Shown: positions 1 to 64,000 of the stretch, piece after piece
Layout: each line of letters starts with the position of its first letter
How positions within the stretch are numbered: position 1 is the stretch's first letter
Assembly: GCA_012837425.1 (NCBI GenBank)
Contig: DURE01000006.1
Span: forward strand, 11,462-75,461
Source of the DNA: Clostridiales bacterium
Lineage (GTDB): Bacteria > Bacillota > Clostridia > Oscillospirales > CAG-272
Length of the DNA stretch: 64,000 bases
Direction of reading: 5' to 3'
Notes under the pieces: model-generated
Told to the model about the DNA's origin: nothing
Databases searched by the model: none
What the model saw: only the letters and a program-made list of their open reading frames with translations
Position numbers and translations under genes: made by a program

Positions 1-125
1 AAAATGGAGTTTATACAAACTCAAACAGCAACTCGCACTTCTGCAGCCCGTCGCCTTATCCGAGTCTCACCAATTATTTTTTTTTGAATACAATTTATAT
101 ATAGAATACATACCGGAGGTTTCAC

Positions 126-557
126 ATGAGCACAAAAAGCGGGAAGGGTCGATATTTCGAATACTCTGGTATCGGGTATTTAATTGTACGCACAACTACC
201 GCGCGTTCAGCCGTGCCGATCTCGGGCGCGACGGTAACCATAAGGGGCGCCGAGCCTGAGCTGTCGCTTATATTCTTCTCCCTGCAAACCGACAAGAGCG
301 GAATGACCGAAAAGGTCGCCCTTCCCTCCCCCCCGAAAGGCGCCTGTGAGGTCCTCGGCAAGCGGCCTTACAGCCTGTATAATATCGACGTGCATGCCGA
401 CGGCTACCATCCGCAAAGCTATCGTGGCATTCTGATTTTTGACGGCATAACCTCATATCATACAACAGATCTAATCCCCCTGCACGCCTCGGGTTTTGAG
501 GACAACCCGCATGAAAATCCGCAGTCTGCCGGACAGGAACCGCACCGCTTATATTGA
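126..557 (+). CDS. Carboxypeptidase-regulatory-like (prealbumin-like) domain protein resembling the N-terminal region of clostridial spore cortex-lytic enzyme SleC
   Basis: GGAGG RBS before ATG; pattern GYLIVRTTTA..VPISGATVTI..TDKSG.T..VALP.P..PYSLYNI.V..DGY. Confidence 0.6.
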   Translation: MSTKSGKGRYFEYSGIGYLIVRTTTARSAVPISGATVTIRGAEPELSLIFFSLQTDKSGMTEKVALPSPPKGACEVLGKRPYSLYNIDVHADGYHPQSYRGILIFDGITSYHTTDLIPLHASGFEDNPHENPQSAGQEPHRLY

Positions 558-760
558 GGCGAATAATTCAGGTTTGGTCTTGATATATGTCGGGTTAAAA
601 TGTTCTTTGCACCGCTTCCCGATACATAACCCACCGCATCGAAAAAGCGCTCCCGGACAGTTCGGCCTGATGCTAACGCCCTGTGACCGGTAATGAATAT
701 CCGCGACAGGTTAAGTTTATAATAGCTATATTACACCGTCACCAGAGGGAGGATATAGCT

Positions 761-3214
761 GTGTCGAACAGATTTACGCAGAAAGCACAGAATTCTCTAA
801 ACCGGGCGATGCAGAGCGCCAAGGAACTGGGGCACACATATATCGGGTCTGAACATTTGCTCCTCGGACTTGCCGGGGAGAGCGACAGCATTGCCGCAAA
901 GCTTCTTGCCGGGCGGGGAGTCACGCCCGCAAAGCTCAGGCAGACCATAGCCGACTGGGCAGGCACCGGCATTCCGACCTTGCTCTCCCCCTCGGACATG
1001 ACGCCAAAGGTCAAAAACATCATAGAAACCTCGGCTCAGGAATCGATAAAAAACGGACAAAGCTATATCGGAACCGAACACCTTCTGGCAGCCCTGCTGG
1101 CTGAGAGCGACTGTATGGCAATAAGGATTCTCTCGGCCTGCGGGGTATCTGTCGTCGAGCTGAAAAAGGAGCTTGGCAACTTCCTTAACACAATCCCTGG
1201 GAAAAACACACTCAAAGAGCAGCGGGGCCGCGACAGCCTGCGGCACTCGGTGCCGGGCGCGCCTACCATATCAAACTACGGGCGAAATCTCACACAGCTT
1301 GCGCGGCTGGGCATGCTTGACCCGATTATCGGACGCGAGCGCGAGACCCTGCGCGTCATTCAGATTCTCTCAAGGCGCACAAAAAACAATCCCTGCCTCA
1401 TCGGGGAGCCGGGCGTGGGCAAAACCGCGGTGGTCGAGGGACTGGCGCAGAAAATCGCCGACGGCCGAGTCCCTGAAAATCTAAGGGATAAGGTGATTGT
1501 CACGCTTGACATTCCGGCCATGATTGCCGGCGCCAAATACCGCGGCGAGTTTGAGGAGCGGATGAAAAACGTGATGGAGGAGGTTCGGAAAAACGACTTT
1601 ATCATTCTCTTTATCGACGAAATCCATACAATAATCGGCGCCGGCGCCGCCGAGGGCGCGGTTGATGCCGCAAATATCATTAAGCCGGCGCTAGCCCGGA
1701 GCGAGCTGCAGGTTATCGGGGCCACCACTCTTGCCGAATACCGAAAACATATTGAAAAGGACGCCGCGCTTGAGCGCAGATTTCAACCGGTAATGGTGGG
1801 CGAGCCGACGGCCGAGGAGACAATCGCCATTCTGCGCGGGCTGCGCGACAAATACGAGGCCCACCACAAGCTCTCTATATCCGACGACGCCATTGAGGCG
1901 GCGGTCAGGCTGTCGCAGCGCTATATAACCGACCGATTCCTGCCGGATAAAGCGATAGATTTAATCGATGAGGCGGCCTCGGGCTGCCGGATAGCCGCCT
2001 TCTCGGCTCCGCCGGCGCTGTCTGTGGTCAAAGAGCGGCTGGCTTGTATTGTCAGCGAAAAGGAGGAGGCGATAATATCCCAGAATTTCGAGAAGGCCGC
2101 CGCCCTGCGCGACGAGGAACTCAGGCTCAGGCACCGGTTGGACGAAGAAGAAAAAAGCTGGGAGATTGAATCCATCGTAAATAACCCGACGGTCATCGCC
2201 GAGGACATCGAAAGAACGCTGACGCAGTGGACCGGCATACCCGTCTCGCACACCGACGAGGCCGAAAACCTGCGTATACTGGATCTCGACAAAAGGCTTG
2301 GGGAGCGGATAATCGGTCAGGACAAAGCTATTGCCAAAATAGCCGTCGCTATAAGGCGGGGCAGGAGCGGACTGAAGGACCCGCGGCGTCCGGCCGGTTC
2401 CTTTCTTTTCTGCGGCAGGACCGGCGTGGGAAAAACAGAGCTGGCGCGCTCGGTTTCCGAAGAAGTGTTCGGAAAGGATAACTTCATCCGCTTTGATATG
2501 TCCGAATACATGGAAAAGCACAGTATCTCAAAGCTTATCGGCTCGCCGCCGGGATATGTCGGCTACGACGAGGGCGGAAGGCTGACCGAGAGCGTGCGCC
2601 GGCGGCCCTATTCGGTCGTGCTGTTTGACGAAATCGAAAAGGCGCACCCCGATATTTTCAATATCCTCCTTCAAATTCTCGACAACGGCAGGCTGACCGA
2701 CTCGCAGGGGCGGACCTCTGATTTCAGGAATACCATACTAATATTGACCTCAAATATCGGCTTCTCCGCCGCCGAAAAAGCCAACCGGCTCGGTTTCGGA
2801 AACTCACAGACAACAGCGCGGGATGACGAGGAAGAAAGGCAGGTAATGCGGGCAGTCAGCGGGGTCTTCAGGCCCGAATTCCTCAACCGTCTCGATGAAA
2901 TAATTGTATTCAAGCCGCTTACAAATGACGACATAAAGCATATAACCCTGCTGACCCTGCGAGAGGTGGCGGACAGAGCAAAGTCACTCGGCATAAATCT
3001 TGATTTTTCAGACCCGGCAATAGATTTGGTTTCAAAGAAGGGGTATAGCCGGGAGAACGGAGCAAGGAATCTGCGGCGCACGGTGGTGGTCATGGTCGAA
3101 GATAAACTTTCCTCAATGATTCTTGAAGGCAAAATTAAGCCCGGTGACAGCGTGACGGTCACCGCCGGAGAGGAGGCCGGAATAGTCGTCCTGGTAAACC
3201 AAAAACAGGCTTGA
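761..3214 (+). CDS. clpC: ATP-dependent Clp protease ATP-binding subunit ClpC
   Basis: Two Clp_N repeats (GTEHLL/GSEHLL), Walker A motifs GEPGVGKT and [22 protein letters not shown]-like coil, LGF loop; GTG start at 761 after GGAGG. Confidence 0.95.
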
Positions 3215-3240
3215 CGCAAAACGCGCAGGCCTGTTTTTTG
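3201..3240 (+). terminator. Intrinsic terminator after clpC
   Basis: aaaacaggc...gcctgtttttt hairpin followed by a T-run. Confidence 0.7.
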
Positions 3241-3242
3241 TG

Positions 3243-3300
3243 CAGGGGCTCCGTCCCGCACCCCCGCTTAAGGATTGCGCGAAGGGTGCTGCCCCCCGCA
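3243..3300 (-). repeat. REP-like intergenic repeat, module A (locus 1)
   Basis: Reverse complement ttaagcgggggtgcgggacggagcccctg matches copies at 7492, 50643, 54407 and 61999. Confidence 0.7.
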
Positions 3301-3368
3301 GGACCGGGCGGGGGCGACAAATCAAGAGCCGCCGGGGCGGTCTGCAAACCTCTCCGGCGGCGATATGC

Positions 3369-3980
3369 TTACCCTCCGGTTATGGCCTTCAAATCAAGCA
3401 GCGATTTTATGTAATGCTCCGCCTTGCAGTCCGGGTAATACCCACCGGGGTCAAAAAGACATCCGGCAATCCCCGCGGCCTGTGCCGCTTCAATATCTAT
3501 GTCGCGGTCTCCTATCATCAGCGCGCGGCGACGGTCTATCCCGCAGGTCTTAACAAGAAAATTCAGCGCATCGGGTGCCGGCTTGCGCGGGAATTTGTAT
3601 GTGGTGCTCTCAAGCACAAAGTCAAAGCAGTCATGTATTCCCATCTTCTCAAGTAGTTTGTAGACAATACTGCCGCTGTGGGTGTATAGGTAGTTCTTCT
3701 TCCCGAGCGCTATGGCAAACCTCAGAATTTCGGGGGCCTCGGGGAAAGCCTGCTGTTCGGCCAGGGCTAATTCTTTCCATATGCTGTGGTATTCCGTGTT
3801 ACAGTCGCTCAGACCGTAGTACCTGAGTGCATGTCCCACCGAGACCTTGAGCTTGCTGTATGTAGTGCTGTAATCAGCCTCCCTGCCCCGCCTGCCCAGC
3901 AGCTCAAGCAGTGCTTTGGTGAAAACCGGATATGTGTCCGATATTGTTCCGTCGAAGTCGTAGATAAGATAATCGTACAT
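3369..3980 (-). CDS. HAD-family hydrolase/phosphatase
   Basis: DFDGT motif I, KP motif III, GDRDID motif IV. Confidence 0.9.
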   Translation of the reverse strand: MYDYLIYDFDGTISDTYPVFTKALLELLGRRGREADYSTTYSKLKVSVGHALRYYGLSDCNTEYHSIWKELALAEQQAFPEAPEILRFAIALGKKNYLYTHSGSIVYKLLEKMGIHDCFDFVLESTTYKFPRKPAPDALNFLVKTCGIDRRRALMIGDRDIDIEAAQAAGIAGCLFDPGGYYPDCKAEHYIKSLLDLKAITGG

Positions 3981-3988
3981 TGTTTAGG

Positions 3989-4579
3989 TTATTTCCTTTT
4001 GTTCTGCTTTTTCATCCTTTTGATTTCTTCCTGCTCGGGGTTGTCCGGTGCAAGGACCCGGGCAAGACCAATATTCTTAGTTCCAAAAATGTAGCTAATT
4101 GTCGAGACCAGCAGCGCCGGCAGGATAATCAGAAAATAAGACCACCAGGCGTCGTTGAGCGGCAGTCCGACAAGCTCGCCGTCTACAATCTCGGTGCCGA
4201 TATCTATGGTCATAATGCCGGCATACATACCCTGCAGCAATATGGCAATCGAGCCGAAGGGCTTTATGGCAGTAGCAAGAATTGCCAGAATAAAGTTCGG
4301 CGTGTTGGCAAGCAGCGACATATAAAGCCCGGTGAGCGGCCTTGACTGCATTCTGCCATGCTCAATTCTAATCCCGTCTCTTGCACCTACCTCCCAGGTC
4401 ATGTAGTAGATGAGGAAAAGGTAAAACAAGACCGCGAAAACGCTTGAGACTACCTGCCAGGTATAGTTCTCGGCCATGCCGAAGGCAAGCGCCAGCACAA
4501 GCCCCAGCAGCGCGATACCGAACTGGTTGAGAAACATTTTCAGAGAGTAGTAGGAGTATTCCTTGAAAAAATTCTTCAT
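3989..4579 (-). CDS. Integral membrane protein of unknown function
   Basis: Several hydrophobic segments, basic C-terminus, ends 8 bp before the HAD gene. Confidence 0.75.
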   Translation of the reverse strand: MKNFFKEYSYYSLKMFLNQFGIALLGLVLALAFGMAENYTWQVVSSVFAVLFYLFLIYYMTWEVGARDGIRIEHGRMQSRPLTGLYMSLLANTPNFILAILATAIKPFGSIAILLQGMYAGIMTIDIGTEIVDGELVGLPLNDAWWSYFLIILPALLVSTISYIFGTKNIGLARVLAPDNPEQEEIKRMKKQNKRK

Positions 4580-4747
4580 ATCCTCACCCTGCCGCCAAAA
4601 GATGATTAAACCAACATTCTGCTTCCCATTATACCCGATTTTTCGGATTTTTGCAATAGCGGCACGGCGAAAAGTTTACATTTCGGTAATCAAATCAGCG
4701 CCTGTATGTTATATAATGATTATACAAAATATACGGGAGGGCACGGC

Positions 4748-5779
4748 ATGGAGAATATTTACGCCGGCAAAACCAAAAAAGAGCTGTCGGATATTCTGCT
4801 TGAATTTTCTTCATACAAAACAGTCATTCAGGGCTGCTCGACCAAAACAGTCGATGAATATCTGCTCGACCTTGCCACCTTCGCGCGGTTTATACTGGCA
4901 AAGCGGGCGGGCATTTCCCCCGAATCCGAGGAGTTTGCCGAAATCGACATTTCCTCGGCCGACGCGGAATTCTTCAAATCTGTAAAGACGCCCGAAATAT
5001 ACGAATTTTTGCTTTATGCCGGGACCGTCAGAAAAAACATGTGGGCGGCAAAAGCCCGCAAGCTCTCGGCAATAAAGGCGCTTTACAAGTTCATGACCAC
5101 CAAGAAAAACATGCAGTTTGAAAATCCGGCAATCAATATCGAATCTCCAAAACCCAAGAAAACATTGCCGAAGTTCCTAACCCTTGACGAGTCGATCTCT
5201 TTGCTTCAAGCGATACAAAATGACAAGAAATCCAAAACAAGGCTGCGCGACTTTGCGATTGTGACATTGTTTCTCAACTGCGGAATGCGGCTCTCCGAGC
5301 TTGTGGGTATCAACTTAAGCGATCTGGACCGCGAGCTGCGCTCGCTGCGGGTGGTCGGCAAGGGCGGCAAGGAGCGGATTGTTTACCTGAATACCGCCTG
5401 CAAAGAGGCGCTCCTTGAGTATCTTAAATGGCGCCTCGGCGTGGACCACGCAAGGCTTGCAACCAAGGCGCTGTTTCTGAGCAACCGCAACCAGCGGATA
5501 AGCGTCAAGACCGTGCAGTGGATGGTCTACAAATACCTTGCTGCCGCCGGGCTCGGCTCCAGGCGCTATTCGGTACATAAGCTGCGCCACACCGCCGCCA
5601 CGCTGATGTACCAGTCGGGCGAGGTCGACCTGCGCGTGCTCAAGGACATTTTAGGCCATGAACAGCTCAACACCACGCAGATATACACACATGTCAGCAA
5701 CGCCGCCATATCCGAGGCAATGGAGAAAAATCCGCTGGCAAATATCAGCTTTGCGCGTCAGGAAAAGCAAAAAGACTGA
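4748..5779 (+). CDS. Tyrosine recombinase, XerC-like
   Basis: Catalytic residues R (GMRLSEL), K (GKGGKER), HKLRH, LGH and Y (TTQIYTHV); GGGAGG RBS before ATG 4748. Confidence 0.92.
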   Translation: MENIYAGKTKKELSDILLEFSSYKTVIQGCSTKTVDEYLLDLATFARFILAKRAGISPESEEFAEIDISSADAEFFKSVKTPEIYEFLLYAGTVRKNMWAAKARKLSAIKALYKFMTTKKNMQFENPAINIESPKPKKTLPKFLTLDESISLLQAIQNDKKSKTRLRDFAIVTLFLNCGMRLSELVGINLSDLDRELRSLRVVGKGGKERIVYLNTACKEALLEYLKWRLGVDHARLATKALFLSNRNQRISVKTVQWMVYKYLAAAGLGSRRYSVHKLRHTAATLMYQSGEVDLRVLKDILGHEQLNTTQIYTHVSNAAISEAMEKNPLANISFARQEKQKD

Positions 5780-5868
5780 TATTTACGCCTGTATCTTCAT
5801 TTTTCTTGTTTTTTATGATATAATTTATCCGGACAGCATAATTACAAACCGAACGAAAGGAGGCCGCC

Positions 5869-7491
5869 ATGCGGCCGCAAAACATGGATTTAACAAATTT
5901 CAGTCTGCTCTACCCCGATGTGGAAACTCAAAGGGCTCACCTCAGCGAAACCGGAATTCCCGATATAAGTATGTATGTGCTCGACGAGTTCGGGCTGCTT
6001 GAGGTCTTCGACCTGAAAAATACAAGGCTCTCGGATTACTTTACAAGCGACCCCGCCGTCATGAGGTATCGGATGGATGCCTTTGACGACATGCTGAAAA
6101 ACCCGCTCATAGCCAGGACCCTAAATCGCCTGGTCCCGATACTGAGCGACATATTCGAGCTGCGCCGGCTTGAGGAGGACAGCGGCGGCGAGGAGGCTAT
6201 CTCATATCTATCGAGTCTGACCGAGATAGAGCTGTATATTTCAAGCGTTGAGACGCTTCACTCGGGATTTGCGCAGGTGCGCAAAAACCTTAGGAGCCGC
6301 GCTTTCACAACCCTTGCCGACCGGATTATCGAGCTTGCCGAGAGCGATTATTACATGGAGCTCAACGAAAAGCTAAGCGCGCTCACCGCCCGGGTAAGGG
6401 ATATTAAGAGTGTCACAATCGGGGTTAATCTCGACGCGCAGCTCCGACCGGCCGAGGCCGGCGTTCTCTCGATTAATCCCGAGCCCTTCCGTTCGGGCGA
6501 TGTGCTCGAGAAGATACTGCGGCTCAATTTCAAGGACGACGAGTATACATGTATTGCAAACATTGTTCCCTTCGGGAAAAAACAGACCGAAAATCAGAAG
6601 ATGGCCCTGAAACTTGCCTTTAATTCGGCTATCAACGAGGTTTATAAGTCCTCGCTTCGGTCCTGGAAGAAGATTGTTCACGAATATGTGCTCTCAAACA
6701 CCGACTTTTTGCTTAACCTCATGCCCGAAATCGAGTTTTTCGTCAAGGGCGCTGCGTTTATGCAGCGGCTGCTTGAGCGGGACTGCAGTCTTTGCAGGCC
6801 CGAAATAGCCCCGGCTGGCGAGCGCGTCTTTGTGGCCAAGGGATTGTATAATCCCTGTGTTGCGCTTAAAATTGAGGACGAAATTGTCTCAAACGACGCG
6901 GAGTTCGACGACACCTCGCGGATATTTATCCTGACCGGGCCAAACCGGGGAGGAAAGTCGGTTCATACCTGCGCTGTGGGGCTGGCGCAGGCTATGATGC
7001 AGCTTGGCATGTTTGTCCCGGCCGAGAGCGCCAGAATCAGCCCGGCCGACGCCGTTTTTACCCATTTCACCACCGGCGCCGACGACACTATCGACAAAGG
7101 GCGGCTGGGCGAGGAGTGCTCCCGCCTACGAGATATATTCGACAAGGTGACGCCGCTGAGCCTGGTGCTGCTCGACGAGTCCTTCTCCTCGACCGGCGCA
7201 TACGAGGCGGCCTATATCGCCGCCGAGGTGCTCGCCGCCTTCAGCCGGGTGCAGTGCAGGTGCCTCTTCTCAACCCACCTGCATGAGCTTGCCGCCCGCA
7301 TCGACGAAATAAACGCCCGCGCCCGGGCCGACGGCGGGAGCTTTATCGACACGCTCGTGGCCGGAATCGAGGGCGAGGGCAGGCGCTCATTTAAAATATA
7401 CCGCGCCAAGCCCGACGGCAAGAGCTATGCCCGCGATATAGCCGAAAAATACGGCCTGACCTACGAGGAGATTATTAAACGTTTTGTATAA
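5869..7491 (+). CDS. MutS-related ATPase containing domain V but no mismatch-recognition or Smr domain
   Basis: LTGPNRGGKS Walker A, LVLLDES Walker B, STHLHEL, SYA helix-turn-helix; AAAGGAGG RBS. Confidence 0.85.
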   Translation: MRPQNMDLTNFSLLYPDVETQRAHLSETGIPDISMYVLDEFGLLEVFDLKNTRLSDYFTSDPAVMRYRMDAFDDMLKNPLIARTLNRLVPILSDIFELRRLEEDSGGEEAISYLSSLTEIELYISSVETLHSGFAQVRKNLRSRAFTTLADRIIELAESDYYMELNEKLSALTARVRDIKSVTIGVNLDAQLRPAEAGVLSINPEPFRSGDVLEKILRLNFKDDEYTCIANIVPFGKKQTENQKMALKLAFNSAINEVYKSSLRSWKKIVHEYVLSNTDFLLNLMPEIEFFVKGAAFMQRLLERDCSLCRPEIAPAGERVFVAKGLYNPCVALKIEDEIVSNDAEFDDTSRIFILTGPNRGGKSVHTCAVGLAQAMMQLGMFVPAESARISPADAVFTHFTTGADDTIDKGRLGEECSRLRDIFDKVTPLSLVLLDESFSSTGAYEAAYIAAEVLAAFSRVQCRCLFSTHLHELAARIDEINARARADGGSFIDTLVAGIEGEGRRSFKIYRAKPDGKSYARDIAEKYGLTYEEIIKRFV

Positions 7492-7712
7492 GTGTGGGGC
7501 GCTGCCTCACACCCCGCTTAAAACTTTTCAAAAAATAATCCCTAATTATGCAGCGCGGGCCTCACATCCCGCGCTTTGCTGCCATTTGTTCACTGTCTGG
7601 CTTGAGTGAGGACGCGCGGGGTGCCGCTCCACATCCCGCGCTTTGCTGCCTGTAGCCTACTGACTGACATGGGAAAGCAGCGCTCGATCCCGGCGCGCCT
7701 GGCCGTCGCGCT
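7492..7712 (-). repeat. Composite intergenic repeat, modules A+B+B+C (locus 2)
   Basis: Exact 21-bp direct repeat cacatcccgcgctttgctgcc at 7563-7583 and 7630-7650; reverse-complement similarity to 50514-50670 and 54281-54433. Confidence 0.85.
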
Positions 7713-8048
7713 CTCGGAGCGCGACGAGCGAGAGCGGCGCTGAGGGGCCGAGCGCTCTTCAAGGGCATAAATGCACTTCGTCCTGCGAATACAAGCACCC
7801 CCCGCGTAGGTGGTTGACAGTACACCTTTATTCGACACCACTCAACTTAGACAAACCGGGCGTATAACATCGACGTGTCAGCCAGTTTGCCGGTGTCTTT
7901 ATGGCGAGCCCTTTATAAGCCGCCGCGCTGTGTGTGCGGCGGCAGAGGTGTGGGGTTCTCAGGGTGGGAACCTAGGTTTCCACCAGAGCGTGTTTCTTTG
8001 GTTCGTTTCTTTGCACGTGCAAAGAAATGAACCAATTAATCTTATTAA

Positions 8049-8084
8049 TATAACACCCGGCGAGCAATTCGCGCGGGTGTTATT
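8049..8084 (-). terminator. Hairpin/terminator downstream of glyQS
   Basis: ataacacccg...cgggtgttat inverted repeat with AT-rich flanks. Confidence 0.6.
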
Positions 8085-8099
8085 ATACATCGTTTTATA

Positions 8100-9497
8100 T
8101 CAATAAAAGAGCTTTTCAGACAAATAATCCTTGAGTTGTGATATAGGAATCCTCACCTGCTCCATTGTATCGCGCTCGCGTACGGTCACGCAACCGTCGG
8201 TCTGCGAATCAAAATCATAGGTCACACAGAAGGGCGTGCCTATTTCATCTTGACGGCGGTACCTTTTGCCAATCGAGCCGCTCTCGTCATACTCCACCGT
8301 AAAATAGCGCGCCAGCCCGTCGGCAATAGGCCCGGCGGCCTCACCCAGCTTCTTTGAGAGCGGCAGCACCGCCACCTTGACCGGTGAGAGGAAAGGGTGC
8401 AGCCGCAGGACGACACGGATGTCGTTTTTCTCGGCGTCAACCACTTCTTCGTCGTAGGCATCAACCAAAAAGGCCAGCGCCGCGCGCTCGACGCCGAGTG
8501 AAGGTTCTATGACATAAGGCACGTATTTTGTGCCGTCGTCGGGGTCGAAGTACTCAAGCGACTCACCGCTGTGCTCCATATGCCGCCCGAGGTCGTAGTC
8601 CGTCCTGTCGGCGATACCCCAAAGCTCGCCCCAGCCGAAGGGGAAGAGATACTCAAAGTCGGTGGTCGCCTTTGAGTAGAAGCTCAGCTCCTCGGGGCTG
8701 TGGTCGCGCAGGCGCAGATTTTCCTTTTTTATGCCGAGGTCGAGCAGAAACCTCTCACAATAGTCGCGCCAGTATGAAAACCATTCAAGGTCGGTGCCGG
8801 GCTTGCAGAAAAACTCAAGCTCCATCTGCTCAAACTCGCGGGTGCGAAAGATAAAATTGCCAGGGGTAATCTCGTTGCGGAAGGCCTTGCCTTTCTGGCA
8901 GACGCCGAAAGGCAGTTTCTTTCGGGTGGTTCTCTGAATGTTTTTGAAGTTGACAAAAATTCCCTGCGCGGTCTCGGGGCGCAGATAAAGCTCGGAACCC
9001 GAATCCTCGGTAACGCCCTGATAGGTTTTGAACATCAGATTGAATTTGCGGACATCTGTAAAATCGGTGGCGCCGCAATCAGGGCAGGCAATTCCGTTCT
9101 CTCTTATATAGGCGGCAAGCTGCTCGTTGGTCCAGCCGGCCGGATTTATGTCAAGGCTGTTTGCCGCAGCAAAATCCTCGATAAGCTTGTCAGCCCTGTG
9201 CCGAGTTTTGCAGGTTTTGCAGTCCATGAGCGGGTCCGAAAAGCCGCCGACATGCCCCGAGGCCACCCAGGTTTCGGGGTTCATGATAATCGCGCTGTCA
9301 AGTCCGACATTGTATTTGCATTCCTGAACGAATTTTTTCCACCATGCCCGCTTGACGTTGTTCTTCAGTTCAACCCCCAGCGGCCCGAAGTCCCACGAGT
9401 TGGCCAGCCCGCCGTATATCTCTGAGCCCGGGTAGACAAAACCCCGGTTTTTGCACATGGCCACTATTTTGTCCATTGTTTTTGCTTGGTTGTCCAT
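8100..9497 (-). CDS. glyQS: Glycine--tRNA ligase, homodimeric (alpha2) type
   Basis: [50 protein letters not shown]. Confidence 0.96.
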
Positions 9498-9528
9498 CTT
9501 ATAAAACTCCTTGTATGCGATGAGGTAA

Positions 9529-9557
9529 ATTATACAGTATTGCCGGCCCTAAATCAA
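9529..9557 (-). promoter_or_regulatory. sigma-A promoter for glyQS
   Basis: TTGATT-17 nt-TATAAT on the - strand, 31 nt upstream of ATG. Confidence 0.65.
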
Positions 9558-9560
9558 GTG

Positions 9561-10907
9561 TTATTTTCCCGCTGTGCTGATATTCCGGGCCAGCACCGCG
9601 GGAGAGGCGAATACCGTGTAGCCCGACGGGATGCCGTATTCGACTTTGCTTCCCACGTGAGTTATGCTCTTGAGCAGCCCGTAGAAGTTCCCTGCTATTG
9701 TGAAGGATTTGACCGGCCGCCCGCGCTGCCCGTCCTCAACCAGGAATCCCGCGCACTCGACCGAGAAATCCCCGGTCGCGTAGTTGGCGCCGGCGTGCAG
9801 GCCCTTTATCTCGGTGACATAAAGGCCGCCCAAGGCAATTTGAAAGAGTTCTTCAAGGCTGCAGGCGCCGGGTTTGATTGAGAGGCATAAGGGGCTTATG
9901 TCAACCGCGTCGGCATAGCTGCCCTTGCTTGCATTCCCGGTGCTTCGGGTGCCTGCTTTTTTGGCGTTTGAAAGGTCGTATAAAAGGGTTTTCAAAACGC
10001 CCTTCTCGACAACATTCTTCGTGTATACCGCGACGCCCTCGGCGTCAAAGGTGGTCTGCATCGGGCAGTTGGGGTCGAAGGGGTCGTCGCAGATAGTAAT
10101 GCAGGGTGCCGCTACCTCGCTCCCCTCCTTGCCTGCAAGCAGCGAGAGGCCGAGTCGGGCACTCTTGCCCGAGAATACCGTTGAAAAGGCGGCAAGCAGG
10201 TTCAGCATCTGGCGGCCGTCGATTATGACGTCGTACTTGCCGCTCTCAATTTCAACGGCGCCGATTTTTGCCCGGGCCCCGGCGACCGCGCGCTCCGAGA
10301 GAGGGAGGAGCCTGTCAAGCCCGCAGCCGAGCGCGTAGTCGTAATCATCGGCCGACTCCCCGTCGACCTTTACCACCGCCCGGACAAATCCGCCGGTCAT
10401 GCCGGCGGTGTTGGCAAGGCTTAGCCCCTTTGAGTTGAAAATCCGCGTCTCGGTCTCATATGCAAACACCCGGGACTGGGTCCCATCGGTTACCGATTTG
10501 CTTTTTGCGTATGTGCTTTGCTGAAGTGCTAACGCGTTGTTTTTGAGCAGCGCGGCGTCGGGGAATTCCACGGGCTGCGCGGTCTTTTTCCCGTACTCTG
10601 ATGAGCCGGGATAAATGAAGACCTCGTCGTCGCTTTCAATGTGCTTTGCATTCTCAACGGCGCGCAGAACCAACTCCCGCATTTCGTCCGTGGTCATCAG
10701 CTCGGTCGAGGCATAGCCCATGCGCCCGCCAAAAATGCAGCGAAAGCAAATGCCGCCCGACACGCCGAAAGAGAACCCGCTTATCTCATCTCCGAGCGCC
10801 TCGGCCATAGCGTCTCTTGCGGTTTTGAAATATATCTCATACTGCTCAATTCCGGCGGCCGTGGCTGCTTTGACCAGCGCGTCCTTTAGTTTCTCAAAAT
10901 CAATCAT
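9561..10907 (-). CDS. pmbA: PmbA/TldE family protein
   Basis: DDP..FDAEG, GLHAGAN..TGDFS; no HExxxH motif; adjacent to tldD. Confidence 0.88.
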   Translation of the reverse strand: MIDFEKLKDALVKAATAAGIEQYEIYFKTARDAMAEALGDEISGFSFGVSGGICFRCIFGGRMGYASTELMTTDEMRELVLRAVENAKHIESDDEVFIYPGSSEYGKKTAQPVEFPDAALLKNNALALQQSTYAKSKSVTDGTQSRVFAYETETRIFNSKGLSLANTAGMTGGFVRAVVKVDGESADDYDYALGCGLDRLLPLSERAVAGARAKIGAVEIESGKYDVIIDGRQMLNLLAAFSTVFSGKSARLGLSLLAGKEGSEVAAPCITICDDPFDPNCPMQTTFDAEGVAVYTKNVVEKGVLKTLLYDLSNAKKAGTRSTGNASKGSYADAVDISPLCLSIKPGACSLEELFQIALGGLYVTEIKGLHAGANYATGDFSVECAGFLVEDGQRGRPVKSFTIAGNFYGLLKSITHVGSKVEYGIPSGYTVFASPAVLARNISTAGK

Positions 10908-10938
10908 TGGCTGCTCCGTCCTTTTGTATTGTGAATTG

Positions 10939-12318
10939 TCATCTTCCGCCTACCGTGATGCTGCTTACGCGGATGAGCGGCTGGCCGACATCTGTCGGAA
11001 TTGTGCCGCTCCTCGAGCCGCACATGCCCTGCCCGCAGGCCAGATTCTGCCCCACCATGTCTATGTCCATGAGTATCTGCGAGCCGGTGCCGATAAGAGA
11101 GGCGCCTCTTACCGCCTCGCAGATTTTGCCGCCGCGTATCATGTACCCTTCGCGCACCGAAAAATTGAAAGCCCCGGTGAGCGGGTTTACCGAGCCGCCC
11201 CCCATCTCCTTGGCGTAAAGACCGAACTCAATAGACTCGATTATATCGCTGTTTTTATCCGGGCCGTTTAGAATGAAGGTGTTGGTCATTCTTGAGGTCG
11301 GCTCGTATGAGTAGTTCTGGCGGCGGCTGTTGCCGGTCACAGGCAGTCCCATCCGGCGGGAGCCCAGCCGGTCTATCATGTAGCTTTTCAGCACGCCGTC
11401 CTCAATCAGGACATTGCGGCAGGCCGGATTGCCCTCGTCGTCGATATTTATCGACCCCCATGCGTTGGGTATGGTGCCGTCGTCTACCGCCGTCACCTTT
11501 TTGTTTGCAATTTTCTGTCCGAGTTTTCCGGCCATCTGCGAGGCGCCGATTGCCACCGAAGTGGCCTCGAGCGAGTGCCCGCAGGCCTCATGGAAAATAA
11601 CCCCGCCGAACCCGCTCTCAATTGCCACCGGCATCCTGCCGGCCCGGCAATAGTCGGCCTCAAGGTTGGTAATCGCCTGTGCCGCGGCCATTCGGCCGAG
11701 TTCTTCGGGTATATGCTCCTCAAAAAACTCAAGTCCCATAAGGCGGCCGGGGGAGGTCGAGCCTGACTGGTTTTCGGTACCGTCCGAGGCTATGGCACTT
11801 ATGACAATGCGGGTTCTCACACTTCTGTCGGTTGTATAAAGCCCTTCGCTGTTGGCGATGAGGATATTGCGGTCTTTGCTTGTCAGGCTACCCTGAACCT
11901 GGATAATCCGCTTGTCGTATTCGGCTGCCGCAACACATCCGGCCCTGAGCAGCTCTGCTGCAAAGCCTGTGAGCGCGGCCGAGGGCACAATCCTTACCGG
12001 ATGAATATTCGGGAAGATGCGCTCGCACAGCAAGATATTGGACTTTACCGAGCTGTCGCCTATAGCCTCGGCGACCGAGGCCGCGCAGAGCATAAGCCCG
12101 TCCTCAGAAATGTCGGTGGTAGAGGCGTAAACCGTCCTGACCCCCAGAAATGCCCGGATACCGACACCCGATATGGTATTGTCGTATATGGATTCAATTT
12201 TGGAATCAATATAGTTTATCGCCGAGGAATGAGACCTCTCGGCAAATATTTCAGCGAAATCCGCGCCGCTTGCCATGGTGCGCAGCAGTACTCTTTCAAG
12301 CAGGTGTTTGTTCAGCAT
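10939..12318 (-). CDS. tldD: TldD family metalloprotease
   Basis: HEACGH metal motif, DDEG, SRMTNT, C-terminal GMCG..GQP. Confidence 0.92.
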   Translation of the reverse strand: MLNKHLLERVLLRTMASGADFAEIFAERSHSSAINYIDSKIESIYDNTISGVGIRAFLGVRTVYASTTDISEDGLMLCAASVAEAIGDSSVKSNILLCERIFPNIHPVRIVPSAALTGFAAELLRAGCVAAAEYDKRIIQVQGSLTSKDRNILIANSEGLYTTDRSVRTRIVISAIASDGTENQSGSTSPGRLMGLEFFEEHIPEELGRMAAAQAITNLEADYCRAGRMPVAIESGFGGVIFHEACGHSLEATSVAIGASQMAGKLGQKIANKKVTAVDDGTIPNAWGSINIDDEGNPACRNVLIEDGVLKSYMIDRLGSRRMGLPVTGNSRRQNYSYEPTSRMTNTFILNGPDKNSDIIESIEFGLYAKEMGGGSVNPLTGAFNFSVREGYMIRGGKICEAVRGASLIGTGSQILMDIDMVGQNLACGQGMCGSRSGTIPTDVGQPLIRVSSITVGGR

Positions 12319-12337
12319 TTATCCGGCCGTCCTTGCA

Positions 12338-12925
12338 TTATTTTATTCTGTAGTTTATGTAGTGAACCGCCCATGCCCCGTCATCAAACCCGAGCCTTGT
12401 CACCGAGCAGTTGCCTATTCTGAGCGGCGGGGTATAGATCGGCATTTTGAGTATTCTATGCAGAAAAGCAAATATCGTACCGCCGTGGGTTACCACGGCA
12501 ACGGTTTTGGATTTGGTATCCTTCTCAAGGTCGGAGAGGAAAGACGCCGCCCTTGAGACCAGCGACTCAACGCCCTCGCCCCCGTAGGGCGCGTAGTTGA
12601 GCCTTCGGGAGTTTTCAATATATTCCTCACCGAACAGCTTTATAATTTCCTCACGGGTCTTGCCCATGAAAACACTGCTGTTTATCTCGCGCAGCCGCGC
12701 GTCGTACTCTATATCATCCCTTCCCTCAAAAATTATCGAGCAGGTCTGGCGGGTGCGGTAGATGTCGCTGCAGATCACTCGGTCGGGTTTTTTTTCTGTA
12801 AAAAATGCTCTGAGCTCTTTTGCCTGCTCTATCCCCCTCTCGGTCAGTCCAATATCCCCCCAGCCCTGATTAATACCGTCGCGATTACCGTATGTCTGTC
12901 CGTGTCTTATCAGATAAACTATCAT
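12338..12925 (-). CDS. Histidine phosphatase family protein
   Basis: LIRHGQT, SD..RT.QT, VTHGG. Confidence 0.9.
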   Translation of the reverse strand: MIVYLIRHGQTYGNRDGINQGWGDIGLTERGIEQAKELRAFFTEKKPDRVICSDIYRTRQTCSIIFEGRDDIEYDARLREINSSVFMGKTREEIIKLFGEEYIENSRRLNYAPYGGEGVESLVSRAASFLSDLEKDTKSKTVAVVTHGGTIFAFLHRILKMPIYTPPLRIGNCSVTRLGFDDGAWAVHYINYRIK

Positions 12926-12933
12926 TTTGGGTG

Positions 12934-14076
12934 CTAATCCTTTACTCTTTCAATTAATGATATTCTGTATTTATTATAAAAATCTTCAAAATAGTTGTTC
13001 TCAATTGCGCCCTTTATTTTTTGCATGAGCTCGTTGTAAAAATACAGATTGTGAAGCACGGCCAGCCTCATTCCGAGCACTTCTTTTGCCTTTATCAGGT
13101 GGCGCAGGTATGCGCGGCTGTGGCTCCGGCAGGTCGGGCACCCGCAACCCTGGTCGGGCGGGCACGGGTCGCGCGCGTATTTTTCGTTTAAAAGGTTGAG
13201 CTTTCCCTGCCAGGTGAAGAGGCTGCCGTGGCGCGCGTTGCGGGCTGGCAACACGCAGTCGAAAAAGTCAATCCCGAGCCTCACCGCCTCAAGTATGTCT
13301 GCCGGCGTTCCCACCCCCATGAGATACCTCGGCTTGTTTTGCGGCATATGTGGCTCGACAATATCGATTATCCGGTACATTTCCCGAGGCCCCTCGCCCA
13401 CCGCAAGCCCACCTATGGCGTAGCCCGGCAGGTCAAGCTCTGCAATCCGCTCCATGTGTCGAACCCGCAAATCCTCATATGTGCCGCCCTGATTGATTCC
13501 GAAGAGCAGTTGGTGTTTGTTTATAGTCCCGGGCAGCGAATTAAGGCGCTCGAGCTCGTCGCGGCAGCGCACAAGCCATCGGGCGGTTCTCTCGCAGGCC
13601 TTCTCCACATAGTCATACGGCGCGGGGTTTCCGATACACTCGTCAAAGGCCATTGCAATGGTGGAGGCAAGGTTTGACTGTATCTTCATGCTCTCCTCAG
13701 GGCCCATGAAAATCAGCCGCCCGTCTATGTGAGAGGAAAAGTACACTCCGTCGTCGGTGATTTTTCTCAGCTTTGCCAGCGAGTATACCTGAAAGCCGCC
13801 GCTGTCGGTCAGCACCGGCCGCGGCCAGTTCATGAATGACCGCACGCCCCCAAGCTCGCGTATCAGCTCATCTCCCGGGCGCAGGTGCAGGTGGTAGGTG
13901 TTTGAGAGCTGGACCTGACAGCCGATTTCGGCAAGCTCGCGCGTGGACACCCCACCCTTTATCGCGGCGGCCGTTCCGACATTCATAAAAACCGGAGTCT
14001 CAATTACCCCGTGAACGGTATAAAATCTGCCGCGCCTTGCCCGTCGGTCGGTTTTGAGTATTTCAAACATCGGCAT
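12934..14076 (-). CDS. tgt: tRNA-guanine transglycosylase
   Basis: NTYHL, TDSGGFQ, FDEC, GGLAVGE, CxCxxC..H zinc site. Confidence 0.96.
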   Translation of the reverse strand: MPMFEILKTDRRARRGRFYTVHGVIETPVFMNVGTAAAIKGGVSTRELAEIGCQVQLSNTYHLHLRPGDELIRELGGVRSFMNWPRPVLTDSGGFQVYSLAKLRKITDDGVYFSSHIDGRLIFMGPEESMKIQSNLASTIAMAFDECIGNPAPYDYVEKACERTARWLVRCRDELERLNSLPGTINKHQLLFGINQGGTYEDLRVRHMERIAELDLPGYAIGGLAVGEGPREMYRIIDIVEPHMPQNKPRYLMGVGTPADILEAVRLGIDFFDCVLPARNARHGSLFTWQGKLNLLNEKYARDPCPPDQGCGCPTCRSHSRAYLRHLIKAKEVLGMRLAVLHNLYFYNELMQKIKGAIENNYFEDFYNKYRISLIERVKD

Positions 14077-14088
14077 TTACTCCGCTTT

Positions 14089-16113
14089 TCATGTGCGCCC
14101 GAACTGCCGGTCAAGCGAACTTTTGGTTATCTCCATCGCCACCGGCCGCCCGTGCGGGCAGAAGGTGATGTCGGGCAGCTCCATCAGCTTCTCGACAAGC
14201 CACCTAATATGCTCCGGGCTGTATTCGCGCCCGGCCTTTATCGCCGCTTTGCAGGCAGCCTGATATAGCGCTTTCTCAAAGAGCAGGTCGCGCTCAAGGC
14301 CGGGGCTGCCGGTCTCGTTTTTTATCCGGTCGGCCATGCTCATGAAGATATCGGGGACCGCCGAGAGCTCCACCGCGTCAGGGAAGGCGGTTATAGTGAC
14401 GGTGTATTTCTCGGCCGTAAAACTAAACCCGAGTTTTTCAATTTCCTCCCGGTATTCAAGCAGCGCAAGTATCTCCTCGCTGGTCAGCATGAACTCAAGC
14501 GGCGGCATTATGGTCTGTGAGCTCACCCCGGTGCTTTTCAGGCCGACACGGAGCCTCTCGAAGATTATGCGCTCGTGTGCCGCATGTTTGTCTATAAGCA
14601 GGATTTTCTCGCCGTTATCGACGATTATATATGAATTAAAGGCCTCGCCGACAATTCTGTAACCCTGCTGTTGCAGCTGTAGTTCCTCCGCAGCTGCCCC
14701 GTCCGATTTCTCCGGCATATAACCTGATGCCGGCTGGTCGGCCCCTGCCGGGGGGATACCGCCATCAGTGTAAATTTCTTCCGGCTCATGGCTGTTTTTT
14801 TGGGCTTCGGTGACTCTGAACTCCTCAATATAATCCGCGGCCGTCAGAACTTCGGGCTTTGTTGCCGCAGCCGCGTGGGGCTTTGCAGGGGTAGCTTGAG
14901 CTGAAGGCTTTGCGGCCGGCCCCGCCTCTGTTACCTCATTTGTCGGCTGTGCCTCTAGGTTTTCGTCGGTTGCAGGCTCGGCTGCCGACTGTGTCGCACG
15001 GCCATCAGGCGGTATCTGCCCGGTATTCGTGTCCTCATTATCCTTGGACTGACTCGAGGATGTCTGCCGGTATTCCTCAAAGGTTATGCGCCCGAGTCTA
15101 GCGGGGTCGAGACCTGGGCGGGTCGTATTGTGCTCAAGCGTGTTCTTAACCCCGTAGTAGACCGCCTCAAACACCAGCTTTTCGTTTGAGAACTTGACCT
15201 CAAGCTTTGCCGGATGCACGTTTACGTCGACGGCGAGGGGATTTATTTCAACAAAAAGCACGCAGACCGGAAATTTCTCGGTCGCGATATATGAGCTAAA
15301 GGCCTGTTCGAGGGCTGCTCCTATAGTTCTGCTCCTGACATAGCGCCGGTTAATAAAAAAATTCTGCCCGCTTCTGTTGGGCTTGCAGTTGTCCGGCCGC
15401 CCGATATATCCTGTTACCTTTACGCCCTCGTACTCATAGTTTACCTCAAGCAGGCCAAGGGCAAATCGGCGCCCGAAGAGCGCATATATAGTGTTCAGTA
15501 GCACACCGTCGCCGGGAGTTTCGGTTTTGGTCTGTCCGTCGACTATGCAATAAATCGCCACCTCGGGGTGCGAGAGCGCGTTTTTTTCAACAGCGGCCAT
15601 GACCGCCGCCGTCTCGGTGATGTCCCTTTTGAGGAACTTCCGTCTGGCCGGCACATTGAAAAAAAGGTTTTCGACAATGACTGTTGTCCCCTCGGAGCAT
15701 CCGCGCTCGAAAACCCCGAGTATGTCCCCGCCCGACACCTCAATGGCGGCGCCTGTCGCCCCTCCCCTTACCCGGGAGATAATGCGCAGGTCGGACACCG
15801 CGGCAATCGCGGCCAGCGCCTCCCCGCGAAAGCCCAGCGACATAATTCGGTCAAGGTCCCCGGCCTCCTTAATCTTGCTGGTGGCGTGCCGGCGCACGGC
15901 AACAGGCAGGTCGTCCTTCTCTATCCCGCCCCCGTTGTCGGACACGCGGATGAAGGTTGTTCCGCCGTTTTGGATTTCGACTGTAATGCGGTCTGCACCC
16001 GCGTCTATTGAATTTTCCATAAGCTCCTTAACGACCGACGCCGGCCTGTCGACCACCTCTCCGGCGGCTATCAGGTTTGCTACAGCAAAGGACAATATAT
16101 TTATCTTACCCAT
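14089..16113 (-). CDS. mutL: DNA mismatch repair protein MutL
   Basis: IAAGEV, ENSIDA, GFRGEAL, DVNVHP, DKHAAHER, ACK and CPHGRP endonuclease motifs. Confidence 0.97.
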   Translation of the reverse strand: MGKINILSFAVANLIAAGEVVDRPASVVKELMENSIDAGADRITVEIQNGGTTFIRVSDNGGGIEKDDLPVAVRRHATSKIKEAGDLDRIMSLGFRGEALAAIAAVSDLRIISRVRGGATGAAIEVSGGDILGVFERGCSEGTTVIVENLFFNVPARRKFLKRDITETAAVMAAVEKNALSHPEVAIYCIVDGQTKTETPGDGVLLNTIYALFGRRFALGLLEVNYEYEGVKVTGYIGRPDNCKPNRSGQNFFINRRYVRSRTIGAALEQAFSSYIATEKFPVCVLFVEINPLAVDVNVHPAKLEVKFSNEKLVFEAVYYGVKNTLEHNTTRPGLDPARLGRITFEEYRQTSSSQSKDNEDTNTGQIPPDGRATQSAAEPATDENLEAQPTNEVTEAGPAAKPSAQATPAKPHAAAATKPEVLTAADYIEEFRVTEAQKNSHEPEEIYTDGGIPPAGADQPASGYMPEKSDGAAAEELQLQQQGYRIVGEAFNSYIIVDNGEKILLIDKHAAHERIIFERLRVGLKSTGVSSQTIMPPLEFMLTSEEILALLEYREEIEKLGFSFTAEKYTVTITAFPDAVELSAVPDIFMSMADRIKNETGSPGLERDLLFEKALYQAACKAAIKAGREYSPEHIRWLVEKLMELPDITFCPHGRPVAMEITKSSLDRQFGRT

Positions 16114-16185
16114 ATCTTACCCGTAAATCACCTCATGAGGGCGCCTTGAGCGGCGACCGGTACCGTATACAAGCGAAGTGCTGCA

Positions 16186-18780
16186 TCATTTCAGACGCTT
16201 CTGCAGGTTATAGAGCAGCGTCATGGCTTCATAGGGCGAGAGAGTATTCAGGTCAATTCCTTTGAGTTCCTCTATAACCTGTTCGTTCATCATGTCGTCA
16301 ATGGTTATTGCCGTCTCGTCCTCCTCGGGCAGGGCTTGTCCGGCAGTGCCGGCCGCCTTCACCGCCCGGGAGGCCGCCTCGACCATGAGCAGCACTTCCC
16401 GCGCCCTTTTTATCACTTCATTCGGCACGCCGGCAAGCTTTGCCACTTCAATTCCGTAGCTGTCGTCGGTCGAGCCCCGGACTATCTTGCGCAGAAAAAT
16501 GATGCTATCTCCGCGCTTTTTGGCGGCTATGTTGTAATTGACAACACCCTGCAGTTCATTCTCAAGCGAGGTCAGCTCATGGTAATGCGTGGCAAAAAGC
16601 GTTCTGGCACCGATTTTTTTGTTTGTGTACTCGATTATCGCCCGCGCTATGCTCATGCCGTCGAAGGTTGAGGTACCGCGCCCTATCTCGTCATATATGA
16701 TAAGACTTTTTTTGGTTGCGTTCTTTAATATGTAGGCCACCTCGTTCATCTCAAGCATAAAGGTCGAGCAGCCGAAGGCCAGGTCGTCCGAGGCTCCGAC
16801 GCGTGTGAAAATCTTGTCTGCAATGCCAACTTCGGCCTCGGTTGCCGGCACGAAGGAGCCCATCTGCGCCATTATGGTTATCAGCGCGATCTGTCGCATG
16901 TATGTCGATTTTCCGGCCATATTCGGTCCGGTGATAAGCATTATGCGGTTGTCGGTGGTGTTGAGATAGGTATCGTTGGGGACAAAGTAGGTGTCCTTGA
17001 CAAATTGCTCTACTACAGGGTGCCGTCCGTCCTTGATCATAATCGTGTCGGTGTTGCTCAGCATTGGTCTGACATACCTGTTACGCACTGCAACGCTGGC
17101 AAGACTCAGGTACACGTCGAGCTTTGCAAGCTGGGCCGCGGTGCTCTGAATCCGGCGGCTGTTTTCGGCGACCTTATCGCGGATATTTTTGAAGAGCTCG
17201 TACTCAAGCGCGCATAGTTTGTCGGTGGCGCCGAGGATTGTCGCCTCCATATCCTTGAGTTCCTCGGTGATGTACCGCTCGCAGTTTGACAGGGTCTGCT
17301 TGCGGATATACCTGTCGGGCACCTGGTCAAGCAGCGACTTTGTCACCTCGATATAATAACCAAAAACGCGGTTGTAACCTATCTTCAGGGTTTTAATTCC
17401 GGTCCGCTCGCGCTCCTCTTCGGCAATTTTCCTGAGCCATTCGCTGCCGTCGTCGCGAACACTGAGCAGGTAATCGACATCTTTGTCATACCCTGCTTTG
17501 ATAATACCGCCTTCCCGAACCGAGAATGGCGGGTCGTCGACAATCGCCATGTCGATGAGCTTATGTATGTCCTCGAGCGTGTCAAGTCCGCGGTAGATTG
17601 AAGACAGCTCGGGCGAGTTGCATTTCTCGATAAGACTGCGGATTCCGGGCAGCACGGCCAGCGTCGCAGCCACCGCGCGCAGGTCGCGCCCGTTCGCGGT
17701 GCCGTATATAACTTTTGTTATCAGCCTCTCAAGGTCGAGCACCTTAGACAGGTGTGCCGAGAGCTCCTCGCGCAGCAAAAAATCGCCATAGAGCTCCTCG
17801 ATGGCACCGAGGCGTTTTTCTATGTACGACGAGTTGAGCAGCGGTCTTTCAAGCCACTTGCGGAGCAGCCGCGCGCCCGGCGCGGTTTTAGTTTTGTCGA
17901 GCACCCAGAGCAGCGACCCTTTTTTCTCGCCCTGCCGCATGGTCTCGGTCAGCTCAAGGTTGCGTCGGGTGTTTGCGTCAATCTCAAGATACTGGCTCTC
18001 GCCGTAAATTTTCAGGTCCCTGATATATGAAATATCCGTCTTCCCGACCTCGGCGATATACCCGAGCAGCGCCGCGATCCCGACAATTAGCGGGCGGTCG
18101 GCAAAGTCCTCATCGCGCACCGTCCCGCCGAACTGCTTTTTCACGGTTTGGGCAGCCGTCACATAATCAAAATACCCGGTGCATTTGTCGGATACCATTA
18201 TTTCTTTGTGAGCGCTGAGATACTCTGAAAGCCTGTCATGCTCGCTTATGTCGACGTTGGTAATTATCTCGCGCGGGGAGTAGGCGACAAGCTCGTTTAT
18301 AAGCCGGCTGCAGTTTTTGTCCCCGGAAAAGGCGGTGGCGAAAACCTGAGCCGTCGATATGTCGGCGAAGCAGACGCCGGTCCCGCTCTCCTCAAGGTAA
18401 AGTGCACAGACATAATTGTTTTGCGTCGAGTCGAGCAGGTCGGTCTCAATCAGCGTGCCGGGGGTGATAATCCTCACCACATCGCGCTCGACCAGCCCGC
18501 GCGCCGTCGCCGGGTCTTCAAGCTGCTCGCAGATAGCGATTTTATAACCCTTCTCGATAAGCCTGCCGATATAAGTCTCTACGCTGTGAAAGGGCACTCC
18601 ACACATAGGCGCGCGTTCGGCCTCTCCGCAGTCCCGGCCGGTGAGCGTCAGCTCAAGCTCGCGCGAGGCTACTATGGCGTCGTCAAAGAACATCTCATAG
18701 AAGTCCCCCAGCCGGTAAAAGAGCAGGTAGTCCTTGTATTTTTCTTTTATCCCGAGGTACTGCTCCATCATCGGGGTCAT
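16186..18780 (-). CDS. mutS: DNA mismatch repair protein MutS
   Basis: MTPMMEQY, GDFYE, GPNMAGKST, DEIGRGT, ATHYHEL; ATG 18780 preceded by GGAGG. Confidence 0.97.
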   Translation of the reverse strand: MTPMMEQYLGIKEKYKDYLLFYRLGDFYEMFFDDAIVASRELELTLTGRDCGEAERAPMCGVPFHSVETYIGRLIEKGYKIAICEQLEDPATARGLVERDVVRIITPGTLIETDLLDSTQNNYVCALYLEESGTGVCFADISTAQVFATAFSGDKNCSRLINELVAYSPREIITNVDISEHDRLSEYLSAHKEIMVSDKCTGYFDYVTAAQTVKKQFGGTVRDEDFADRPLIVGIAALLGYIAEVGKTDISYIRDLKIYGESQYLEIDANTRRNLELTETMRQGEKKGSLLWVLDKTKTAPGARLLRKWLERPLLNSSYIEKRLGAIEELYGDFLLREELSAHLSKVLDLERLITKVIYGTANGRDLRAVAATLAVLPGIRSLIEKCNSPELSSIYRGLDTLEDIHKLIDMAIVDDPPFSVREGGIIKAGYDKDVDYLLSVRDDGSEWLRKIAEEERERTGIKTLKIGYNRVFGYYIEVTKSLLDQVPDRYIRKQTLSNCERYITEELKDMEATILGATDKLCALEYELFKNIRDKVAENSRRIQSTAAQLAKLDVYLSLASVAVRNRYVRPMLSNTDTIMIKDGRHPVVEQFVKDTYFVPNDTYLNTTDNRIMLITGPNMAGKSTYMRQIALITIMAQMGSFVPATEAEVGIADKIFTRVGASDDLAFGCSTFMLEMNEVAYILKNATKKSLIIYDEIGRGTSTFDGMSIARAIIEYTNKKIGARTLFATHYHELTSLENELQGVVNYNIAAKKRGDSIIFLRKIVRGSTDDSYGIEVAKLAGVPNEVIKRAREVLLMVEAASRAVKAAGTAGQALPEEDETAITIDDMMNEQVIEELKGIDLNTLSPYEAMTLLYNLQKRLK

Positions 18781-18802
18781 GTGCTTCTCCTCCGTCGGGC
18801 TT

Positions 18803-19195
18803 TTATTCGTGTTCGTGGTGGCAGCTTGCGCAGTCGGCACAGCCATGACTGCAGGGCATCCTGCCGGTTATGGTGTGCGTGATTTTTATATTTACCTCTT
18901 CCATGAGCCGGTTGACCGCCTCCTGAGCGCCGACATATTCGATATAGACCGGGTTCTCGGTTACCAGCTTGTACAGCTCGTCAATCCGCTCATTTAGCGT
19001 GTCGACCAGGTGGGTGTCGACCTCCTCCATCTGCCCTGCGCGCTCAAGTGTTTTTTTGTCGGCCTGGTATTCGCCGAGGTACCCCATTAGGGTCTGGTCA
19101 TTTTCATACGCAGACTTGGCGCTCTCAAAGCGGCGGTACAGCTCGCTTTCCTTTATTGCTCTGCCAAGCTGTTCTGCGGCTTGCATGATTTCCAT
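18803..19195 (-). CDS. YlbF/YmcA (RicAF-like) family regulator with Cys/His-rich tail
   Basis: Helical acidic protein between miaB and mutS; ends CSHGCADCASCHHEHE. Confidence 0.8.
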   Translation of the reverse strand: MEIMQAAEQLGRAIKESELYRRFESAKSAYENDQTLMGYLGEYQADKKTLERAGQMEEVDTHLVDTLNERIDELYKLVTENPVYIEYVGAQEAVNRLMEEVNIKITHTITGRMPCSHGCADCASCHHEHE

Positions 19196-19228
19196 GTTAT
19201 TATTCCTTTTCTTTAATTATTCTTCGAG

Positions 19229-20680
19229 TTATCTGTTGTCTGCAGCCGGCTCGCCGGTCTTTGTGCCATAGAGCGCAAAGGCTTCTGTGCGCTCTACTTT
19301 TACATTGACAAAATTCCCGATGTCGGCCTGCTCGCCGGGATAGTAGACAATTTTATTGCCAGAAGTGCGGCCGCCGTACATGCTTTTGTCGGTCTTGCTC
19401 GGGCCGTCGCAGAGCACCCGCACAACGCTGCCTTGAAACCTTTTGTTGATTTCCTCGGATATGGCGTTCTGCAGCTCAACCAGCGCCAGGTAGCGCTGGG
19501 TTTTTACCTCGCCCGGAACCTGATTATCCATGTCTGCCGCCGGGGTGCCCCGACGTGGCGAGAAGACAAACGAGAAAATCATGTCAAAGCGCACTCTTCG
19601 GATAATATCGAGCGTGTCCTCAAAGTCCTCGTCTGTCTCACCCGGAAAACCGACTATTATATCCGAGGTCAGAGCGATGTCGGGCATCCTCTCCCTTATA
19701 TATGCCACGGTGTCAAGATAGTTTGCCCGGTTATACCGGCGGTTCATCGCCTTGAGAATCTTGTCGCTTCCCGACTGCAGCGGAAGATGAAAATGCCTTG
19801 CTGCCTTGTCCGATTTTGCCAGCGCGTCGACAAGCCTTCTTGTGGCGTCCTTCGGGTGGCTGGTCATAAAGCGCAGCCTGAAGTCGCCCTCAATTGCCGA
19901 TATATCGCTTATCAACTGAGCAAAATCATAACCAGTGCCGAGGTCTCTGCCGTATGAGTTGACATTCTGCCCCAAAAGGGTTATATCCCGGCAGCCATTC
20001 CCGACCAATTCCCGTGCCTCGGCTAAAATGTCCTCGGGCCGCCGGCTCTGCTCGCGCCCCCGGACATAGGGAACAATGCAGTATGAGCAGTAGTTGTCGC
20101 AACCGTACATGACAGGCAGCCAGGCTTTATAGGAAAACTCGCGTCGCACCGGCAGGTTTTCGGGGACAGCGCCGCCATCATCGAGGCAAAAAAGCCGCCT
20201 CTCACCCGAAAGCCGCCGGTATAGCAGCTCGGGGAGTCTTTGCCACCCCGAGGAGCCGAGCACAATATCGACATAGGGGTATCTTTGTTTCAGCTCGTTT
20301 TGCCGGTGCTCCTGGGCCGTCATGCAGCCGCAGGCGACTATCACTGCCGCCGGGTTTTCCTTTTTTATATGCTTGAGCCGCCCGATATGCGAGAGTGCCT
20401 TCTGCTCGGCGTGCTCGCGCACCGCGCAGGTATTGGCTATTATAAGCGAGGCCTCCTCAGGCCGGTCGACCATCACATATCCCATAGCCTCGGCCACTCC
20501 GGCCAGCCGTTCGCTGTCGGCCTCGTTCTGCTGGCAGCCGAAGGTCATAATATATACCCCGGGCAGCCTGCCGGCCTCAGCGGTCTGCTGGCTGATTATC
20601 TCACTGACCAGCGAAATATAATGCTGCTGACCGCAGCCGTCACCAACCAACTCCCCTCGGGTTTCTCTGGTATCCGACAT
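19229..20680 (-). CDS. miaB: tRNA methylthiotransferase MiaB
   Basis: TFGCQQN, NTCAVRE, radical-SAM CDNYCSYC, C-terminal TRAM domain; AGGAG RBS before ATG 20680. Confidence 0.95.
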   Translation of the reverse strand: MSDTRETRGELVGDGCGQQHYISLVSEIISQQTAEAGRLPGVYIMTFGCQQNEADSERLAGVAEAMGYVMVDRPEEASLIIANTCAVREHAEQKALSHIGRLKHIKKENPAAVIVACGCMTAQEHRQNELKQRYPYVDIVLGSSGWQRLPELLYRRLSGERRLFCLDDGGAVPENLPVRREFSYKAWLPVMYGCDNYCSYCIVPYVRGREQSRRPEDILAEARELVGNGCRDITLLGQNVNSYGRDLGTGYDFAQLISDISAIEGDFRLRFMTSHPKDATRRLVDALAKSDKAARHFHLPLQSGSDKILKAMNRRYNRANYLDTVAYIRERMPDIALTSDIIVGFPGETDEDFEDTLDIIRRVRFDMIFSFVFSPRRGTPAADMDNQVPGEVKTQRYLALVELQNAISEEINKRFQGSVVRVLCDGPSKTDKSMYGGRTSGNKIVYYPGEQADIGNFVNVKVERTEAFALYGTKTGEPAADNR

Positions 20681-20722
20681 TCTGTCTCCTGACTTTAGTT
20701 CGTTTTGACTTGCCACCCTAAC

Positions 20723-20751
20723 ATTATAAATCAAAGAGGCAGAATTGTCAA
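20723..20751 (-). promoter_or_regulatory. Consensus sigma-A promoter of the miaB-ylbF-mutS-mutL cluster
   Basis: TTGACA-17 nt-TATAAT on the - strand. Confidence 0.8.
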
Positions 20752-20754
20752 TTT

Positions 20755-21750
20755 CTATTGGCCTGCCGGCTCGAATTTTCGCTCAAGCCCCGGGGTCCGG
20801 CTTATTTCGCCGTCGCCGATAAACAGCGCCTCAAATTTGATTTTTCCCGACTCGTAGAGCCCGAGCGCTGCCTCTTTGCCCATGACAAAAAGGGCGGTTG
20901 AGAGCGCGTCGGCAAGAACACCCGTCTCGCAGATGACCGCCACGCTGTGCAGGTCGGTGTCGGCCGGGTAGCCACTAAACGGGTTTATGACATGGTGGTA
21001 CCGCTCACCGTCGATTACCACATATCGCTCGTAGTCCCCGGTGACAGACAGCACGCCCGAGCTCATAAAGACATAGCCAGCTACCCTGCTGGTGTCGGCC
21101 GGGTCCTTTATGCCGATTCTGTATTCGCTGCCATCGGGCTTCTCGCCTATTACCGCGACATTGCTGCCGAAGGATACCAAACCGTATTTTACCCCGGCCG
21201 AGACAAGATATTCGACAAGCCTGTCACAGGCGTATCCCTTGGCTATTGCGCCGAGGTCTATCCTTGTATTTTCGTTACTCTTTTTAACTGTATTGCCATC
21301 GAGTGAAATCTTTTCGTAGCCGACGGCGTCACCGAGTTCCTTTATATATCCTGGGTCGGGCAGCTTGTTTTCGGCTCCGCAGCGCTCCCACATCAGCACA
21401 TAGGGCAGCACGGTTATGTCAAAAGAGCCGCCGGTAAGCTCCGAGACCTCAAGCGCGGTGCGAATAATCGCGGCAGTATGGGCCGAAACCTCGGCCGAGC
21501 CTGCCACAGCATTTACCCGGCTGACCTCGCTCTCGGGGTTGGTTCTTGACATAAGACTGTCGAGCGAGCTTAAAATCGCGTCACATTCCGAAAAAATCAG
21601 CTCTGCATCCGGGGTGTTTTTATCAATTTTAATAGTGACAAGGGTATCCATGCCCCATGTTGTGTGGGACAGATACCTCTGCCTCCCGCAGGACGGGGTC
21701 GTAAGGAGGATACACAATATTGCCAGTGACACTGAAATATAACGTTTCAT
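20755..21750 (-). CDS. apbE: FAD:protein FMN transferase (ApbE), lipoprotein
   Basis: Lipobox-like TPSC, MDT, FDITV, IDLGAIAKG, GDYERY, HHVINP, ADALSTA. Confidence 0.93.
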   Translation of the reverse strand: MKRYISVSLAILCILLTTPSCGRQRYLSHTTWGMDTLVTIKIDKNTPDAELIFSECDAILSSLDSLMSRTNPESEVSRVNAVAGSAEVSAHTAAIIRTALEVSELTGGSFDITVLPYVLMWERCGAENKLPDPGYIKELGDAVGYEKISLDGNTVKKSNENTRIDLGAIAKGYACDRLVEYLVSAGVKYGLVSFGSNVAVIGEKPDGSEYRIGIKDPADTSRVAGYVFMSSGVLSVTGDYERYVVIDGERYHHVINPFSGYPADTDLHSVAVICETGVLADALSTALFVMGKEAALGLYESGKIKFEALFIGDGEISRTPGLERKFEPAGQ

Positions 21751-22283
21751 CTTTCCCCTCCCTGAGCCCCGAGAGCCGGCAGGAGCCTTGGTGTGAGGAT
21801 ATTGAGCAGAACACCGCTTACACTTCCGAAGGCCGCCGAGGCAAATAGCAGCGCCGGCAGATATGATATTACAGCCCCGCTAAAGAGGACTGCGGCGGCC
21901 ATAAGCTGCCCTATATTGTGCAGCGAGGCGCTTATCACCGAAACTCCCCAGAAGCTGAGTTTGTTTTTAAGTGCATAATTAACTACATACATCCCAACCA
22001 GCGAAAAAGCAGCCCCAGTGGCCGAGAAGAAAAACGAGACCGGGCTGCCGAAGAGCAGCGCCATGACAATCACCCTTACTGCCGAGATAACTGCCGCCTC
22101 GGTTGAGGACAGGCAAAAAAATACGAACATGACAAGGATGTTGGCCAGCCCCAAACGAAAGCCGGGCAGCGGCAGCAGAAGCCCGAGCGGGATAAAGCTC
22201 TCAATGTATGAGAGCAGGAGCGCCGCCGAGACCAGCGCCGCTCCCCGGGCGGCGCGGGCGGCCGGGCTGTCAGCCCGCGACAT
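21747..22283 (-). CDS. Gx transporter / heptaprenyl diphosphate synthase component I family membrane protein
   Basis: LSYIE..P.PG.RLGLAN, SASLHNIGQ. Confidence 0.85.
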   Translation of the reverse strand: MSRADSPAARAARGAALVSAALLLSYIESFIPLGLLLPLPGFRLGLANILVMFVFFCLSSTEAAVISAVRVIVMALLFGSPVSFFFSATGAAFSLVGMYVVNYALKNKLSFWGVSVISASLHNIGQLMAAAVLFSGAVISYLPALLFASAAFGSVSGVLLNILTPRLLPALGAQGGER

Positions 22284-22650
22284 GGTCACAATCCCCGCCT
22301 CCTCCCAAAATGGTTACAGCCACACCGGCCGGCGCGCAGATAATAGCCTCCCCGCCCCGCCATATCCGCCCGGTATGAACGCAAACCTGGTCGGGGCAGT
22401 CTGACTCGCCTACCCAAACTCCGCCGTCCTCAATTATTACATATAGTGTTATCCCGTTTGACTCAATCTTTATCTCGCGGTCCATTTGCAGGTCGAAGCG
22501 CTCGGTTCCCCGGTTTCTCACGGTGATTTCGACATAGCCCGCGTCGGGGCTTGCAAAGCCCCGGAAAACCAGCAAAAAAAGTGCGGCGACAAGAACTGCC
22601 GCTGTGACTATTATGTCACCGGGGGATATTCTGCTCCGCACCGCATTCAT
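22270..22650 (-). CDS. NusG domain II-containing protein
   Basis: N-terminal TM segment, SDCPDQVCVHTG.I, IICAP. Confidence 0.88.
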   Translation of the reverse strand: MNAVRSRISPGDIIVTAAVLVAALFLLVFRGFASPDAGYVEITVRNRGTERFDLQMDREIKIESNGITLYVIIEDGGVWVGESDCPDQVCVHTGRIWRGGEAIICAPAGVAVTILGGGGDCDHVAG

Positions 22651-22771
22651 ATTCTGCCGCCCCCTGCTTTGGATACTTATATTATCCCCTGTATTATATC
22701 ATTGTTTTTCACCAAACACAATAAACTCGGGTGACAATACTAAGTTATTTTTGATTTTTTGCAAAAAAGGG

Positions 22772-22800
22772 TTGCAAAATAAAAGATGTTGTGTTATAAT
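22772..22800 (+). promoter_or_regulatory. sigma-A promoter for tRNA-Val
   Basis: TTGCAA-17 nt-TATAAT. Confidence 0.8.
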
Positions 22801-22811
22801 ACACTTCGCTC

Positions 22812-22888
22812 GGAGGCATAGCTCAGTTGGTTAGAGTACATGCTTGACATGCATGGGGTCGTTGGTTCAACTCCAACTGTCTCCACCA
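22812..22888 (+). tRNA. tRNA-Val (GAC)
   Basis: Cloverleaf: acceptor GGAGGCA/TGTCTCC, anticodon arm CATGC-TTGACAT-GCATG, T-loop TTCAACT, encoded CCA. Confidence 0.97.
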
Positions 22889-22892
22889 CATA

Positions 22893-22925
22893 AGTCTCTT
22901 TTGCCGGTCGGCAAAAGAGATTTTT
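22893..22925 (+). terminator. Intrinsic terminator after tRNA-Val
   Basis: tctcttttgccg-gt-cggcaaaagaga followed by a T-run. Confidence 0.8.
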
Positions 22926-22963
22926 CATATACACCGATTTATGTGCGAGATGAGGAGCTGATT

Positions 22964-23935
22964 ATGACTGAACTGTATCCGCTCAAACTCCGCGGCATCC
23001 CGGTAAATATGCTCTGGGGAGGCAGCCGGCTGCGCGACAGATTCAGAAAGCCGGGTGCCACCTGCAAGACCGGCGAGACCTGGGAGCTCTCGGTCCGCCC
23101 GGATAGGGTGAACATAATCGAGAACGGCGCATATACGGGGCTTACCCTCGAGGATTTTTTCAGTAAGGCCGGGAATAAGGTTGTCTCGGAGGATTATGAG
23201 GGCGGCAGGTTTCCGCTTTTAATAAAATTTATTGACGCTGCCGACGACCTCTCAATCCAGGTGCACCCCGACAATGAGTACGCCGCCCATGTCGAATGTG
23301 ATTTTGGCAAAACCGAGATGTGGTATATCATTGACGCCAAACCCGGCGCCGGGATAATCTACGGTCTTGGCGAGGGCTGCGCTAAAGAGGACCTTAAAAG
23401 AGCGCTTGAAGCGGGGGTACCGGGAGAGGCTCTGAACTTTGTTAAAGTCAAGCCCGGCGACAGCTTTTTCATACCGGCTGGGCTTGTCCACGCCATAGGT
23501 CGCGGGGTATTCATCGCCGAAATCCAGCAGAACTGCGACCTTACATACCGTGTTTACGACTACGGGCGGCTTGGCCTCGGCGGCAAGCCCCGTGAGCTGC
23601 ATACAAAAAAAGCCTTTGACGTCATTTATCCATATACCCACGAGGAAATCGAGCGCATGCGTTTTTCGGCCTCAGTCCCCGGGAAGCGTGACCGGTCTGT
23701 CCTTTCACACTGCGAATACTTCAAGACCTTAAAGCTTGACATCAGCCGGCCGGTTGACCTTTTCTCGGGAAGCGAAAGCTTTCATTCGCTGCTCTGTATA
23801 TCGGGCGGCGGCACAATCGAGTGCGGCGGCGGGGCTTACTATATCAGCGCAGGAGATAGCTGGTTTGTTCCGGCCGGCACCGGGCACTACCGGCTCTCGG
23901 GCAGGTTCTGTGTTTTGCTTACCACGCTGAAATAA
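22964..23935 (+). CDS. manA: Mannose-6-phosphate isomerase, class I
   Basis: WGG..L, FPLLIKFIDA, LSIQVHP, GKTEMW, HAIG, EIQQN..TYRVYD; GAGGAG RBS. Confidence 0.9.
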   Translation: MTELYPLKLRGIPVNMLWGGSRLRDRFRKPGATCKTGETWELSVRPDRVNIIENGAYTGLTLEDFFSKAGNKVVSEDYEGGRFPLLIKFIDAADDLSIQVHPDNEYAAHVECDFGKTEMWYIIDAKPGAGIIYGLGEGCAKEDLKRALEAGVPGEALNFVKVKPGDSFFIPAGLVHAIGRGVFIAEIQQNCDLTYRVYDYGRLGLGGKPRELHTKKAFDVIYPYTHEEIERMRFSASVPGKRDRSVLSHCEYFKTLKLDISRPVDLFSGSESFHSLLCISGGGTIECGGGAYYISAGDSWFVPAGTGHYRLSGRFCVLLTTLK

Positions 23936-23949
23936 AACAAAAAAATCAG

Positions 23950-23983
23950 GCAGGAGGACATCTGAAGGATGTCCTCCTGCTGA
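23950..23983. terminator. Bidirectional terminator between manA and the MBL gene
   Basis: gcaggaggacatc-tgaag-gatgtcctcctgc with A/T runs on both sides. Confidence 0.8.
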
Positions 23984-23985
23984 AT

Positions 23986-25833
23986 TTATTTTATTTGTGT
24001 ATTTTCGGTCACGCTGTAATTTGTCCCGTAGTAGGGCAGCTTGAACACCCAGGTAGAAAAGCCGGCGACATATAGCGTGCGCATTCCCTTCTTATCAAGG
24101 TTTACCTCGCTGTATTCTATTTTGACTATTTCGCCCGAGGACATTAAGGTATCCGAGCCGTCGGGGCGGAAATATTCGTTTCTCTTGTTCGCGCTGAGGT
24201 TTTCTTTTGTGACATAATTCGACCTGACGCCAAAATAGCCGTTGAGCCCGACCGGCCAGAGGGCGTATTCGGCCCTCACTGTGGCATAAAACTCGGTGCT
24301 GCCCCCGTCCCAGCCGTGATGCGCGACTGTGACGAAATCCGACTCTAAGTAATCCCCGTATATATCGAGGACAACCCGGCCCGCCTCCCCGGACATGTCA
24401 GCGGACATCAGCGCCGTTTGCCCGCTCAGCGTCACACGGGACACAATGCTTGAGGTGTTGAGGTTTGATATGGCTTTTGGCGAGTACAGCTCATGAGTAT
24501 AGAGGACCTCTATCTCCGCGTCGCGGATATATAGCCTCTGCCCTGGGTGAACCTGAACCCGCCGGGCGCCCGCGAAGGCCGCCATTGCCCGGTCGGTCTG
24601 CGGGCCGGGCTCGGTGTAATTGAACAAAAACCGCTCGACCTGCAGTGTCCTGTCGCCCGAGTAAAGCTCGGCAAAACGGCGCAGCGCCCCGAAATGGTCG
24701 CCGTGATAATGCGTGATAATCCAGCCCGAAATTCTGATATTATCGGGGTCGGGGGCGAATTCCTTCAGGAGCTCATAAATGCGCTGCGCATTTTGCCGAT
24801 AAACCTTCCTCGGCCCGACATTCACATAATCCTCGTAGTGCCCGCCGTCATAAATCAGAAAACTGCCGTCCGAGAGCCGGAACATATAGCACATCCCGTT
24901 TGTCACCGAGTCGTCATACGATACAACGCCGACCTGAAATAGCAGCGGCTGGCAGATATTCTCGGTTTCGGCTTTCTCAAAGAGTCCGGGCTCGATATTT
25001 GAGGCCGGCTCGCGCAGGATTCTGAGCTCGTTGTTGTACCTGCTGTAAGCAAGACTTACTGAATAAGTGCTCCCGACCGCCGTGGCAAAAAGATTTCCGG
25101 CGGCCTCGGTATGCGCGAGCAGCTTATATCCCGACGAGGTGAAAACACCGGCACAGGCCCGGAATATCCCCTCGTTTGCCCCCTCTACAACCGTTAGCAC
25201 GCAGCCGTAGCCGCAGTCATAGGCATTCTCAAAGCCAAATATATTGTCGCCCCTGAAGTACCCGCAGAAGCGCGAGTCATACCAGACCGCGGTATATGTC
25301 TCGGAATAGCTGACTATTCCGTCCCTTATCGCAAAGGGTGAGAGCGTCATAACAACCGCGCCCTCGGCAGGAAGCCCTGACAGCTCGGTCACACAAAATT
25401 CATTGCCCCCGGCCGTCAAAGCGCTCAGCGTGCTCTCGCCGGTGCTGATTTCATAAACTGACTCTCCCCTGATTTTCTGCTCATCCAAAGGCCCGCCGGC
25501 GTCAAAGCGGGCTTTAATTCCGGCCGTGTCATATTCGTCGGTATTGTAAAGCGACACCGCCCGCAGCGCCATACTCCCGCCCTCTGATTTCTCCTGAAAT
25601 CCGAACAGGAAAAAATCCCGGTTTTCTTCCCCCGCCGGCCGGTCACCTTCAGAGATTAAGTGAATCTCCCCGAACACGGTGGGCTGGAGCGGTTGTGTGG
25701 TTTCGGTCTCGGTTGCGTGTGGTTCGGCCTCTGCCGGCCGGCAGCCCCCGCAGATTATTGCTGCGATTACAAGGAAAAAAACAAGGGCTTCCACGGACGG
25801 CGGCATATGTCTGCTTTTCTGTTCAGCTCGCAT
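23986..25833 (-). CDS. Exported/lipoprotein metallo-beta-lactamase-fold hydrolase (ComEC/Rec2-like MBL domain)
   Basis: Hydrophobic N-terminus with Cys, YDGG, THYHGDH, N.SS, SAD, VAHHG. Confidence 0.8.
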   Translation of the reverse strand: MRAEQKSRHMPPSVEALVFFLVIAAIICGGCRPAEAEPHATETETTQPLQPTVFGEIHLISEGDRPAGEENRDFFLFGFQEKSEGGSMALRAVSLYNTDEYDTAGIKARFDAGGPLDEQKIRGESVYEISTGESTLSALTAGGNEFCVTELSGLPAEGAVVMTLSPFAIRDGIVSYSETYTAVWYDSRFCGYFRGDNIFGFENAYDCGYGCVLTVVEGANEGIFRACAGVFTSSGYKLLAHTEAAGNLFATAVGSTYSVSLAYSRYNNELRILREPASNIEPGLFEKAETENICQPLLFQVGVVSYDDSVTNGMCYMFRLSDGSFLIYDGGHYEDYVNVGPRKVYRQNAQRIYELLKEFAPDPDNIRISGWIITHYHGDHFGALRRFAELYSGDRTLQVERFLFNYTEPGPQTDRAMAAFAGARRVQVHPGQRLYIRDAEIEVLYTHELYSPKAISNLNTSSIVSRVTLSGQTALMSADMSGEAGRVVLDIYGDYLESDFVTVAHHGWDGGSTEFYATVRAEYALWPVGLNGYFGVRSNYVTKENLSANKRNEYFRPDGSDTLMSSGEIVKIEYSEVNLDKKGMRTLYVAGFSTWVFKLPYYGTNYSVTENTQIK

Positions 25834-25909
25834 AATTACCTCGCTAGACCGGGACCGGCGCTCGCCAGTCCCGGTAAATTGATTCAGGTTATGCTTCTAG
25901 GTCGGGTAA

Positions 25910-27655
25910 TCAGCTCCTGCGTTTCTTTGCGACACCGGCAGTGCCGGCAAGAGCAAAGAGAATGAAGGCGGGGGCGACAGCCGACTTGCAGCCCGAGGAT
26001 TCGGGCTTCTCGGTCTCGGGTGCTTTGGTTGTCCCGGCCCCCTCGCCGGTCCCGGTCGCGTCGCCGGTTGATTTGTAGGTCACCTTTATTGTCCTGTCAA
26101 TCTCATATTTCCCCTCAATCACCGGGAAATTAGGCTCATATCCCTCAATCACGGGAGACTCGATACTGAACTCGGTGCCAAAGGGCTTAGTGTCGACATA
26201 AGGGTCGGCCGCCTTGCTTCCGTCCTCAAATACATACTCGATGGTCAGTTTGTACTCCCTGATAGAATATGTAACCGTTATCTCAACCGGTGCGTTGCCC
26301 ATTTTGCCGGACACGGTTTCCTGATCGGTGGTATAGCCGGTAATGGCCGGAGAATCAATGCTGTATTCCTCTCCTTCGAGCAGGTCGGCTTTATAGTCTT
26401 CAGCCGCCTTATCTCCGTTTGAGTAAACGTAGTGAATGGTCAGCGGAATTGTAGTTGCGAAAAATGCCTCCTCAATTGCGGCTGCGGCGCTTTCCATCGC
26501 CGCATATTCGGCGTCTGTCTTGGCCACAATTTTGTTGTCCTTGAGCTCAAATCCGCTTATCGCACCCGAGCCGCCAATCTCAAGGGTGCCCGAGGGCACC
26601 GAATAGCAGTTTTCAATTGTTCCGATAACCTGAAGGAGCCCGCCGATAAGCCCGGTCTGGGTTGTGTCGTTATCCTTGCCGGTAATTGAGCCGAAGTTGT
26701 AGCAGTTTGAAATTATCGAACCGGCACTGCTGTGGAATTTGCCGATAATGCCGCCGACGCCGGTGTTATCGTTGAGATAATCGGCAAAGCTGATCTCACC
26801 GTAGTTGACACAATTGACAATTTCGGCCGTTTTTACGAAAGCCGATATGCCCGCAGCTCCGGCATGATTGGGCGTCGCGGTCTTGGCGAGCGCGACCACG
26901 TTTCCGTAATTGATGCAGTTCTTAACCACGCTGGAGTCGGCAAGGCCGACGATGCCGCCGATGATGACGTTGTTGGTAGGTTTGGCAGAGGTGCCGTCAA
27001 GTGCGCCGTAGCCGTAAATGGTGCCCTCGTTGATGCAGGAGTCAATGGTGCCTTCCTTCTCGACGCGGCCGGCAATCATGCCGCTTGAGCTGGTATAGCA
27101 CTCGACGACCGAGGTTGCGTCAACCGTGCAGCGGGCCACCGTGCCGCCGCCGATATAGCCGGCAATAACTGCCGAGTAGCAGGCGTCTTTGGTAACTATG
27201 CTGGCGCCCACGAAGTTGATTCCCTTAGCCGTGCCGCCGATGATTCCGAAAAATCCGAAGCGGATGCCGTCGGGCTCTCTGGAGGCCATATCGATGGTCA
27301 AATTCTTTATGTAATGTCCTTGTCCGTCAAAAGTCCCCATAAACCCGGTGGTTCCGGAAGCTCCGGTGGTGGTTCCTATCGGTACCCAGTTTTTGCCGCC
27401 GAGGTCGATGTCGGCGCCCAGCAATATTGTCTTGCCCGAAAAATCGTCGGGTGCAATGCTTGACAGAGCACCGTTGACTATCGCGGCAAGCCCGGCCAGT
27501 TGTTCGGGGGTTGTTAAGGTAAAGGTGGTGTCGGTGGTGTTATACCACGAGGTGTCGATGGTTGTTCCATCCCATGCCGCAGAGGTGCCAACGGTAAAGA
27601 CTGCAAGCAGAACTACCGTTGTGAACGTAAGAAGCAATGCTGAAATTCGTTTCAT
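25910..27655 (-). CDS. Cell-surface protein with GLUG-like repeat region, two MucBP-like domains and a GCxS C-terminal anchor
   Basis: Signal peptide; ADIDL..W.PIG..F.GTFDGQGH.I.NL; GGIVG/NC.NYG repeats; twice LTI.YV...G.KAA..Y..SP.I.GY; tail SSGCKS-hydrophobic-KKRRS. Confidence 0.85.
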   Translation of the reverse strand: MKRISALLLTFTTVVLLAVFTVGTSAAWDGTTIDTSWYNTTDTTFTLTTPEQLAGLAAIVNGALSSIAPDDFSGKTILLGADIDLGGKNWVPIGTTTGASGTTGFMGTFDGQGHYIKNLTIDMASREPDGIRFGFFGIIGGTAKGINFVGASIVTKDACYSAVIAGYIGGGTVARCTVDATSVVECYTSSSGMIAGRVEKEGTIDSCINEGTIYGYGALDGTSAKPTNNVIIGGIVGLADSSVVKNCINYGNVVALAKTATPNHAGAAGISAFVKTAEIVNCVNYGEISFADYLNDNTGVGGIIGKFHSSAGSIISNCYNFGSITGKDNDTTQTGLIGGLLQVIGTIENCYSVPSGTLEIGGSGAISGFELKDNKIVAKTDAEYAAMESAAAAIEEAFFATTIPLTIHYVYSNGDKAAEDYKADLLEGEEYSIDSPAITGYTTDQETVSGKMGNAPVEITVTYSIREYKLTIEYVFEDGSKAADPYVDTKPFGTEFSIESPVIEGYEPNFPVIEGKYEIDRTIKVTYKSTGDATGTGEGAGTTKAPETEKPESSGCKSAVAPAFILFALAGTAGVAKKRRS

Positions 27656-27716
27656 GTTTTTGTTCCTTTCGTTAAGTTTATTTAAATCGGTACCGTATTA
27701 CTCTTTGTGCGGGAAA

Positions 27717-29201
27717 TCAGCTCCCAAAATCATTTCTAAACTTTTGGAGCATCGTTTCTATCGCTTTTGACTGGGCTTTGTATGCCGTGGCGAAGTTACC
27801 GTTGTTATTTGTTATGCAGCTGCGCCAAATTGTCAGAGTCACGTTGTTGAATGCGGCGTAGGCATATATCCGGCCGACGTCAAAGTTGACTGAGGCGCGT
27901 AGAATGTCAAGCATTTTTCCGGTTTCCTCGTCCGAGGCATATTTGTGCTTTAGAGTGATGTTGAATACCTCGGGCGTGACAAGCCGATGACCGGCTGAGG
28001 CCAGGCATTCGAGCAGGTATGCGCAGTGTTCCTGCTTCTGGGTCCCTGTCGAAATCGAATACAGGGTGTGCGGGTATGAAACACCGGTCACATAATCTTC
28101 CTGATACTCGTCATATTTCGGAGCCGGAACAATTCCATAGAAGTCAACTTCATTAAAGCTGAGGAAGGCAGCATTGAGAGAGGCAAACTCAAACAGGCAG
28201 CGGCCGTCAGCGAAGATTTTGGTACCCACTTCGGTGTAAACATCCCCGCTCTTGTAGAACCAGTCAATAATTTTAGCCAGGAGGTTTGAGGTTTTTTCGC
28301 TGTTCCAGGAGTCGGATATAACCGGTAGGTCGTCACTGTCCTTCTCCATTGTCACAAGCCCCGCGCCGTAAAAGGCGGTGTCAAGTGCGTTTGTTTTTGA
28401 GGAAATGGTAAACCCGTAGATGTCGCTGTCATCGTTTGTGCCATTCCCGTTTAAGTCGTTATAGACGTCCTTCGACATGGAAATCAGCTTGTCTATCGTC
28501 CACTTTCCGGATAATACAAGCTCGTAGGGCGACTCGAGATTCAGCTCCTGCAGCATATTTTTATTGAAGTATGTACACTGGAGCATCGCGATAAGGTTTG
28601 TCGATATGTCGCCGGTAACAAAACAAAGCTTGCCGCCGATTGTCGCTTCGCTCACCATCTCCTCGGGCCACCACGGGAGGTCGAATGCAAAAATATTGTC
28701 GTACTCCATCAAATTAACAGTATAGCCCTGGACCGACAGTAAAGCGTTTGCCTGACTGTAGCCGGCAACAATGTCATAGTCACAGGTGCCGGAGTTTACA
28801 TCGGTCACAACCTTCTGAGTCCACTGAATATAATATGAGCCATCACCGAGCTCACCATAAAAATCCAACTGGTTGTTCAGACGTTCGGTCACAATAAGGT
28901 TGCGGGTGAAAATTGCGTCGTTGATGTTCTCTCCGTTCTGTCCTTCAGAAAAAAACTCCTGAATATGCCGGTCGGACCAGTAAAATATTTTAATGGTCTC
29001 GCCTTTAAAGTCAAGCCTCTCGGGCAGCCGGTCGAGTCTGTAGCCGTCTTTGTCATACAGCGAGTCGGAATCTTCCGGAGTTGTGGCGTCGCCGCTCTGG
29101 ACAGTCGTCGTGGTTAAGTTCTCGTCTTCCCCGCCGACGCAGGAAATCAGGGCGGTTGTCATCAGCAGCGCAAGGAACAGCGCAATAATTCTTCTTAACA
29201 T
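27717..29201 (-). CDS. Extracellular solute-binding lipoprotein (carbohydrate ABC-type family)
   Basis: Lipobox LISC; YFNK, G.WT.D, FADG..LF, YGIVPAPKYDE; AAAGGAG RBS. Confidence 0.85.
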   Translation of the reverse strand: MLRRIIALFLALLMTTALISCVGGEDENLTTTTVQSGDATTPEDSDSLYDKDGYRLDRLPERLDFKGETIKIFYWSDRHIQEFFSEGQNGENINDAIFTRNLIVTERLNNQLDFYGELGDGSYYIQWTQKVVTDVNSGTCDYDIVAGYSQANALLSVQGYTVNLMEYDNIFAFDLPWWPEEMVSEATIGGKLCFVTGDISTNLIAMLQCTYFNKNMLQELNLESPYELVLSGKWTIDKLISMSKDVYNDLNGNGTNDDSDIYGFTISSKTNALDTAFYGAGLVTMEKDSDDLPVISDSWNSEKTSNLLAKIIDWFYKSGDVYTEVGTKIFADGRCLFEFASLNAAFLSFNEVDFYGIVPAPKYDEYQEDYVTGVSYPHTLYSISTGTQKQEHCAYLLECLASAGHRLVTPEVFNITLKHKYASDEETGKMLDILRASVNFDVGRIYAYAAFNNVTLTIWRSCITNNNGNFATAYKAQSKAIETMLQKFRNDFGS

Positions 29202-29265
29202 TCAATATATCTCCTTTCGGGATTATACTTGCCGTTTGACATTTTTGAGACTGGCCAGGAAATAT

Positions 29266-29277
29266 CGGAACGTTCCG
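29266..29277. promoter_or_regulatory. Candidate LacI-family operator O1
   Basis: Perfect palindrome CGGAACGTTCCG upstream of the SBP gene. Confidence 0.8.
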
Positions 29278-29422
29278 CATGGCTAAATACAGCACTATTT
29301 TAGTGTGGTTATACGGGTTGCTTAGGTTGGTTTCAGCCGATTTTACTGTCACATTTAATAATACGCAGCTATCCGGCACCATTTGCTTCTCTTGGTCGGA
29401 CAGGTTGGTGTTTTCTAAATTG

Positions 29423-29434
29423 CGGAACGTTCCG
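29423..29434. promoter_or_regulatory. Candidate LacI-family operator O2
   Basis: Identical palindrome CGGAACGTTCCG 157 bp from O1. Confidence 0.8.
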
Positions 29435-29448
29435 AATGACTTCATTTA

Positions 29449-30525
29449 TTAACAGCTCATCGGCCTTATGCCGCTGAGTTGAGAAGCCTTAGTCGTGAGC
29501 TTTTTTACCGAGTCGCGCACGGTAAGCACCGGTTCGATAAACCGGCTTACCGGAAAGCTCTTGTCGTTGCCGGCAAGGCGCTCAAGCAGCAGCTCGGCCG
29601 CCCTGTCGCCGGTTTTTTCTTTTTGTATATTTATCGCTGTCAGTGCCGGCGAGGCGTAGCTGTACATAACCGAGTCTTCGTGCCCGATTATCGAAATATC
29701 GTCGGGTATGCGTATTCTGTGCTCATAGAGATAACGCAGAACTCCCATTGTGATTGACACGTTGGCGGTTATCAGCCCCGTGGGATTAGCGCCGCTTGTG
29801 AGTAGCTGCCCGGCCGCTATATATCCGCTGGACCCGGTGTTGTCCCTGCAGTCGACAACCAGCGACCTGTCAATCTCAAGTCCGACTTCGGCCAAAGCCC
29901 GCCGATAACCCTCAAACCGCTCGACATTTGAGGTGAAATTCGGGGCGCAGTTGACCAGCCCAATACGCCGGTGGCCGTTTACATAGAGGTGCTTTGCTGC
30001 AAGGTAGACCGACTGCGGCACATCAACCCGGATTGAATCATATTCAGAGCAGGTCCGACCCACCGCCACTACCGGTATGTTCCGCTCTTTCAGCACCCGC
30101 CTGACGACCAGCGGCATTTCAAGCGCGCCGATAACAAACAGCCCGTCAATCCGGTTGTCGGTAAACATCGGGGGCAGAACCGTCTCCCCGGGGGTCATGT
30201 ACGAGGTCATAAGCCCGTATCTGGTAGTGCTGAGCCGCGCGATAATCCCCCGGCTGATGTCCTGCGAGTAAACGCCGGTCTCCTGAGCAAACTGGTAATC
30301 CAAGCTGCGCTTGTCGGCGTGAACAATCAGCGCGCCGAGAATGTTGGTCCTCCCCTGCACGAAGTTGCGTGCCGTGAAGTTCGGAACGTATTTCAGCTCC
30401 CTAATTGTGTCAAGCACCAACTGACGTGTTTCTTCTTTAACCCCGCTCCGCCCGCATATCACGGCCGATACGGTGGTTTTGGAGACACCAGCTGCGCGGG
30501 CAACGTCAATTATTGTTACCGGCAT
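29449..30525 (-). CDS. LacI-family transcriptional regulator
   Basis: TIIDVARAAGVSKTTVS HTH, Y.PN..AR hinge, IPDDISIIG. Confidence 0.95.
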   Translation of the reverse strand: MPVTIIDVARAAGVSKTTVSAVICGRSGVKEETRQLVLDTIRELKYVPNFTARNFVQGRTNILGALIVHADKRSLDYQFAQETGVYSQDISRGIIARLSTTRYGLMTSYMTPGETVLPPMFTDNRIDGLFVIGALEMPLVVRRVLKERNIPVVAVGRTCSEYDSIRVDVPQSVYLAAKHLYVNGHRRIGLVNCAPNFTSNVERFEGYRRALAEVGLEIDRSLVVDCRDNTGSSGYIAAGQLLTSGANPTGLITANVSITMGVLRYLYEHRIRIPDDISIIGHEDSVMYSYASPALTAINIQKEKTGDRAAELLLERLAGNDKSFPVSRFIEPVLTVRDSVKKLTTKASQLSGIRPMSC

Positions 30526-30541
30526 GACAAAGCCTCCATCA

Positions 30542-30586
30542 GGAACGTTCCGGCCTCATAATATCACAGTTATCTTAATCTGTCAA
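30542..30586 (-). promoter_or_regulatory. lacI-gene promoter with overlapping autoregulatory operator O3
   Basis: TTGACA (30581-86)-17 nt-TATTAT (30558-63) with TGn extension; GGAACGTTCC at 30542-30551 near the predicted +1. Confidence 0.75.
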
Positions 30587-30776
30587 TATGCATGTTTTAT
30601 AATTATTGTGCAGTTTGTTTATACAATATTTCAAAAGCCGGCCGATCTGCCGGGGATATTCTGTGTTATAATGCACATGAAGGCCGATTTTTCTCCTCAA
30701 CATGTTACTTTTTTCTCCTTCATTACGAATGCTGTATATGGAAGCGCTTCCCGCAACTGTATTCGGAGGTAACCCG

Positions 30777-31037
30777 ATGACCGATGAAGAATTGCTGCAT
30801 GCCTTAAAAAACAACCCGAACGAGGGGCTGGAGCTCGCTATGCGGCGATATACCGGCTTGGTTTATACAATTGTGTACGGCCGGATTTCGGCGGTCGGCA
30901 CGCCCGAGGACACCGAAGAGCTGGTAGCCGACGTGTTTGTCGAGCTCTGGCGCAGCCGTGAGAATGGCGATAATGATTATCGGAATGACCGCACAGTCGG
31001 GCTTCAGTTTCTTCTGGTTCGGAAGATCGGGCATTGA
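30777..31037 (+). pseudogene. Truncated ECF sigma-70 factor (start of region 2 only)
   Basis: GGAGG RBS; MTDEELL..Y.GLVY.IV..EDTEELVADVFVELWR; similarity stops at about 30963 and region 4 is absent. Confidence 0.75.
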
Positions 31038-31947
31038 AACCACCGAAATTGTCGACGGCGACACTTCAGGGTTTTATTCGCTGACCTCGCCGGTGGAGCT
31101 GAAGGGCGGCATACTGCGCTATGCCTTTGTTGCACCCAACCCAGACGGCACCTGCTCGCTCACACTGTATGCCGAGGCGCCGGGGATGAGCTCCCGTGAC
31201 TATTTGAAATGCTATATAACGCTGCCCGACGGCAATGATTATCACCCGGGGCGCGAAAACATACAGGCCGGCGGCTTCGGCGGGGGCAGTGTCAGCAGGG
31301 TCTGTGTAATAGCCTTTTTCAAGGAGCTTCGCTTGGACGCCGGGAAGAGTTTTGATTTTATCCTGCATCTGACCGGCGATGAGACTGCCGACCAGATAAG
31401 CCTTCCGGCTGCCGACAGTTCGATCTTTGAGAACCGGCTCTCAAGTGTGAGCTGGAATGGTATAAAAATCAGCGCCATTACCCTCGGCGGAGACTTCAAC
31501 GGTGTTCTTGTAAATCATGAACTTGACCCCGACAAATGCGAGCTGCCGGAACTAAAGAAAATACTTGACCTGGCCCGTGACGAGAAAAATAAAGTGCGTA
31601 TCAAAATGCTCGAACACCTATGCACATCAGACGGTCTCGGCATGAGCCGCTCGGGTATGGGCAGGGGCGGAATGCACAGCTGGAACTACTCTTTGTCCAT
31701 CCCTTACGACCCTGATAAAAAGCCAGACCATATCAAATGTGATTTTATATTCCTGGGGTTAATAAACCCGGACAGCGGCGAGGACTTTGACGGCACGCTC
31801 GGAATTGACCTCGACAAGCTGGCCGCGGAGTGTATAGAATACGGTATTACAACCGATTTTAAAAGTAAAAGTGGCGAAAGTGTACCGAGCGGGTGCACAA
31901 CAATTGTCCTTGACCTGGACAATCCGATAATCCTACCACTCAAGTAA
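30964..31947 (+). CDS. Hypothetical protein, probably the C-terminal (TM plus extracellular) remnant of an anti-sigma factor
   Basis: Long ORF starting with hydrophobic MAIMIIGMTAQ at the sigma breakpoint; no clear RBS. Confidence 0.5.
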   Translation: MAIMIIGMTAQSGFSFFWFGRSGIETTEIVDGDTSGFYSLTSPVELKGGILRYAFVAPNPDGTCSLTLYAEAPGMSSRDYLKCYITLPDGNDYHPGRENIQAGGFGGGSVSRVCVIAFFKELRLDAGKSFDFILHLTGDETADQISLPAADSSIFENRLSSVSWNGIKISAITLGGDFNGVLVNHELDPDKCELPELKKILDLARDEKNKVRIKMLEHLCTSDGLGMSRSGMGRGGMHSWNYSLSIPYDPDKKPDHIKCDFIFLGLINPDSGEDFDGTLGIDLDKLAAECIEYGITTDFKSKSGESVPSGCTTIVLDLDNPIILPLK

Positions 31948-32066
31948 AAACAGAAAACACCCCCGGGGCAAAACAACCCCGGGGCTCATTTTATACCGGG
32001 CGGCTGTATACGATACCATATTCGGGAGGACAATAAAAACAAAAGAAAAATTTGTGAGGGCAAAAT

Positions 32067-33815
32067 ATGAGCAACCGCCTGATAAACGAAAAGTCCCCCT
32101 ATCTCTTGCAGCACGCCGAAAACCCGGTCGACTGGTACCCCTGGGGCGAGGAGGCAAAGGAGCGGGCACTGGCCGAGGACAAGCCGCTCTTCCTCAGCAT
32201 TGGCTACAGCGCCTGCCACTGGTGCCACGTGATAGCCCGCGAGTCATTCTCGGATAATGAGGTGGCCGAGGTTCTGAACCGACATTTCGTGCCGGTAAAG
32301 GTCGACCGCGAGGAGCGCCCCGACCTCGACAGCGTCTACATGTCGGCCTGCCAAGCACTTAGCGGCTCGGGCGGCTGGCCGCTGACGATACTTGCGCTGC
32401 CCGACGGCCGCCCCTTTTATGCCGCCACATACCTGCCGAAGGAGACCCTGCTCAAGCTCCTGAGAACCTGTGCTCAGCGATGGGAGGTTGAGCGGAGCTG
32501 GTTTTACGGCATCGCCAAAAGCCTCACCGAGGCGCTGAACCAGTCAAGGTGCAAATCAGCTTCCCGGGCGCGAGAGTCTGAGCCCGAGGAGCTTGCGGCC
32601 TCGGCATACCGCCAACTCTCGGACAGCTATGACCCGAGGTGGGGCGGTTTCGGCTCTGCCCCAAAATTCCCCACCCCGCACAATATTCTCTTTTTGCTCG
32701 ACTATTTCCGCGACACCGGCGAGGAGCAGGCGCTCAAGATGGCCGACCGCACGCTTGAGGCCATGTACCGCGGCGGGATTTATGACCATATCGGCGGCGG
32801 CTTCTGCCGCTACTCCACCGATAAAATGTGGCTGGTGCCGCATTTTGAGAAGATGCTCTATGATAACGCGCTGCTGCTCTGGGCATACGCCGACGCCTAT
32901 ATGCTCACCGGGCGGCCGCTTTTCGGTTTTGCCGGCGAGTCCACCGCCGACTATGTCCTGCGCGAGCTGACCGGACCCGACGGCGGGTTTTATAGCAGCC
33001 AGGACGCCGACACGGGCGGCGAGGAGGGCGGGTTTTACACCCTGACCCCAAGCGAAATCAAAGCTACTTTGGGTGAGGAAGACGGCCGACGCTTTTGCGA
33101 GTGGTTTGACATCACCGAGCGGGGCAACATATCGGGCAAAAGCATCCCGAACCTCATTCACAACCCGGAGTTTGAGGACGAACCAGAGGAAATTTCTCTG
33201 CTGCGGCACAAAATCTACGAATGGCGCCTGCAGCGGGCAAAACCCGGGCTTGACGACAAGGTACTGACCTCTTGGAATGCGCTGATGGTCTGCGGGCTGG
33301 TGAAGGCCGCCGAGGCCTTCGGGAGAGGCGACTACCTCACAGCGGCCGGCCGTGCGGCAGACTATATCATGTCAAACCTCCGCTCCCCCGACGGCCGGCT
33401 CTGTATCCGGCGGCGGGAGGGCGAGTCATTCGGCGCCGGAATTGACGCCGACTACGCTGCGACCGCGCTCGCGCTACTGCTGCTCGGTCGCGACGATGAG
33501 GCCGCGGCGCTATCCGATATTCTGCTCAAGCATTTCTTCGACCATGACGCCGGCGGCCTTTACCTGTATGCCGACGACGCCGAGAAGCTCTTTATCCGAC
33601 CAAAGGAGACTTACGACGGGGCGATCCCCTCGGGCAACTCGATTTTCCAAAGGGTACTCGCGGAACTGTATAAAAGAACTAAAGACGAAAAATGGCGGTG
33701 GGCATATATAAAGCAGCTCGGCTTTATCTGCTCGGCTGCCGCGCGTTATCCCCTCGCCTGCGCCTTTGCGCTACGCTACAAAACGTCGGTAAAGTTGTTA
33801 GATATTAGATATTAG
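32067..33815 (+). CDS. YyaL/SSP411 (thioredoxin-like DUF255 plus alpha/alpha toroid) family protein
   Basis: [56 protein letters not shown]. Confidence 0.92.
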
Positions 33816-33825
33816 ATATTAGACA
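33798..33825 (+). repeat. Heptamer tandem repeat (TTAGATA)x3 plus TTAGACA
   Basis: Read directly; contains the stop codon of the upstream gene. Confidence 0.85.
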
Positions 33826-33865
33826 ATAGTAGATACGAAAGGTGCGGCGCAAGCGCTTAAAAAAC

Positions 33866-33903
33866 AGGGCTGACGCAAATGTTTCGGTTTGCGCCAGCCC
33901 TTT
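33866..33903. terminator. Bidirectional terminator
   Basis: agggctgacgcaaa...tttgcgccagccct hairpin between convergent genes. Confidence 0.65.
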
Positions 33904-33909
33904 GGATTA

Positions 33910-34986
33910 TCAATAGGGATAATCGGATTTGTTAACCAAATATATTGAGTAATACTCGCTCCGCTCGGTTCTGTTCGCAACAGTCCTCCCCTCGGTAAAT
34001 ACCCTGCAAACAAGGTAGTATGCCCCGATAGGTAATTTCGTCAGCTCGGCAAGCGAGGCAATATTGCGCTCGGTCTCAAGGCCGATGTCAAGCAGCAGAT
34101 ACTCAACACTCTTTACGTTGTACTTCGGCGCGACATAAAGCTCTATCTCGTCTGCAATCATAACTGCCGGTATCTGGTCCCGGTTCATTTCAATCAGTGT
34201 TTTGTATCGCAGTCCGTCGGCTGCTATCCACAACCCCTGAGCGTCGTCATATGACGTAGCCCAGGCTAGCGACCAGAACCCCTCGGTATAGTAGGGCTTT
34301 CCGTCGTATCTTTTATATGTTCCGGAGAACATGCCGGCATCATTTATTTCCTCCTGCCCGGCGCGGAAGGCGGCCGAGGTGGCGGAGCCGCTTTCGTCTT
34401 TTATAACCGAAATCTGCTCCTTTGTGTAACCCGCTGGCAGCGGTACCAAATACACAAACCTGCCTAAATCGTCGGTCGAAATAGTAATATAGGGATTAAG
34501 CCTTCTAATATGAATTATAAGCTTGCCGTCTGTTTTGTCTGTATATGTGTAATAAGTATTCGAGCCGCTTGAAGTGCCAACCGGCACCGCCGCAAGCCGC
34601 CCGCCGTCGGCAAAGAACCGCTCGGTGTATTTTCCGCTGGTCATGTCGGTGTACGCGCCGGTGTTGTGGTGCAGGGTGTAGAACCCGCTGGCGCCGATAT
34701 AGTCGTACAGCGCGGTCAAGCCCTCATAGCTGTCAATAATGAAAAATTTTTCGGGTACCGGATTGTTATCCGCCGGATTTTTTAGGGTAAAATAATCATC
34801 AAGGTAATTCCCTATTGAGTCCTCGGGATATCCGGCAGTATCCTGTCCGGATTCCTCATAACTACTGCTTCCGGTTTCCTCAGAGTCGCTGCTCTCGTCT
34901 CCCCCCGGGGGTACGACATCGCACGCAGCCGTGACCATAATCAGGCACAGCAAAAGCAACGCGGTTGTAATCCTGATAAATCCCAT
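33910..34986 (-). CDS. Lipoprotein of unknown function
   Basis: Lipobox TAAC, Ser/Glu-rich linker, then globular domains. Confidence 0.75.
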   Translation of the reverse strand: MGFIRITTALLLLCLIMVTAACDVVPPGGDESSDSEETGSSSYEESGQDTAGYPEDSIGNYLDDYFTLKNPADNNPVPEKFFIIDSYEGLTALYDYIGASGFYTLHHNTGAYTDMTSGKYTERFFADGGRLAAVPVGTSSGSNTYYTYTDKTDGKLIIHIRRLNPYITISTDDLGRFVYLVPLPAGYTKEQISVIKDESGSATSAAFRAGQEEINDAGMFSGTYKRYDGKPYYTEGFWSLAWATSYDDAQGLWIAADGLRYKTLIEMNRDQIPAVMIADEIELYVAPKYNVKSVEYLLLDIGLETERNIASLAELTKLPIGAYYLVCRVFTEGRTVANRTERSEYYSIYLVNKSDYPY

Positions 34987-35085
34987 TATAACAGCACCCC
35001 ATCAATCCTGTATATTGTGTTATACTCATATTATAGCACACATAACCCAGAAAAGCAACAAAAGCACGTTATTTTCACCGTGCTT

Positions 35086-35685
35086 TCAGCTTACGCTTAT
35101 TTTCTTCAGTATTTTGGATAGCGGGAGCACCAATAATCCGGCCGCTAGATTCCCCGCCGCGTGAACCAGGTCAAACGGAAGCCCCGCTACAATCCAGGCA
35201 ATCATCTGGCTGAAGTTCAGCCCGAACAATAGGGCCTGCGAGGGGGCGCAGAGCGCGCCAAAAATCAGCCCGTGCAGGCTGCAGACAAGCGGGTAGGCAA
35301 AAGCCGCGGCAAGGTCGGAAATATTCCTCGGCAGGAGCATTGTCATGCCCCACAAAACCGTCCAGACATAAAAATACGGCACTACCGAGAGCGCAAAGCC
35401 GTAATACAGAGCGGTCAGCATGACATAAATGTAAATCGGAATCAGCGCGCGGCAGCGGTATGTGAGGGTTAGTAGCATCGTAAACATGCCGATCAGATGT
35501 ACATTGGGCAGAGCGTCGAGCAGCAGGTCCGAGCAGAACATCATCGCCCCGGCCATCGAGAAGACCGCCATGTCGCGCAGCTTTCGCGGATAGCGCAGGG
35601 CACGTCCCGGACTCCCCGCCGCCCTGTCCGGGATTGCCTGTTTCCTGGCGTCTTTTGTTTTACCCTTTTGTGTAAACCAGCGCAT
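35086..35685 (-). CDS. ECF transporter S component, probably CbrT-like (cobalamin); start codon uncertain
   Basis: About six TM segments, LPNV motif, downstream of a cobalamin riboswitch. Confidence 0.7.
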   Translation of the reverse strand: MRWFTQKGKTKDARKQAIPDRAAGSPGRALRYPRKLRDMAVFSMAGAMMFCSDLLLDALPNVHLIGMFTMLLTLTYRCRALIPIYIYVMLTALYYGFALSVVPYFYVWTVLWGMTMLLPRNISDLAAAFAYPLVCSLHGLIFGALCAPSQALLFGLNFSQMIAWIVAGLPFDLVHAAGNLAAGLLVLPLSKILKKISVS

Positions 35686-36094
35686 AATTCTCGCCGTCGG
35701 CAATTTCGGTACTGTCGGCGCCCGACATTGCATATTCGCCGTTCTTGTACAGCGCCCAGTATGCGCCGTCTTTGTCGTAATCTGCCCGGATACCGTTTAC
35801 CACTAAAATCATGAGCCCGTAGGCGGTGTCCTCGCCCCCGACCAGGTTGTGCTCAGCAAGCGCGTCGGCCAGCACTGTTTTGTCGGTTTTGATTGTCAGC
35901 TCAATTGACTTTTCGCCGGCCTCAACCCGCAAGACTATTGTGGTCGCCCCGCTGCCGAGCGTCTTGTTCTCGGTGTAAACAGCGTTTTCCCAGAGCTCGG
36001 GCTGCTCCTTTTTGGCACAGGAAACCATGACAAGCAGAATTAGAATGCACAATGCCGCCGCCGATATGCGGGTGATAATGTGGTTCTTTTTCAT
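35660..36094 (-). CDS. DUF4430 domain lipoprotein (transcobalamin-C-like, putative B12 binding)
   Basis: Lipobox MVSC; YG.MI..VNG..AD....YWALY.NGE....GA. Confidence 0.85.
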   Translation of the reverse strand: MKKNHIITRISAAALCILILLVMVSCAKKEQPELWENAVYTENKTLGSGATTIVLRVEAGEKSIELTIKTDKTVLADALAEHNLVGGEDTAYGLMILVVNGIRADYDKDGAYWALYKNGEYAMSGADSTEIADGENYALVYTKG

Positions 36095-36285
36095 TCGATG
36101 ATACTCCTTATATAGGTTTTTATCTGAATGAAAAGTGACAGCGCCCCTCCGTCAGTTCTGGAGGGACGCCGCAACTGCCCGACTGCGGCGGCGGCCGCAG
36201 ACAGGCTTGTGCAGCGCTCTCCCGTCGACCGGCATAAGCCGGCTACCTGACATTTGCCCAAGAGCGACATCACATATCACGGCCC

Positions 36286-36366
36286 GATAAGTATTCCGGC
36301 TTGCGGGGTCCAAGCCCGTATACGGCAATGGCTGTTGCGGCGGATTTTCACCGCGCTTTCCTTATC
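36286..36366 (-). ncRNA. Cobalamin riboswitch aptamer, compact (class II / variant-like)
   Basis: - strand GATAAGGAAAGCGCGGTGAAAATCCGCCGCAACAGCCATTGCCGTA...AAGCCGGAATACTTATC with closing GATAAG/CTTATC helix; upstream of DUF4430 and the S component. Confidence 0.8.
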
Positions 36367-36762
36367 TCCGAACTCCGGCCTCGGGTGCCGGGTCCGGCTG
36401 CGCCTGGGGCGCCGAGCCGTGTTTCATTGTCTGATATATGATACCATAAAATATCTCTAAAAGCAATAAGAAATTAAAACAATCAACATATCTTTTTACT
36501 GAAATAAAAAAGAGCCAAAGACTGGCAGTGAACCTTGGGCTCCAATTGCCCAACATTTTAACTAGCTTTGACTCTGATATTATTGTACGCATATCTAATT
36601 TGTTTGTCGATATGCAAAAACAGAAATACGCTTATACCTGGCTCACAGAATGTGTCATTCAGCCGGTGCGTAAATGGCAGCAGGGCGCGGGATATGAGCG
36701 TCCGCGTGCAGTATTAGATATTTGAATGTTGAAGTTTTTTGAGGATTGGCATAGCCCCCATG

Positions 36763-36836
36763 AAAAAAGCGGGGCGCCGCGGGCAGAGCCTCCGCGCCCC
36801 GCAAAAAAGCCCCGCAGGAGATGCCGCGGGGCTTAA
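36763..36836 (-). terminator. Tandem intrinsic terminators
   Basis: aagccccgc...gcggggctt and gcggggcg...cgccccgc hairpins, each followed by T-runs on the - strand. Confidence 0.7.
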
Positions 36837-36850
36837 AATGTACTACTTGT

Positions 36851-37810
36851 CTATCTTTTCTTTTTGCGGACGCCACAGGCTGCGAATGCAAGCAGAGCGA
36901 CAACTCCGGTACTCCCGGCCATCAGAGAGCCGCAGCCCTTTTTCTCGGGTGCCTTGGTGGTTTCGGGGGCTTTGGTGGTTTCCCCGCCGGGGCCGGCTGT
37001 CGTGGTTTCTTGAGGTGTTGTGTCGGCCTTGCTGGTTTCGGGGGGCTTGGTGGTTCCGGGGGCTTCTGTAGTGGTCTCGGGAGGCGCCGTGGTGTCGGAC
37101 AGCTTCTCGCCCGAAACCGTCATCCCTTTATAAATCATGATATCGCTTACAATAGCGTTCTGGGTGTAGTAGGAGTAAAAATAAATTCCGAGATTGTCGT
37201 TAGCAAAAATGAGAATTTCGCCGGGGTATGACTCGTCGACAAGCTGATATTCGCCTTTTCTGTCCATGATGAAAAGCCTGAGTGTTAAATCCCGGCCGTT
37301 TACCTCAACGGCATAGTGCTGGGGAGTGCCGTCATTGTCGATGCCGGGTATGTCAAACCCCATAGTCTCGTACTTTATGTACCCGTGCGCACCGAGCGAT
37401 GAGGCTCCGTTCATTATCCGGTACTGCTCGGCATACCCGTAAACGCCGTATATACCGTCTACATACAGGCCGAAGCAGGCCTTTTCATTGCGCGTGACGG
37501 TAAACTTGATGGTGTAGGCATTGTTTTCGCCGAGTGGGAAGCCTTCAACCTCCCCACCAAGCCAGTTTTGGGCAGAGTTGTTTCCGCCACAAATATTGGC
37601 GGTTTTTTCATCGATTACGGTCATCTGAAGGTCGCCCATAATTTTCACAGGCTGCCAGAACTGGTCGGTGTTCATATTTACGGTATAAAGCAGGTCTCCG
37701 TCGGCGGCAGGCGTGTAGAAATCAAGCGTGGTGGCCGAGACCGATACCGCAAAGGTCGACATAACAGCAATAAGGCATAGTGCCGAAATGCTCAAAACTG
37801 CTTTCTTCAT
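36851..37810 (-). CDS. Secreted protein of unknown function with Thr/Pro linker and GCxS C-terminal anchor
   Basis: Signal peptide, beta-rich domain, TT(K/A)(A/P)PE repeats, tail KKGCGS-hydrophobic-RKKKR. Confidence 0.85.
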   Translation of the reverse strand: MKKAVLSISALCLIAVMSTFAVSVSATTLDFYTPAADGDLLYTVNMNTDQFWQPVKIMGDLQMTVIDEKTANICGGNNSAQNWLGGEVEGFPLGENNAYTIKFTVTRNEKACFGLYVDGIYGVYGYAEQYRIMNGASSLGAHGYIKYETMGFDIPGIDNDGTPQHYAVEVNGRDLTLRLFIMDRKGEYQLVDESYPGEILIFANDNLGIYFYSYYTQNAIVSDIMIYKGMTVSGEKLSDTTAPPETTTEAPGTTKPPETSKADTTPQETTTAGPGGETTKAPETTKAPEKKGCGSLMAGSTGVVALLAFAACGVRKKKR

Positions 37811-37942
37811 CGAAACATCATCTCCCTTTTATTATTTTTTTTTGAAGGCCTGAGTGTTTACTCACCATGCACAGCATTCAAACTGATTATAGCAGATTAT
37901 TTGTTTGAATACAATAGAAAAATAGAATATACTCTAAATTTT

Positions 37943-40804
<2,862 letters not shown>

Positions 40805-40960
40805 GCCTACCTCATGAAATTGATTCGGGGCGCAGAATCACAAGCGCCCGGTTGTTCTTGTTTCGGAATTATTATAGCACGCAATTTAAAATTTTCAAGC
40901 TGTAATATAAAAAATATATTCCATTATAGGAAATAAAGCGGCCGGACGGCCCGAGGCTTA

Positions 40961-42091
40961 CTATTTGTCCTGCGGCCTGAAAAACTGGTACAGCCGGCAG
41001 GGTATCATCCCGTTATACAGCCGTCTCACCTTGTCGGCGCGCCGGCCGTATAGCCGCTCGAAGTTTTCGGAGGCCGACAGGATATAAATATGCCACGGCG
41101 AAAAACCGGCAAAACTCCTCCCTATGTCACGGTAGAGCCGCTCGGTCTCTGTAATATCGCTCATCCGCTCGCCGTAGGGCGGGTTGCATACTATGCTGCC
41201 CCGGCAGTCGGGCTTTTTTATTGTCCGTGCATCGGCCTGAAAAACCCTGATGTTCTCTGACACTCCGGTTCGCCCTGCATTTGCCTTGGTAAGCTCCAGT
41301 ACCTCGGGGTCTATATCCGACGCCCAGACCCGGCAGTCCCGGGCCGGGGACGCGGCCGACCTGGCCTCCTCGCGGGCGCGTGCCCAAATTCCCTTTGGCA
41401 GAAAGGCAAACTGCTCGCCCGCAAAGCTGCGGCTCACGCCGGGAGCTATTCCCCTCATCAGCATCGCCGCTTCAATTGCAACTGTCCCCGACCCGCAGAA
41501 GGGGTCCCACAAAAGAACACCCTCGCGCGGGCGCGAGGTCATTACCATAGCGGCCCCAAGGGTTTCACGCAGCGGGGCAATGCCGGCGGCCGGCCGGTAG
41601 CCGCGCTTGTGCAGCGCGACCCCCGAGGTGTCAATCATCAGCGACGCTGTGTCCTTGAAGATAAAAAACTCAATCTGGTATTTGGTCCCGCTCTCCTCAA
41701 GCCATGTGACGCCGTACTTTGAGGCCAGCCGGTCTGCCACCGCCTTTTTGACAATCCTCTGGCAGTCGGGAATTGAGGCAAGGCAACTTTTTATCGAATG
41801 CCCCTTGACCGGGAAAGCGTCTTTTTTGCCTATAAAACTCTCCCAGGGCAGCGCCTTCACTCCTTCGAAAAGCTCGTCAAAGGTCATGGCCGGGAAAGCG
41901 CCGAGCCGGATATACACCCGCTCGGCGGTTCTGAGGTTGATGTTGGCCCGGGCGATGTCGGCCCCGCTGCCCCAAAAAGTAATCCTGCCGTCTATTGTGC
42001 CGGCTCTCCTCAGCCCGAGCGCGTCTATCTCGCCCCCGAGCAGCCGCTCAAGCCCGAACAGGCAGGTCGCCACAAGCTCATATTCTCCCAA
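40961..42091 (-). CDS. THUMP-domain RNA methyltransferase (RlmL/YpsC-like)
   Basis: DTSG..LHKRGYR, APLRETL, DPFCGSGT, NPPYGER. Confidence 0.9.
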   Translation of the reverse strand: MGEYELVATCLFGLERLLGGEIDALGLRRAGTIDGRITFWGSGADIARANINLRTAERVYIRLGAFPAMTFDELFEGVKALPWESFIGKKDAFPVKGHSIKSCLASIPDCQRIVKKAVADRLASKYGVTWLEESGTKYQIEFFIFKDTASLMIDTSGVALHKRGYRPAAGIAPLRETLGAAMVMTSRPREGVLLWDPFCGSGTVAIEAAMLMRGIAPGVSRSFAGEQFAFLPKGIWARAREEARSAASPARDCRVWASDIDPEVLELTKANAGRTGVSENIRVFQADARTIKKPDCRGSIVCNPPYGERMSDITETERLYRDIGRSFAGFSPWHIYILSASENFERLYGRRADKVRRLYNGMIPCRLYQFFRPQDK

Positions 42092-42183
42092 ACTCTCTGC
42101 TTCCTTTCCAGAACTACATCCGGATACCCGGGAACTACCCGTTTTCCGGTATCCGCAAATGTCCGGTGCCTTGTGTACGGCAA

Positions 42184-42726
42184 CTATTCGTATTTCGCCC
42201 TCGCCCCGCCGATATATTTCGGCCGGGTCCGCGCACAGACGAGATTTGCCTCGCCAATTCGCCTTACCGAAAGCCGCACCGGGACCGCGACGTCGCGCAG
42301 ATGCATGCCTATGAGAGTATCGCCGATATCGATACCGGCGTGAGCCTTGATATGCTCGACCGCGACCGGGTCCGAAAAGCTGCCGTAGGCCACGGTTGCA
42401 AACGAGCCGCCGGCATGAGGCTTTGGCACCACCGAGACAATCTCATATCCGTATTTTTCGGCGCAGGCCCGCTCAACTATCAGGGCGCGGTTGAGGTGCT
42501 CGCAGCATTGCGCTGCAAGAAAGACACCGGCTTCCATGAGCCCCGGGTATATACCCTCAAACACGGCCCTTGCCGCCTCTAGCGAGGAGTTTTTGCCGAT
42601 ATGCCCGCCGACTATCTCGGAGGACGAGCAGCCAGCTACCAGTATGTCGCCGGCCCGAAACCCCGCGAGGCCGAGCAATTCGGTCAGGGCAGTTCGTGCC
42701 TGTTGTTTTATTAAGTTAAGGTTCAT
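42184..42726 (-). CDS. TIGR01440/UPF0340 (YwlG-like) protein
   Basis: GCSSSE, QCCEHLNRAL, HAGGS, GIDIGDTLIGMHL, TRPKYIGG.RA. Confidence 0.92.
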   Translation of the reverse strand: MNLNLIKQQARTALTELLGLAGFRAGDILVAGCSSSEIVGGHIGKNSSLEAARAVFEGIYPGLMEAGVFLAAQCCEHLNRALIVERACAEKYGYEIVSVVPKPHAGGSFATVAYGSFSDPVAVEHIKAHAGIDIGDTLIGMHLRDVAVPVRLSVRRIGEANLVCARTRPKYIGGARAKYE

Positions 42727-42870
42727 TTCTGACTCTCCTCGAATTCCCGCAAACCTGCCCGGGCTGCCCCGCGCGGTGCGGAATATTAATCTTAATGGTA
42801 TTATACATCAAAATATTTTTTTTTACAATAATCAGCCCAGGAAAAAGAGGGCTTGTCACAGCAAGGATAA

Positions 42871-42908
42871 AAAGGGCTGCCGCAAACCCATTTGATTTGC
42901 GGCAGCCA
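42871..42908 (-). terminator. Terminator after ispH-rpsA
   Basis: ggctgccgcaaa...tttgcggcagcc hairpin with a T-run on the - strand. Confidence 0.75.
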
Positions 42909-42942
42909 CCGTCATGTCGCCTGATTTTCGGTGGTTCTTCGG

Positions 42943-45132
42943 TTAATCTGCTTCGGGCGTATCGACAGGTGCTTCGGGGGCGGTTGCTTCGCTCAGATCG
43001 GCCGGAGCCACCTCAGGCGCTTCTGCGGGAGTATCGGTATTTTCAGGCGCTACGGGTGCTTCTTCGGGTTCCTCTGTCAAATCAGCTTCGGAGGAGTCCT
43101 TTTCATTCCGGGCGGCGAGCTCCCCTCTTGCCTCCTCCTCCAGAAGCGCGCGGATTGAAAGGCTCACATTTCTTTTTTCCTCATCAATGCCGACTATCTT
43201 TACATCGACCATATCCCCGATGCTCAGCACATCCTCCGGCCGGGAGACACGGGTTATGGCGAGCTGGGATATGTGTATCAGCCCGTCAACCCCGTCGATT
43301 ATCTCGGCAAAGGCGCCAAAGGGCATCAGACTCACGATCCTGGCCTTTATTACGTCGCCGACCGCAAACCTGTTCTTAAATACGCGCCAAGGCTCGGTTT
43401 CCTCGGTCTTATAGCTGAGCGATATGCGCCCGCGCTCGCGGTCAAAGCTCTTTACATAGACCTCAATCTCGTCTCCGATTGAGACCACCTCGGCCGGCGA
43501 TTTGATATGCTTCCAGGAAAGCTCGGTGGTATGCACCATGCCGTCTACCACGCCAAGGTCGACAAACGCACCGTAGCTTGTCATGTTCTTAACCCTTCCG
43601 GTAAATTTCATGCCGACTTCAAGCGAATCCCAGAAGGCGGCCTCACGCGCTCTTCTTTCGTCGCGAAGCACAAGTCGTATTGAGCCGATAGCGCGTTTTC
43701 TCTGCGGTTTTATTTCTATTATTCTTATGCGTACTGCTTCGCCCAGGAGCTCGGACATATCCTTGTCCTTTGGCACGCCGGTCTGCGAAGCGGGGACGAA
43801 TATCCGGTTTGAGTTGATTGTCACTTCAACACCGCCCTTGTTGACGCCGGTGACCCTGCCTTCAAGCACCTCATTGTCTTCATAGGCCTTTACAAGCTCC
43901 TGCCAGTTCCGGTCAGAATCAACCCGTCTTTTAGACAGGGTGGCGACTCCGTCGGTATCGTTGACCTTCAGCACATAGGCGTCGATCTTGTCTCCGACCT
44001 GAAACATCTCGGTCAGTTTTGCCGACGGGTCGTCTGTCGCCTGGTCAGCGGCAATCACACCTGTAACCTTGGCGCCAATATCGAGCTGAAGCTCGGCGTC
44101 GGTAACAGAAGTCACTGTACCGGTGACAACTTCGCCTGTATTTAAAGTTTTAAGTGATTTTTCGAGCATTTCCTCAAAGGTCTGTGCCCTGGTCTGGGTG
44201 TTTTCGCTCATTATTTCCAATACCTCCTGAATTATGCCGGCAGGCGTTGAGGCACCCGCGACAATCCCGGTTTTCACACGCGGAATTTTAGATTTTATTT
44301 CCAGAAGGATGCTCCGGAGTTCCCTGCCGTCAGCCACAAGATAGGTCAGCGGGCAGTTTTTTTTGCAGATATCATAGAGCCCGGCGGTGTTCGCGCTTTC
44401 CCGTCCACCTATCACTATCATAATATCGCATTGTTCCGAAAGACTTTTTGCTTCGCTCTGGCGCTTTTCGGTAACACCACATATTGTATCAAAAATAATC
44501 GTGTTTGTACATAGCTTTTTTAATATTTCACGACTTTTTCTCCACTCCGACAAATCAAAAGTCGTTTGGACAGCCATTACCGCGGTTTTTTTGTGCATAT
44601 CGCCGAGCATTCCACTTTCAACCGCCGCTTCAAGCTCGTCGGCCGAGCTGAAAACATACTTTTCGCCCTCGACGCAGCTCAAGATGCCTACCACCTCGGG
44701 GTGCTGTGGGTTCCCCATCAGTATAAAGCACTTGCCCTCCCCCGAGTGTTCCGAGGCCGCAGCCCTGACCTTTCTGACATAAGGGCAGGTGCAGTCTATA
44801 TACCCGAAGTGCTTGTTTTCTGCTGCCAGCCTGCCGAGTTGTTCCTCGGTCTGCCGTGTGACCCCGTGAGCCCGGATGAAAAGTGTTACCGACGACTCTG
44901 CGCTTGCAGAGGCCGCCACTTCTGCAATCTCTGACTCGTCAAGCACCCCGACGCCGCGCTCTGCGAGGTAGGAATTGTAGGTGTCGTTGTGAATCAGCTT
45001 GCCGAGCGTAAATAACCTCTCGCCCGGAGCCGCCTGCACGAGCCTTTCTTCGATGCTCTCGGCAGCCCGCCTGACCCCGAAACAAAAGCCCGCGTTTTTC
45101 GCGACTATTATATTACTGCCGCTCTCTGCCAT
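42943..45132 (-). CDS. ispH: Bifunctional HMBPP reductase IspH / ribosomal protein S1 fusion
   Basis: AGFCFGV, IHN, RAHG, TCP.V, HPEV, TIC..T..RQ, AGASTP, followed by four S1 repeats. Confidence 0.93.
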   Translation of the reverse strand: MAESGSNIIVAKNAGFCFGVRRAAESIEERLVQAAPGERLFTLGKLIHNDTYNSYLAERGVGVLDESEIAEVAASASAESSVTLFIRAHGVTRQTEEQLGRLAAENKHFGYIDCTCPYVRKVRAAASEHSGEGKCFILMGNPQHPEVVGILSCVEGEKYVFSSADELEAAVESGMLGDMHKKTAVMAVQTTFDLSEWRKSREILKKLCTNTIIFDTICGVTEKRQSEAKSLSEQCDIMIVIGGRESANTAGLYDICKKNCPLTYLVADGRELRSILLEIKSKIPRVKTGIVAGASTPAGIIQEVLEIMSENTQTRAQTFEEMLEKSLKTLNTGEVVTGTVTSVTDAELQLDIGAKVTGVIAADQATDDPSAKLTEMFQVGDKIDAYVLKVNDTDGVATLSKRRVDSDRNWQELVKAYEDNEVLEGRVTGVNKGGVEVTINSNRIFVPASQTGVPKDKDMSELLGEAVRIRIIEIKPQRKRAIGSIRLVLRDERRAREAAFWDSLEVGMKFTGRVKNMTSYGAFVDLGVVDGMVHTTELSWKHIKSPAEVVSIGDEIEVYVKSFDRERGRISLSYKTEETEPWRVFKNRFAVGDVIKARIVSLMPFGAFAEIIDGVDGLIHISQLAITRVSRPEDVLSIGDMVDVKIVGIDEEKRNVSLSIRALLEEEARGELAARNEKDSSEADLTEEPEEAPVAPENTDTPAEAPEVAPADLSEATAPEAPVDTPEAD

Positions 45133-45757
45133 CGCTATCCTTTCTCTCAAGTCCGCCAAGCGCACAGACCCGCCCGAATATAAATTCTGCGACTTCTTTA
45201 TACCCGGCGTGTGCCTCTCTCATTTTGGCTATAGTCGAGTGAGATATCGGCTCCCCGATGATAATCTCCTTTTTGGCAAAGGGCGCGGATATGTAGCCCT
45301 TCGCCCTGATAAACACCGGCAACACATCGGCGCCGGCACGGTGAGCAATCATACCGACCCCGCTTCTCACCTCGGTGTCAAGCGGATTTTCACCCTTTCG
45401 CCTTGTCCCCTGCGGGAACATGCCGACGCACCTGCCCGACACTAGTATTGAAATGGTGTTTTTTATGCTTGTCATATCAGCGACTCCCCGCCTGACCGGA
45501 TAGGTGCCGAGCGCCCTTATAAGCCCCCTAAGCAGCGGAATTTTGAAAAGCTCTTCCTTAGCCATATAGTGGAGCTGCCGCTTGCGAAAGGCCGCGCCCA
45601 GCCAGACCGGGTCCCATGCCGACATATGGTTGGCGCAGACAAGATACCCCCCGGCGTCCGGGGCGGGTTCGTTTTCGCGTCCGGTCACCCTGATTCTGAA
45701 AACCAGCCTTATTGGCGCCGCGACAAGCCGGTGGCAGATACGGTAGAATCTATCCAT
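45113..45757 (-). CDS. plsC: 1-acyl-sn-glycerol-3-phosphate acyltransferase
   Basis: NHMSAWD, AKEELF, FPQGTR. Confidence 0.9.
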   Translation of the reverse strand: MDRFYRICHRLVAAPIRLVFRIRVTGRENEPAPDAGGYLVCANHMSAWDPVWLGAAFRKRQLHYMAKEELFKIPLLRGLIRALGTYPVRRGVADMTSIKNTISILVSGRCVGMFPQGTRRKGENPLDTEVRSGVGMIAHRAGADVLPVFIRAKGYISAPFAKKEIIIGEPISHSTIAKMREAHAGYKEVAEFIFGRVCALGGLERKDSDGRERQ

Positions 45758-45796
45758 TTGTTTATTATTCCCGTTCTCTGTTCAGATTTTGACATC

Positions 45797-46459
45797 TCAC
45801 AGTTTTTCCTTGATAATCCTTAGAACATCCTCAACCGACTCCTCGTTGGTGCAGTCTGAATTGTCGAGTATTACCGCGTCGGGAGCAGGAATTGCCGGAG
45901 CTATTTCCCGGCTCCTATCCCGGGCGTCGCGCTCCTTCATCTCGGCCAACACATCCTCATATTTAACCTCAATCCCCTTGGCCAGGAGCTCGTTGTATCT
46001 TCTGCGCGCTCTCACCTCATCGGTTGCGGTCAAAAATATCTTGATGTCTGCGTCGGGGAGTATCACGGTCCCGATGTCCCGCCCGTCCATTACCACGCTG
46101 TGCTCCCGGGCGATGGATTTCTGTGTCTCGAGGAGAAATTTGCGCACCGCGGGTATGGCCGAGACCGCCGAGGCGTACATCGAGATTTCGGGCTGCCGGA
46201 TTTTGTCCCCGAGGTTCTCACCGTTAAGATATACATTCTGCACCCCGCACTCATATTTAAGCCCGATATTTATTTCGGGCAAAAGCTCCTCCACCGCAAC
46301 TGAATCCTGAGGGTCAACTCCTTTGCTTTTTACATAGTATCCGACCGCGCGGTATAGCGCTCCGGTGTCGACATATATTATTCCAAGCCGCGCGGCCAGG
46401 GCTTTGGCAAGCGTGCTTTTTCCGGCGCCACTGGGTCCGTCAATCGCAATTTTTATCAT
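45797..46459 (-). CDS. cmk: Cytidylate kinase
   Basis: IAIDGPSGAGKST, DTGALYR, MDGRDIGTV. Confidence 0.97.
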   Translation of the reverse strand: MIKIAIDGPSGAGKSTLAKALAARLGIIYVDTGALYRAVGYYVKSKGVDPQDSVAVEELLPEINIGLKYECGVQNVYLNGENLGDKIRQPEISMYASAVSAIPAVRKFLLETQKSIAREHSVVMDGRDIGTVILPDADIKIFLTATDEVRARRRYNELLAKGIEVKYEDVLAEMKERDARDRSREIAPAIPAPDAVILDNSDCTNEESVEDVLRIIKEKL

Positions 46460-46469
46460 ATTTACTCCC

Positions 46470-47792
46470 CTATTTGTTGTTTTGTGATATTATCAGTTGT
46501 CTAGCTGCGCTCTCGCCGGCCAGCGTGCCGGTCGAAAAGGCTATCTGTAGATTGTACCCGCCGGTGTACCCGTCGACGTCTAAAACCTCGCCGGCAAAGT
46601 AAAGTCCACTTATCAGCTTTGATTCCATGGTCGAAGAGCTTATCTCCCGGGTGTCCACACCCCCGCGGGTGATTATTGCCTCGGCCAGCGGCCGAAAGCC
46701 GCGCAGCTTAATCCTGAAATCCTTAAGCAGGTTAAGCAGCCTGTGCCGCTCCTCTCGGGTTATCGAATGCACCTTTTGGGTCGGCTCAATACCCGAGATG
46801 TGAACTATGGTCGGTATCATTTTCCGGGGCAGGAGGTCACTTAGCGAATTTTCGAAATTTCTGTTTGAGTACTTGGCAAAATCCGAGCGCAGCCGTGCGT
46901 CGAGCGTCGCCTCGTCAAGCGCGGGCTTGAGGTCGATTGAGGCCTCATACCTCCCGGGCGCGATGTCGTGGATATGCGCCGAGGCGCTCAGAATCATCGG
47001 CCCCGACATACCGTAATGCGTAAAGAGCAGCTCGCCGAAATCGGAGTAAAGAGCTTTGCCGTCGCTGATTCTCCGGACTGTCAGCGCGACGTTTTTCAGT
47101 GCCAGACCCTGCATAGAAGCGCAGAGGTCGCCCTCACAGATTATCGGCACAAGCGACGGCGAAATGTCGGTAACATGGTGTCCCGCCGCCCGGGCGAATT
47201 TATATCCGTCGCCGTCCGAGCCGGTGAGCGGGTAGGACATGCCTCCGGTAGAGACAATCACCGCATCAAAGTCATACCTCCCCCGCTCTGTAGCAAGCCC
47301 GGCTATGCGCTGGTTTTTTATCTCGAGCGAGATCACCTTCTCCCGGACAATTTCGACTCCGGTCCGCCGGCAGTCCCGAATCAGCGCGCCGGCAATGTCT
47401 GCGGCGCGGTCCGAGACCGGGAAAACCCTTCTCCCGCGCTCGGTTTTCAGCGGAACTCCCAGCCGCTCAAAAAGGTTTATCGTGTCCTTCGGCGAAAACC
47501 GGCAAAGGGCAGACCACAAAAAACGGGAGTTAGCCGGAATTCCTGCCATGAACTCGTCGGGCGGGCAGTCATTCGTCACGTTGCATCTTCCCTTGCCTGT
47601 GATGCGCAGCTTCTTCCCGAGTACAGTATTTTTTTCAAACAACCGGACGCGCGCCCCGAGCTCGGCCGCCGCCGCAGCCGCCCTCATTCCGGCGGCACCG
47701 CCGCCGACAACGGCCACCCCAGCGCCTCCCAAGGCCGGTTTTGCGTCGCCGGCAGTCTTTTGCCCGGATGTGCCCTCAGTTGTTTTTATCAT
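46470..47792 (-). CDS. HI0933/BaiN-family flavoprotein (NAD(P)/FAD oxidoreductase); start codon uncertain
   Basis: GGGAAG, GKKL.ITGKGRCN.TN, GG.SYP.TGS.GDG, GYTGGYNLQ.A. Confidence 0.92.
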   Translation of the reverse strand: MIKTTEGTSGQKTAGDAKPALGGAGVAVVGGGAAGMRAAAAAAELGARVRLFEKNTVLGKKLRITGKGRCNVTNDCPPDEFMAGIPANSRFLWSALCRFSPKDTINLFERLGVPLKTERGRRVFPVSDRAADIAGALIRDCRRTGVEIVREKVISLEIKNQRIAGLATERGRYDFDAVIVSTGGMSYPLTGSDGDGYKFARAAGHHVTDISPSLVPIICEGDLCASMQGLALKNVALTVRRISDGKALYSDFGELLFTHYGMSGPMILSASAHIHDIAPGRYEASIDLKPALDEATLDARLRSDFAKYSNRNFENSLSDLLPRKMIPTIVHISGIEPTQKVHSITREERHRLLNLLKDFRIKLRGFRPLAEAIITRGGVDTREISSSTMESKLISGLYFAGEVLDVDGYTGGYNLQIAFSTGTLAGESAARQLIISQNNK

Positions 47793-48633
47793 AGACATCG
47801 TATTCGTCCCAGATTTTTTCAAGCTCGCGCAGCCGCTCCCTGAGTTCGTCGCTTTTTTTCCTTGAGAGCGCTACAATCATCGCGTTAATTATGCTCAGCG
47901 GGGCGACAAGCGAGTCGGCAAAGGAGGCCATGTCCGAGCAGGCGGTCAAGAGCTGGTCTGCATACCCGGCAATCGGGGATTTTGCGCTGTCGGTCAGCGC
48001 AACAATCCCGGCCCCTCGCGAGCGCGCAAAGGCCACCGCGTTGATAATCCGCTTTGAATAGCGCGGGAAGCTGATGGCAATCATCACGTCCTCGCTCTCA
48101 ATGCGCATGAGCTGCTCGAATATTTCGCTGCCCGAGGATGTCTGTATGAACCTTATGTTGTCGAATATCATCCTCAGGCCGAAGTTGAGAAAACCCGCAA
48201 GCGAGGCCGAGGCTCTGACCCCGACTATATAGATGTTCCTTGCCGAGGCTATCTTGTCTGTGGCCTCGTAGAAAGCATTCCTGTCAATCTCGTCAAGTGT
48301 ACGCCGGATTTTGTCTATATCCGAGAGCAGCACTTTTGCAAGAATGTCGGCGTTGCCTATGAGAGTGTTGGTTACCTCCATGCGCTGGACCGAGGTGAGC
48401 TTTGTGCGGGTCAGCTCCTGCAGGGCGCGCTGCATTTCGGGATAGCCCTCATAGCCGAGCTTGAGTGCAAAGCGAACAACCGTGGATTCAGACACGCCTG
48501 TCCGGCTCCCGAGGCTTGCGGCCGTCATATACGCCGCCTTTTCATAATTTTCTATGATGAATTTTGCTATAGCCCGCTGCCCCTTCGAGAAGTCGGCCAT
48601 ATTTTCTTCTATTGTATTAAGAAGTTTCTGCAC
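47776..48633 (-). CDS. MurR/RpiR family transcriptional regulator
   Basis: VSESTVVRFA..LGY.GY HTH, SIS domain (ISFPRYS, LTDS..SP). Confidence 0.93.
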   Translation of the reverse strand: MQKLLNTIEENMADFSKGQRAIAKFIIENYEKAAYMTAASLGSRTGVSESTVVRFALKLGYEGYPEMQRALQELTRTKLTSVQRMEVTNTLIGNADILAKVLLSDIDKIRRTLDEIDRNAFYEATDKIASARNIYIVGVRASASLAGFLNFGLRMIFDNIRFIQTSSGSEIFEQLMRIESEDVMIAISFPRYSKRIINAVAFARSRGAGIVALTDSAKSPIAGYADQLLTACSDMASFADSLVAPLSIINAMIVALSRKKSDELRERLRELEKIWDEYDVYDKNN

Positions 48634-48681
48634 CCTCGCGTCCTCCGCCCGGCCTGCCGGACCTTTGTATTATTTACCCTG

Positions 48682-48710
48682 ATTATAATCTTTTTAGTCG
48701 CCTCTGTCAA
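48682..48710 (-). promoter_or_regulatory. Consensus sigma-A promoter of the rpiR-HI0933-cmk-plsC-ispH/rpsA cluster
   Basis: TTGACA-17 nt-TATAAT on the - strand. Confidence 0.8.
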
Positions 48711-48840
48711 CATGATTTTTCATGCCGGGGGCGCGCCGCACGGGATCCCGGCCGGCCGTGCGGGCCCTAATAGTATGTTTTATACAAATTCGGAGCAAAA
48801 TTATTATTGATTATTTTGTCGGAAATATTTGCACAGGTGG

Positions 48841-49015
48841 TTTACATGCGGCCGGGTTTGTGCTAAAATTAACATGAAAGGCCCGGATTCCGCTTAAACG
48901 GCAGATGCGTATAACGGTAACGGCAAATTTAATATGCGTGAATCTTTTATATTCACCGATTTTTTATGCTGATACGCCGCCGCGCGAGTGAATCTTCGCT
49001 CAAACGGCGGCTTTT
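48841..49015 (+). promoter_or_regulatory. Promoter and putative attenuator leader of the nucleobase permease
   Basis: TTTACA-17 nt-TAAAAT with TGn; leader hairpin gccgccg(48976-82)/cggcggc(49005-11) followed by TTTT. Confidence 0.55.
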
Positions 49016-49073
49016 ATATGCCCCGGGCACTTGCATTGACAGTATTAAATAAAGAAAGAAGAGGAGAGAGAAG

Positions 49074-50435
49074 ATGAAGCTCTACTACAATGTCAGCGAC
49101 AGGCCGAAAACCGGCCAGCTAATCGTATTTGCGCTCCAGCAGCTGCTTGCGATTATCACGGCAACCCTTGTCGTTCCGGTAATCATTAACCAGACAACCG
49201 GCACCACCAACATGAGTCCGGCAGCCGCCCTATTCGGTGCGGGTGTCGGCACACTTATTTATGTGCTCTTTACAAAGGCAAAGAGCCCGGTTTTCCTCGG
49301 TTCGTCCTTCGCATTCATCGGCTCGATGGTCGCGGCCTTTGCCGGCGGCGTGTCTGTTGCCCTCGGCTACCTCGGGCTTATCATAGGCGCGACGCTTGCG
49401 GGACTGGTATATGTCGTCATAGCAATAGTCGTCAAGCTTGTGGGAGTAAAATGGATTTCAAAGCTGATGCCGGCTGTCGTCATCGGCCCGACGGTCGCCT
49501 TAATCGGGCTTTCGCTGTCAGGCAATGCGGTGTCCAGCCTGCAGACCGCCAATGCCGGGGGGCATACGCTGGTCGCGGTGCTCTGCGGGCTTGTAACGCT
49601 CGGTGTCACCATGGCGTTTGCCACATACGGCAAAAAGATGGGCAAGCTCATACCCTTTATATTCGGCATTCTGGCAGGCTATGCTTTTTCAGCGGTGCTG
49701 ACATTTATCGGCAAGGCCGCCGGTATTGACGCGCTGCTTATATCCGATTTCAGCGCCCTGACCCAAAACTTTGAGAATATCACCCTTGAGAGCTTCATCA
49801 CGCTGGGAGTTGACCATTTTGTGTTTGTGACGGCGCTGGGCGGTTTCCCGGAAATTTCAGGCGCTTATCTGGGCACAATAGCCGTGGCATATGTCCCGGT
49901 TGCCTTTGTGGTTTTTGCCGAGCATCTTGCCGACCATAAAAACCTCTCCTCGATAATCGAGAAAGACCTGCTCGAGGACCCCGGTCTTTCCCGCACCCTG
50001 CTGGGCGACGGTGTCGGGACGATAGCCGGCGCATTTTTCGGGGGCTGCTCCAACACCACATACGGCGAGTCGGTAGGCTGTGTAGCCATTACAAGGAACG
50101 CCTCAATTTACAGCATCATTTATGCGGCGGTCGGCGCGATGATTCTTTCGTTCTTTACACCCTTCGTCGCCTTTGTCAATACAATCCCGGACTGCGTTAT
50201 GGGCGGCGTCTGCATGGCGCTCTACGGCTTTATCGCCGTCTCGGGGCTTAAGATGCTGCAGGGCGTCGACCTTAACAAAAACCAGAACCTCTTTGTGGTA
50301 TCTGTCATACTTATCGCGGGCGTCGGAGGGCTGGTCCTTACCTTTGGCAGGATTACCCTGACCTCAATCGCAGGCTCGCTGATTTTAGGTATTCTAGCAA
50401 ACCTGATGCTCAGCCGGGCCAAGGACGAAGAATAA
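49074..50435 (+). CDS. NCS2 nucleobase permease, UraA/PyrP-like
   Basis: P.FLGSSFAF, EH.ADH, LLGDG, NTTYGE. Confidence 0.9.
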   Translation: MKLYYNVSDRPKTGQLIVFALQQLLAIITATLVVPVIINQTTGTTNMSPAAALFGAGVGTLIYVLFTKAKSPVFLGSSFAFIGSMVAAFAGGVSVALGYLGLIIGATLAGLVYVVIAIVVKLVGVKWISKLMPAVVIGPTVALIGLSLSGNAVSSLQTANAGGHTLVAVLCGLVTLGVTMAFATYGKKMGKLIPFIFGILAGYAFSAVLTFIGKAAGIDALLISDFSALTQNFENITLESFITLGVDHFVFVTALGGFPEISGAYLGTIAVAYVPVAFVVFAEHLADHKNLSSIIEKDLLEDPGLSRTLLGDGVGTIAGAFFGGCSNTTYGESVGCVAITRNASIYSIIYAAVGAMILSFFTPFVAFVNTIPDCVMGGVCMALYGFIAVSGLKMLQGVDLNKNQNLFVVSVILIAGVGGLVLTFGRITLTSIAGSLILGILANLMLSRAKDEE

Positions 50436-50452
50436 TCCTTCATAAGAATTGT

Positions 50453-50482
50453 AGCCGGCGCCGCATTTGCGGCGCCGGCTTG
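50453..50482 (+). terminator. Hairpin after the permease gene
   Basis: agccggcgccgca-tt-tgcggcgccggct. Confidence 0.6.
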
Positions 50483-50513
50483 CTCGCAGCATTCAGCAAT
50501 TTTTCGTTATAGG

Positions 50514-50670
50514 GCGCAACGACCCGGCGCGCCGGGACCTCGCGCTGCTTTCCCCATGTCAGTCAGCGGGCGAGTGGCAGCAGAGCGCGGAATATGGGCT
50601 CCCGCGCTGCTTAATATGCAATTCAGTTCAGGTAGTTTTTAGTTAAGCGGGGTGTGGGGCAGCGCCCCGC
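50514..50670 (+). repeat. Composite intergenic repeat, modules C+B+A (locus 3)
   Basis: cgcgctgctttccccatgtcagtcag...ggcagcagagcgcgg...cccgcgctgc...aagcggggtgtggggcagcgcccc. Confidence 0.85.
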
Positions 50671-50676
50671 GTGCAC

Positions 50677-51294
50677 CTATAACCTCCTGCTCCTGCTCTG
50701 CAGGGTTCTTCGGGCCGGCGGCAGGACGCTGAATTCGCTCCGGAGAATTGAGTATATGCAGACATTTTTGTACTCATCGCGGACATAAAGCGCGCTCCTG
50801 AGGGTCCCCTCGTAGGTCATTCCCGCCTTTTCCATCACCCGCCTTGAGGGCTCGTTCCCCTCCATGTGCCGGGCTTCAATGCGGTTGAGTTTCAAGTGCT
50901 CAAATCCGAACTTAAGCACGGCCAAGAGCGCCTCAAGGGCGTATTCCCGCCCCCAAAAGCGGGGGTTGAGCACATAGCCCACCTCGCCGATGTTTGAGAC
51001 ATAGTCAAACCTTGTAAACCCGCAGGTGCCTATCATTTTCCCGGTAACAGCGTCGGTCACCGCCCAATCAAAAAACTCCCCTGCCGCATATCTGGTTGAA
51101 ACATATTCGAGATAATCCCGGGTATAAAGGCGGTCGGGATGAGGGTTCCAGGTCAGGTATCTGGTCACGTCGGCGCGTTTTGCATATTCATGCATGTCAT
51201 CGGTGTCCCTCGCCAGCATCTTCCGCAAAACCAGCCTTTCGGTCCTCAGCTCAGGTATGTTGGAAAAAATCCGGTGTATCGTTTCTCTCTTCAT
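50677..51294 (-). CDS. GNAT acetyltransferase, RimJ/RimL-like
   Basis: LRTERLVLR, EVGY.L...FWG, N..S.RVMEK.GM..EG. Confidence 0.9.
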   Translation of the reverse strand: MKRETIHRIFSNIPELRTERLVLRKMLARDTDDMHEYAKRADVTRYLTWNPHPDRLYTRDYLEYVSTRYAAGEFFDWAVTDAVTGKMIGTCGFTRFDYVSNIGEVGYVLNPRFWGREYALEALLAVLKFGFEHLKLNRIEARHMEGNEPSRRVMEKAGMTYEGTLRSALYVRDEYKNVCIYSILRSEFSVLPPARRTLQSRSRRL

Positions 51295-51521
51295 CGCATT
51301 CTGCCCCGCTGTGGTATATTAGCGTCACATGTATTGGTTAATTATATATAATTTTTACGCTGATTTCAAGTCAATTTTTACAAAAAAACGCCTCCTGCCA
51401 AATTAATCTTTATTTTCGCCGGGTTGTATGATATAATTGTATTAATACTATCTACACGATAATATTGTAAAGTCCGACACCCGCACCTATAATTAACATC
51501 GAAAGGACAAGCCCTTCGCTC

Positions 51522-51944
51522 ATGGAGCGTGATTTTTACACCAGGGAGCTGCTAACACAAAAGCCGGCAGTACTGCTGTTGGGCTCAGGGGCAGAGCTGA
51601 CTGCATTTGTCCATGCTCTGAACAAAGATTATAACATCGAGCCCCGGGTTTATGCCGAGTCACGCTTTGCTTTTATTCCGGGGCTTTCGCGCGGCCGGTT
51701 TCAGCGCATAAAACACCCCGGCAACGAGTATTATATTATTCACACTCTGCTTGATTTTTACAGCGAATCCGACGACGCGCGGCAGACTGCTTTGCTTATA
51801 CCCTGTACCCCTTATTATGAGGATTTGGTAGCCCGTAATACCCGGCTGCTCGAACCATACTTCATAATAGAATCGTTAAAAAACCTTATGGACGTCCTTC
51901 CATCGCTGATGCCTAAAGCAAAAAAGGAGGTAAAAATGTGCTGA
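51522..51944 (+). CDS. Hypothetical protein resembling only the N-terminal (pre-ATP-grasp) domain of D-aspartate ligases
   Basis: LLLGS.., LLIPC..YY.DLV..N...L..YFI pattern; AAAGGA RBS; overlaps the racemase start. Confidence 0.55.
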   Translation: MERDFYTRELLTQKPAVLLLGSGAELTAFVHALNKDYNIEPRVYAESRFAFIPGLSRGRFQRIKHPGNEYYIIHTLLDFYSESDDARQTALLIPCTPYYEDLVARNTRLLEPYFIIESLKNLMDVLPSLMPKAKKEVKMC

Positions 51945-52687
51945 GCGGCAAAAAAACACTCGGAATTCTCGGCGGCCTCGGCCCTATGTCGAGCGCGTAT
52001 TTTTATGAGATGATAACTGCGCACACCCGGGCTGAGCGCGACCAGGACCATATTGATATAATCCTTTCCAGCCGCGCCTCAACCCCCGACCGCACGGCCT
52101 TCATCACCGGCGCCTCAACTGAGGACCCGCTGCCGGTAATGATCGGGGAAATATGCCGGCTGGCCGGGGCCGGAGCCGACATTATTGCCCTGCCCTGCAA
52201 TACCGCGCACTTTAATTACCACGCCATATCAAAGGCCTCCCCGGTTCCGGTCATTAATATCATAAAGCTCACGGTAGAGTACGCAAAATTCACCGGAGCA
52301 AAGAGGGTTGGGGTCATGTCCACCGAGGGGAGCTTCATATCCGGGGTCTTTGCCGCCGCCTGTCGGGAGGCGGGCATTGACTGTATCGAATGCCTCCCGG
52401 ATGGCCGTGCGGCGCTTACCGATATAATATATAACTCGATAAAACGCAGCAAAAAAGTCGACCCTGCCGCCTTTGAACGCGTGGCCGACCAGCTTGCCGG
52501 GCTGGGCGCCGACCGCATAATACTCGGCTGCACCGAGCTTTCACTTATCAAAAAGGAATTCTGCCTGTCCGACATATATATAGATTCTCTTGAGGTTCTG
52601 GCGGCCTGTGCCATTGAGGTCTGCGGCAGTAGCACCACCGGGTTTCCAGCGCCTCTTGAGAAATTTGCTAAATTATACAGGTTTTGA
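51938..52687 (+). CDS. Aspartate/glutamate racemase family protein (RacD-like)
   Basis: GILGGLGP, PDRT, PCNTAH and LGCTEL catalytic cysteines. Confidence 0.92.
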   Translation: MLSGKKTLGILGGLGPMSSAYFYEMITAHTRAERDQDHIDIILSSRASTPDRTAFITGASTEDPLPVMIGEICRLAGAGADIIALPCNTAHFNYHAISKASPVPVINIIKLTVEYAKFTGAKRVGVMSTEGSFISGVFAAACREAGIDCIECLPDGRAALTDIIYNSIKRSKKVDPAAFERVADQLAGLGADRIILGCTELSLIKKEFCLSDIYIDSLEVLAACAIEVCGSSTTGFPAPLEKFAKLYRF

Positions 52688-52697
52688 GGATGTGTAA

Positions 52698-54182
52698 ATG
52701 AAGCTGAGCGAACTTCTCTCCTCGGCGGGACTGCCTTGTGTCAACAAAAAACACGCCGGAATACAAATAGGCCATGTCTGCTGCGACTCAAGGGTCGCAA
52801 GAGCCGACTCGGTTTTTGTCTGTATCAGAGGGGCGGTTACCGACGGGCACCTCTACGCCCGGTCGGCATATAATCTGGGTTGCCTCGCTTTTGTGGGCGA
52901 ATACAAACTGGATTTGCCGGGCGACGCCGCTGTGGTGATCTGTGAAAATCCGCGCTTTGCACTGGCAAGGCTGTCGGCGGTCCTTTTCGGCTTTCCCTCC
53001 CGCCGGCTGAAGGTTATCGGAGTAACCGGCACAAAGGGCAAGACCACAACCGCCCTGATGATAGCCGGTATACTCAACCGCTGCGGCATACCGACCGGAT
53101 ACATCGGCTCCAACGGCATATTGTTCGATTCGTTCAGGCACCACACCGCCAACACGACCCCCGAGAGCTGCGATTTGCAGCGCTACATGTTTGAGATGGC
53201 CGAGTGCGGAATAAAATACCTCGCGCTCGAGGTCTCCTCGCAGGCGGTTTATCTTGAGCGCATACGCTATCTTGATTTTGACACCTGCGTTTTTACCAAC
53301 CTCTCGCCCGACCACATAGGCGGCGCCGAGCACCCGGATTTCAACCACTACAAGGCTTGTAAGGCAAGGCTTTTTTCCGAGTATAACCCTGCCCGGGCAG
53401 TAGTAAATGCAAACGACCCTCACACCCCCGATATTATCAGGAATTACAGGGGCGAAATCACAACCTTCGGGCTTGGCGGCAGCGCGCATATCACCGCCGG
53501 GAACATAACCCTGCTGAGCCCGGGGAATGTGCTCGGGACAGCCTTTGATTTTATATCCGGCACATACAAAAAAAGAACCACCCTGAGCCTGCCGGGGGAT
53601 TTTAATATTCAGAATGCGCTGGCCGCCGCGGCCGTGTGCCAAAAAATCATCCCGGACACCGACAAAATTCTCTCGGTGCTTGAAGATATAAAGGTTGAGG
53701 GCAGGTTTGAATGTATGGACGCCCTGCCGTATGCCACAATAGTCATAGACTACGCCCATAACGGTATCAGCCTCTCGTCGGTCCTCCGGACGCTCAGAGC
53801 ATATAACCCCAGGCGGCTTATCTGCCTGCTTGGCTCTGTGGGAGGGCGCACACAGATGCGCCGCCGCGAGCTTGGCGCCATAGCCTCCGCGCTCTGCGAT
53901 TTCTGCATTCTCACCGCCGACAACCCCGACTGCGAGGACCCGGTGCTGGTAATCCGCGACATCGCATCAGCCTTTGTTCCGGGCGGCTGTGACTATATTT
54001 CGATTCCCGACCGGCGCGAGGCTATCATGTTTGCCGTCGGCATGCTGCGCGAAGGCGACATACTGCTGCTTGCCGGAAAGGGGCATGAAAACTACCAGTT
54101 GATTAAGGGAATCAAGTGGCCCTTCAGTGAGAAGGAAATAGTCCTTGAGGCGGCAGCAAGGATCCTGAAATCTCCGGTATAG
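52698..54182 (+). CDS. murE: MurE ligase (third amino acid of the stem peptide)
   Basis: DSR, DGH, VTGTKGKTTT, TTPE, EVSSQ, DYAHN, DNP, AGKGHE. Confidence 0.92.
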   Translation: MKLSELLSSAGLPCVNKKHAGIQIGHVCCDSRVARADSVFVCIRGAVTDGHLYARSAYNLGCLAFVGEYKLDLPGDAAVVICENPRFALARLSAVLFGFPSRRLKVIGVTGTKGKTTTALMIAGILNRCGIPTGYIGSNGILFDSFRHHTANTTPESCDLQRYMFEMAECGIKYLALEVSSQAVYLERIRYLDFDTCVFTNLSPDHIGGAEHPDFNHYKACKARLFSEYNPARAVVNANDPHTPDIIRNYRGEITTFGLGGSAHITAGNITLLSPGNVLGTAFDFISGTYKKRTTLSLPGDFNIQNALAAAAVCQKIIPDTDKILSVLEDIKVEGRFECMDALPYATIVIDYAHNGISLSSVLRTLRAYNPRRLICLLGSVGGRTQMRRRELGAIASALCDFCILTADNPDCEDPVLVIRDIASAFVPGGCDYISIPDRREAIMFAVGMLREGDILLLAGKGHENYQLIKGIKWPFSEKEIVLEAAARILKSPV

Positions 54183-54226
54183 GCTAAGCATATCATTCGG
54201 ATAAAAAGTTCAGCCTGATAATACAT

Positions 54227-54256
54227 CAAAACACACCGATTTTCGGGTGTGTTTTT
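54227..54256 (+). terminator. Terminator after murE
   Basis: aaaacacaccga...tcgggtgtgttttt. Confidence 0.7.
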
Positions 54257-54280
54257 CTGTGTTTATTCCTCTGCTCATGC

Positions 54281-54473
54281 CCTCGCGCTGCTTTTCCTGA
54301 TGTCAGTCAGTATACTAAAGGCAGCAGAGCGCGGGATGCTGGGCCCGCGCTGCTTTATTTGCGATATAGTTTAAAGTTTCAAGGAACTTTTTTCAAGATA
54401 GTTCCTTGAGCGGGGGTGTGGGGGCAGCGCCCCTGCGAGCGGTTCCCCGTGGGGCAGTATCCACACGCACCCC
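54281..54473 (+). repeat. Composite intergenic repeat, modules C+B+D+A (locus 4)
   Basis: cgcgctgcttttcctgatgtcagtcag...ggcagcagagcgcggga...cccgcgctgc; aaggaact...agttcctt; gagcgggggtgtgggggcagcgcccc. Confidence 0.85.
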
Positions 54474-55595
54474 CTATTTCCAATCATCGCTCCGGTCGCC
54501 GGGGATGACATTTTTCAGGGCCACAATGGCGCACTCCAGCATGTCGTCGTCGGGCTCTTTAGTAGTAATCCGCTGCAGCCAGAGACCGGGAGCAGAAATT
54601 ATTCTTATGAGCAGGTTATCGCGCTTCCCGGCAATTCGTATCAGCTCGTAACCGAGGCTCATCATAACCGGCAGCAGGCTTATTCCTATCAGGGACCTGA
54701 GTATCACGTTGAGCGTCCCGTTCTCGCTCAGGTTTGCCGGGATGAACATCGTGATAATTATGCTCACAAGAAGAATAAGAATCAGAAACGACGTGCCGCA
54801 CCTGGGGTGAAAGCGCTTCTGCGCTCTGGCGTTCTCGACTGTCAGCTCGAGCCCCGCCTCGTAGCAGGCTACCGTCTTGTGCTCGGCGCCATGATAGGCA
54901 AAGGTGCGCCTTATGTCTCTCAAAAGGGTCACAAACACCAGATAGCCTATCAGAATTGCGATTTTCAGAATGCCGACAAACAGCGACCTGATAAGCTGAT
55001 ACCGATATCCCGAGCCAGACAGGGCCGGAAAAAACTTTTTGAGCAGCTCGTAGAGCGTCTCGGGTAAAACCTTAAAAAGGACCAGTGCCAGCACAAACCC
55101 CAAAACCGTGGCGATAATCATTACCGCCGTCATCCTGCCGTCAGAGGCTTTTTCCCGGTTTTGGTCTGTCTTATCTTCGGGCGAAACAGCCGCTGCCTGA
55201 GCTTCCTGACTTTTTTCAGCAGCAGGCTTGACTGCTCCCGCAGCCTGCAGGCCGTTGTCACGTCTTTCGGTTTTCTTTTCTTTCTTTTCGTTTTCAGCAT
55301 CGTCAAGCCCGGCTATCTCGGCCGAGCGCATAAGGCACCTGTAGCCGTAGCGCATCGAATCCACAAAGCCGAACACCCCGCGAAAAAAAGGCCAGCGGAA
55401 AAACTTCGGCTTTCCCGACATGTCACAGTCCCAGGTCTCGACAACCATCTGGTGGCTTGGGTCGCGCACCGCCATCGAGATTCTTTTCGGACCGCGCATC
55501 ATTATCCCTTCAATGAGCGCCTGGCCGCCTATTGTGGTTTTCTTTTTTATCCGAGCCGGCGAAAGAGCGCCGGAGTCTTCCTTACCTGTGGTCAA
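54474..55595 (-). CDS. DUF1385 domain membrane protein
   Basis: IGGQALIEGIMMR, YHGAEHK, HPRCGTSF, PGLWLQ..TT.EP. Confidence 0.93.
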   Translation of the reverse strand: MTTGKEDSGALSPARIKKKTTIGGQALIEGIMMRGPKRISMAVRDPSHQMVVETWDCDMSGKPKFFRWPFFRGVFGFVDSMRYGYRCLMRSAEIAGLDDAENEKKEKKTERRDNGLQAAGAVKPAAEKSQEAQAAAVSPEDKTDQNREKASDGRMTAVMIIATVLGFVLALVLFKVLPETLYELLKKFFPALSGSGYRYQLIRSLFVGILKIAILIGYLVFVTLLRDIRRTFAYHGAEHKTVACYEAGLELTVENARAQKRFHPRCGTSFLILILLVSIIITMFIPANLSENGTLNVILRSLIGISLLPVMMSLGYELIRIAGKRDNLLIRIISAPGLWLQRITTKEPDDDMLECAIVALKNVIPGDRSDDWK

Positions 55596-55623
55596 TTTCG
55601 CTTTCTCCTTGTAAGATAGGGGT

Positions 55624-56766
55624 TCAGATTTCCATGGTCATCTGGCTGCTGCCCATCGCCGACATGTGCTTTTCGACCAGATTGTGAATGCGCTGCACCG
55701 GGTCAAGGAGGTTGCTTATCGAGCCATCATGGTTTAATGTGTCAATTATGTATGACACATACTTGCACATATTGACCTCACAGTACCACGGAGCGGCAAG
55801 CAGCTCGGGGGTGCGGTAAATCAGATTGGTGGTAAAAATCTTGTCAATCAGCCCTTCCTCGTAGGCCCTGTTGAACTTCTCAATTCCGTCGGTAAAGAGC
55901 CCGAAGGTGACAAAGGCAAAGATGCGTTTGGCGCCTTTAGCCTTTATCTGTTGCGCCACCTCAATGAGTGAGTCGCCCGAGGAAATAATGTCGTCAACTA
56001 TTATGACGTCCATGTCGGCCGGGTCTCCCCCGAGATACTCGTGTGCTATAATCGGGTTGCGCCCGTTGATTATTTTTGTGTAGTCGCGGCGCTTGTGGAA
56101 CATTCCGACATCAATTCCGAGCACCGAGGCATAGTACATGCAGCGCCCCATCGCGCCCTCGTCGGGGGATATTATGATAAGGTAATCTTTATCAATAAGG
56201 ATATCTGGTACGTTTCTCACCAGTGCTTTTATCATCTGATAAGCCGGGCGGACACTGTCAAACCCACAGAGCGGAATCGCATTCTGAACCCTTGAATCGT
56301 GTGCATCAAAGGTTATGATGTTGGCCGCGCCCATAGCGTGCAGTTCCTGCAGCATCATCGCACAGTCGAGCGACTCGCGCGACAGTCGCTTGTCCTGTCT
56401 GCCTTCATAAAGCATGGGCATTATAACCGATACGCGTCTTGCCTTTCCGCCGGCTGCAGATATAAGCCGCTTTAGGTCAGCGTAATGGTCGTCGGGACTC
56501 ATCGGAACGGTTTTTCCGTACATATTGTAGGTTACACCGTGATTGAATACATCGCAGATGATATAGAGGTCATGTCCGCGCATTGACTGAAATATGAGAC
56601 CCTTTGCTTCGCCCGAGCCGAAGCGCGGGCATTCGTGCCTGACAAAATAGGTCTCGTTCTGAGGACGGCCCCGCCACTCCTTGAGGTAATAGTCGACCTG
56701 AGTGCCGAACTCCTCGCATCCCTTCATTGCAATTACACTGAGCTCGCCGAAAAGCGTATCGTTCAT
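55624..56766 (-). CDS. prs: Ribose-phosphate pyrophosphokinase
   Basis: F.SGE, Y.GRQD, D.H, SPDEG, VDDIISSG.S PRPP-binding motif. Confidence 0.9.
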   Translation of the reverse strand: MNDTLFGELSVIAMKGCEEFGTQVDYYLKEWRGRPQNETYFVRHECPRFGSGEAKGLIFQSMRGHDLYIICDVFNHGVTYNMYGKTVPMSPDDHYADLKRLISAAGGKARRVSVIMPMLYEGRQDKRLSRESLDCAMMLQELHAMGAANIITFDAHDSRVQNAIPLCGFDSVRPAYQMIKALVRNVPDILIDKDYLIIISPDEGAMGRCMYYASVLGIDVGMFHKRRDYTKIINGRNPIIAHEYLGGDPADMDVIIVDDIISSGDSLIEVAQQIKAKGAKRIFAFVTFGLFTDGIEKFNRAYEEGLIDKIFTTNLIYRTPELLAAPWYCEVNMCKYVSYIIDTLNHDGSISNLLDPVQRIHNLVEKHMSAMGSSQMTMEI

Positions 56767-56924
56767 TATACCCTCCTGCGTTTTACCTTTTTCAATTCTG
56801 CCGCAATAACATTATAACACATAAAAGGCGCTTTGAGAAGACGTTTCGCTCATTTCCGAGCTGTCCTGGCCTGATTTGGCGTTATAGATAATTCGCCGAA
56901 GAGTTGCAGTTGCTTTTTAGAATA

Positions 56925-57887
56925 TTATAACCATCCGATGCTTTTCATAACAAAAATTCCCGAAAAAAGCGTTATGGGACAGAGCATTGAGGTAAGCAGC
57001 AGAATCTGCCCCGCCAGTTCGCCATCGCTTTTCATGTTCTTTGCCATGATATAGCTTGCCACCGCGGCCGGCGAGCCGAAAAGCACAAATATCAGCCCCA
57101 GCTCCAGCCCGCGAAGCCCCGACAAATAGGCCGATACTGTCATGAGTGCCGGCAGTAATACCACCTTCACAAGCGAGGCTGCCAGCGAATACTTGATCTT
57201 TCCGACAAGCGCCATGCCGCTCATCCCCGCGCCAAGACTGATGAGCGAGACGGCAAAGGTCGCGTCTGCAAGGTAGCTGAGTGAGTCCTCGGCAAACCGC
57301 GGTAGCGGGATTTCAAGGAGCATAAAGGGGAGCCCGAGTATGACCGCGATAATCAGCGGGTTTTTCAGAGTGCTGACAACTATGGCACTAATTGTTCTGG
57401 CAAGGCTCGGCTTTGTGTCGCGCGGCGCAAAAACGCTCAGCACAATAACTGAGTAGACATTGTACAAAATCGTGACCGGGGGCATCAGCATGGCCATCAA
57501 CGCCACCCCAGTCTCCCCGAACATGGCGGCAGCCAGCGGCACGCCTAAAATCGAAAAATTCGACCTGAAGGCCCCCTGAATCATGGCGCCGCGCTTGTCA
57601 TTTTCCCGGACAAATATCGGAAAAACAAGACCGCACAATACAAAGCTGAGCGTAATTCCGGCGCAGGCCAGCACAATAAGCTGCAGCTGCCCGGCGCTGT
57701 CCTCCATCCGGCTTTTGGCCGTCCCCAGAAACATCAGGCTCGGCAGCATGACCTTGAATACCAGCTTGTCGGCCGTAGTCAAGAAGCCATCAGTTAGGAA
57801 ATTTGTGCGCTTGAATATATAACCAAGCGCCACCAGTATGAAAACCGGCAATATCACATTGATGCTGTATACGAAATTATCCCACAT
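56925..57887 (-). CDS. AEC (auxin efflux carrier) family transporter
   Basis: About ten TM segments, FRSN...G.P, KNP.I.A, P.AV.SY.M. Confidence 0.88.
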   Translation of the reverse strand: MWDNFVYSINVILPVFILVALGYIFKRTNFLTDGFLTTADKLVFKVMLPSLMFLGTAKSRMEDSAGQLQLIVLACAGITLSFVLCGLVFPIFVRENDKRGAMIQGAFRSNFSILGVPLAAAMFGETGVALMAMLMPPVTILYNVYSVIVLSVFAPRDTKPSLARTISAIVVSTLKNPLIIAVILGLPFMLLEIPLPRFAEDSLSYLADATFAVSLISLGAGMSGMALVGKIKYSLAASLVKVVLLPALMTVSAYLSGLRGLELGLIFVLFGSPAAVASYIMAKNMKSDGELAGQILLLTSMLCPITLFSGIFVMKSIGWL

Positions 57888-57952
57888 ATCTTTTCTGCCC
57901 CTGCCCCGCGGCGGCAGCGCCTGCTGCCGCGGCGTACAACAGAGGGGTAATG

Positions 57953-59440
57953 CTACTCTCCTATCAAATTCCTAAATCTGACATAAGCATCATCCCATAC
58001 CCCGGTATCTTCGGGAATGTATAACTCCGGAGCAAAGGAGTCGGCTATCAGCTCTCTTGCCTCGGCCAGGTTCCGCAACTCGCTCGACGCTATGAGCTGC
58101 ACGGCTATGTTGCCGGCCGCCGTTGCCTCAAACGGCCCGGTGGTCACCGGCATGCCGCAGGCATTTGCCGTCATTTGGTTGAGCAGGGCAGCCTGTGAGC
58201 CGCCGCCTACGATATTGATGCCGGCCGGCTTTATACCGGTCAGCCGGCAGAGCTGCCATGCGGTCATGCGGTATTTTAGCGCCAGACTCTCGTAAATGCA
58301 GCGCACAACCTCGCCCGGGGTCCCGGGCACATGCTGACCGGTCTTTGAGCAGTACTCTTTTATCCGCCGCGGCATATCTCCGGGGGCGGTATAGTCCGGG
58401 TCGTCGGGATTTATAAGGCAGGTAAAAGGCTTTGCAGCCTTTGCCAGCTCCTCAAGCTCCGAGAAGCTGTATTCTTTGCCCTCGCGCTGCCATTGCCGCC
58501 TTGACTCCTGCACAATCCAGAGTCCCATGATGTTCTTTAAAAATCGTATCCTGCCCCCGGCGCCGCCCTCGTTGGTGTAGTTATAACGGCAGGTATCAGG
58601 GTTTACCAGCGGCCCGGGCAGCTCGGTCCCCAGCAGCGACCAGGTCCCGCTGCTGATGTAAATAAAGTCTCCCTTCCCCCTCACCGGCACCGATATTACC
58701 GCGCTGGCGGTGTCGTGCGAGGCGACGTTTATCACCTGCGCATCTGTCTTGCCCGTGTCAATCAGCACGTCCGGCAGCAGTCTCCCGAGCAGGTTCCCGG
58801 GCTTTACAACCGGCGAAAAGAGCTCTGTTGGTATGTCGAGCCTGCCGAGCAGTTCATCGGCGAGCCTCCCTTCTCCGGCCCGAAGTATGGCGCCGGTTGA
58901 AGCTATCGTGTATTCGGTCGCCATAACCCCGGTTAGGAAGTAATTCAGCAAATCCGGAATAAAGAGCAGCCGGCCGGCCCGCCTGAGTGTGTCAGGGTCG
59001 TCGCGGTTCTCGGCAACCAGCTGATACAGGGTATTGAAATCCATCGACTGTATTCCGGTAGCTGCATATATTTCATCTGTGCCAAGGCCGTATGCCTGCT
59101 TTATGTAGCCGCCTATCCCGGCTGTGCGCCGGTCGCGGTAGTGTACCGGGTTTGACATAAGCCGCCCCTGTTTGTTAAGCAGGCCGTAGTCTACCCCCCA
59201 GGTGTCAATTCCGATGCTTGCTACCTCGTCGCCGTCAAGCACGCTGTGCCTTATAGTCTTTTTTATCTCGTGAAAGAGCCGCAGAATATCCCAGTGGAGC
59301 CGGTCTCCCAGCATTACCGGCTCGTTGGTAAAGCGGCTTGTTTCGCGCAGCGTGAGCTTCCTGCCGTCAAAGCCGCCGACAATGCCCCTGCCGCTTGACG
59401 CCCCGAGGTCAATTGCCAAAAAGTTTTTTGTCCTGCCCAT
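57953..59440 (-). CDS. rhaB: Rhamnulokinase-family (FGGY) sugar kinase
   Basis: DLGASSGR, IDTWGVDY, SHDTASA, SSGTWSL.G, NI.GLW..QE, GP.EATA.GN. Confidence 0.88.
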   Translation of the reverse strand: MGRTKNFLAIDLGASSGRGIVGGFDGRKLTLRETSRFTNEPVMLGDRLHWDILRLFHEIKKTIRHSVLDGDEVASIGIDTWGVDYGLLNKQGRLMSNPVHYRDRRTAGIGGYIKQAYGLGTDEIYAATGIQSMDFNTLYQLVAENRDDPDTLRRAGRLLFIPDLLNYFLTGVMATEYTIASTGAILRAGEGRLADELLGRLDIPTELFSPVVKPGNLLGRLLPDVLIDTGKTDAQVINVASHDTASAVISVPVRGKGDFIYISSGTWSLLGTELPGPLVNPDTCRYNYTNEGGAGGRIRFLKNIMGLWIVQESRRQWQREGKEYSFSELEELAKAAKPFTCLINPDDPDYTAPGDMPRRIKEYCSKTGQHVPGTPGEVVRCIYESLALKYRMTAWQLCRLTGIKPAGINIVGGGSQAALLNQMTANACGMPVTTGPFEATAAGNIAVQLIASSELRNLAEARELIADSFAPELYIPEDTGVWDDAYVRFRNLIGE

Positions 59441-59455
59441 TTCCCTCGTTCTCCT

Positions 59456-61843
59456 TTATTTAAGTTCAAGTACGGTCACTCCCCCGTCGCCCTCTCCCCA
59501 AACTCCGAGCCGGAATGCGGCAACCCGCTTATCGCCTTTGAGGAAGCGCCAGAGCGCATTTTTCAGCGCACCGGTGCCCTTGCCGTGAATCAGCCTGACC
59601 GAACTGACCCCGAACATAATAGCCTCGTCGATGTACCTGTCGACAAGATACCAGGCCTCCTCGCCGGTAAGCCCGCGCAGGTCTATCTCGGGGCTAAATT
59701 CCCTCGTTGCTTTATGAATATGCTCGGCAGCCCGAGGCTGAGGTGTGCTATGGCCAGCCGAGGCCGTATCGTCCTCAATCAGCTTCAGGTTCTCGATGTT
59801 TGTCTTAATACGCGTCGTGCCGACCTCAACCACAACCCCGCCCGACTTGTCGGGTGCCTCAATGAGCCTGCCGCTTGACCCTAAGTTGCGCAGGTACACC
59901 ATGTCCCCCTTTTCAAGCGGCCGTGGGAGAATATAGCCGTCGTCCTCGGTTTTTTCAACCGGGTTGTATTTGTCGGCAGAGGTGCGCAGGTGTGCCCTTA
60001 TCTCCTGCCTTGCACGCTCGAGCGCCTGCTCCGACCGCTCGCGCTCAAACTCTTTCTTGGTCTTTTCAAGCCTGTCGAAAATAAAATCACTCGACGCCCG
60101 GGCGCTCTCGACTATCACCCGCGCCTTTTCTCTTGCTTTCTCAAGCTCAGCCTCGGCCTGCTTTTGGCTGGATATGAGCTTTTTCTCGGCCTCGGCCTTG
60201 AATTTTTCGTACTCGGCGCGCAGCCGGGCAAGCTCCTCGCGTTGGCGCTCGGTCTCAATCCTGCTCCGCTCGAGCTTTTCTATCACAACCTCAAAACGCC
60301 GGCTGTCGGGGCTTACCGAGCGCCTTGCACGCCCGATGATTTCGGCCGGCAACCCCAGCTTTTCGGATATGGCAAAGGCGTTGGATTTGCCGGGAGTTCC
60401 GATAATCAGCCGGTAGGTCGGCATGAGGGTTTCAATATCAAATTCGCAGGAAGCGTTGTCGACTCCCTCGGTCTCAAGCGCGTAGGCCTTAAGCTCGGCA
60501 TAGTGTGTGGTGGCGGCGCAGATTGCGCCCTTTCCGCGCACCGCTTCAATAATTGCGATGGCCAGTGCCGCACCCTCTATTGGGTCGGTGCCGACACCCA
60601 GCTCGTCAAAGAGCACCAGAGACCGGTCGGTTATTTGCCTGATTATCGATACTATATTCACCATATGCGCCGAGAAGGTTGAGAGTGACTGCTCTATGCT
60701 CTGCTCGTCTCCGATGTCGGCCAGCACGTTGTCAAAGACGCATATCTCAGAGGGCTCGCCGGCCGGGATGTGTAGCCCGGCCTGAGCCATTATGGTCAGC
60801 AGCCCGAGTGTTTTTAGTGACACGGTTTTGCCGCCGGTGTTGGGGCCGGTGATTATCAGGGTGTCTCGCCCCCGCCCTATCTCGATGTCTATCGGCACAA
60901 CCTTATCCTTGTCTATGAGCGGATGCCTTGCTCGGCGCAGCGAGATTGACTTCTCACCAGATATTGCCGGGGCGACGCCGTTCATCCTGAAGGATAGCTC
61001 ACCGCAGGCAAAGACAAAGGCAAGTTCGGTTATGATATCATAATTGAGCCATATGGTATCCGAGACGCTGTCGACCTCGGCCGACAGGGCGGCGAGTATT
61101 TTTTCAATTTCGTATGCTTCGGCGGCCTCAAGCTCGCGCAGCTCGTTGTTGGCCTCAACCACGTCATAGGGCTCGACAAATATGGTAGCGCCCGACGCCG
61201 AGGTGTCGTGAACCAGGCCCTTTATATCGTTTTTGCATTCGATTTTTACCGGCACGACATACCGGCCGCCGCGCTGGGTCACGATGTTTTCCTGGAGGTA
61301 TTTTGAATACGCCCCGCTTGTGTACTTTGAGAGCAGGTCCTTTATTTTATTGTTTACAGACTTAATTCTCCGTCGGATGTCCGAGAGCCGGCTGCTTGCA
61401 TTATCGGCGATTTGGTCCTCGGCAAGAATTGCATTCAGAATATGCTCCTCAACCTGCCGCTCGGGTGTGAGCCGTTCGAAAATTTCATCGAGCGAGGTTT
61501 CAAAGAGCTTGTTTGTCCTTATATATTCTTTTAGCGAGCGGGTGGTGCGAAGCAGGTTCGCGACATCAAGCAGCTCGCGCGTGGTGAGTATCGCCCCGAG
61601 TTTGGCTCGCTCGGTGACTTTTAACATGTCCCGGACATTACCGAATGAGGGCGTCCCCTTGGCACCGATAAGCCGCCTGGCGTCGCTCGTGTGCCTCAGT
61701 CGGCGCAGGACCTCGGTGACATCTGCGCTCGGCGCAAGCGACATGGCAAGCTCCCTTGACCCCTCGGTCTGCGCGCAGGCGGCAAGCATTGCCCGGATTT
61801 TATCAAATTCAAGCGTTGTAAGCGTTTTTTCTGAAAATTGCAT
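59456..61843 (-). CDS. mutS2: Endonuclease MutS2
   Basis: LEFDKI, HD.SASGAT.FVEP, TGPNTGGKT, DIGDEQSIEQSLSTFS, C-terminal Smr domain (DLRG, IHGKGTG). Confidence 0.96.
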   Translation of the reverse strand: MQFSEKTLTTLEFDKIRAMLAACAQTEGSRELAMSLAPSADVTEVLRRLRHTSDARRLIGAKGTPSFGNVRDMLKVTERAKLGAILTTRELLDVANLLRTTRSLKEYIRTNKLFETSLDEIFERLTPERQVEEHILNAILAEDQIADNASSRLSDIRRRIKSVNNKIKDLLSKYTSGAYSKYLQENIVTQRGGRYVVPVKIECKNDIKGLVHDTSASGATIFVEPYDVVEANNELRELEAAEAYEIEKILAALSAEVDSVSDTIWLNYDIITELAFVFACGELSFRMNGVAPAISGEKSISLRRARHPLIDKDKVVPIDIEIGRGRDTLIITGPNTGGKTVSLKTLGLLTIMAQAGLHIPAGEPSEICVFDNVLADIGDEQSIEQSLSTFSAHMVNIVSIIRQITDRSLVLFDELGVGTDPIEGAALAIAIIEAVRGKGAICAATTHYAELKAYALETEGVDNASCEFDIETLMPTYRLIIGTPGKSNAFAISEKLGLPAEIIGRARRSVSPDSRRFEVVIEKLERSRIETERQREELARLRAEYEKFKAEAEKKLISSQKQAEAELEKAREKARVIVESARASSDFIFDRLEKTKKEFERERSEQALERARQEIRAHLRTSADKYNPVEKTEDDGYILPRPLEKGDMVYLRNLGSSGRLIEAPDKSGGVVVEVGTTRIKTNIENLKLIEDDTASAGHSTPQPRAAEHIHKATREFSPEIDLRGLTGEEAWYLVDRYIDEAIMFGVSSVRLIHGKGTGALKNALWRFLKGDKRVAAFRLGVWGEGDGGVTVLELK

Positions 61844-61971
61844 TTCTATCCTCTGGTAGTTTCTCGTTTCCAATTTCTCGTTTCTAATAAGTTTATCAGA
61901 CATACTAATTGAATTTATTAAGTATCAATTTATGTATGAGCCCTATTTTTGTTTGAAATTTCTGAAGATTC

Positions 61972-62056
61972 TTAAGGGACTTTTTAAAAAAGGTCCCTTG
62001 AGCGGGGGTTTGGGAGCAGCGCCCCCGAAGGAAGGCGGGGTGTGGGGCGGAGCCCG
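61972..62056 (+). repeat. Intergenic repeat, modules D+A+A (locus 5)
   Basis: aagggact...ggtccctt-gagcgggggtttgggagcagcgcccc; ggcggggtgtggggcggagccc. Confidence 0.8.
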
Positions 62057-62058
62057 AG

Positions 62059-62850
62059 CTATCCCACAAGCGACTTGTAAAAGTTCAGCGAGTCGAAGCC
62101 CCGCTCAAGGTGGTTTAATAGATAGGCCTCGGCAGCCCGGTGAAACTCGCGGCAGGCCGCCGGGTCGGTGATTCTGAAGGAGAACATCCGCTCGGGCAGG
62201 GCGCTGAGTGCATAGCGCGCCCCGGCCAGCGCCGGGGCCGACAGGGGCATCAGGATACTTCGCTCGTAAACCGGGTCGGAGTCCTCTTGGGGCTCTGCCG
62301 CCGGCTGCCTGTTAAGACAGACCGGGCAGACAAGCCGGCCGTTCATGACATCAAGGTATGTAACCCCGGCATTGTCGGAGCGGCAGAGGGCGCAATGCGA
62401 AATATCCGGCATATACCCGGCATACCCGGCGGCCCTGAACTCATATACCGCCTTGATGTCGGCGGCCGGCCGTATTTCTTTGGCGATTGCGTAGAGCGTG
62501 TTCAGGGTCATCCTGAGTATATCTACTGCCGGAACCAGCTCGCCGGTCACCTCGGCAGCGACATCGCTGATATAGGCCGAAAGTGAGAGCTTTTCGATGT
62601 CGGCGCGTATATCGCTGAAAAACTCGATAACCGAGCCGCCCCGCAGCCAGTTTGTGTCGCCCTTGCGGTATATTTCGTAGCTCCCGTAAACATAGGGCTG
62701 GCAGGCCGAGGCGAATCTGCTCCTCGGCGAGCGCACGCCCTTGGCTATGACGCTGATTCTGCCCTGCTCGGGGGTAAGGAGGGTCAGAATGCGGTCATAA
62801 TCGCTGGTATCCATGCACCTGAGCACCAGCGCCTCGGTTGAAAACAGCAT
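62059..62850 (-). CDS. recO: DNA repair protein RecO
   Basis: DRILTLLT...G.I...AKG.R, CxxC..CxxC zinc finger, follows era. Confidence 0.92.
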   Translation of the reverse strand: MLFSTEALVLRCMDTSDYDRILTLLTPEQGRISVIAKGVRSPRSRFASACQPYVYGSYEIYRKGDTNWLRGGSVIEFFSDIRADIEKLSLSAYISDVAAEVTGELVPAVDILRMTLNTLYAIAKEIRPAADIKAVYEFRAAGYAGYMPDISHCALCRSDNAGVTYLDVMNGRLVCPVCLNRQPAAEPQEDSDPVYERSILMPLSAPALAGARYALSALPERMFSFRITDPAACREFHRAAEAYLLNHLERGFDSLNFYKSLVG

Positions 62851-62873
62851 CTGCCGCCCTCCTCCTTTGGTGT

Positions 62874-63758
62874 TTATTCGTCCCTGTAACCGAAATTCCT
62901 CACCATACCGGCGTTCTCACGCCAGTTTTCCTTTACCTTTACCCAAAGATCCAGATAAACCTTTTTGTCGAAAAAGCGCTCAAGCTCCTCGCGCGCATAT
63001 GTCCCGGCAAGTTTCAGTGCCGCGCCGCCCTTCCCGATTATAATCTTCTTGTGTGACTGCCGCTCGCAGAAAATCTCGGCGCGGACGCTGATAAGCTTCT
63101 CCTCGTCTGAGAATTCCTCGATAACAACCGCTATCCCGTGCGGCACCTCCTGATTCAGTGTCCGCAGCAGCTTTTCGCGGATTATCTCGGCGGCAATCTG
63201 CCGCTCGGGCTGGTCGGTTAGCATATCCTCCGGGAAATACCATTCGGATTCGGTCAGGAAATTTTTGCATTCCTCAAGCAATATGTCAATATTTTTGCTT
63301 TTTTTTGCGCTTATCGGCACTACTGCGTCAAAATCATGCAGTTCGGCATAGGCGGCTATAGTCCCGGCCAACCTTTCTCTGGTAGAAAGGTCAATTTTGT
63401 TAATTGCCAAAATAGAGCCGGTCCCCGACTCCTTGAGGTAGGCGATAACATTCTCCTCGGCAACCGATATCGGTTTGTTGACATCTGCCACCAGTATCAC
63501 CGCGTCGGCCTCCCGCATCGTTTGGTCGGCAGTCCTTGCCATATAGTCGCCCAGCAGGTTTCTTGGCTTTAGCATCCCCGGGGTGTCGAGAAAGACATAT
63601 TGACAGTCGCCCACATTGTGGATTCCGGTTACCCGGTTGCGGGTGGTCTGGGGCTTGTTTGAGATTATCGAGACCTTCTCGCCGAGAATAGCGTTGAGCA
63701 GTGTCGATTTGCCGACATTCGGACGCCCCACAATCGCTATAAATCCTGTTTTTCTCAT
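62874..63758 (-). CDS. era: GTPase Era
   Basis: GRPNVGKST, QTTR, DTPG, NKID, KH domain IIGKGG. Confidence 0.97.
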   Translation of the reverse strand: MRKTGFIAIVGRPNVGKSTLLNAILGEKVSIISNKPQTTRNRVTGIHNVGDCQYVFLDTPGMLKPRNLLGDYMARTADQTMREADAVILVADVNKPISVAEENVIAYLKESGTGSILAINKIDLSTRERLAGTIAAYAELHDFDAVVPISAKKSKNIDILLEECKNFLTESEWYFPEDMLTDQPERQIAAEIIREKLLRTLNQEVPHGIAVVIEEFSDEEKLISVRAEIFCERQSHKKIIIGKGGAALKLAGTYAREELERFFDKKVYLDLWVKVKENWRENAGMVRNFGYRDE

Positions 63759-64000
63759 GCTCCGGGGTGCTCCCCGAGTCCTATGGATTCCAGAATCCGG
63801 CGCTGGCGGCGCCGCATGTCAAGGTCGGCCTCCTCGCCTCTCTCGTGGTCGTATCCCAAGAGGTGCAGCATGGCGTGCGCGCAGAGAAAGGCGACCTCCC
63901 GCTCATAGCTGTGACCGTACTCCTCGGCCTGCCGCCGCGCTCTCTCAAGCGAAATCACAATATCCCCGAGCACCAGTGGCTCGTCTGAGGTCACCGGCCC
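63755..64000 (-). CDS. ybeY: rRNA maturation RNase YbeY (5' end lies outside the window)
   Basis: LGDIVIS, HAMLHLLGYDH. Confidence 0.93.
   Translation of the reverse strand, partial: GPVTSDEPLVLGDIVISLERARRQAEEYGHSYEREVAFLCAHAMLHLLGYDHERGEEADLDMRRRQRRILESIGLGEHPGA

Follow-up and report, generated by a model that had tools for sequence, protein, structure and literature searches.

A candidate cysteine-bearing C-terminal sorting signal in a gut-type Clostridia genome

Two otherwise unrelated secreted proteins of a gut-type Clostridia genome end in the same Gly-Cys tail, one of about 15 such tails in that genome, and these tails co-occur with a dedicated CPBP/Rce1-like membrane protease that is usually encoded next to a divergent Lgt paralog. 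This points to an undescribed way of anchoring surface proteins, although cleavage, lipidation, and surface display were not measured and all of the evidence comes from comparative genomics.

Two secreted proteins share a cysteine-bearing C-terminal tail

The two proteins lie within a 64,000-nucleotide stretch of DNA from a Clostridiales bacterium (GenBank assembly GCA_012837425.1, contig DURE01000006.1, positions 11,462 to 75,461), which we refer to as the window; the genome itself is Oscillospiraceae-like and is called G000 here. A preliminary description of the window had reported that both proteins carry an N-terminal signal peptide and end in a GCxS motif, a transmembrane segment, and a basic cluster, with the Cys 26 and 27 residues from the C terminus and without LPxTG. 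We found that this observation holds. ORF A encodes 581 amino acids and ends in TTKAPETEKPESSGCKSAVAPAFILFALAGTAGVAKKRRS, and ORF B encodes 319 amino acids and ends in TTKAPETTKAPEKKGCGSLMAGSTGVVALLAFAACGVRKKKR. Both therefore end in [GS]-C-[KG]-S, followed by a hydrophobic helix and a K/R cluster. The features are as follows.

25910..27655 (-), gene A, a 581-aa secreted MucBP/GLUG-type surface protein carrying the Cys tail
27578..27655 (-), putative Sec signal peptide of A (residues 1 to 26, MKRISALLLTFTTVVLLAVFTVGTSA...)
26267..26446 (-), best-scoring MucBP stretch of A (residues 404 to 463)
25913..26038 (-), tail A (last 42 aa): end of a T/P/E-rich linker, S-G-C-K-S, an 18-residue hydrophobic segment, and KKRRS
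25988..25990 (-), invariant Cys codon of tail A (residue 556, 26th from the C terminus)
36851..37810 (-), gene B, a 319-aa secreted protein with no Pfam domain, carrying the Cys tail
37733..37810 (-), putative Sec signal peptide of B (residues 1 to 26, MKKAVLSISALCLIAVMSTFAVSVSA...)
36854..36979 (-), tail B (last 42 aa): TTKAPE repeats, K-G-C-G-S, a hydrophobic segment, and RKKKR
36932..36934 (-), invariant Cys codon of tail B (residue 293, 27th from the C terminus)

Protein A matches Pfam MucBP (46 bits) and Muc_B2 (38.9 bits), while its Glug match (12.9 bits) is below the cutoff. BLASTP of A against B aligned only the linker and tail (E = 0.006). Both N termini look like Sec signal peptides; these were read by eye from the translations, without a signal-peptide predictor. 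Neither protein matches an LPxTG-like pattern, apart from a PPETS inside the linker of B.

To determine whether the shared tail was more than a chance resemblance, we searched with a profile of the tails. This found 15 copies in G000 at E ≤ 2.6e-8 (tail A, E = 2.6e-16; tail B, E = 9.3e-17) and none at E ≤ 1e-4 in 297 of the 299 other scored genomes of a sample of the class. The match is more than chance. A homology search with the last 52 residues of A found only the protein itself among 80 candidates. Signal peptides were judged by eye to be present in 10 of the 15 G000 proteins; 4 of the remainder are cut by contig ends or were not examined, and 1 is ambiguous. The proteins that carry the tails are diverse and include MucBP, CBM9, LTD, GLUG, and Laminin_G_3 with Metallophos domains, whereas 5 of the 10 that were scanned, as well as protein B, have no Pfam family. 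Cys and Ser(+2) are invariant in the 14 G000 tails that were aligned. In 40 aligned tails from three GTDB families (f1, f21, and f72), the Cys is invariant, and Gly(-1) and Ser(+2) are each at least 90% conserved. The motif is better written as [GS]-C-x-[SGA], with only the Cys invariant, than as the GCxS of the preliminary description.

Co-occurrence of the tails with a CPBP-family protease and an Lgt paralog

The preliminary description noted that no processing enzyme was evident in the window. We found candidates outside it. On contig C17 of G000, a tail protein is followed by a divergent Lgt paralog, which we call LGT2 (C17:18429-19226), and by a CPBP/Rce1-like glutamic intramembrane protease, which we call CPBP17 (C17:19226-20032), the start of which overlaps the LGT2 stop. 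To assess whether the protease tracks the tails, we searched 121 genomes of the family. The tail profile (E ≤ 1e-4) hit 24 genomes, and CPBP17 hits were bimodal, with 25 genomes at E ≤ 1.1e-38 and the rest at E ≥ 1.2e-12. Of the 121 genomes, 23 had both tails and CPBP17, 1 had tails only, 2 had CPBP17 only, and 95 had neither. The two CPBP17-only genomes each have a Cys tail at a looser threshold. The tails-only genome, G020 (97% complete, 8% contamination), has 3 good tails and a GCC-type Lgt but no CPBP17 at E ≤ 1e-10. In an independent class-wide sample of 300 scored genomes, tails occurred only in G265 (12 tails) and G342 (1 tail), and these are exactly the two genomes with strong CPBP17 matches (329 and 213 bits). 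Weak CPBP17-like hits in two further genomes, G378 (102 bits) and G699 (118 bits), came with no tails; in a 350-genome sample of the phylum, CPBP17 was sought but the tails were not. The 25 positive family genomes are kin and may descend from few events, so independent support amounts to about three families. No species tree was built to count independent gains within the family.

CPBP17 matches PF02517 at 60 bits (cutoff, 22.4), and the motifs EExxFRG, FGxxHxxN, and HAxx[ND] are kept in 15 of 15 orthologs. Although a sequence-profile search of the PDB found nothing at E ≤ 0.01, the AF2 model of CPBP17 (pLDDT 89.2) hit MmRce1 (4cad) and SpdC (6u0o) first: the top five Foldseek PDB rows are 4cad chains and 6u0o_A (TM 0.45 to 0.58; E = 2.5e-3 to 1.7e-2), with the next hits at a TM of about 0.2. 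The five other CPBP genes of G000 were not profiled individually.

LGT2 lies directly upstream of CPBP17 on the same strand in 24 of 25 family genomes; in the 25th, contig ends intervene. The gene ends usually overlap. RNA evidence was not examined. In 22 of 22 fetched loci only this pair is conserved, while the flanking genes change: MscS, MprF-C/GNAT, ROK kinase, and cysteine desulfurase genes are present in only 1, 1, 3, and 5 of the 22 loci, respectively, and are not part of the system. A tail-bearing gene lies within about 800 bp of the pair in 14 of 22 loci and is homologous to that of G000 in only 3. The paired LGT2 proteins form one clade with 100/99 support. One natural LGT-CPBP fusion was found (P0063; 557 aa), in which PF01790 and PF02517 are joined by a K/E-rich linker, in a cluster of 5 members. 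This was the only fusion cluster among 106 hits, and its genomic context was not recovered, as a search of genome contigs gave one unrelated Lgt hit of 26% identity and a search of metagenome contigs gave none. A search for longer forms of CPBP17 scored none of 7433 candidates at E ≤ 1e-10, which is weak evidence. An apparent fusion in genome G004 (locus L044, 561-aa frame) was rejected because the frame reads through a run of N (34 X) and is therefore an assembly gap. Complex prediction for LGT2 with CPBP17 gave a score of 0.00 in two runs, with the controls not folded; this was not used as evidence either way.

LGT2 matches PF01790 at 97.8 bits (cutoff, 24.9), and its profile hits E. coli Lgt (5azb) at E = 2.1e-15. 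It fails, however, to reach the equivalog cutoff of TIGR00544 (71.1 versus 118.9 bits), and in 18 of 18 orthologs it has GRxGCxxxGCCxG in place of the canonical GRxGNFxNxExxG. In alignment with E. coli Lgt, the equivalents of Y26, R143, G154, Y235, R239, E243, and R246 are kept, while those of H103, N146, and E151, residues of importance in Lgt, are Y/F, C, and C. LGT2 could be inactive or use different chemistry. G000 also keeps a canonical Lgt with GRWGNFINGEAYG, which the LGT2 profile did not hit at E ≤ 1e-3; this shows only how far LGT2 has diverged. In G265 (17 tails at E ≤ 0.01) and G342, CPBP17 is not next to any Lgt gene, and their GCC-type Lgt homologues lie elsewhere and fall outside the paired-LGT2 clade, so LGT2 is not a universal part of the system. 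In addition, a sister clade of solo GCC-type Lgt homologues occurs in the tail-less genomes G016, G023, G082, G087, and G113, indicating that the GCC motif alone does not imply tail lipidation.

Comparison with known sorting systems

We next compared the tails and CPBP17 with described systems. No NCBIfam or Pfam sorting-domain model covers the tails. The nearest is Synerg-CTERM (TIGR04564; cutoff, 22.5 bits), which shares a Gly/Ser-rich signature ending in a single invariant Cys directly before the transmembrane helix, a basic cluster, and a predicted CPBP-family protease (bioRxiv 10.1101/2023.06.07.544157). The window tails A and B gave no hit to it, and only 4 of 14 (E ≤ 10) and 7 of 40 (E ≤ 1) tails hit it at all. 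One tail scanned alone reached 22.6 bits, but the same protein at full length scored 17.8 bits. Here two polar residues ([KG]-S) follow the Cys, the lineage is Clostridia and not Synergistales, and a dedicated Lgt paralog is attached. Profiling for Synerg-CTERM in that paper pulls out a T2SS, which a monoderm cell should lack; monoderm status was not examined here. Among the 6 CPBP proteins of G000, the best score against the cognate protease MrtS (NF040589; cutoff, 130 bits) was 39 bits, and CPBP17 had no MrtS hit at E ≤ 0.01.

MYXO-CTERM has a tripartite tail with an invariant Cys, and its CPBP protease, myxosortase MrtX, has been shown experimentally to cleave; the working model is lipidation of the Cys followed by cleavage distal to it (PMC11980579). 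It belongs to a diderm host, depends on T2SS export to the outer membrane, and has the generic motif GCGC, and no dedicated gene for its lipidation has been reported. TIGR03382 hit only 2 of 40 tails (best E = 0.34), although weak tail matches to MYXO-CTERM-bearing families also occur. Against Mrt_core (NF040914; cutoff, 100 bits), the best G000 score was 24.9 bits, and CPBP17 scored 16.5 bits. In the JDVT-CTERM/MrtJ two-gene cassette, the sorting enzyme is encoded next to a target protein (PMC11980579), as a tail gene lies beside the pair in 14 of 22 loci here. That cassette, however, has a single target and occurs in Proteobacteria, whereas here there are up to 15 to 17 targets per genome plus an Lgt paralog; CPBP17 scored 22.7 bits against the MrtJ cutoff of 75. 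None of the G000 CPBP proteins passes any Mrt cutoff, and CPBP17 scores far below every curated myxosortase model.

For GlyGly-CTERM (TIGR03501), tail B scanned alone scored 15.8 bits against a cutoff of 15.5 (E = 0.018), but full-length B was not listed, 1 of 14 tails hit, and no rhomboid (PF01694) was found in the 96.7%-complete genome. Like LPXTG signals, the tails are C-terminal tripartite signals on Gram-positive surface proteins, including MucBP-type adhesins, but no LPXTG motif precedes the helix in A or B, and TIGR01167 (1 of 14 tails, E = 0.14) and PF00746 (3 of 40 tails, E ≥ 0.0044) gave only subthreshold hits. The single sortase of G000 more likely serves two proteins ending in P[AD]TGD, a transmembrane segment, and a basic cluster.

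Two further pathways are related by logic. CAAX processing, in which a prenyltransferase is followed by Rce1, lipidates a C-terminal Cys before a CPBP protease cuts behind it, as is proposed here, but it is cytosolic, uses a prenyl lipid, and removes 3 residues; here the site is extracytoplasmic, the presumed lipid is diacylglycerol, and about 25 residues, including a transmembrane helix, would be removed. In the N-terminal lipoprotein pathway, Lgt acts on a Cys at the outer end of a single transmembrane segment preceded by small residues (lipobox [GAS]-C, compared with G-C here), and the intramembrane protease LspA then removes the helix. In the tails the topology is inverted, with the helix C-terminal to the Cys, and the protease is a CPBP. 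Systems that combine a Cys tail with a CPBP protease are already known from MYXO-, Synerg-, JDVT-, and CGP-CTERM (bioRxiv 10.1101/2023.06.07.544157), a point on which the preliminary description needs correction. Literature searches returned no paper describing an Lgt paralog coupled to a CPBP protease or a Cys-CTERM signal in Clostridia, although most subscription journals and supplements were not covered and the supplementary tables of the Haft preprint (bioRxiv 10.1101/2023.06.07.544157) might list further unpublished CTERM models.

A proposed pathway and its alternatives

The preliminary description proposed a sortase-independent, possibly Cys-lipidating anchoring system without a named family, and our data support this interpretation. 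It had also set out what would count against the proposal, and these points were examined: the tail is not confined to two proteins (15 in G000, and tails in 24 of 121 family genomes), the Cys is conserved (40 of 40 tails), and no existing CTERM model scores strongly; whether the tail is removed from the mature protein was not measured.

Collectively, these data identify what we are highly confident is an undescribed family of tripartite sorting signals, each with a [GS]-C-x-[SGA] signature at the outer membrane face, one transmembrane helix, and a cytoplasmic K/R cluster, on about 15 unrelated Sec-exported surface proteins in this genome. In the pathway we propose, the protein would be exported by Sec and held by the tail helix with the Cys just outside the membrane; the thiol would be lipidated, in this lineage most likely by LGT2; and CPBP17, translationally coupled to LGT2, would cut behind the modified Cys and remove the helix and basic tail. 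This would leave the protein tethered to the cytoplasmic membrane of a monoderm cell by a C-terminal lipid, as the mirror image of the Lgt-then-LspA pathway and a bacterial analogue of CAAX processing. What the analysis itself demonstrates is the tails, their conservation, and their association with the two genes; every step of the pathway is inferred. The protease link is strong, and CPBP17 is likely the cognate enzyme. The Lgt link is moderate, because G265 and G342 lack the adjacency, and LGT2 is only somewhat more likely than not to be the lipidating enzyme. For the pathway as a whole, our confidence is moderate.

Of the alternatives, the least improbable, though still unlikely, is that CPBP17 processes the tails without prior lipidation, releasing the ectodomain or handing it to the wall or another acceptor, with LGT2 having another job and its adjacency reflecting shared envelope regulation. 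The lack of an adjacent Lgt in G265 and G342, the solo GCC-type homologues without tails, and the missing N146 and E151 equivalents in LGT2 are consistent with this view. However, a plain cleavage site would not need a Cys that is invariant exactly at the membrane boundary, the overlapping LGT2-CPBP17 pair is conserved amid shuffled flanks and fused in one case, and characterized CPBP relatives such as Rce1 act on lipid-modified Cys (PMC11980579; bioRxiv 10.1101/2023.06.07.544157). It is less likely that the tails are ordinary, unprocessed membrane anchors, with the Gly-Cys conserved for some other reason, such as a disulfide or helix capping, and the CPBP17 link due to shared ancestry. Most positive genomes do belong to one family, processing data are lacking, and other C-terminally anchored proteins without a Cys exist in G000. 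Yet tails and CPBP17 co-occur in three families, neither is found in 297 other class genomes, and tail genes of different protein families sit beside the pair in 14 of 22 loci, where we infer that a chance neighbor would be expected in under 1% of loci, given about 15 tail genes in a 1.85-Mb genome.

We consider it very unlikely that LGT2 and CPBP17 instead modify classical N-terminal lipoproteins. LGT2 is an Lgt homologue, and there is precedent in the S. aureus LnsA/LnsB system, in which a CPBP protein takes part in N-acylation (PMC7387801), but CPBP17 gave no hit to the LnsB model NF041768 at E ≤ 0.01, co-occurrence and adjacency are with the tails, and the canonical Lgt remains for ordinary lipoproteins. 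Least likely of all is that this is simply Synerg-CTERM/MrtS, or MYXO-CTERM/myxosortase, acquired by horizontal transfer. The borderline TIGR04564 hit and the weak tail matches to MYXO-CTERM-bearing families are in its favor, and the scores of the tails and of the G000 CPBP proteins against those models count against it, as does the finding that the nearest named relatives are Oscillospiraceae and Clostridia MAGs and not Synergistales.

Cys-containing C-terminal sorting signals cut by CPBP proteases were described only recently, and the step that modifies the invariant Cys is explicitly unresolved, being attributed for MYXO-CTERM to "an unknown enzyme" with an "Lgt-like acyl-transferase" as the leading candidate (PMC11980579). 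It is possible, although slightly less likely than not, that LGT2 is the first identified dedicated reverse-topology Lgt, a transferase that puts a diacylglyceryl (or related) lipid on a Cys N-terminal to a C-terminal anchor helix and works as a module with an Rce1-like protease, to which it is fused in at least one lineage. That would name the missing lipidation enzyme class for the whole group of MYXO-, Synerg-, JDVT-, and CGP-CTERM signals and would reveal C-terminally lipidated surface proteins as a third anchoring mode in Gram-positive bacteria, beside sortase and N-terminal lipoproteins. The LGT2-CPBP17 pair is a two-gene cassette that can be tested directly. The system would also extend this kind of sorting to monoderm gut Clostridia, in which MucBP-, CBM-, and lectin-like surface proteins are usually assumed to be anchored by sortase, and about 15 proteins per genome in this lineage could be relabeled from "hypothetical" or "membrane protein" to sorted surface proteins.

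The Cys tail and its conservation

To determine whether the two tails recorded in the preliminary description are genuine, we first examined the ORFs that carry them. Both ORFs exist as described there, each with a Cys close to the C terminus and no LPxTG, and their features are as follows.

25910-27655 (-): protein A, 581 aa, with MucBP and Muc_B2 domains, ending ...ESSGCKS, then AVAPAFILFALAGTAGVA, then KKRRS
25988-25990 (-): Cys codon of protein A, 26 residues from the end
36851-37810 (-): protein B, 319 aa, with no Pfam domain, ending ...EKKGCGS, then LMAGSTGVVALLAFAACGV, then RKKKR
36932-36934 (-): Cys codon of protein B, 27 residues from the end
23986-25833 (-): gene flanking A, encoding a 615-aa metallo-beta-lactamase-fold protein with an N-terminal TM segment (Lactamase_B, 29 bits)
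27717-29201 (-): gene flanking A, encoding a 494-aa protein with no Pfam match, whose N terminus reads by eye like a classical lipobox (...LISC)

Neither A nor B has an LPxTG-like motif before the helix, and BLASTP aligned the two proteins only in the linker and tail.

It had been stated in advance that the proposal of a sorting signal would fail if only these two proteins carried the tail or if the Cys were not conserved. We next searched the rest of the genome (referred to here as G000; 1.85 Mb, 67 contigs, 96.7% complete). A crude regular expression applied to its six-frame ORFs found the same tail on 14 proteins. A profile built from these 14 tails recovered all of them and a 15th on contig C34, all at E <= 2.6e-8, while the next matches were at E >= 0.11. 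In the underlying alignment, the Cys and the Ser two residues later are invariant. The proteins that carry the tail are heterogeneous and include MucBP, CBM9, lamin-tail domain, GLUG, and Laminin_G_3 with a metallophosphoesterase, as well as several proteins with no Pfam match. Where the N terminus is present, it looks like a Sec signal peptide, as judged by eye. One tail sits on a frame of only 102 aa with no start or signal peptide (G000:C3:1526-1834, +), which may be a broken or frameshifted gene or a gene-call problem. Two tail proteins at contig starts (G000:C19:1-939 and G000:C56:1-978) share an identical N-terminal stretch (MYHEAYYALWNEGKGMSMENFRSFWGIPEGVKVIAVDG...), and these are recent paralogs whose repeats probably broke the assembly. 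When 40 tails from more than 25 genomes of three GTDB families were aligned, the Cys was kept in 40 of 40, and Gly(-1) and Ser(+2) were each conserved in at least 90%. The signature is therefore [GS]-C-x-[SGA], which follows a T/P/E-rich linker and is followed by a helix and K/R residues.

A strong score to an existing CTERM model already reported in Clostridia had also been named as grounds for rejection. To assess this, we scanned NCBIfam release 20.0 and Pfam-A with whole proteins and with tails alone, and no sorting-domain model covered the family. The closest was Synerg-CTERM (TIGR04564), which hit 4 of 14 and 7 of 40 tails; one tail scanned alone scored 22.6 bits against a cutoff of 22.5, whereas the same protein at full length scored 17.8. 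Tail B alone scored 15.8 bits against the GlyGly-CTERM cutoff of 15.5, but the genome has no rhomboid. MYXO-CTERM (TIGR03382) hit 2 of 40 tails with a best E of 0.34, Rumino_NPXTG hit 10 of 40 with a best E of 0.019, and Pfam Gram_pos_anchor hit 3 of 40. Weak hits to full-length MYXO-CTERM protein families come from their tails. The preliminary interpretation of the tails as a sorting signal with no named family is supported by these results.

A CPBP protein that co-occurs with the tails

We next sought candidate processing enzymes in the genome, which has one sortase, no rhomboid, and six CPBP/Rce1-like genes. None of the six reaches any curated Mrt* cutoff. The sortase is encoded at G000:C66:16414-16854 (-), and its substrates are probably marked by an LPXTG-like "PxTGD" signal, since two large proteins (a 770-aa frame ending at 60121 on G000:C30 and a 734-aa frame ending at 23211 on G000:C35) end ...EP[DA]TGDATIYV-TM-KRRS. 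This would leave sortase with few clients compared with 15 Cys-tail proteins. On contig C17, a tail protein is followed by two genes (coordinates are those of the extracted locus, L011).

1553-3019 (+): fusion of an MprF C-terminal-like domain (LPG_synthase_C, 123 bits) with a GNAT domain, directly upstream of the operon of tail gene, LGT2, and CPBP17
3117-4250: tail protein
4430-5230: "LGT2," a 266-aa Lgt homologue scoring 97.8 bits on PF01790 and 71.1 bits on TIGR00544, below the latter model's cutoff of 118.9
5227-6036: "CPBP17," a 269-aa CPBP protein scoring 60 bits on PF02517, whose ATG overlaps the LGT2 stop

A canonical Lgt with the motif GRWGNFINGEAYG sits elsewhere, on contig C61, and scores 237 bits on PF01790.

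To determine whether the tails and CPBP17 are found together, we searched the same 121-genome sample of the GTDB family three times. Tails at E <= 1e-4 occurred in 24 genomes. CPBP17 hits were bimodal, with 25 genomes at E <= 1.1e-38 and at least 37% identity and the next best at 1.2e-12. Both were present in 23 genomes, tails only in 1 (G020), CPBP17 only in 2 (G037 and G106), and neither in 95. G037 and G106 each have a Cys tail at a looser threshold, whereas G020 has three genuine tails and a GCC-type Lgt but no CPBP17.

Because these family genomes are kin, we sought independent lineages. In a class-wide sample (300 genomes scored, 1 not scored), the CPBP17 profile gave strong matches only in G265 (family f21, 329 bits) and G342 (family f72, 213 bits), plus a weak one in G378 at 102 bits. 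The tail profile hit exactly G265 (12 tails, or 17 at E <= 0.01) and G342 (1 tail, or 2 to 3 at looser thresholds) and no other genome of this sample. Those tails read GGCGSS..., EGCGSV..., and GGGCGSA.... In a phylum sample of 351 genomes, only one weak CPBP17-like hit appeared, in G699 at 118 bits; G699 and G378 have no tails. Against 1.84 billion representative proteins, the CPBP17 profile found 285 clusters at E <= 1e-30, indicating that the family is real but narrow. Some of its representatives have long extensions: P0146 (419 aa) carries an N-terminal P/T/Q-rich repeat region of about 160 residues, while P0011 (473 aa) and P0014 (426 aa) have C-terminal extensions with no Pfam match.

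The motifs EExxFRG, FGxxHxxN, and HAxx[ND] are invariant in 15 of 15 CPBP17 orthologs, as are the family-specific NN and QxGYSxLxGxxC motifs. The AF2 model of CPBP17 has a mean pLDDT of 89.2 and a pTM of 0.87. Comparison of this model with structures in the PDB using Foldseek gave MmRce1 (4cad) chains and SpdC (6u0o_A) as the first five hits, with TM scores of 0.45 to 0.58 and E values from 2.5e-3 to 1.7e-2; Foldseek itself reports no match at E <= 0.001, and the next hits have TM scores of about 0.2.

An Lgt paralog coupled to CPBP17

LGT2 orthologs lie directly upstream of CPBP17 on the same strand in 23 family genomes. In G100, the LGT2 copy is cut by a contig end, and in G102, the pair is split by contig ends. 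Among 22 loci retrieved for comparison, the pair is present in 22 of 22, usually with overlapping ends, while the flanking genes of G000 recur in only 1 to 5; the MprF-like/GNAT fusion is conserved next to the pair only in the same-genus genome (1 of 22 loci). A tail-bearing gene lies within about 800 bp of the pair in 14 of 22 loci and is homologous to that of G000 in only 3.

All 18 aligned LGT2s carry GRxGCxxxGCCxG. When aligned to E. coli Lgt (5azb, E 2.1e-15), LGT2 keeps the positions matching Y26, R143, G154, Y235, R239, E243, and R246 but replaces those matching H103, N146, and E151. A maximum-likelihood tree placed the 20 paired LGT2s in one clade with 100/99 support. Its sister is a "solo" GCC-type clade that also occurs in tail-less genomes, and the canonical Lgts are distant. 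The solo Lgt homologues (loci L092 to L098, from G100, G082, G083, G016, G023, G087, and G113, and representatives P0156 to P0251) carry GR[IV]GCFFAGCCYG, often with a C-terminal SHOCT domain (PF09851). They are widespread in Clostridia MAGs, are annotated simply as prolipoprotein diacylglyceryl transferase, and occur with and without Cys tails; we have no function to assign to them relative to the canonical Lgt.

One representative, P0063 (557 aa), is a genuine fusion, with a GCC-type LGT domain at residues 5 to 239, a K/E-rich linker of about 50 residues, and a CPBP17-type domain at residues 286 to 539. It sits in a cluster of five 557-aa members from separate assemblies and was the only fusion among 106 relatives. 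An apparent second case in G004 (locus L044, G004:C90:3036-4718) is explained by a run of N between LGT2 and CPBP17, which makes the two genes read as one 561-aa frame and which automated pipelines could miscall as a fusion.

In G265 and G342, however, CPBP17 is not next to an Lgt gene, and the GCC-type homologues of these genomes fall outside the paired clade. In G265, the stop of the CPBP17 ortholog instead abuts the start of an Exo_endo_phos family gene (L068:3101-3790, +, on G265:C35; 72 bits, with a weaker hit to the PGAP2IP C-terminal nuclease-like domain), which could be a different accessory enzyme in that lineage. The core of the system is therefore the tails plus CPBP17, and LGT2 is a lineage-specific, tightly coupled partner. 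The tails, their conservation, their co-occurrence with CPBP17, and the gene linkage were observed directly in sequence comparisons, whereas any cleavage or lipidation is inferred; no experiment exists. The role of LGT2 elsewhere may be filled by a solo GCC-type or canonical Lgt, or lipidation may not occur at all.

Relation to described Cys-containing sorting signals

Four Cys-containing tripartite signals, each with a cognate CPBP protease, have been defined by Haft (bioRxiv 10.1101/2023.06.07.544157), in a preprint where the terms Firmicutes, Clostridia, and Bacillota occur 0 times. Cleavage of MYXO-CTERM by MrtX has since been shown in a 2025 mBio paper (PMC11980579), whose working model is lipidation of the Cys followed by cleavage distal to it; the lipidating enzyme is described there as unknown, with an Lgt-like acyl-transferase as the leading candidate. 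Literature searches found no description of an Lgt paralog and CPBP protease paired in this way, or of this tail. The present locus supplies what the model in the latter study lacks, namely, an Lgt paralog genetically welded to the protease.

Collectively, these data show that the tail is real, is not an artifact, and is not covered by existing models. The system is of the Cys-CTERM/CPBP type already described, but it is a new variant, which sits in monoderm Clostridia and carries a dedicated Lgt paralog as a new, testable component.
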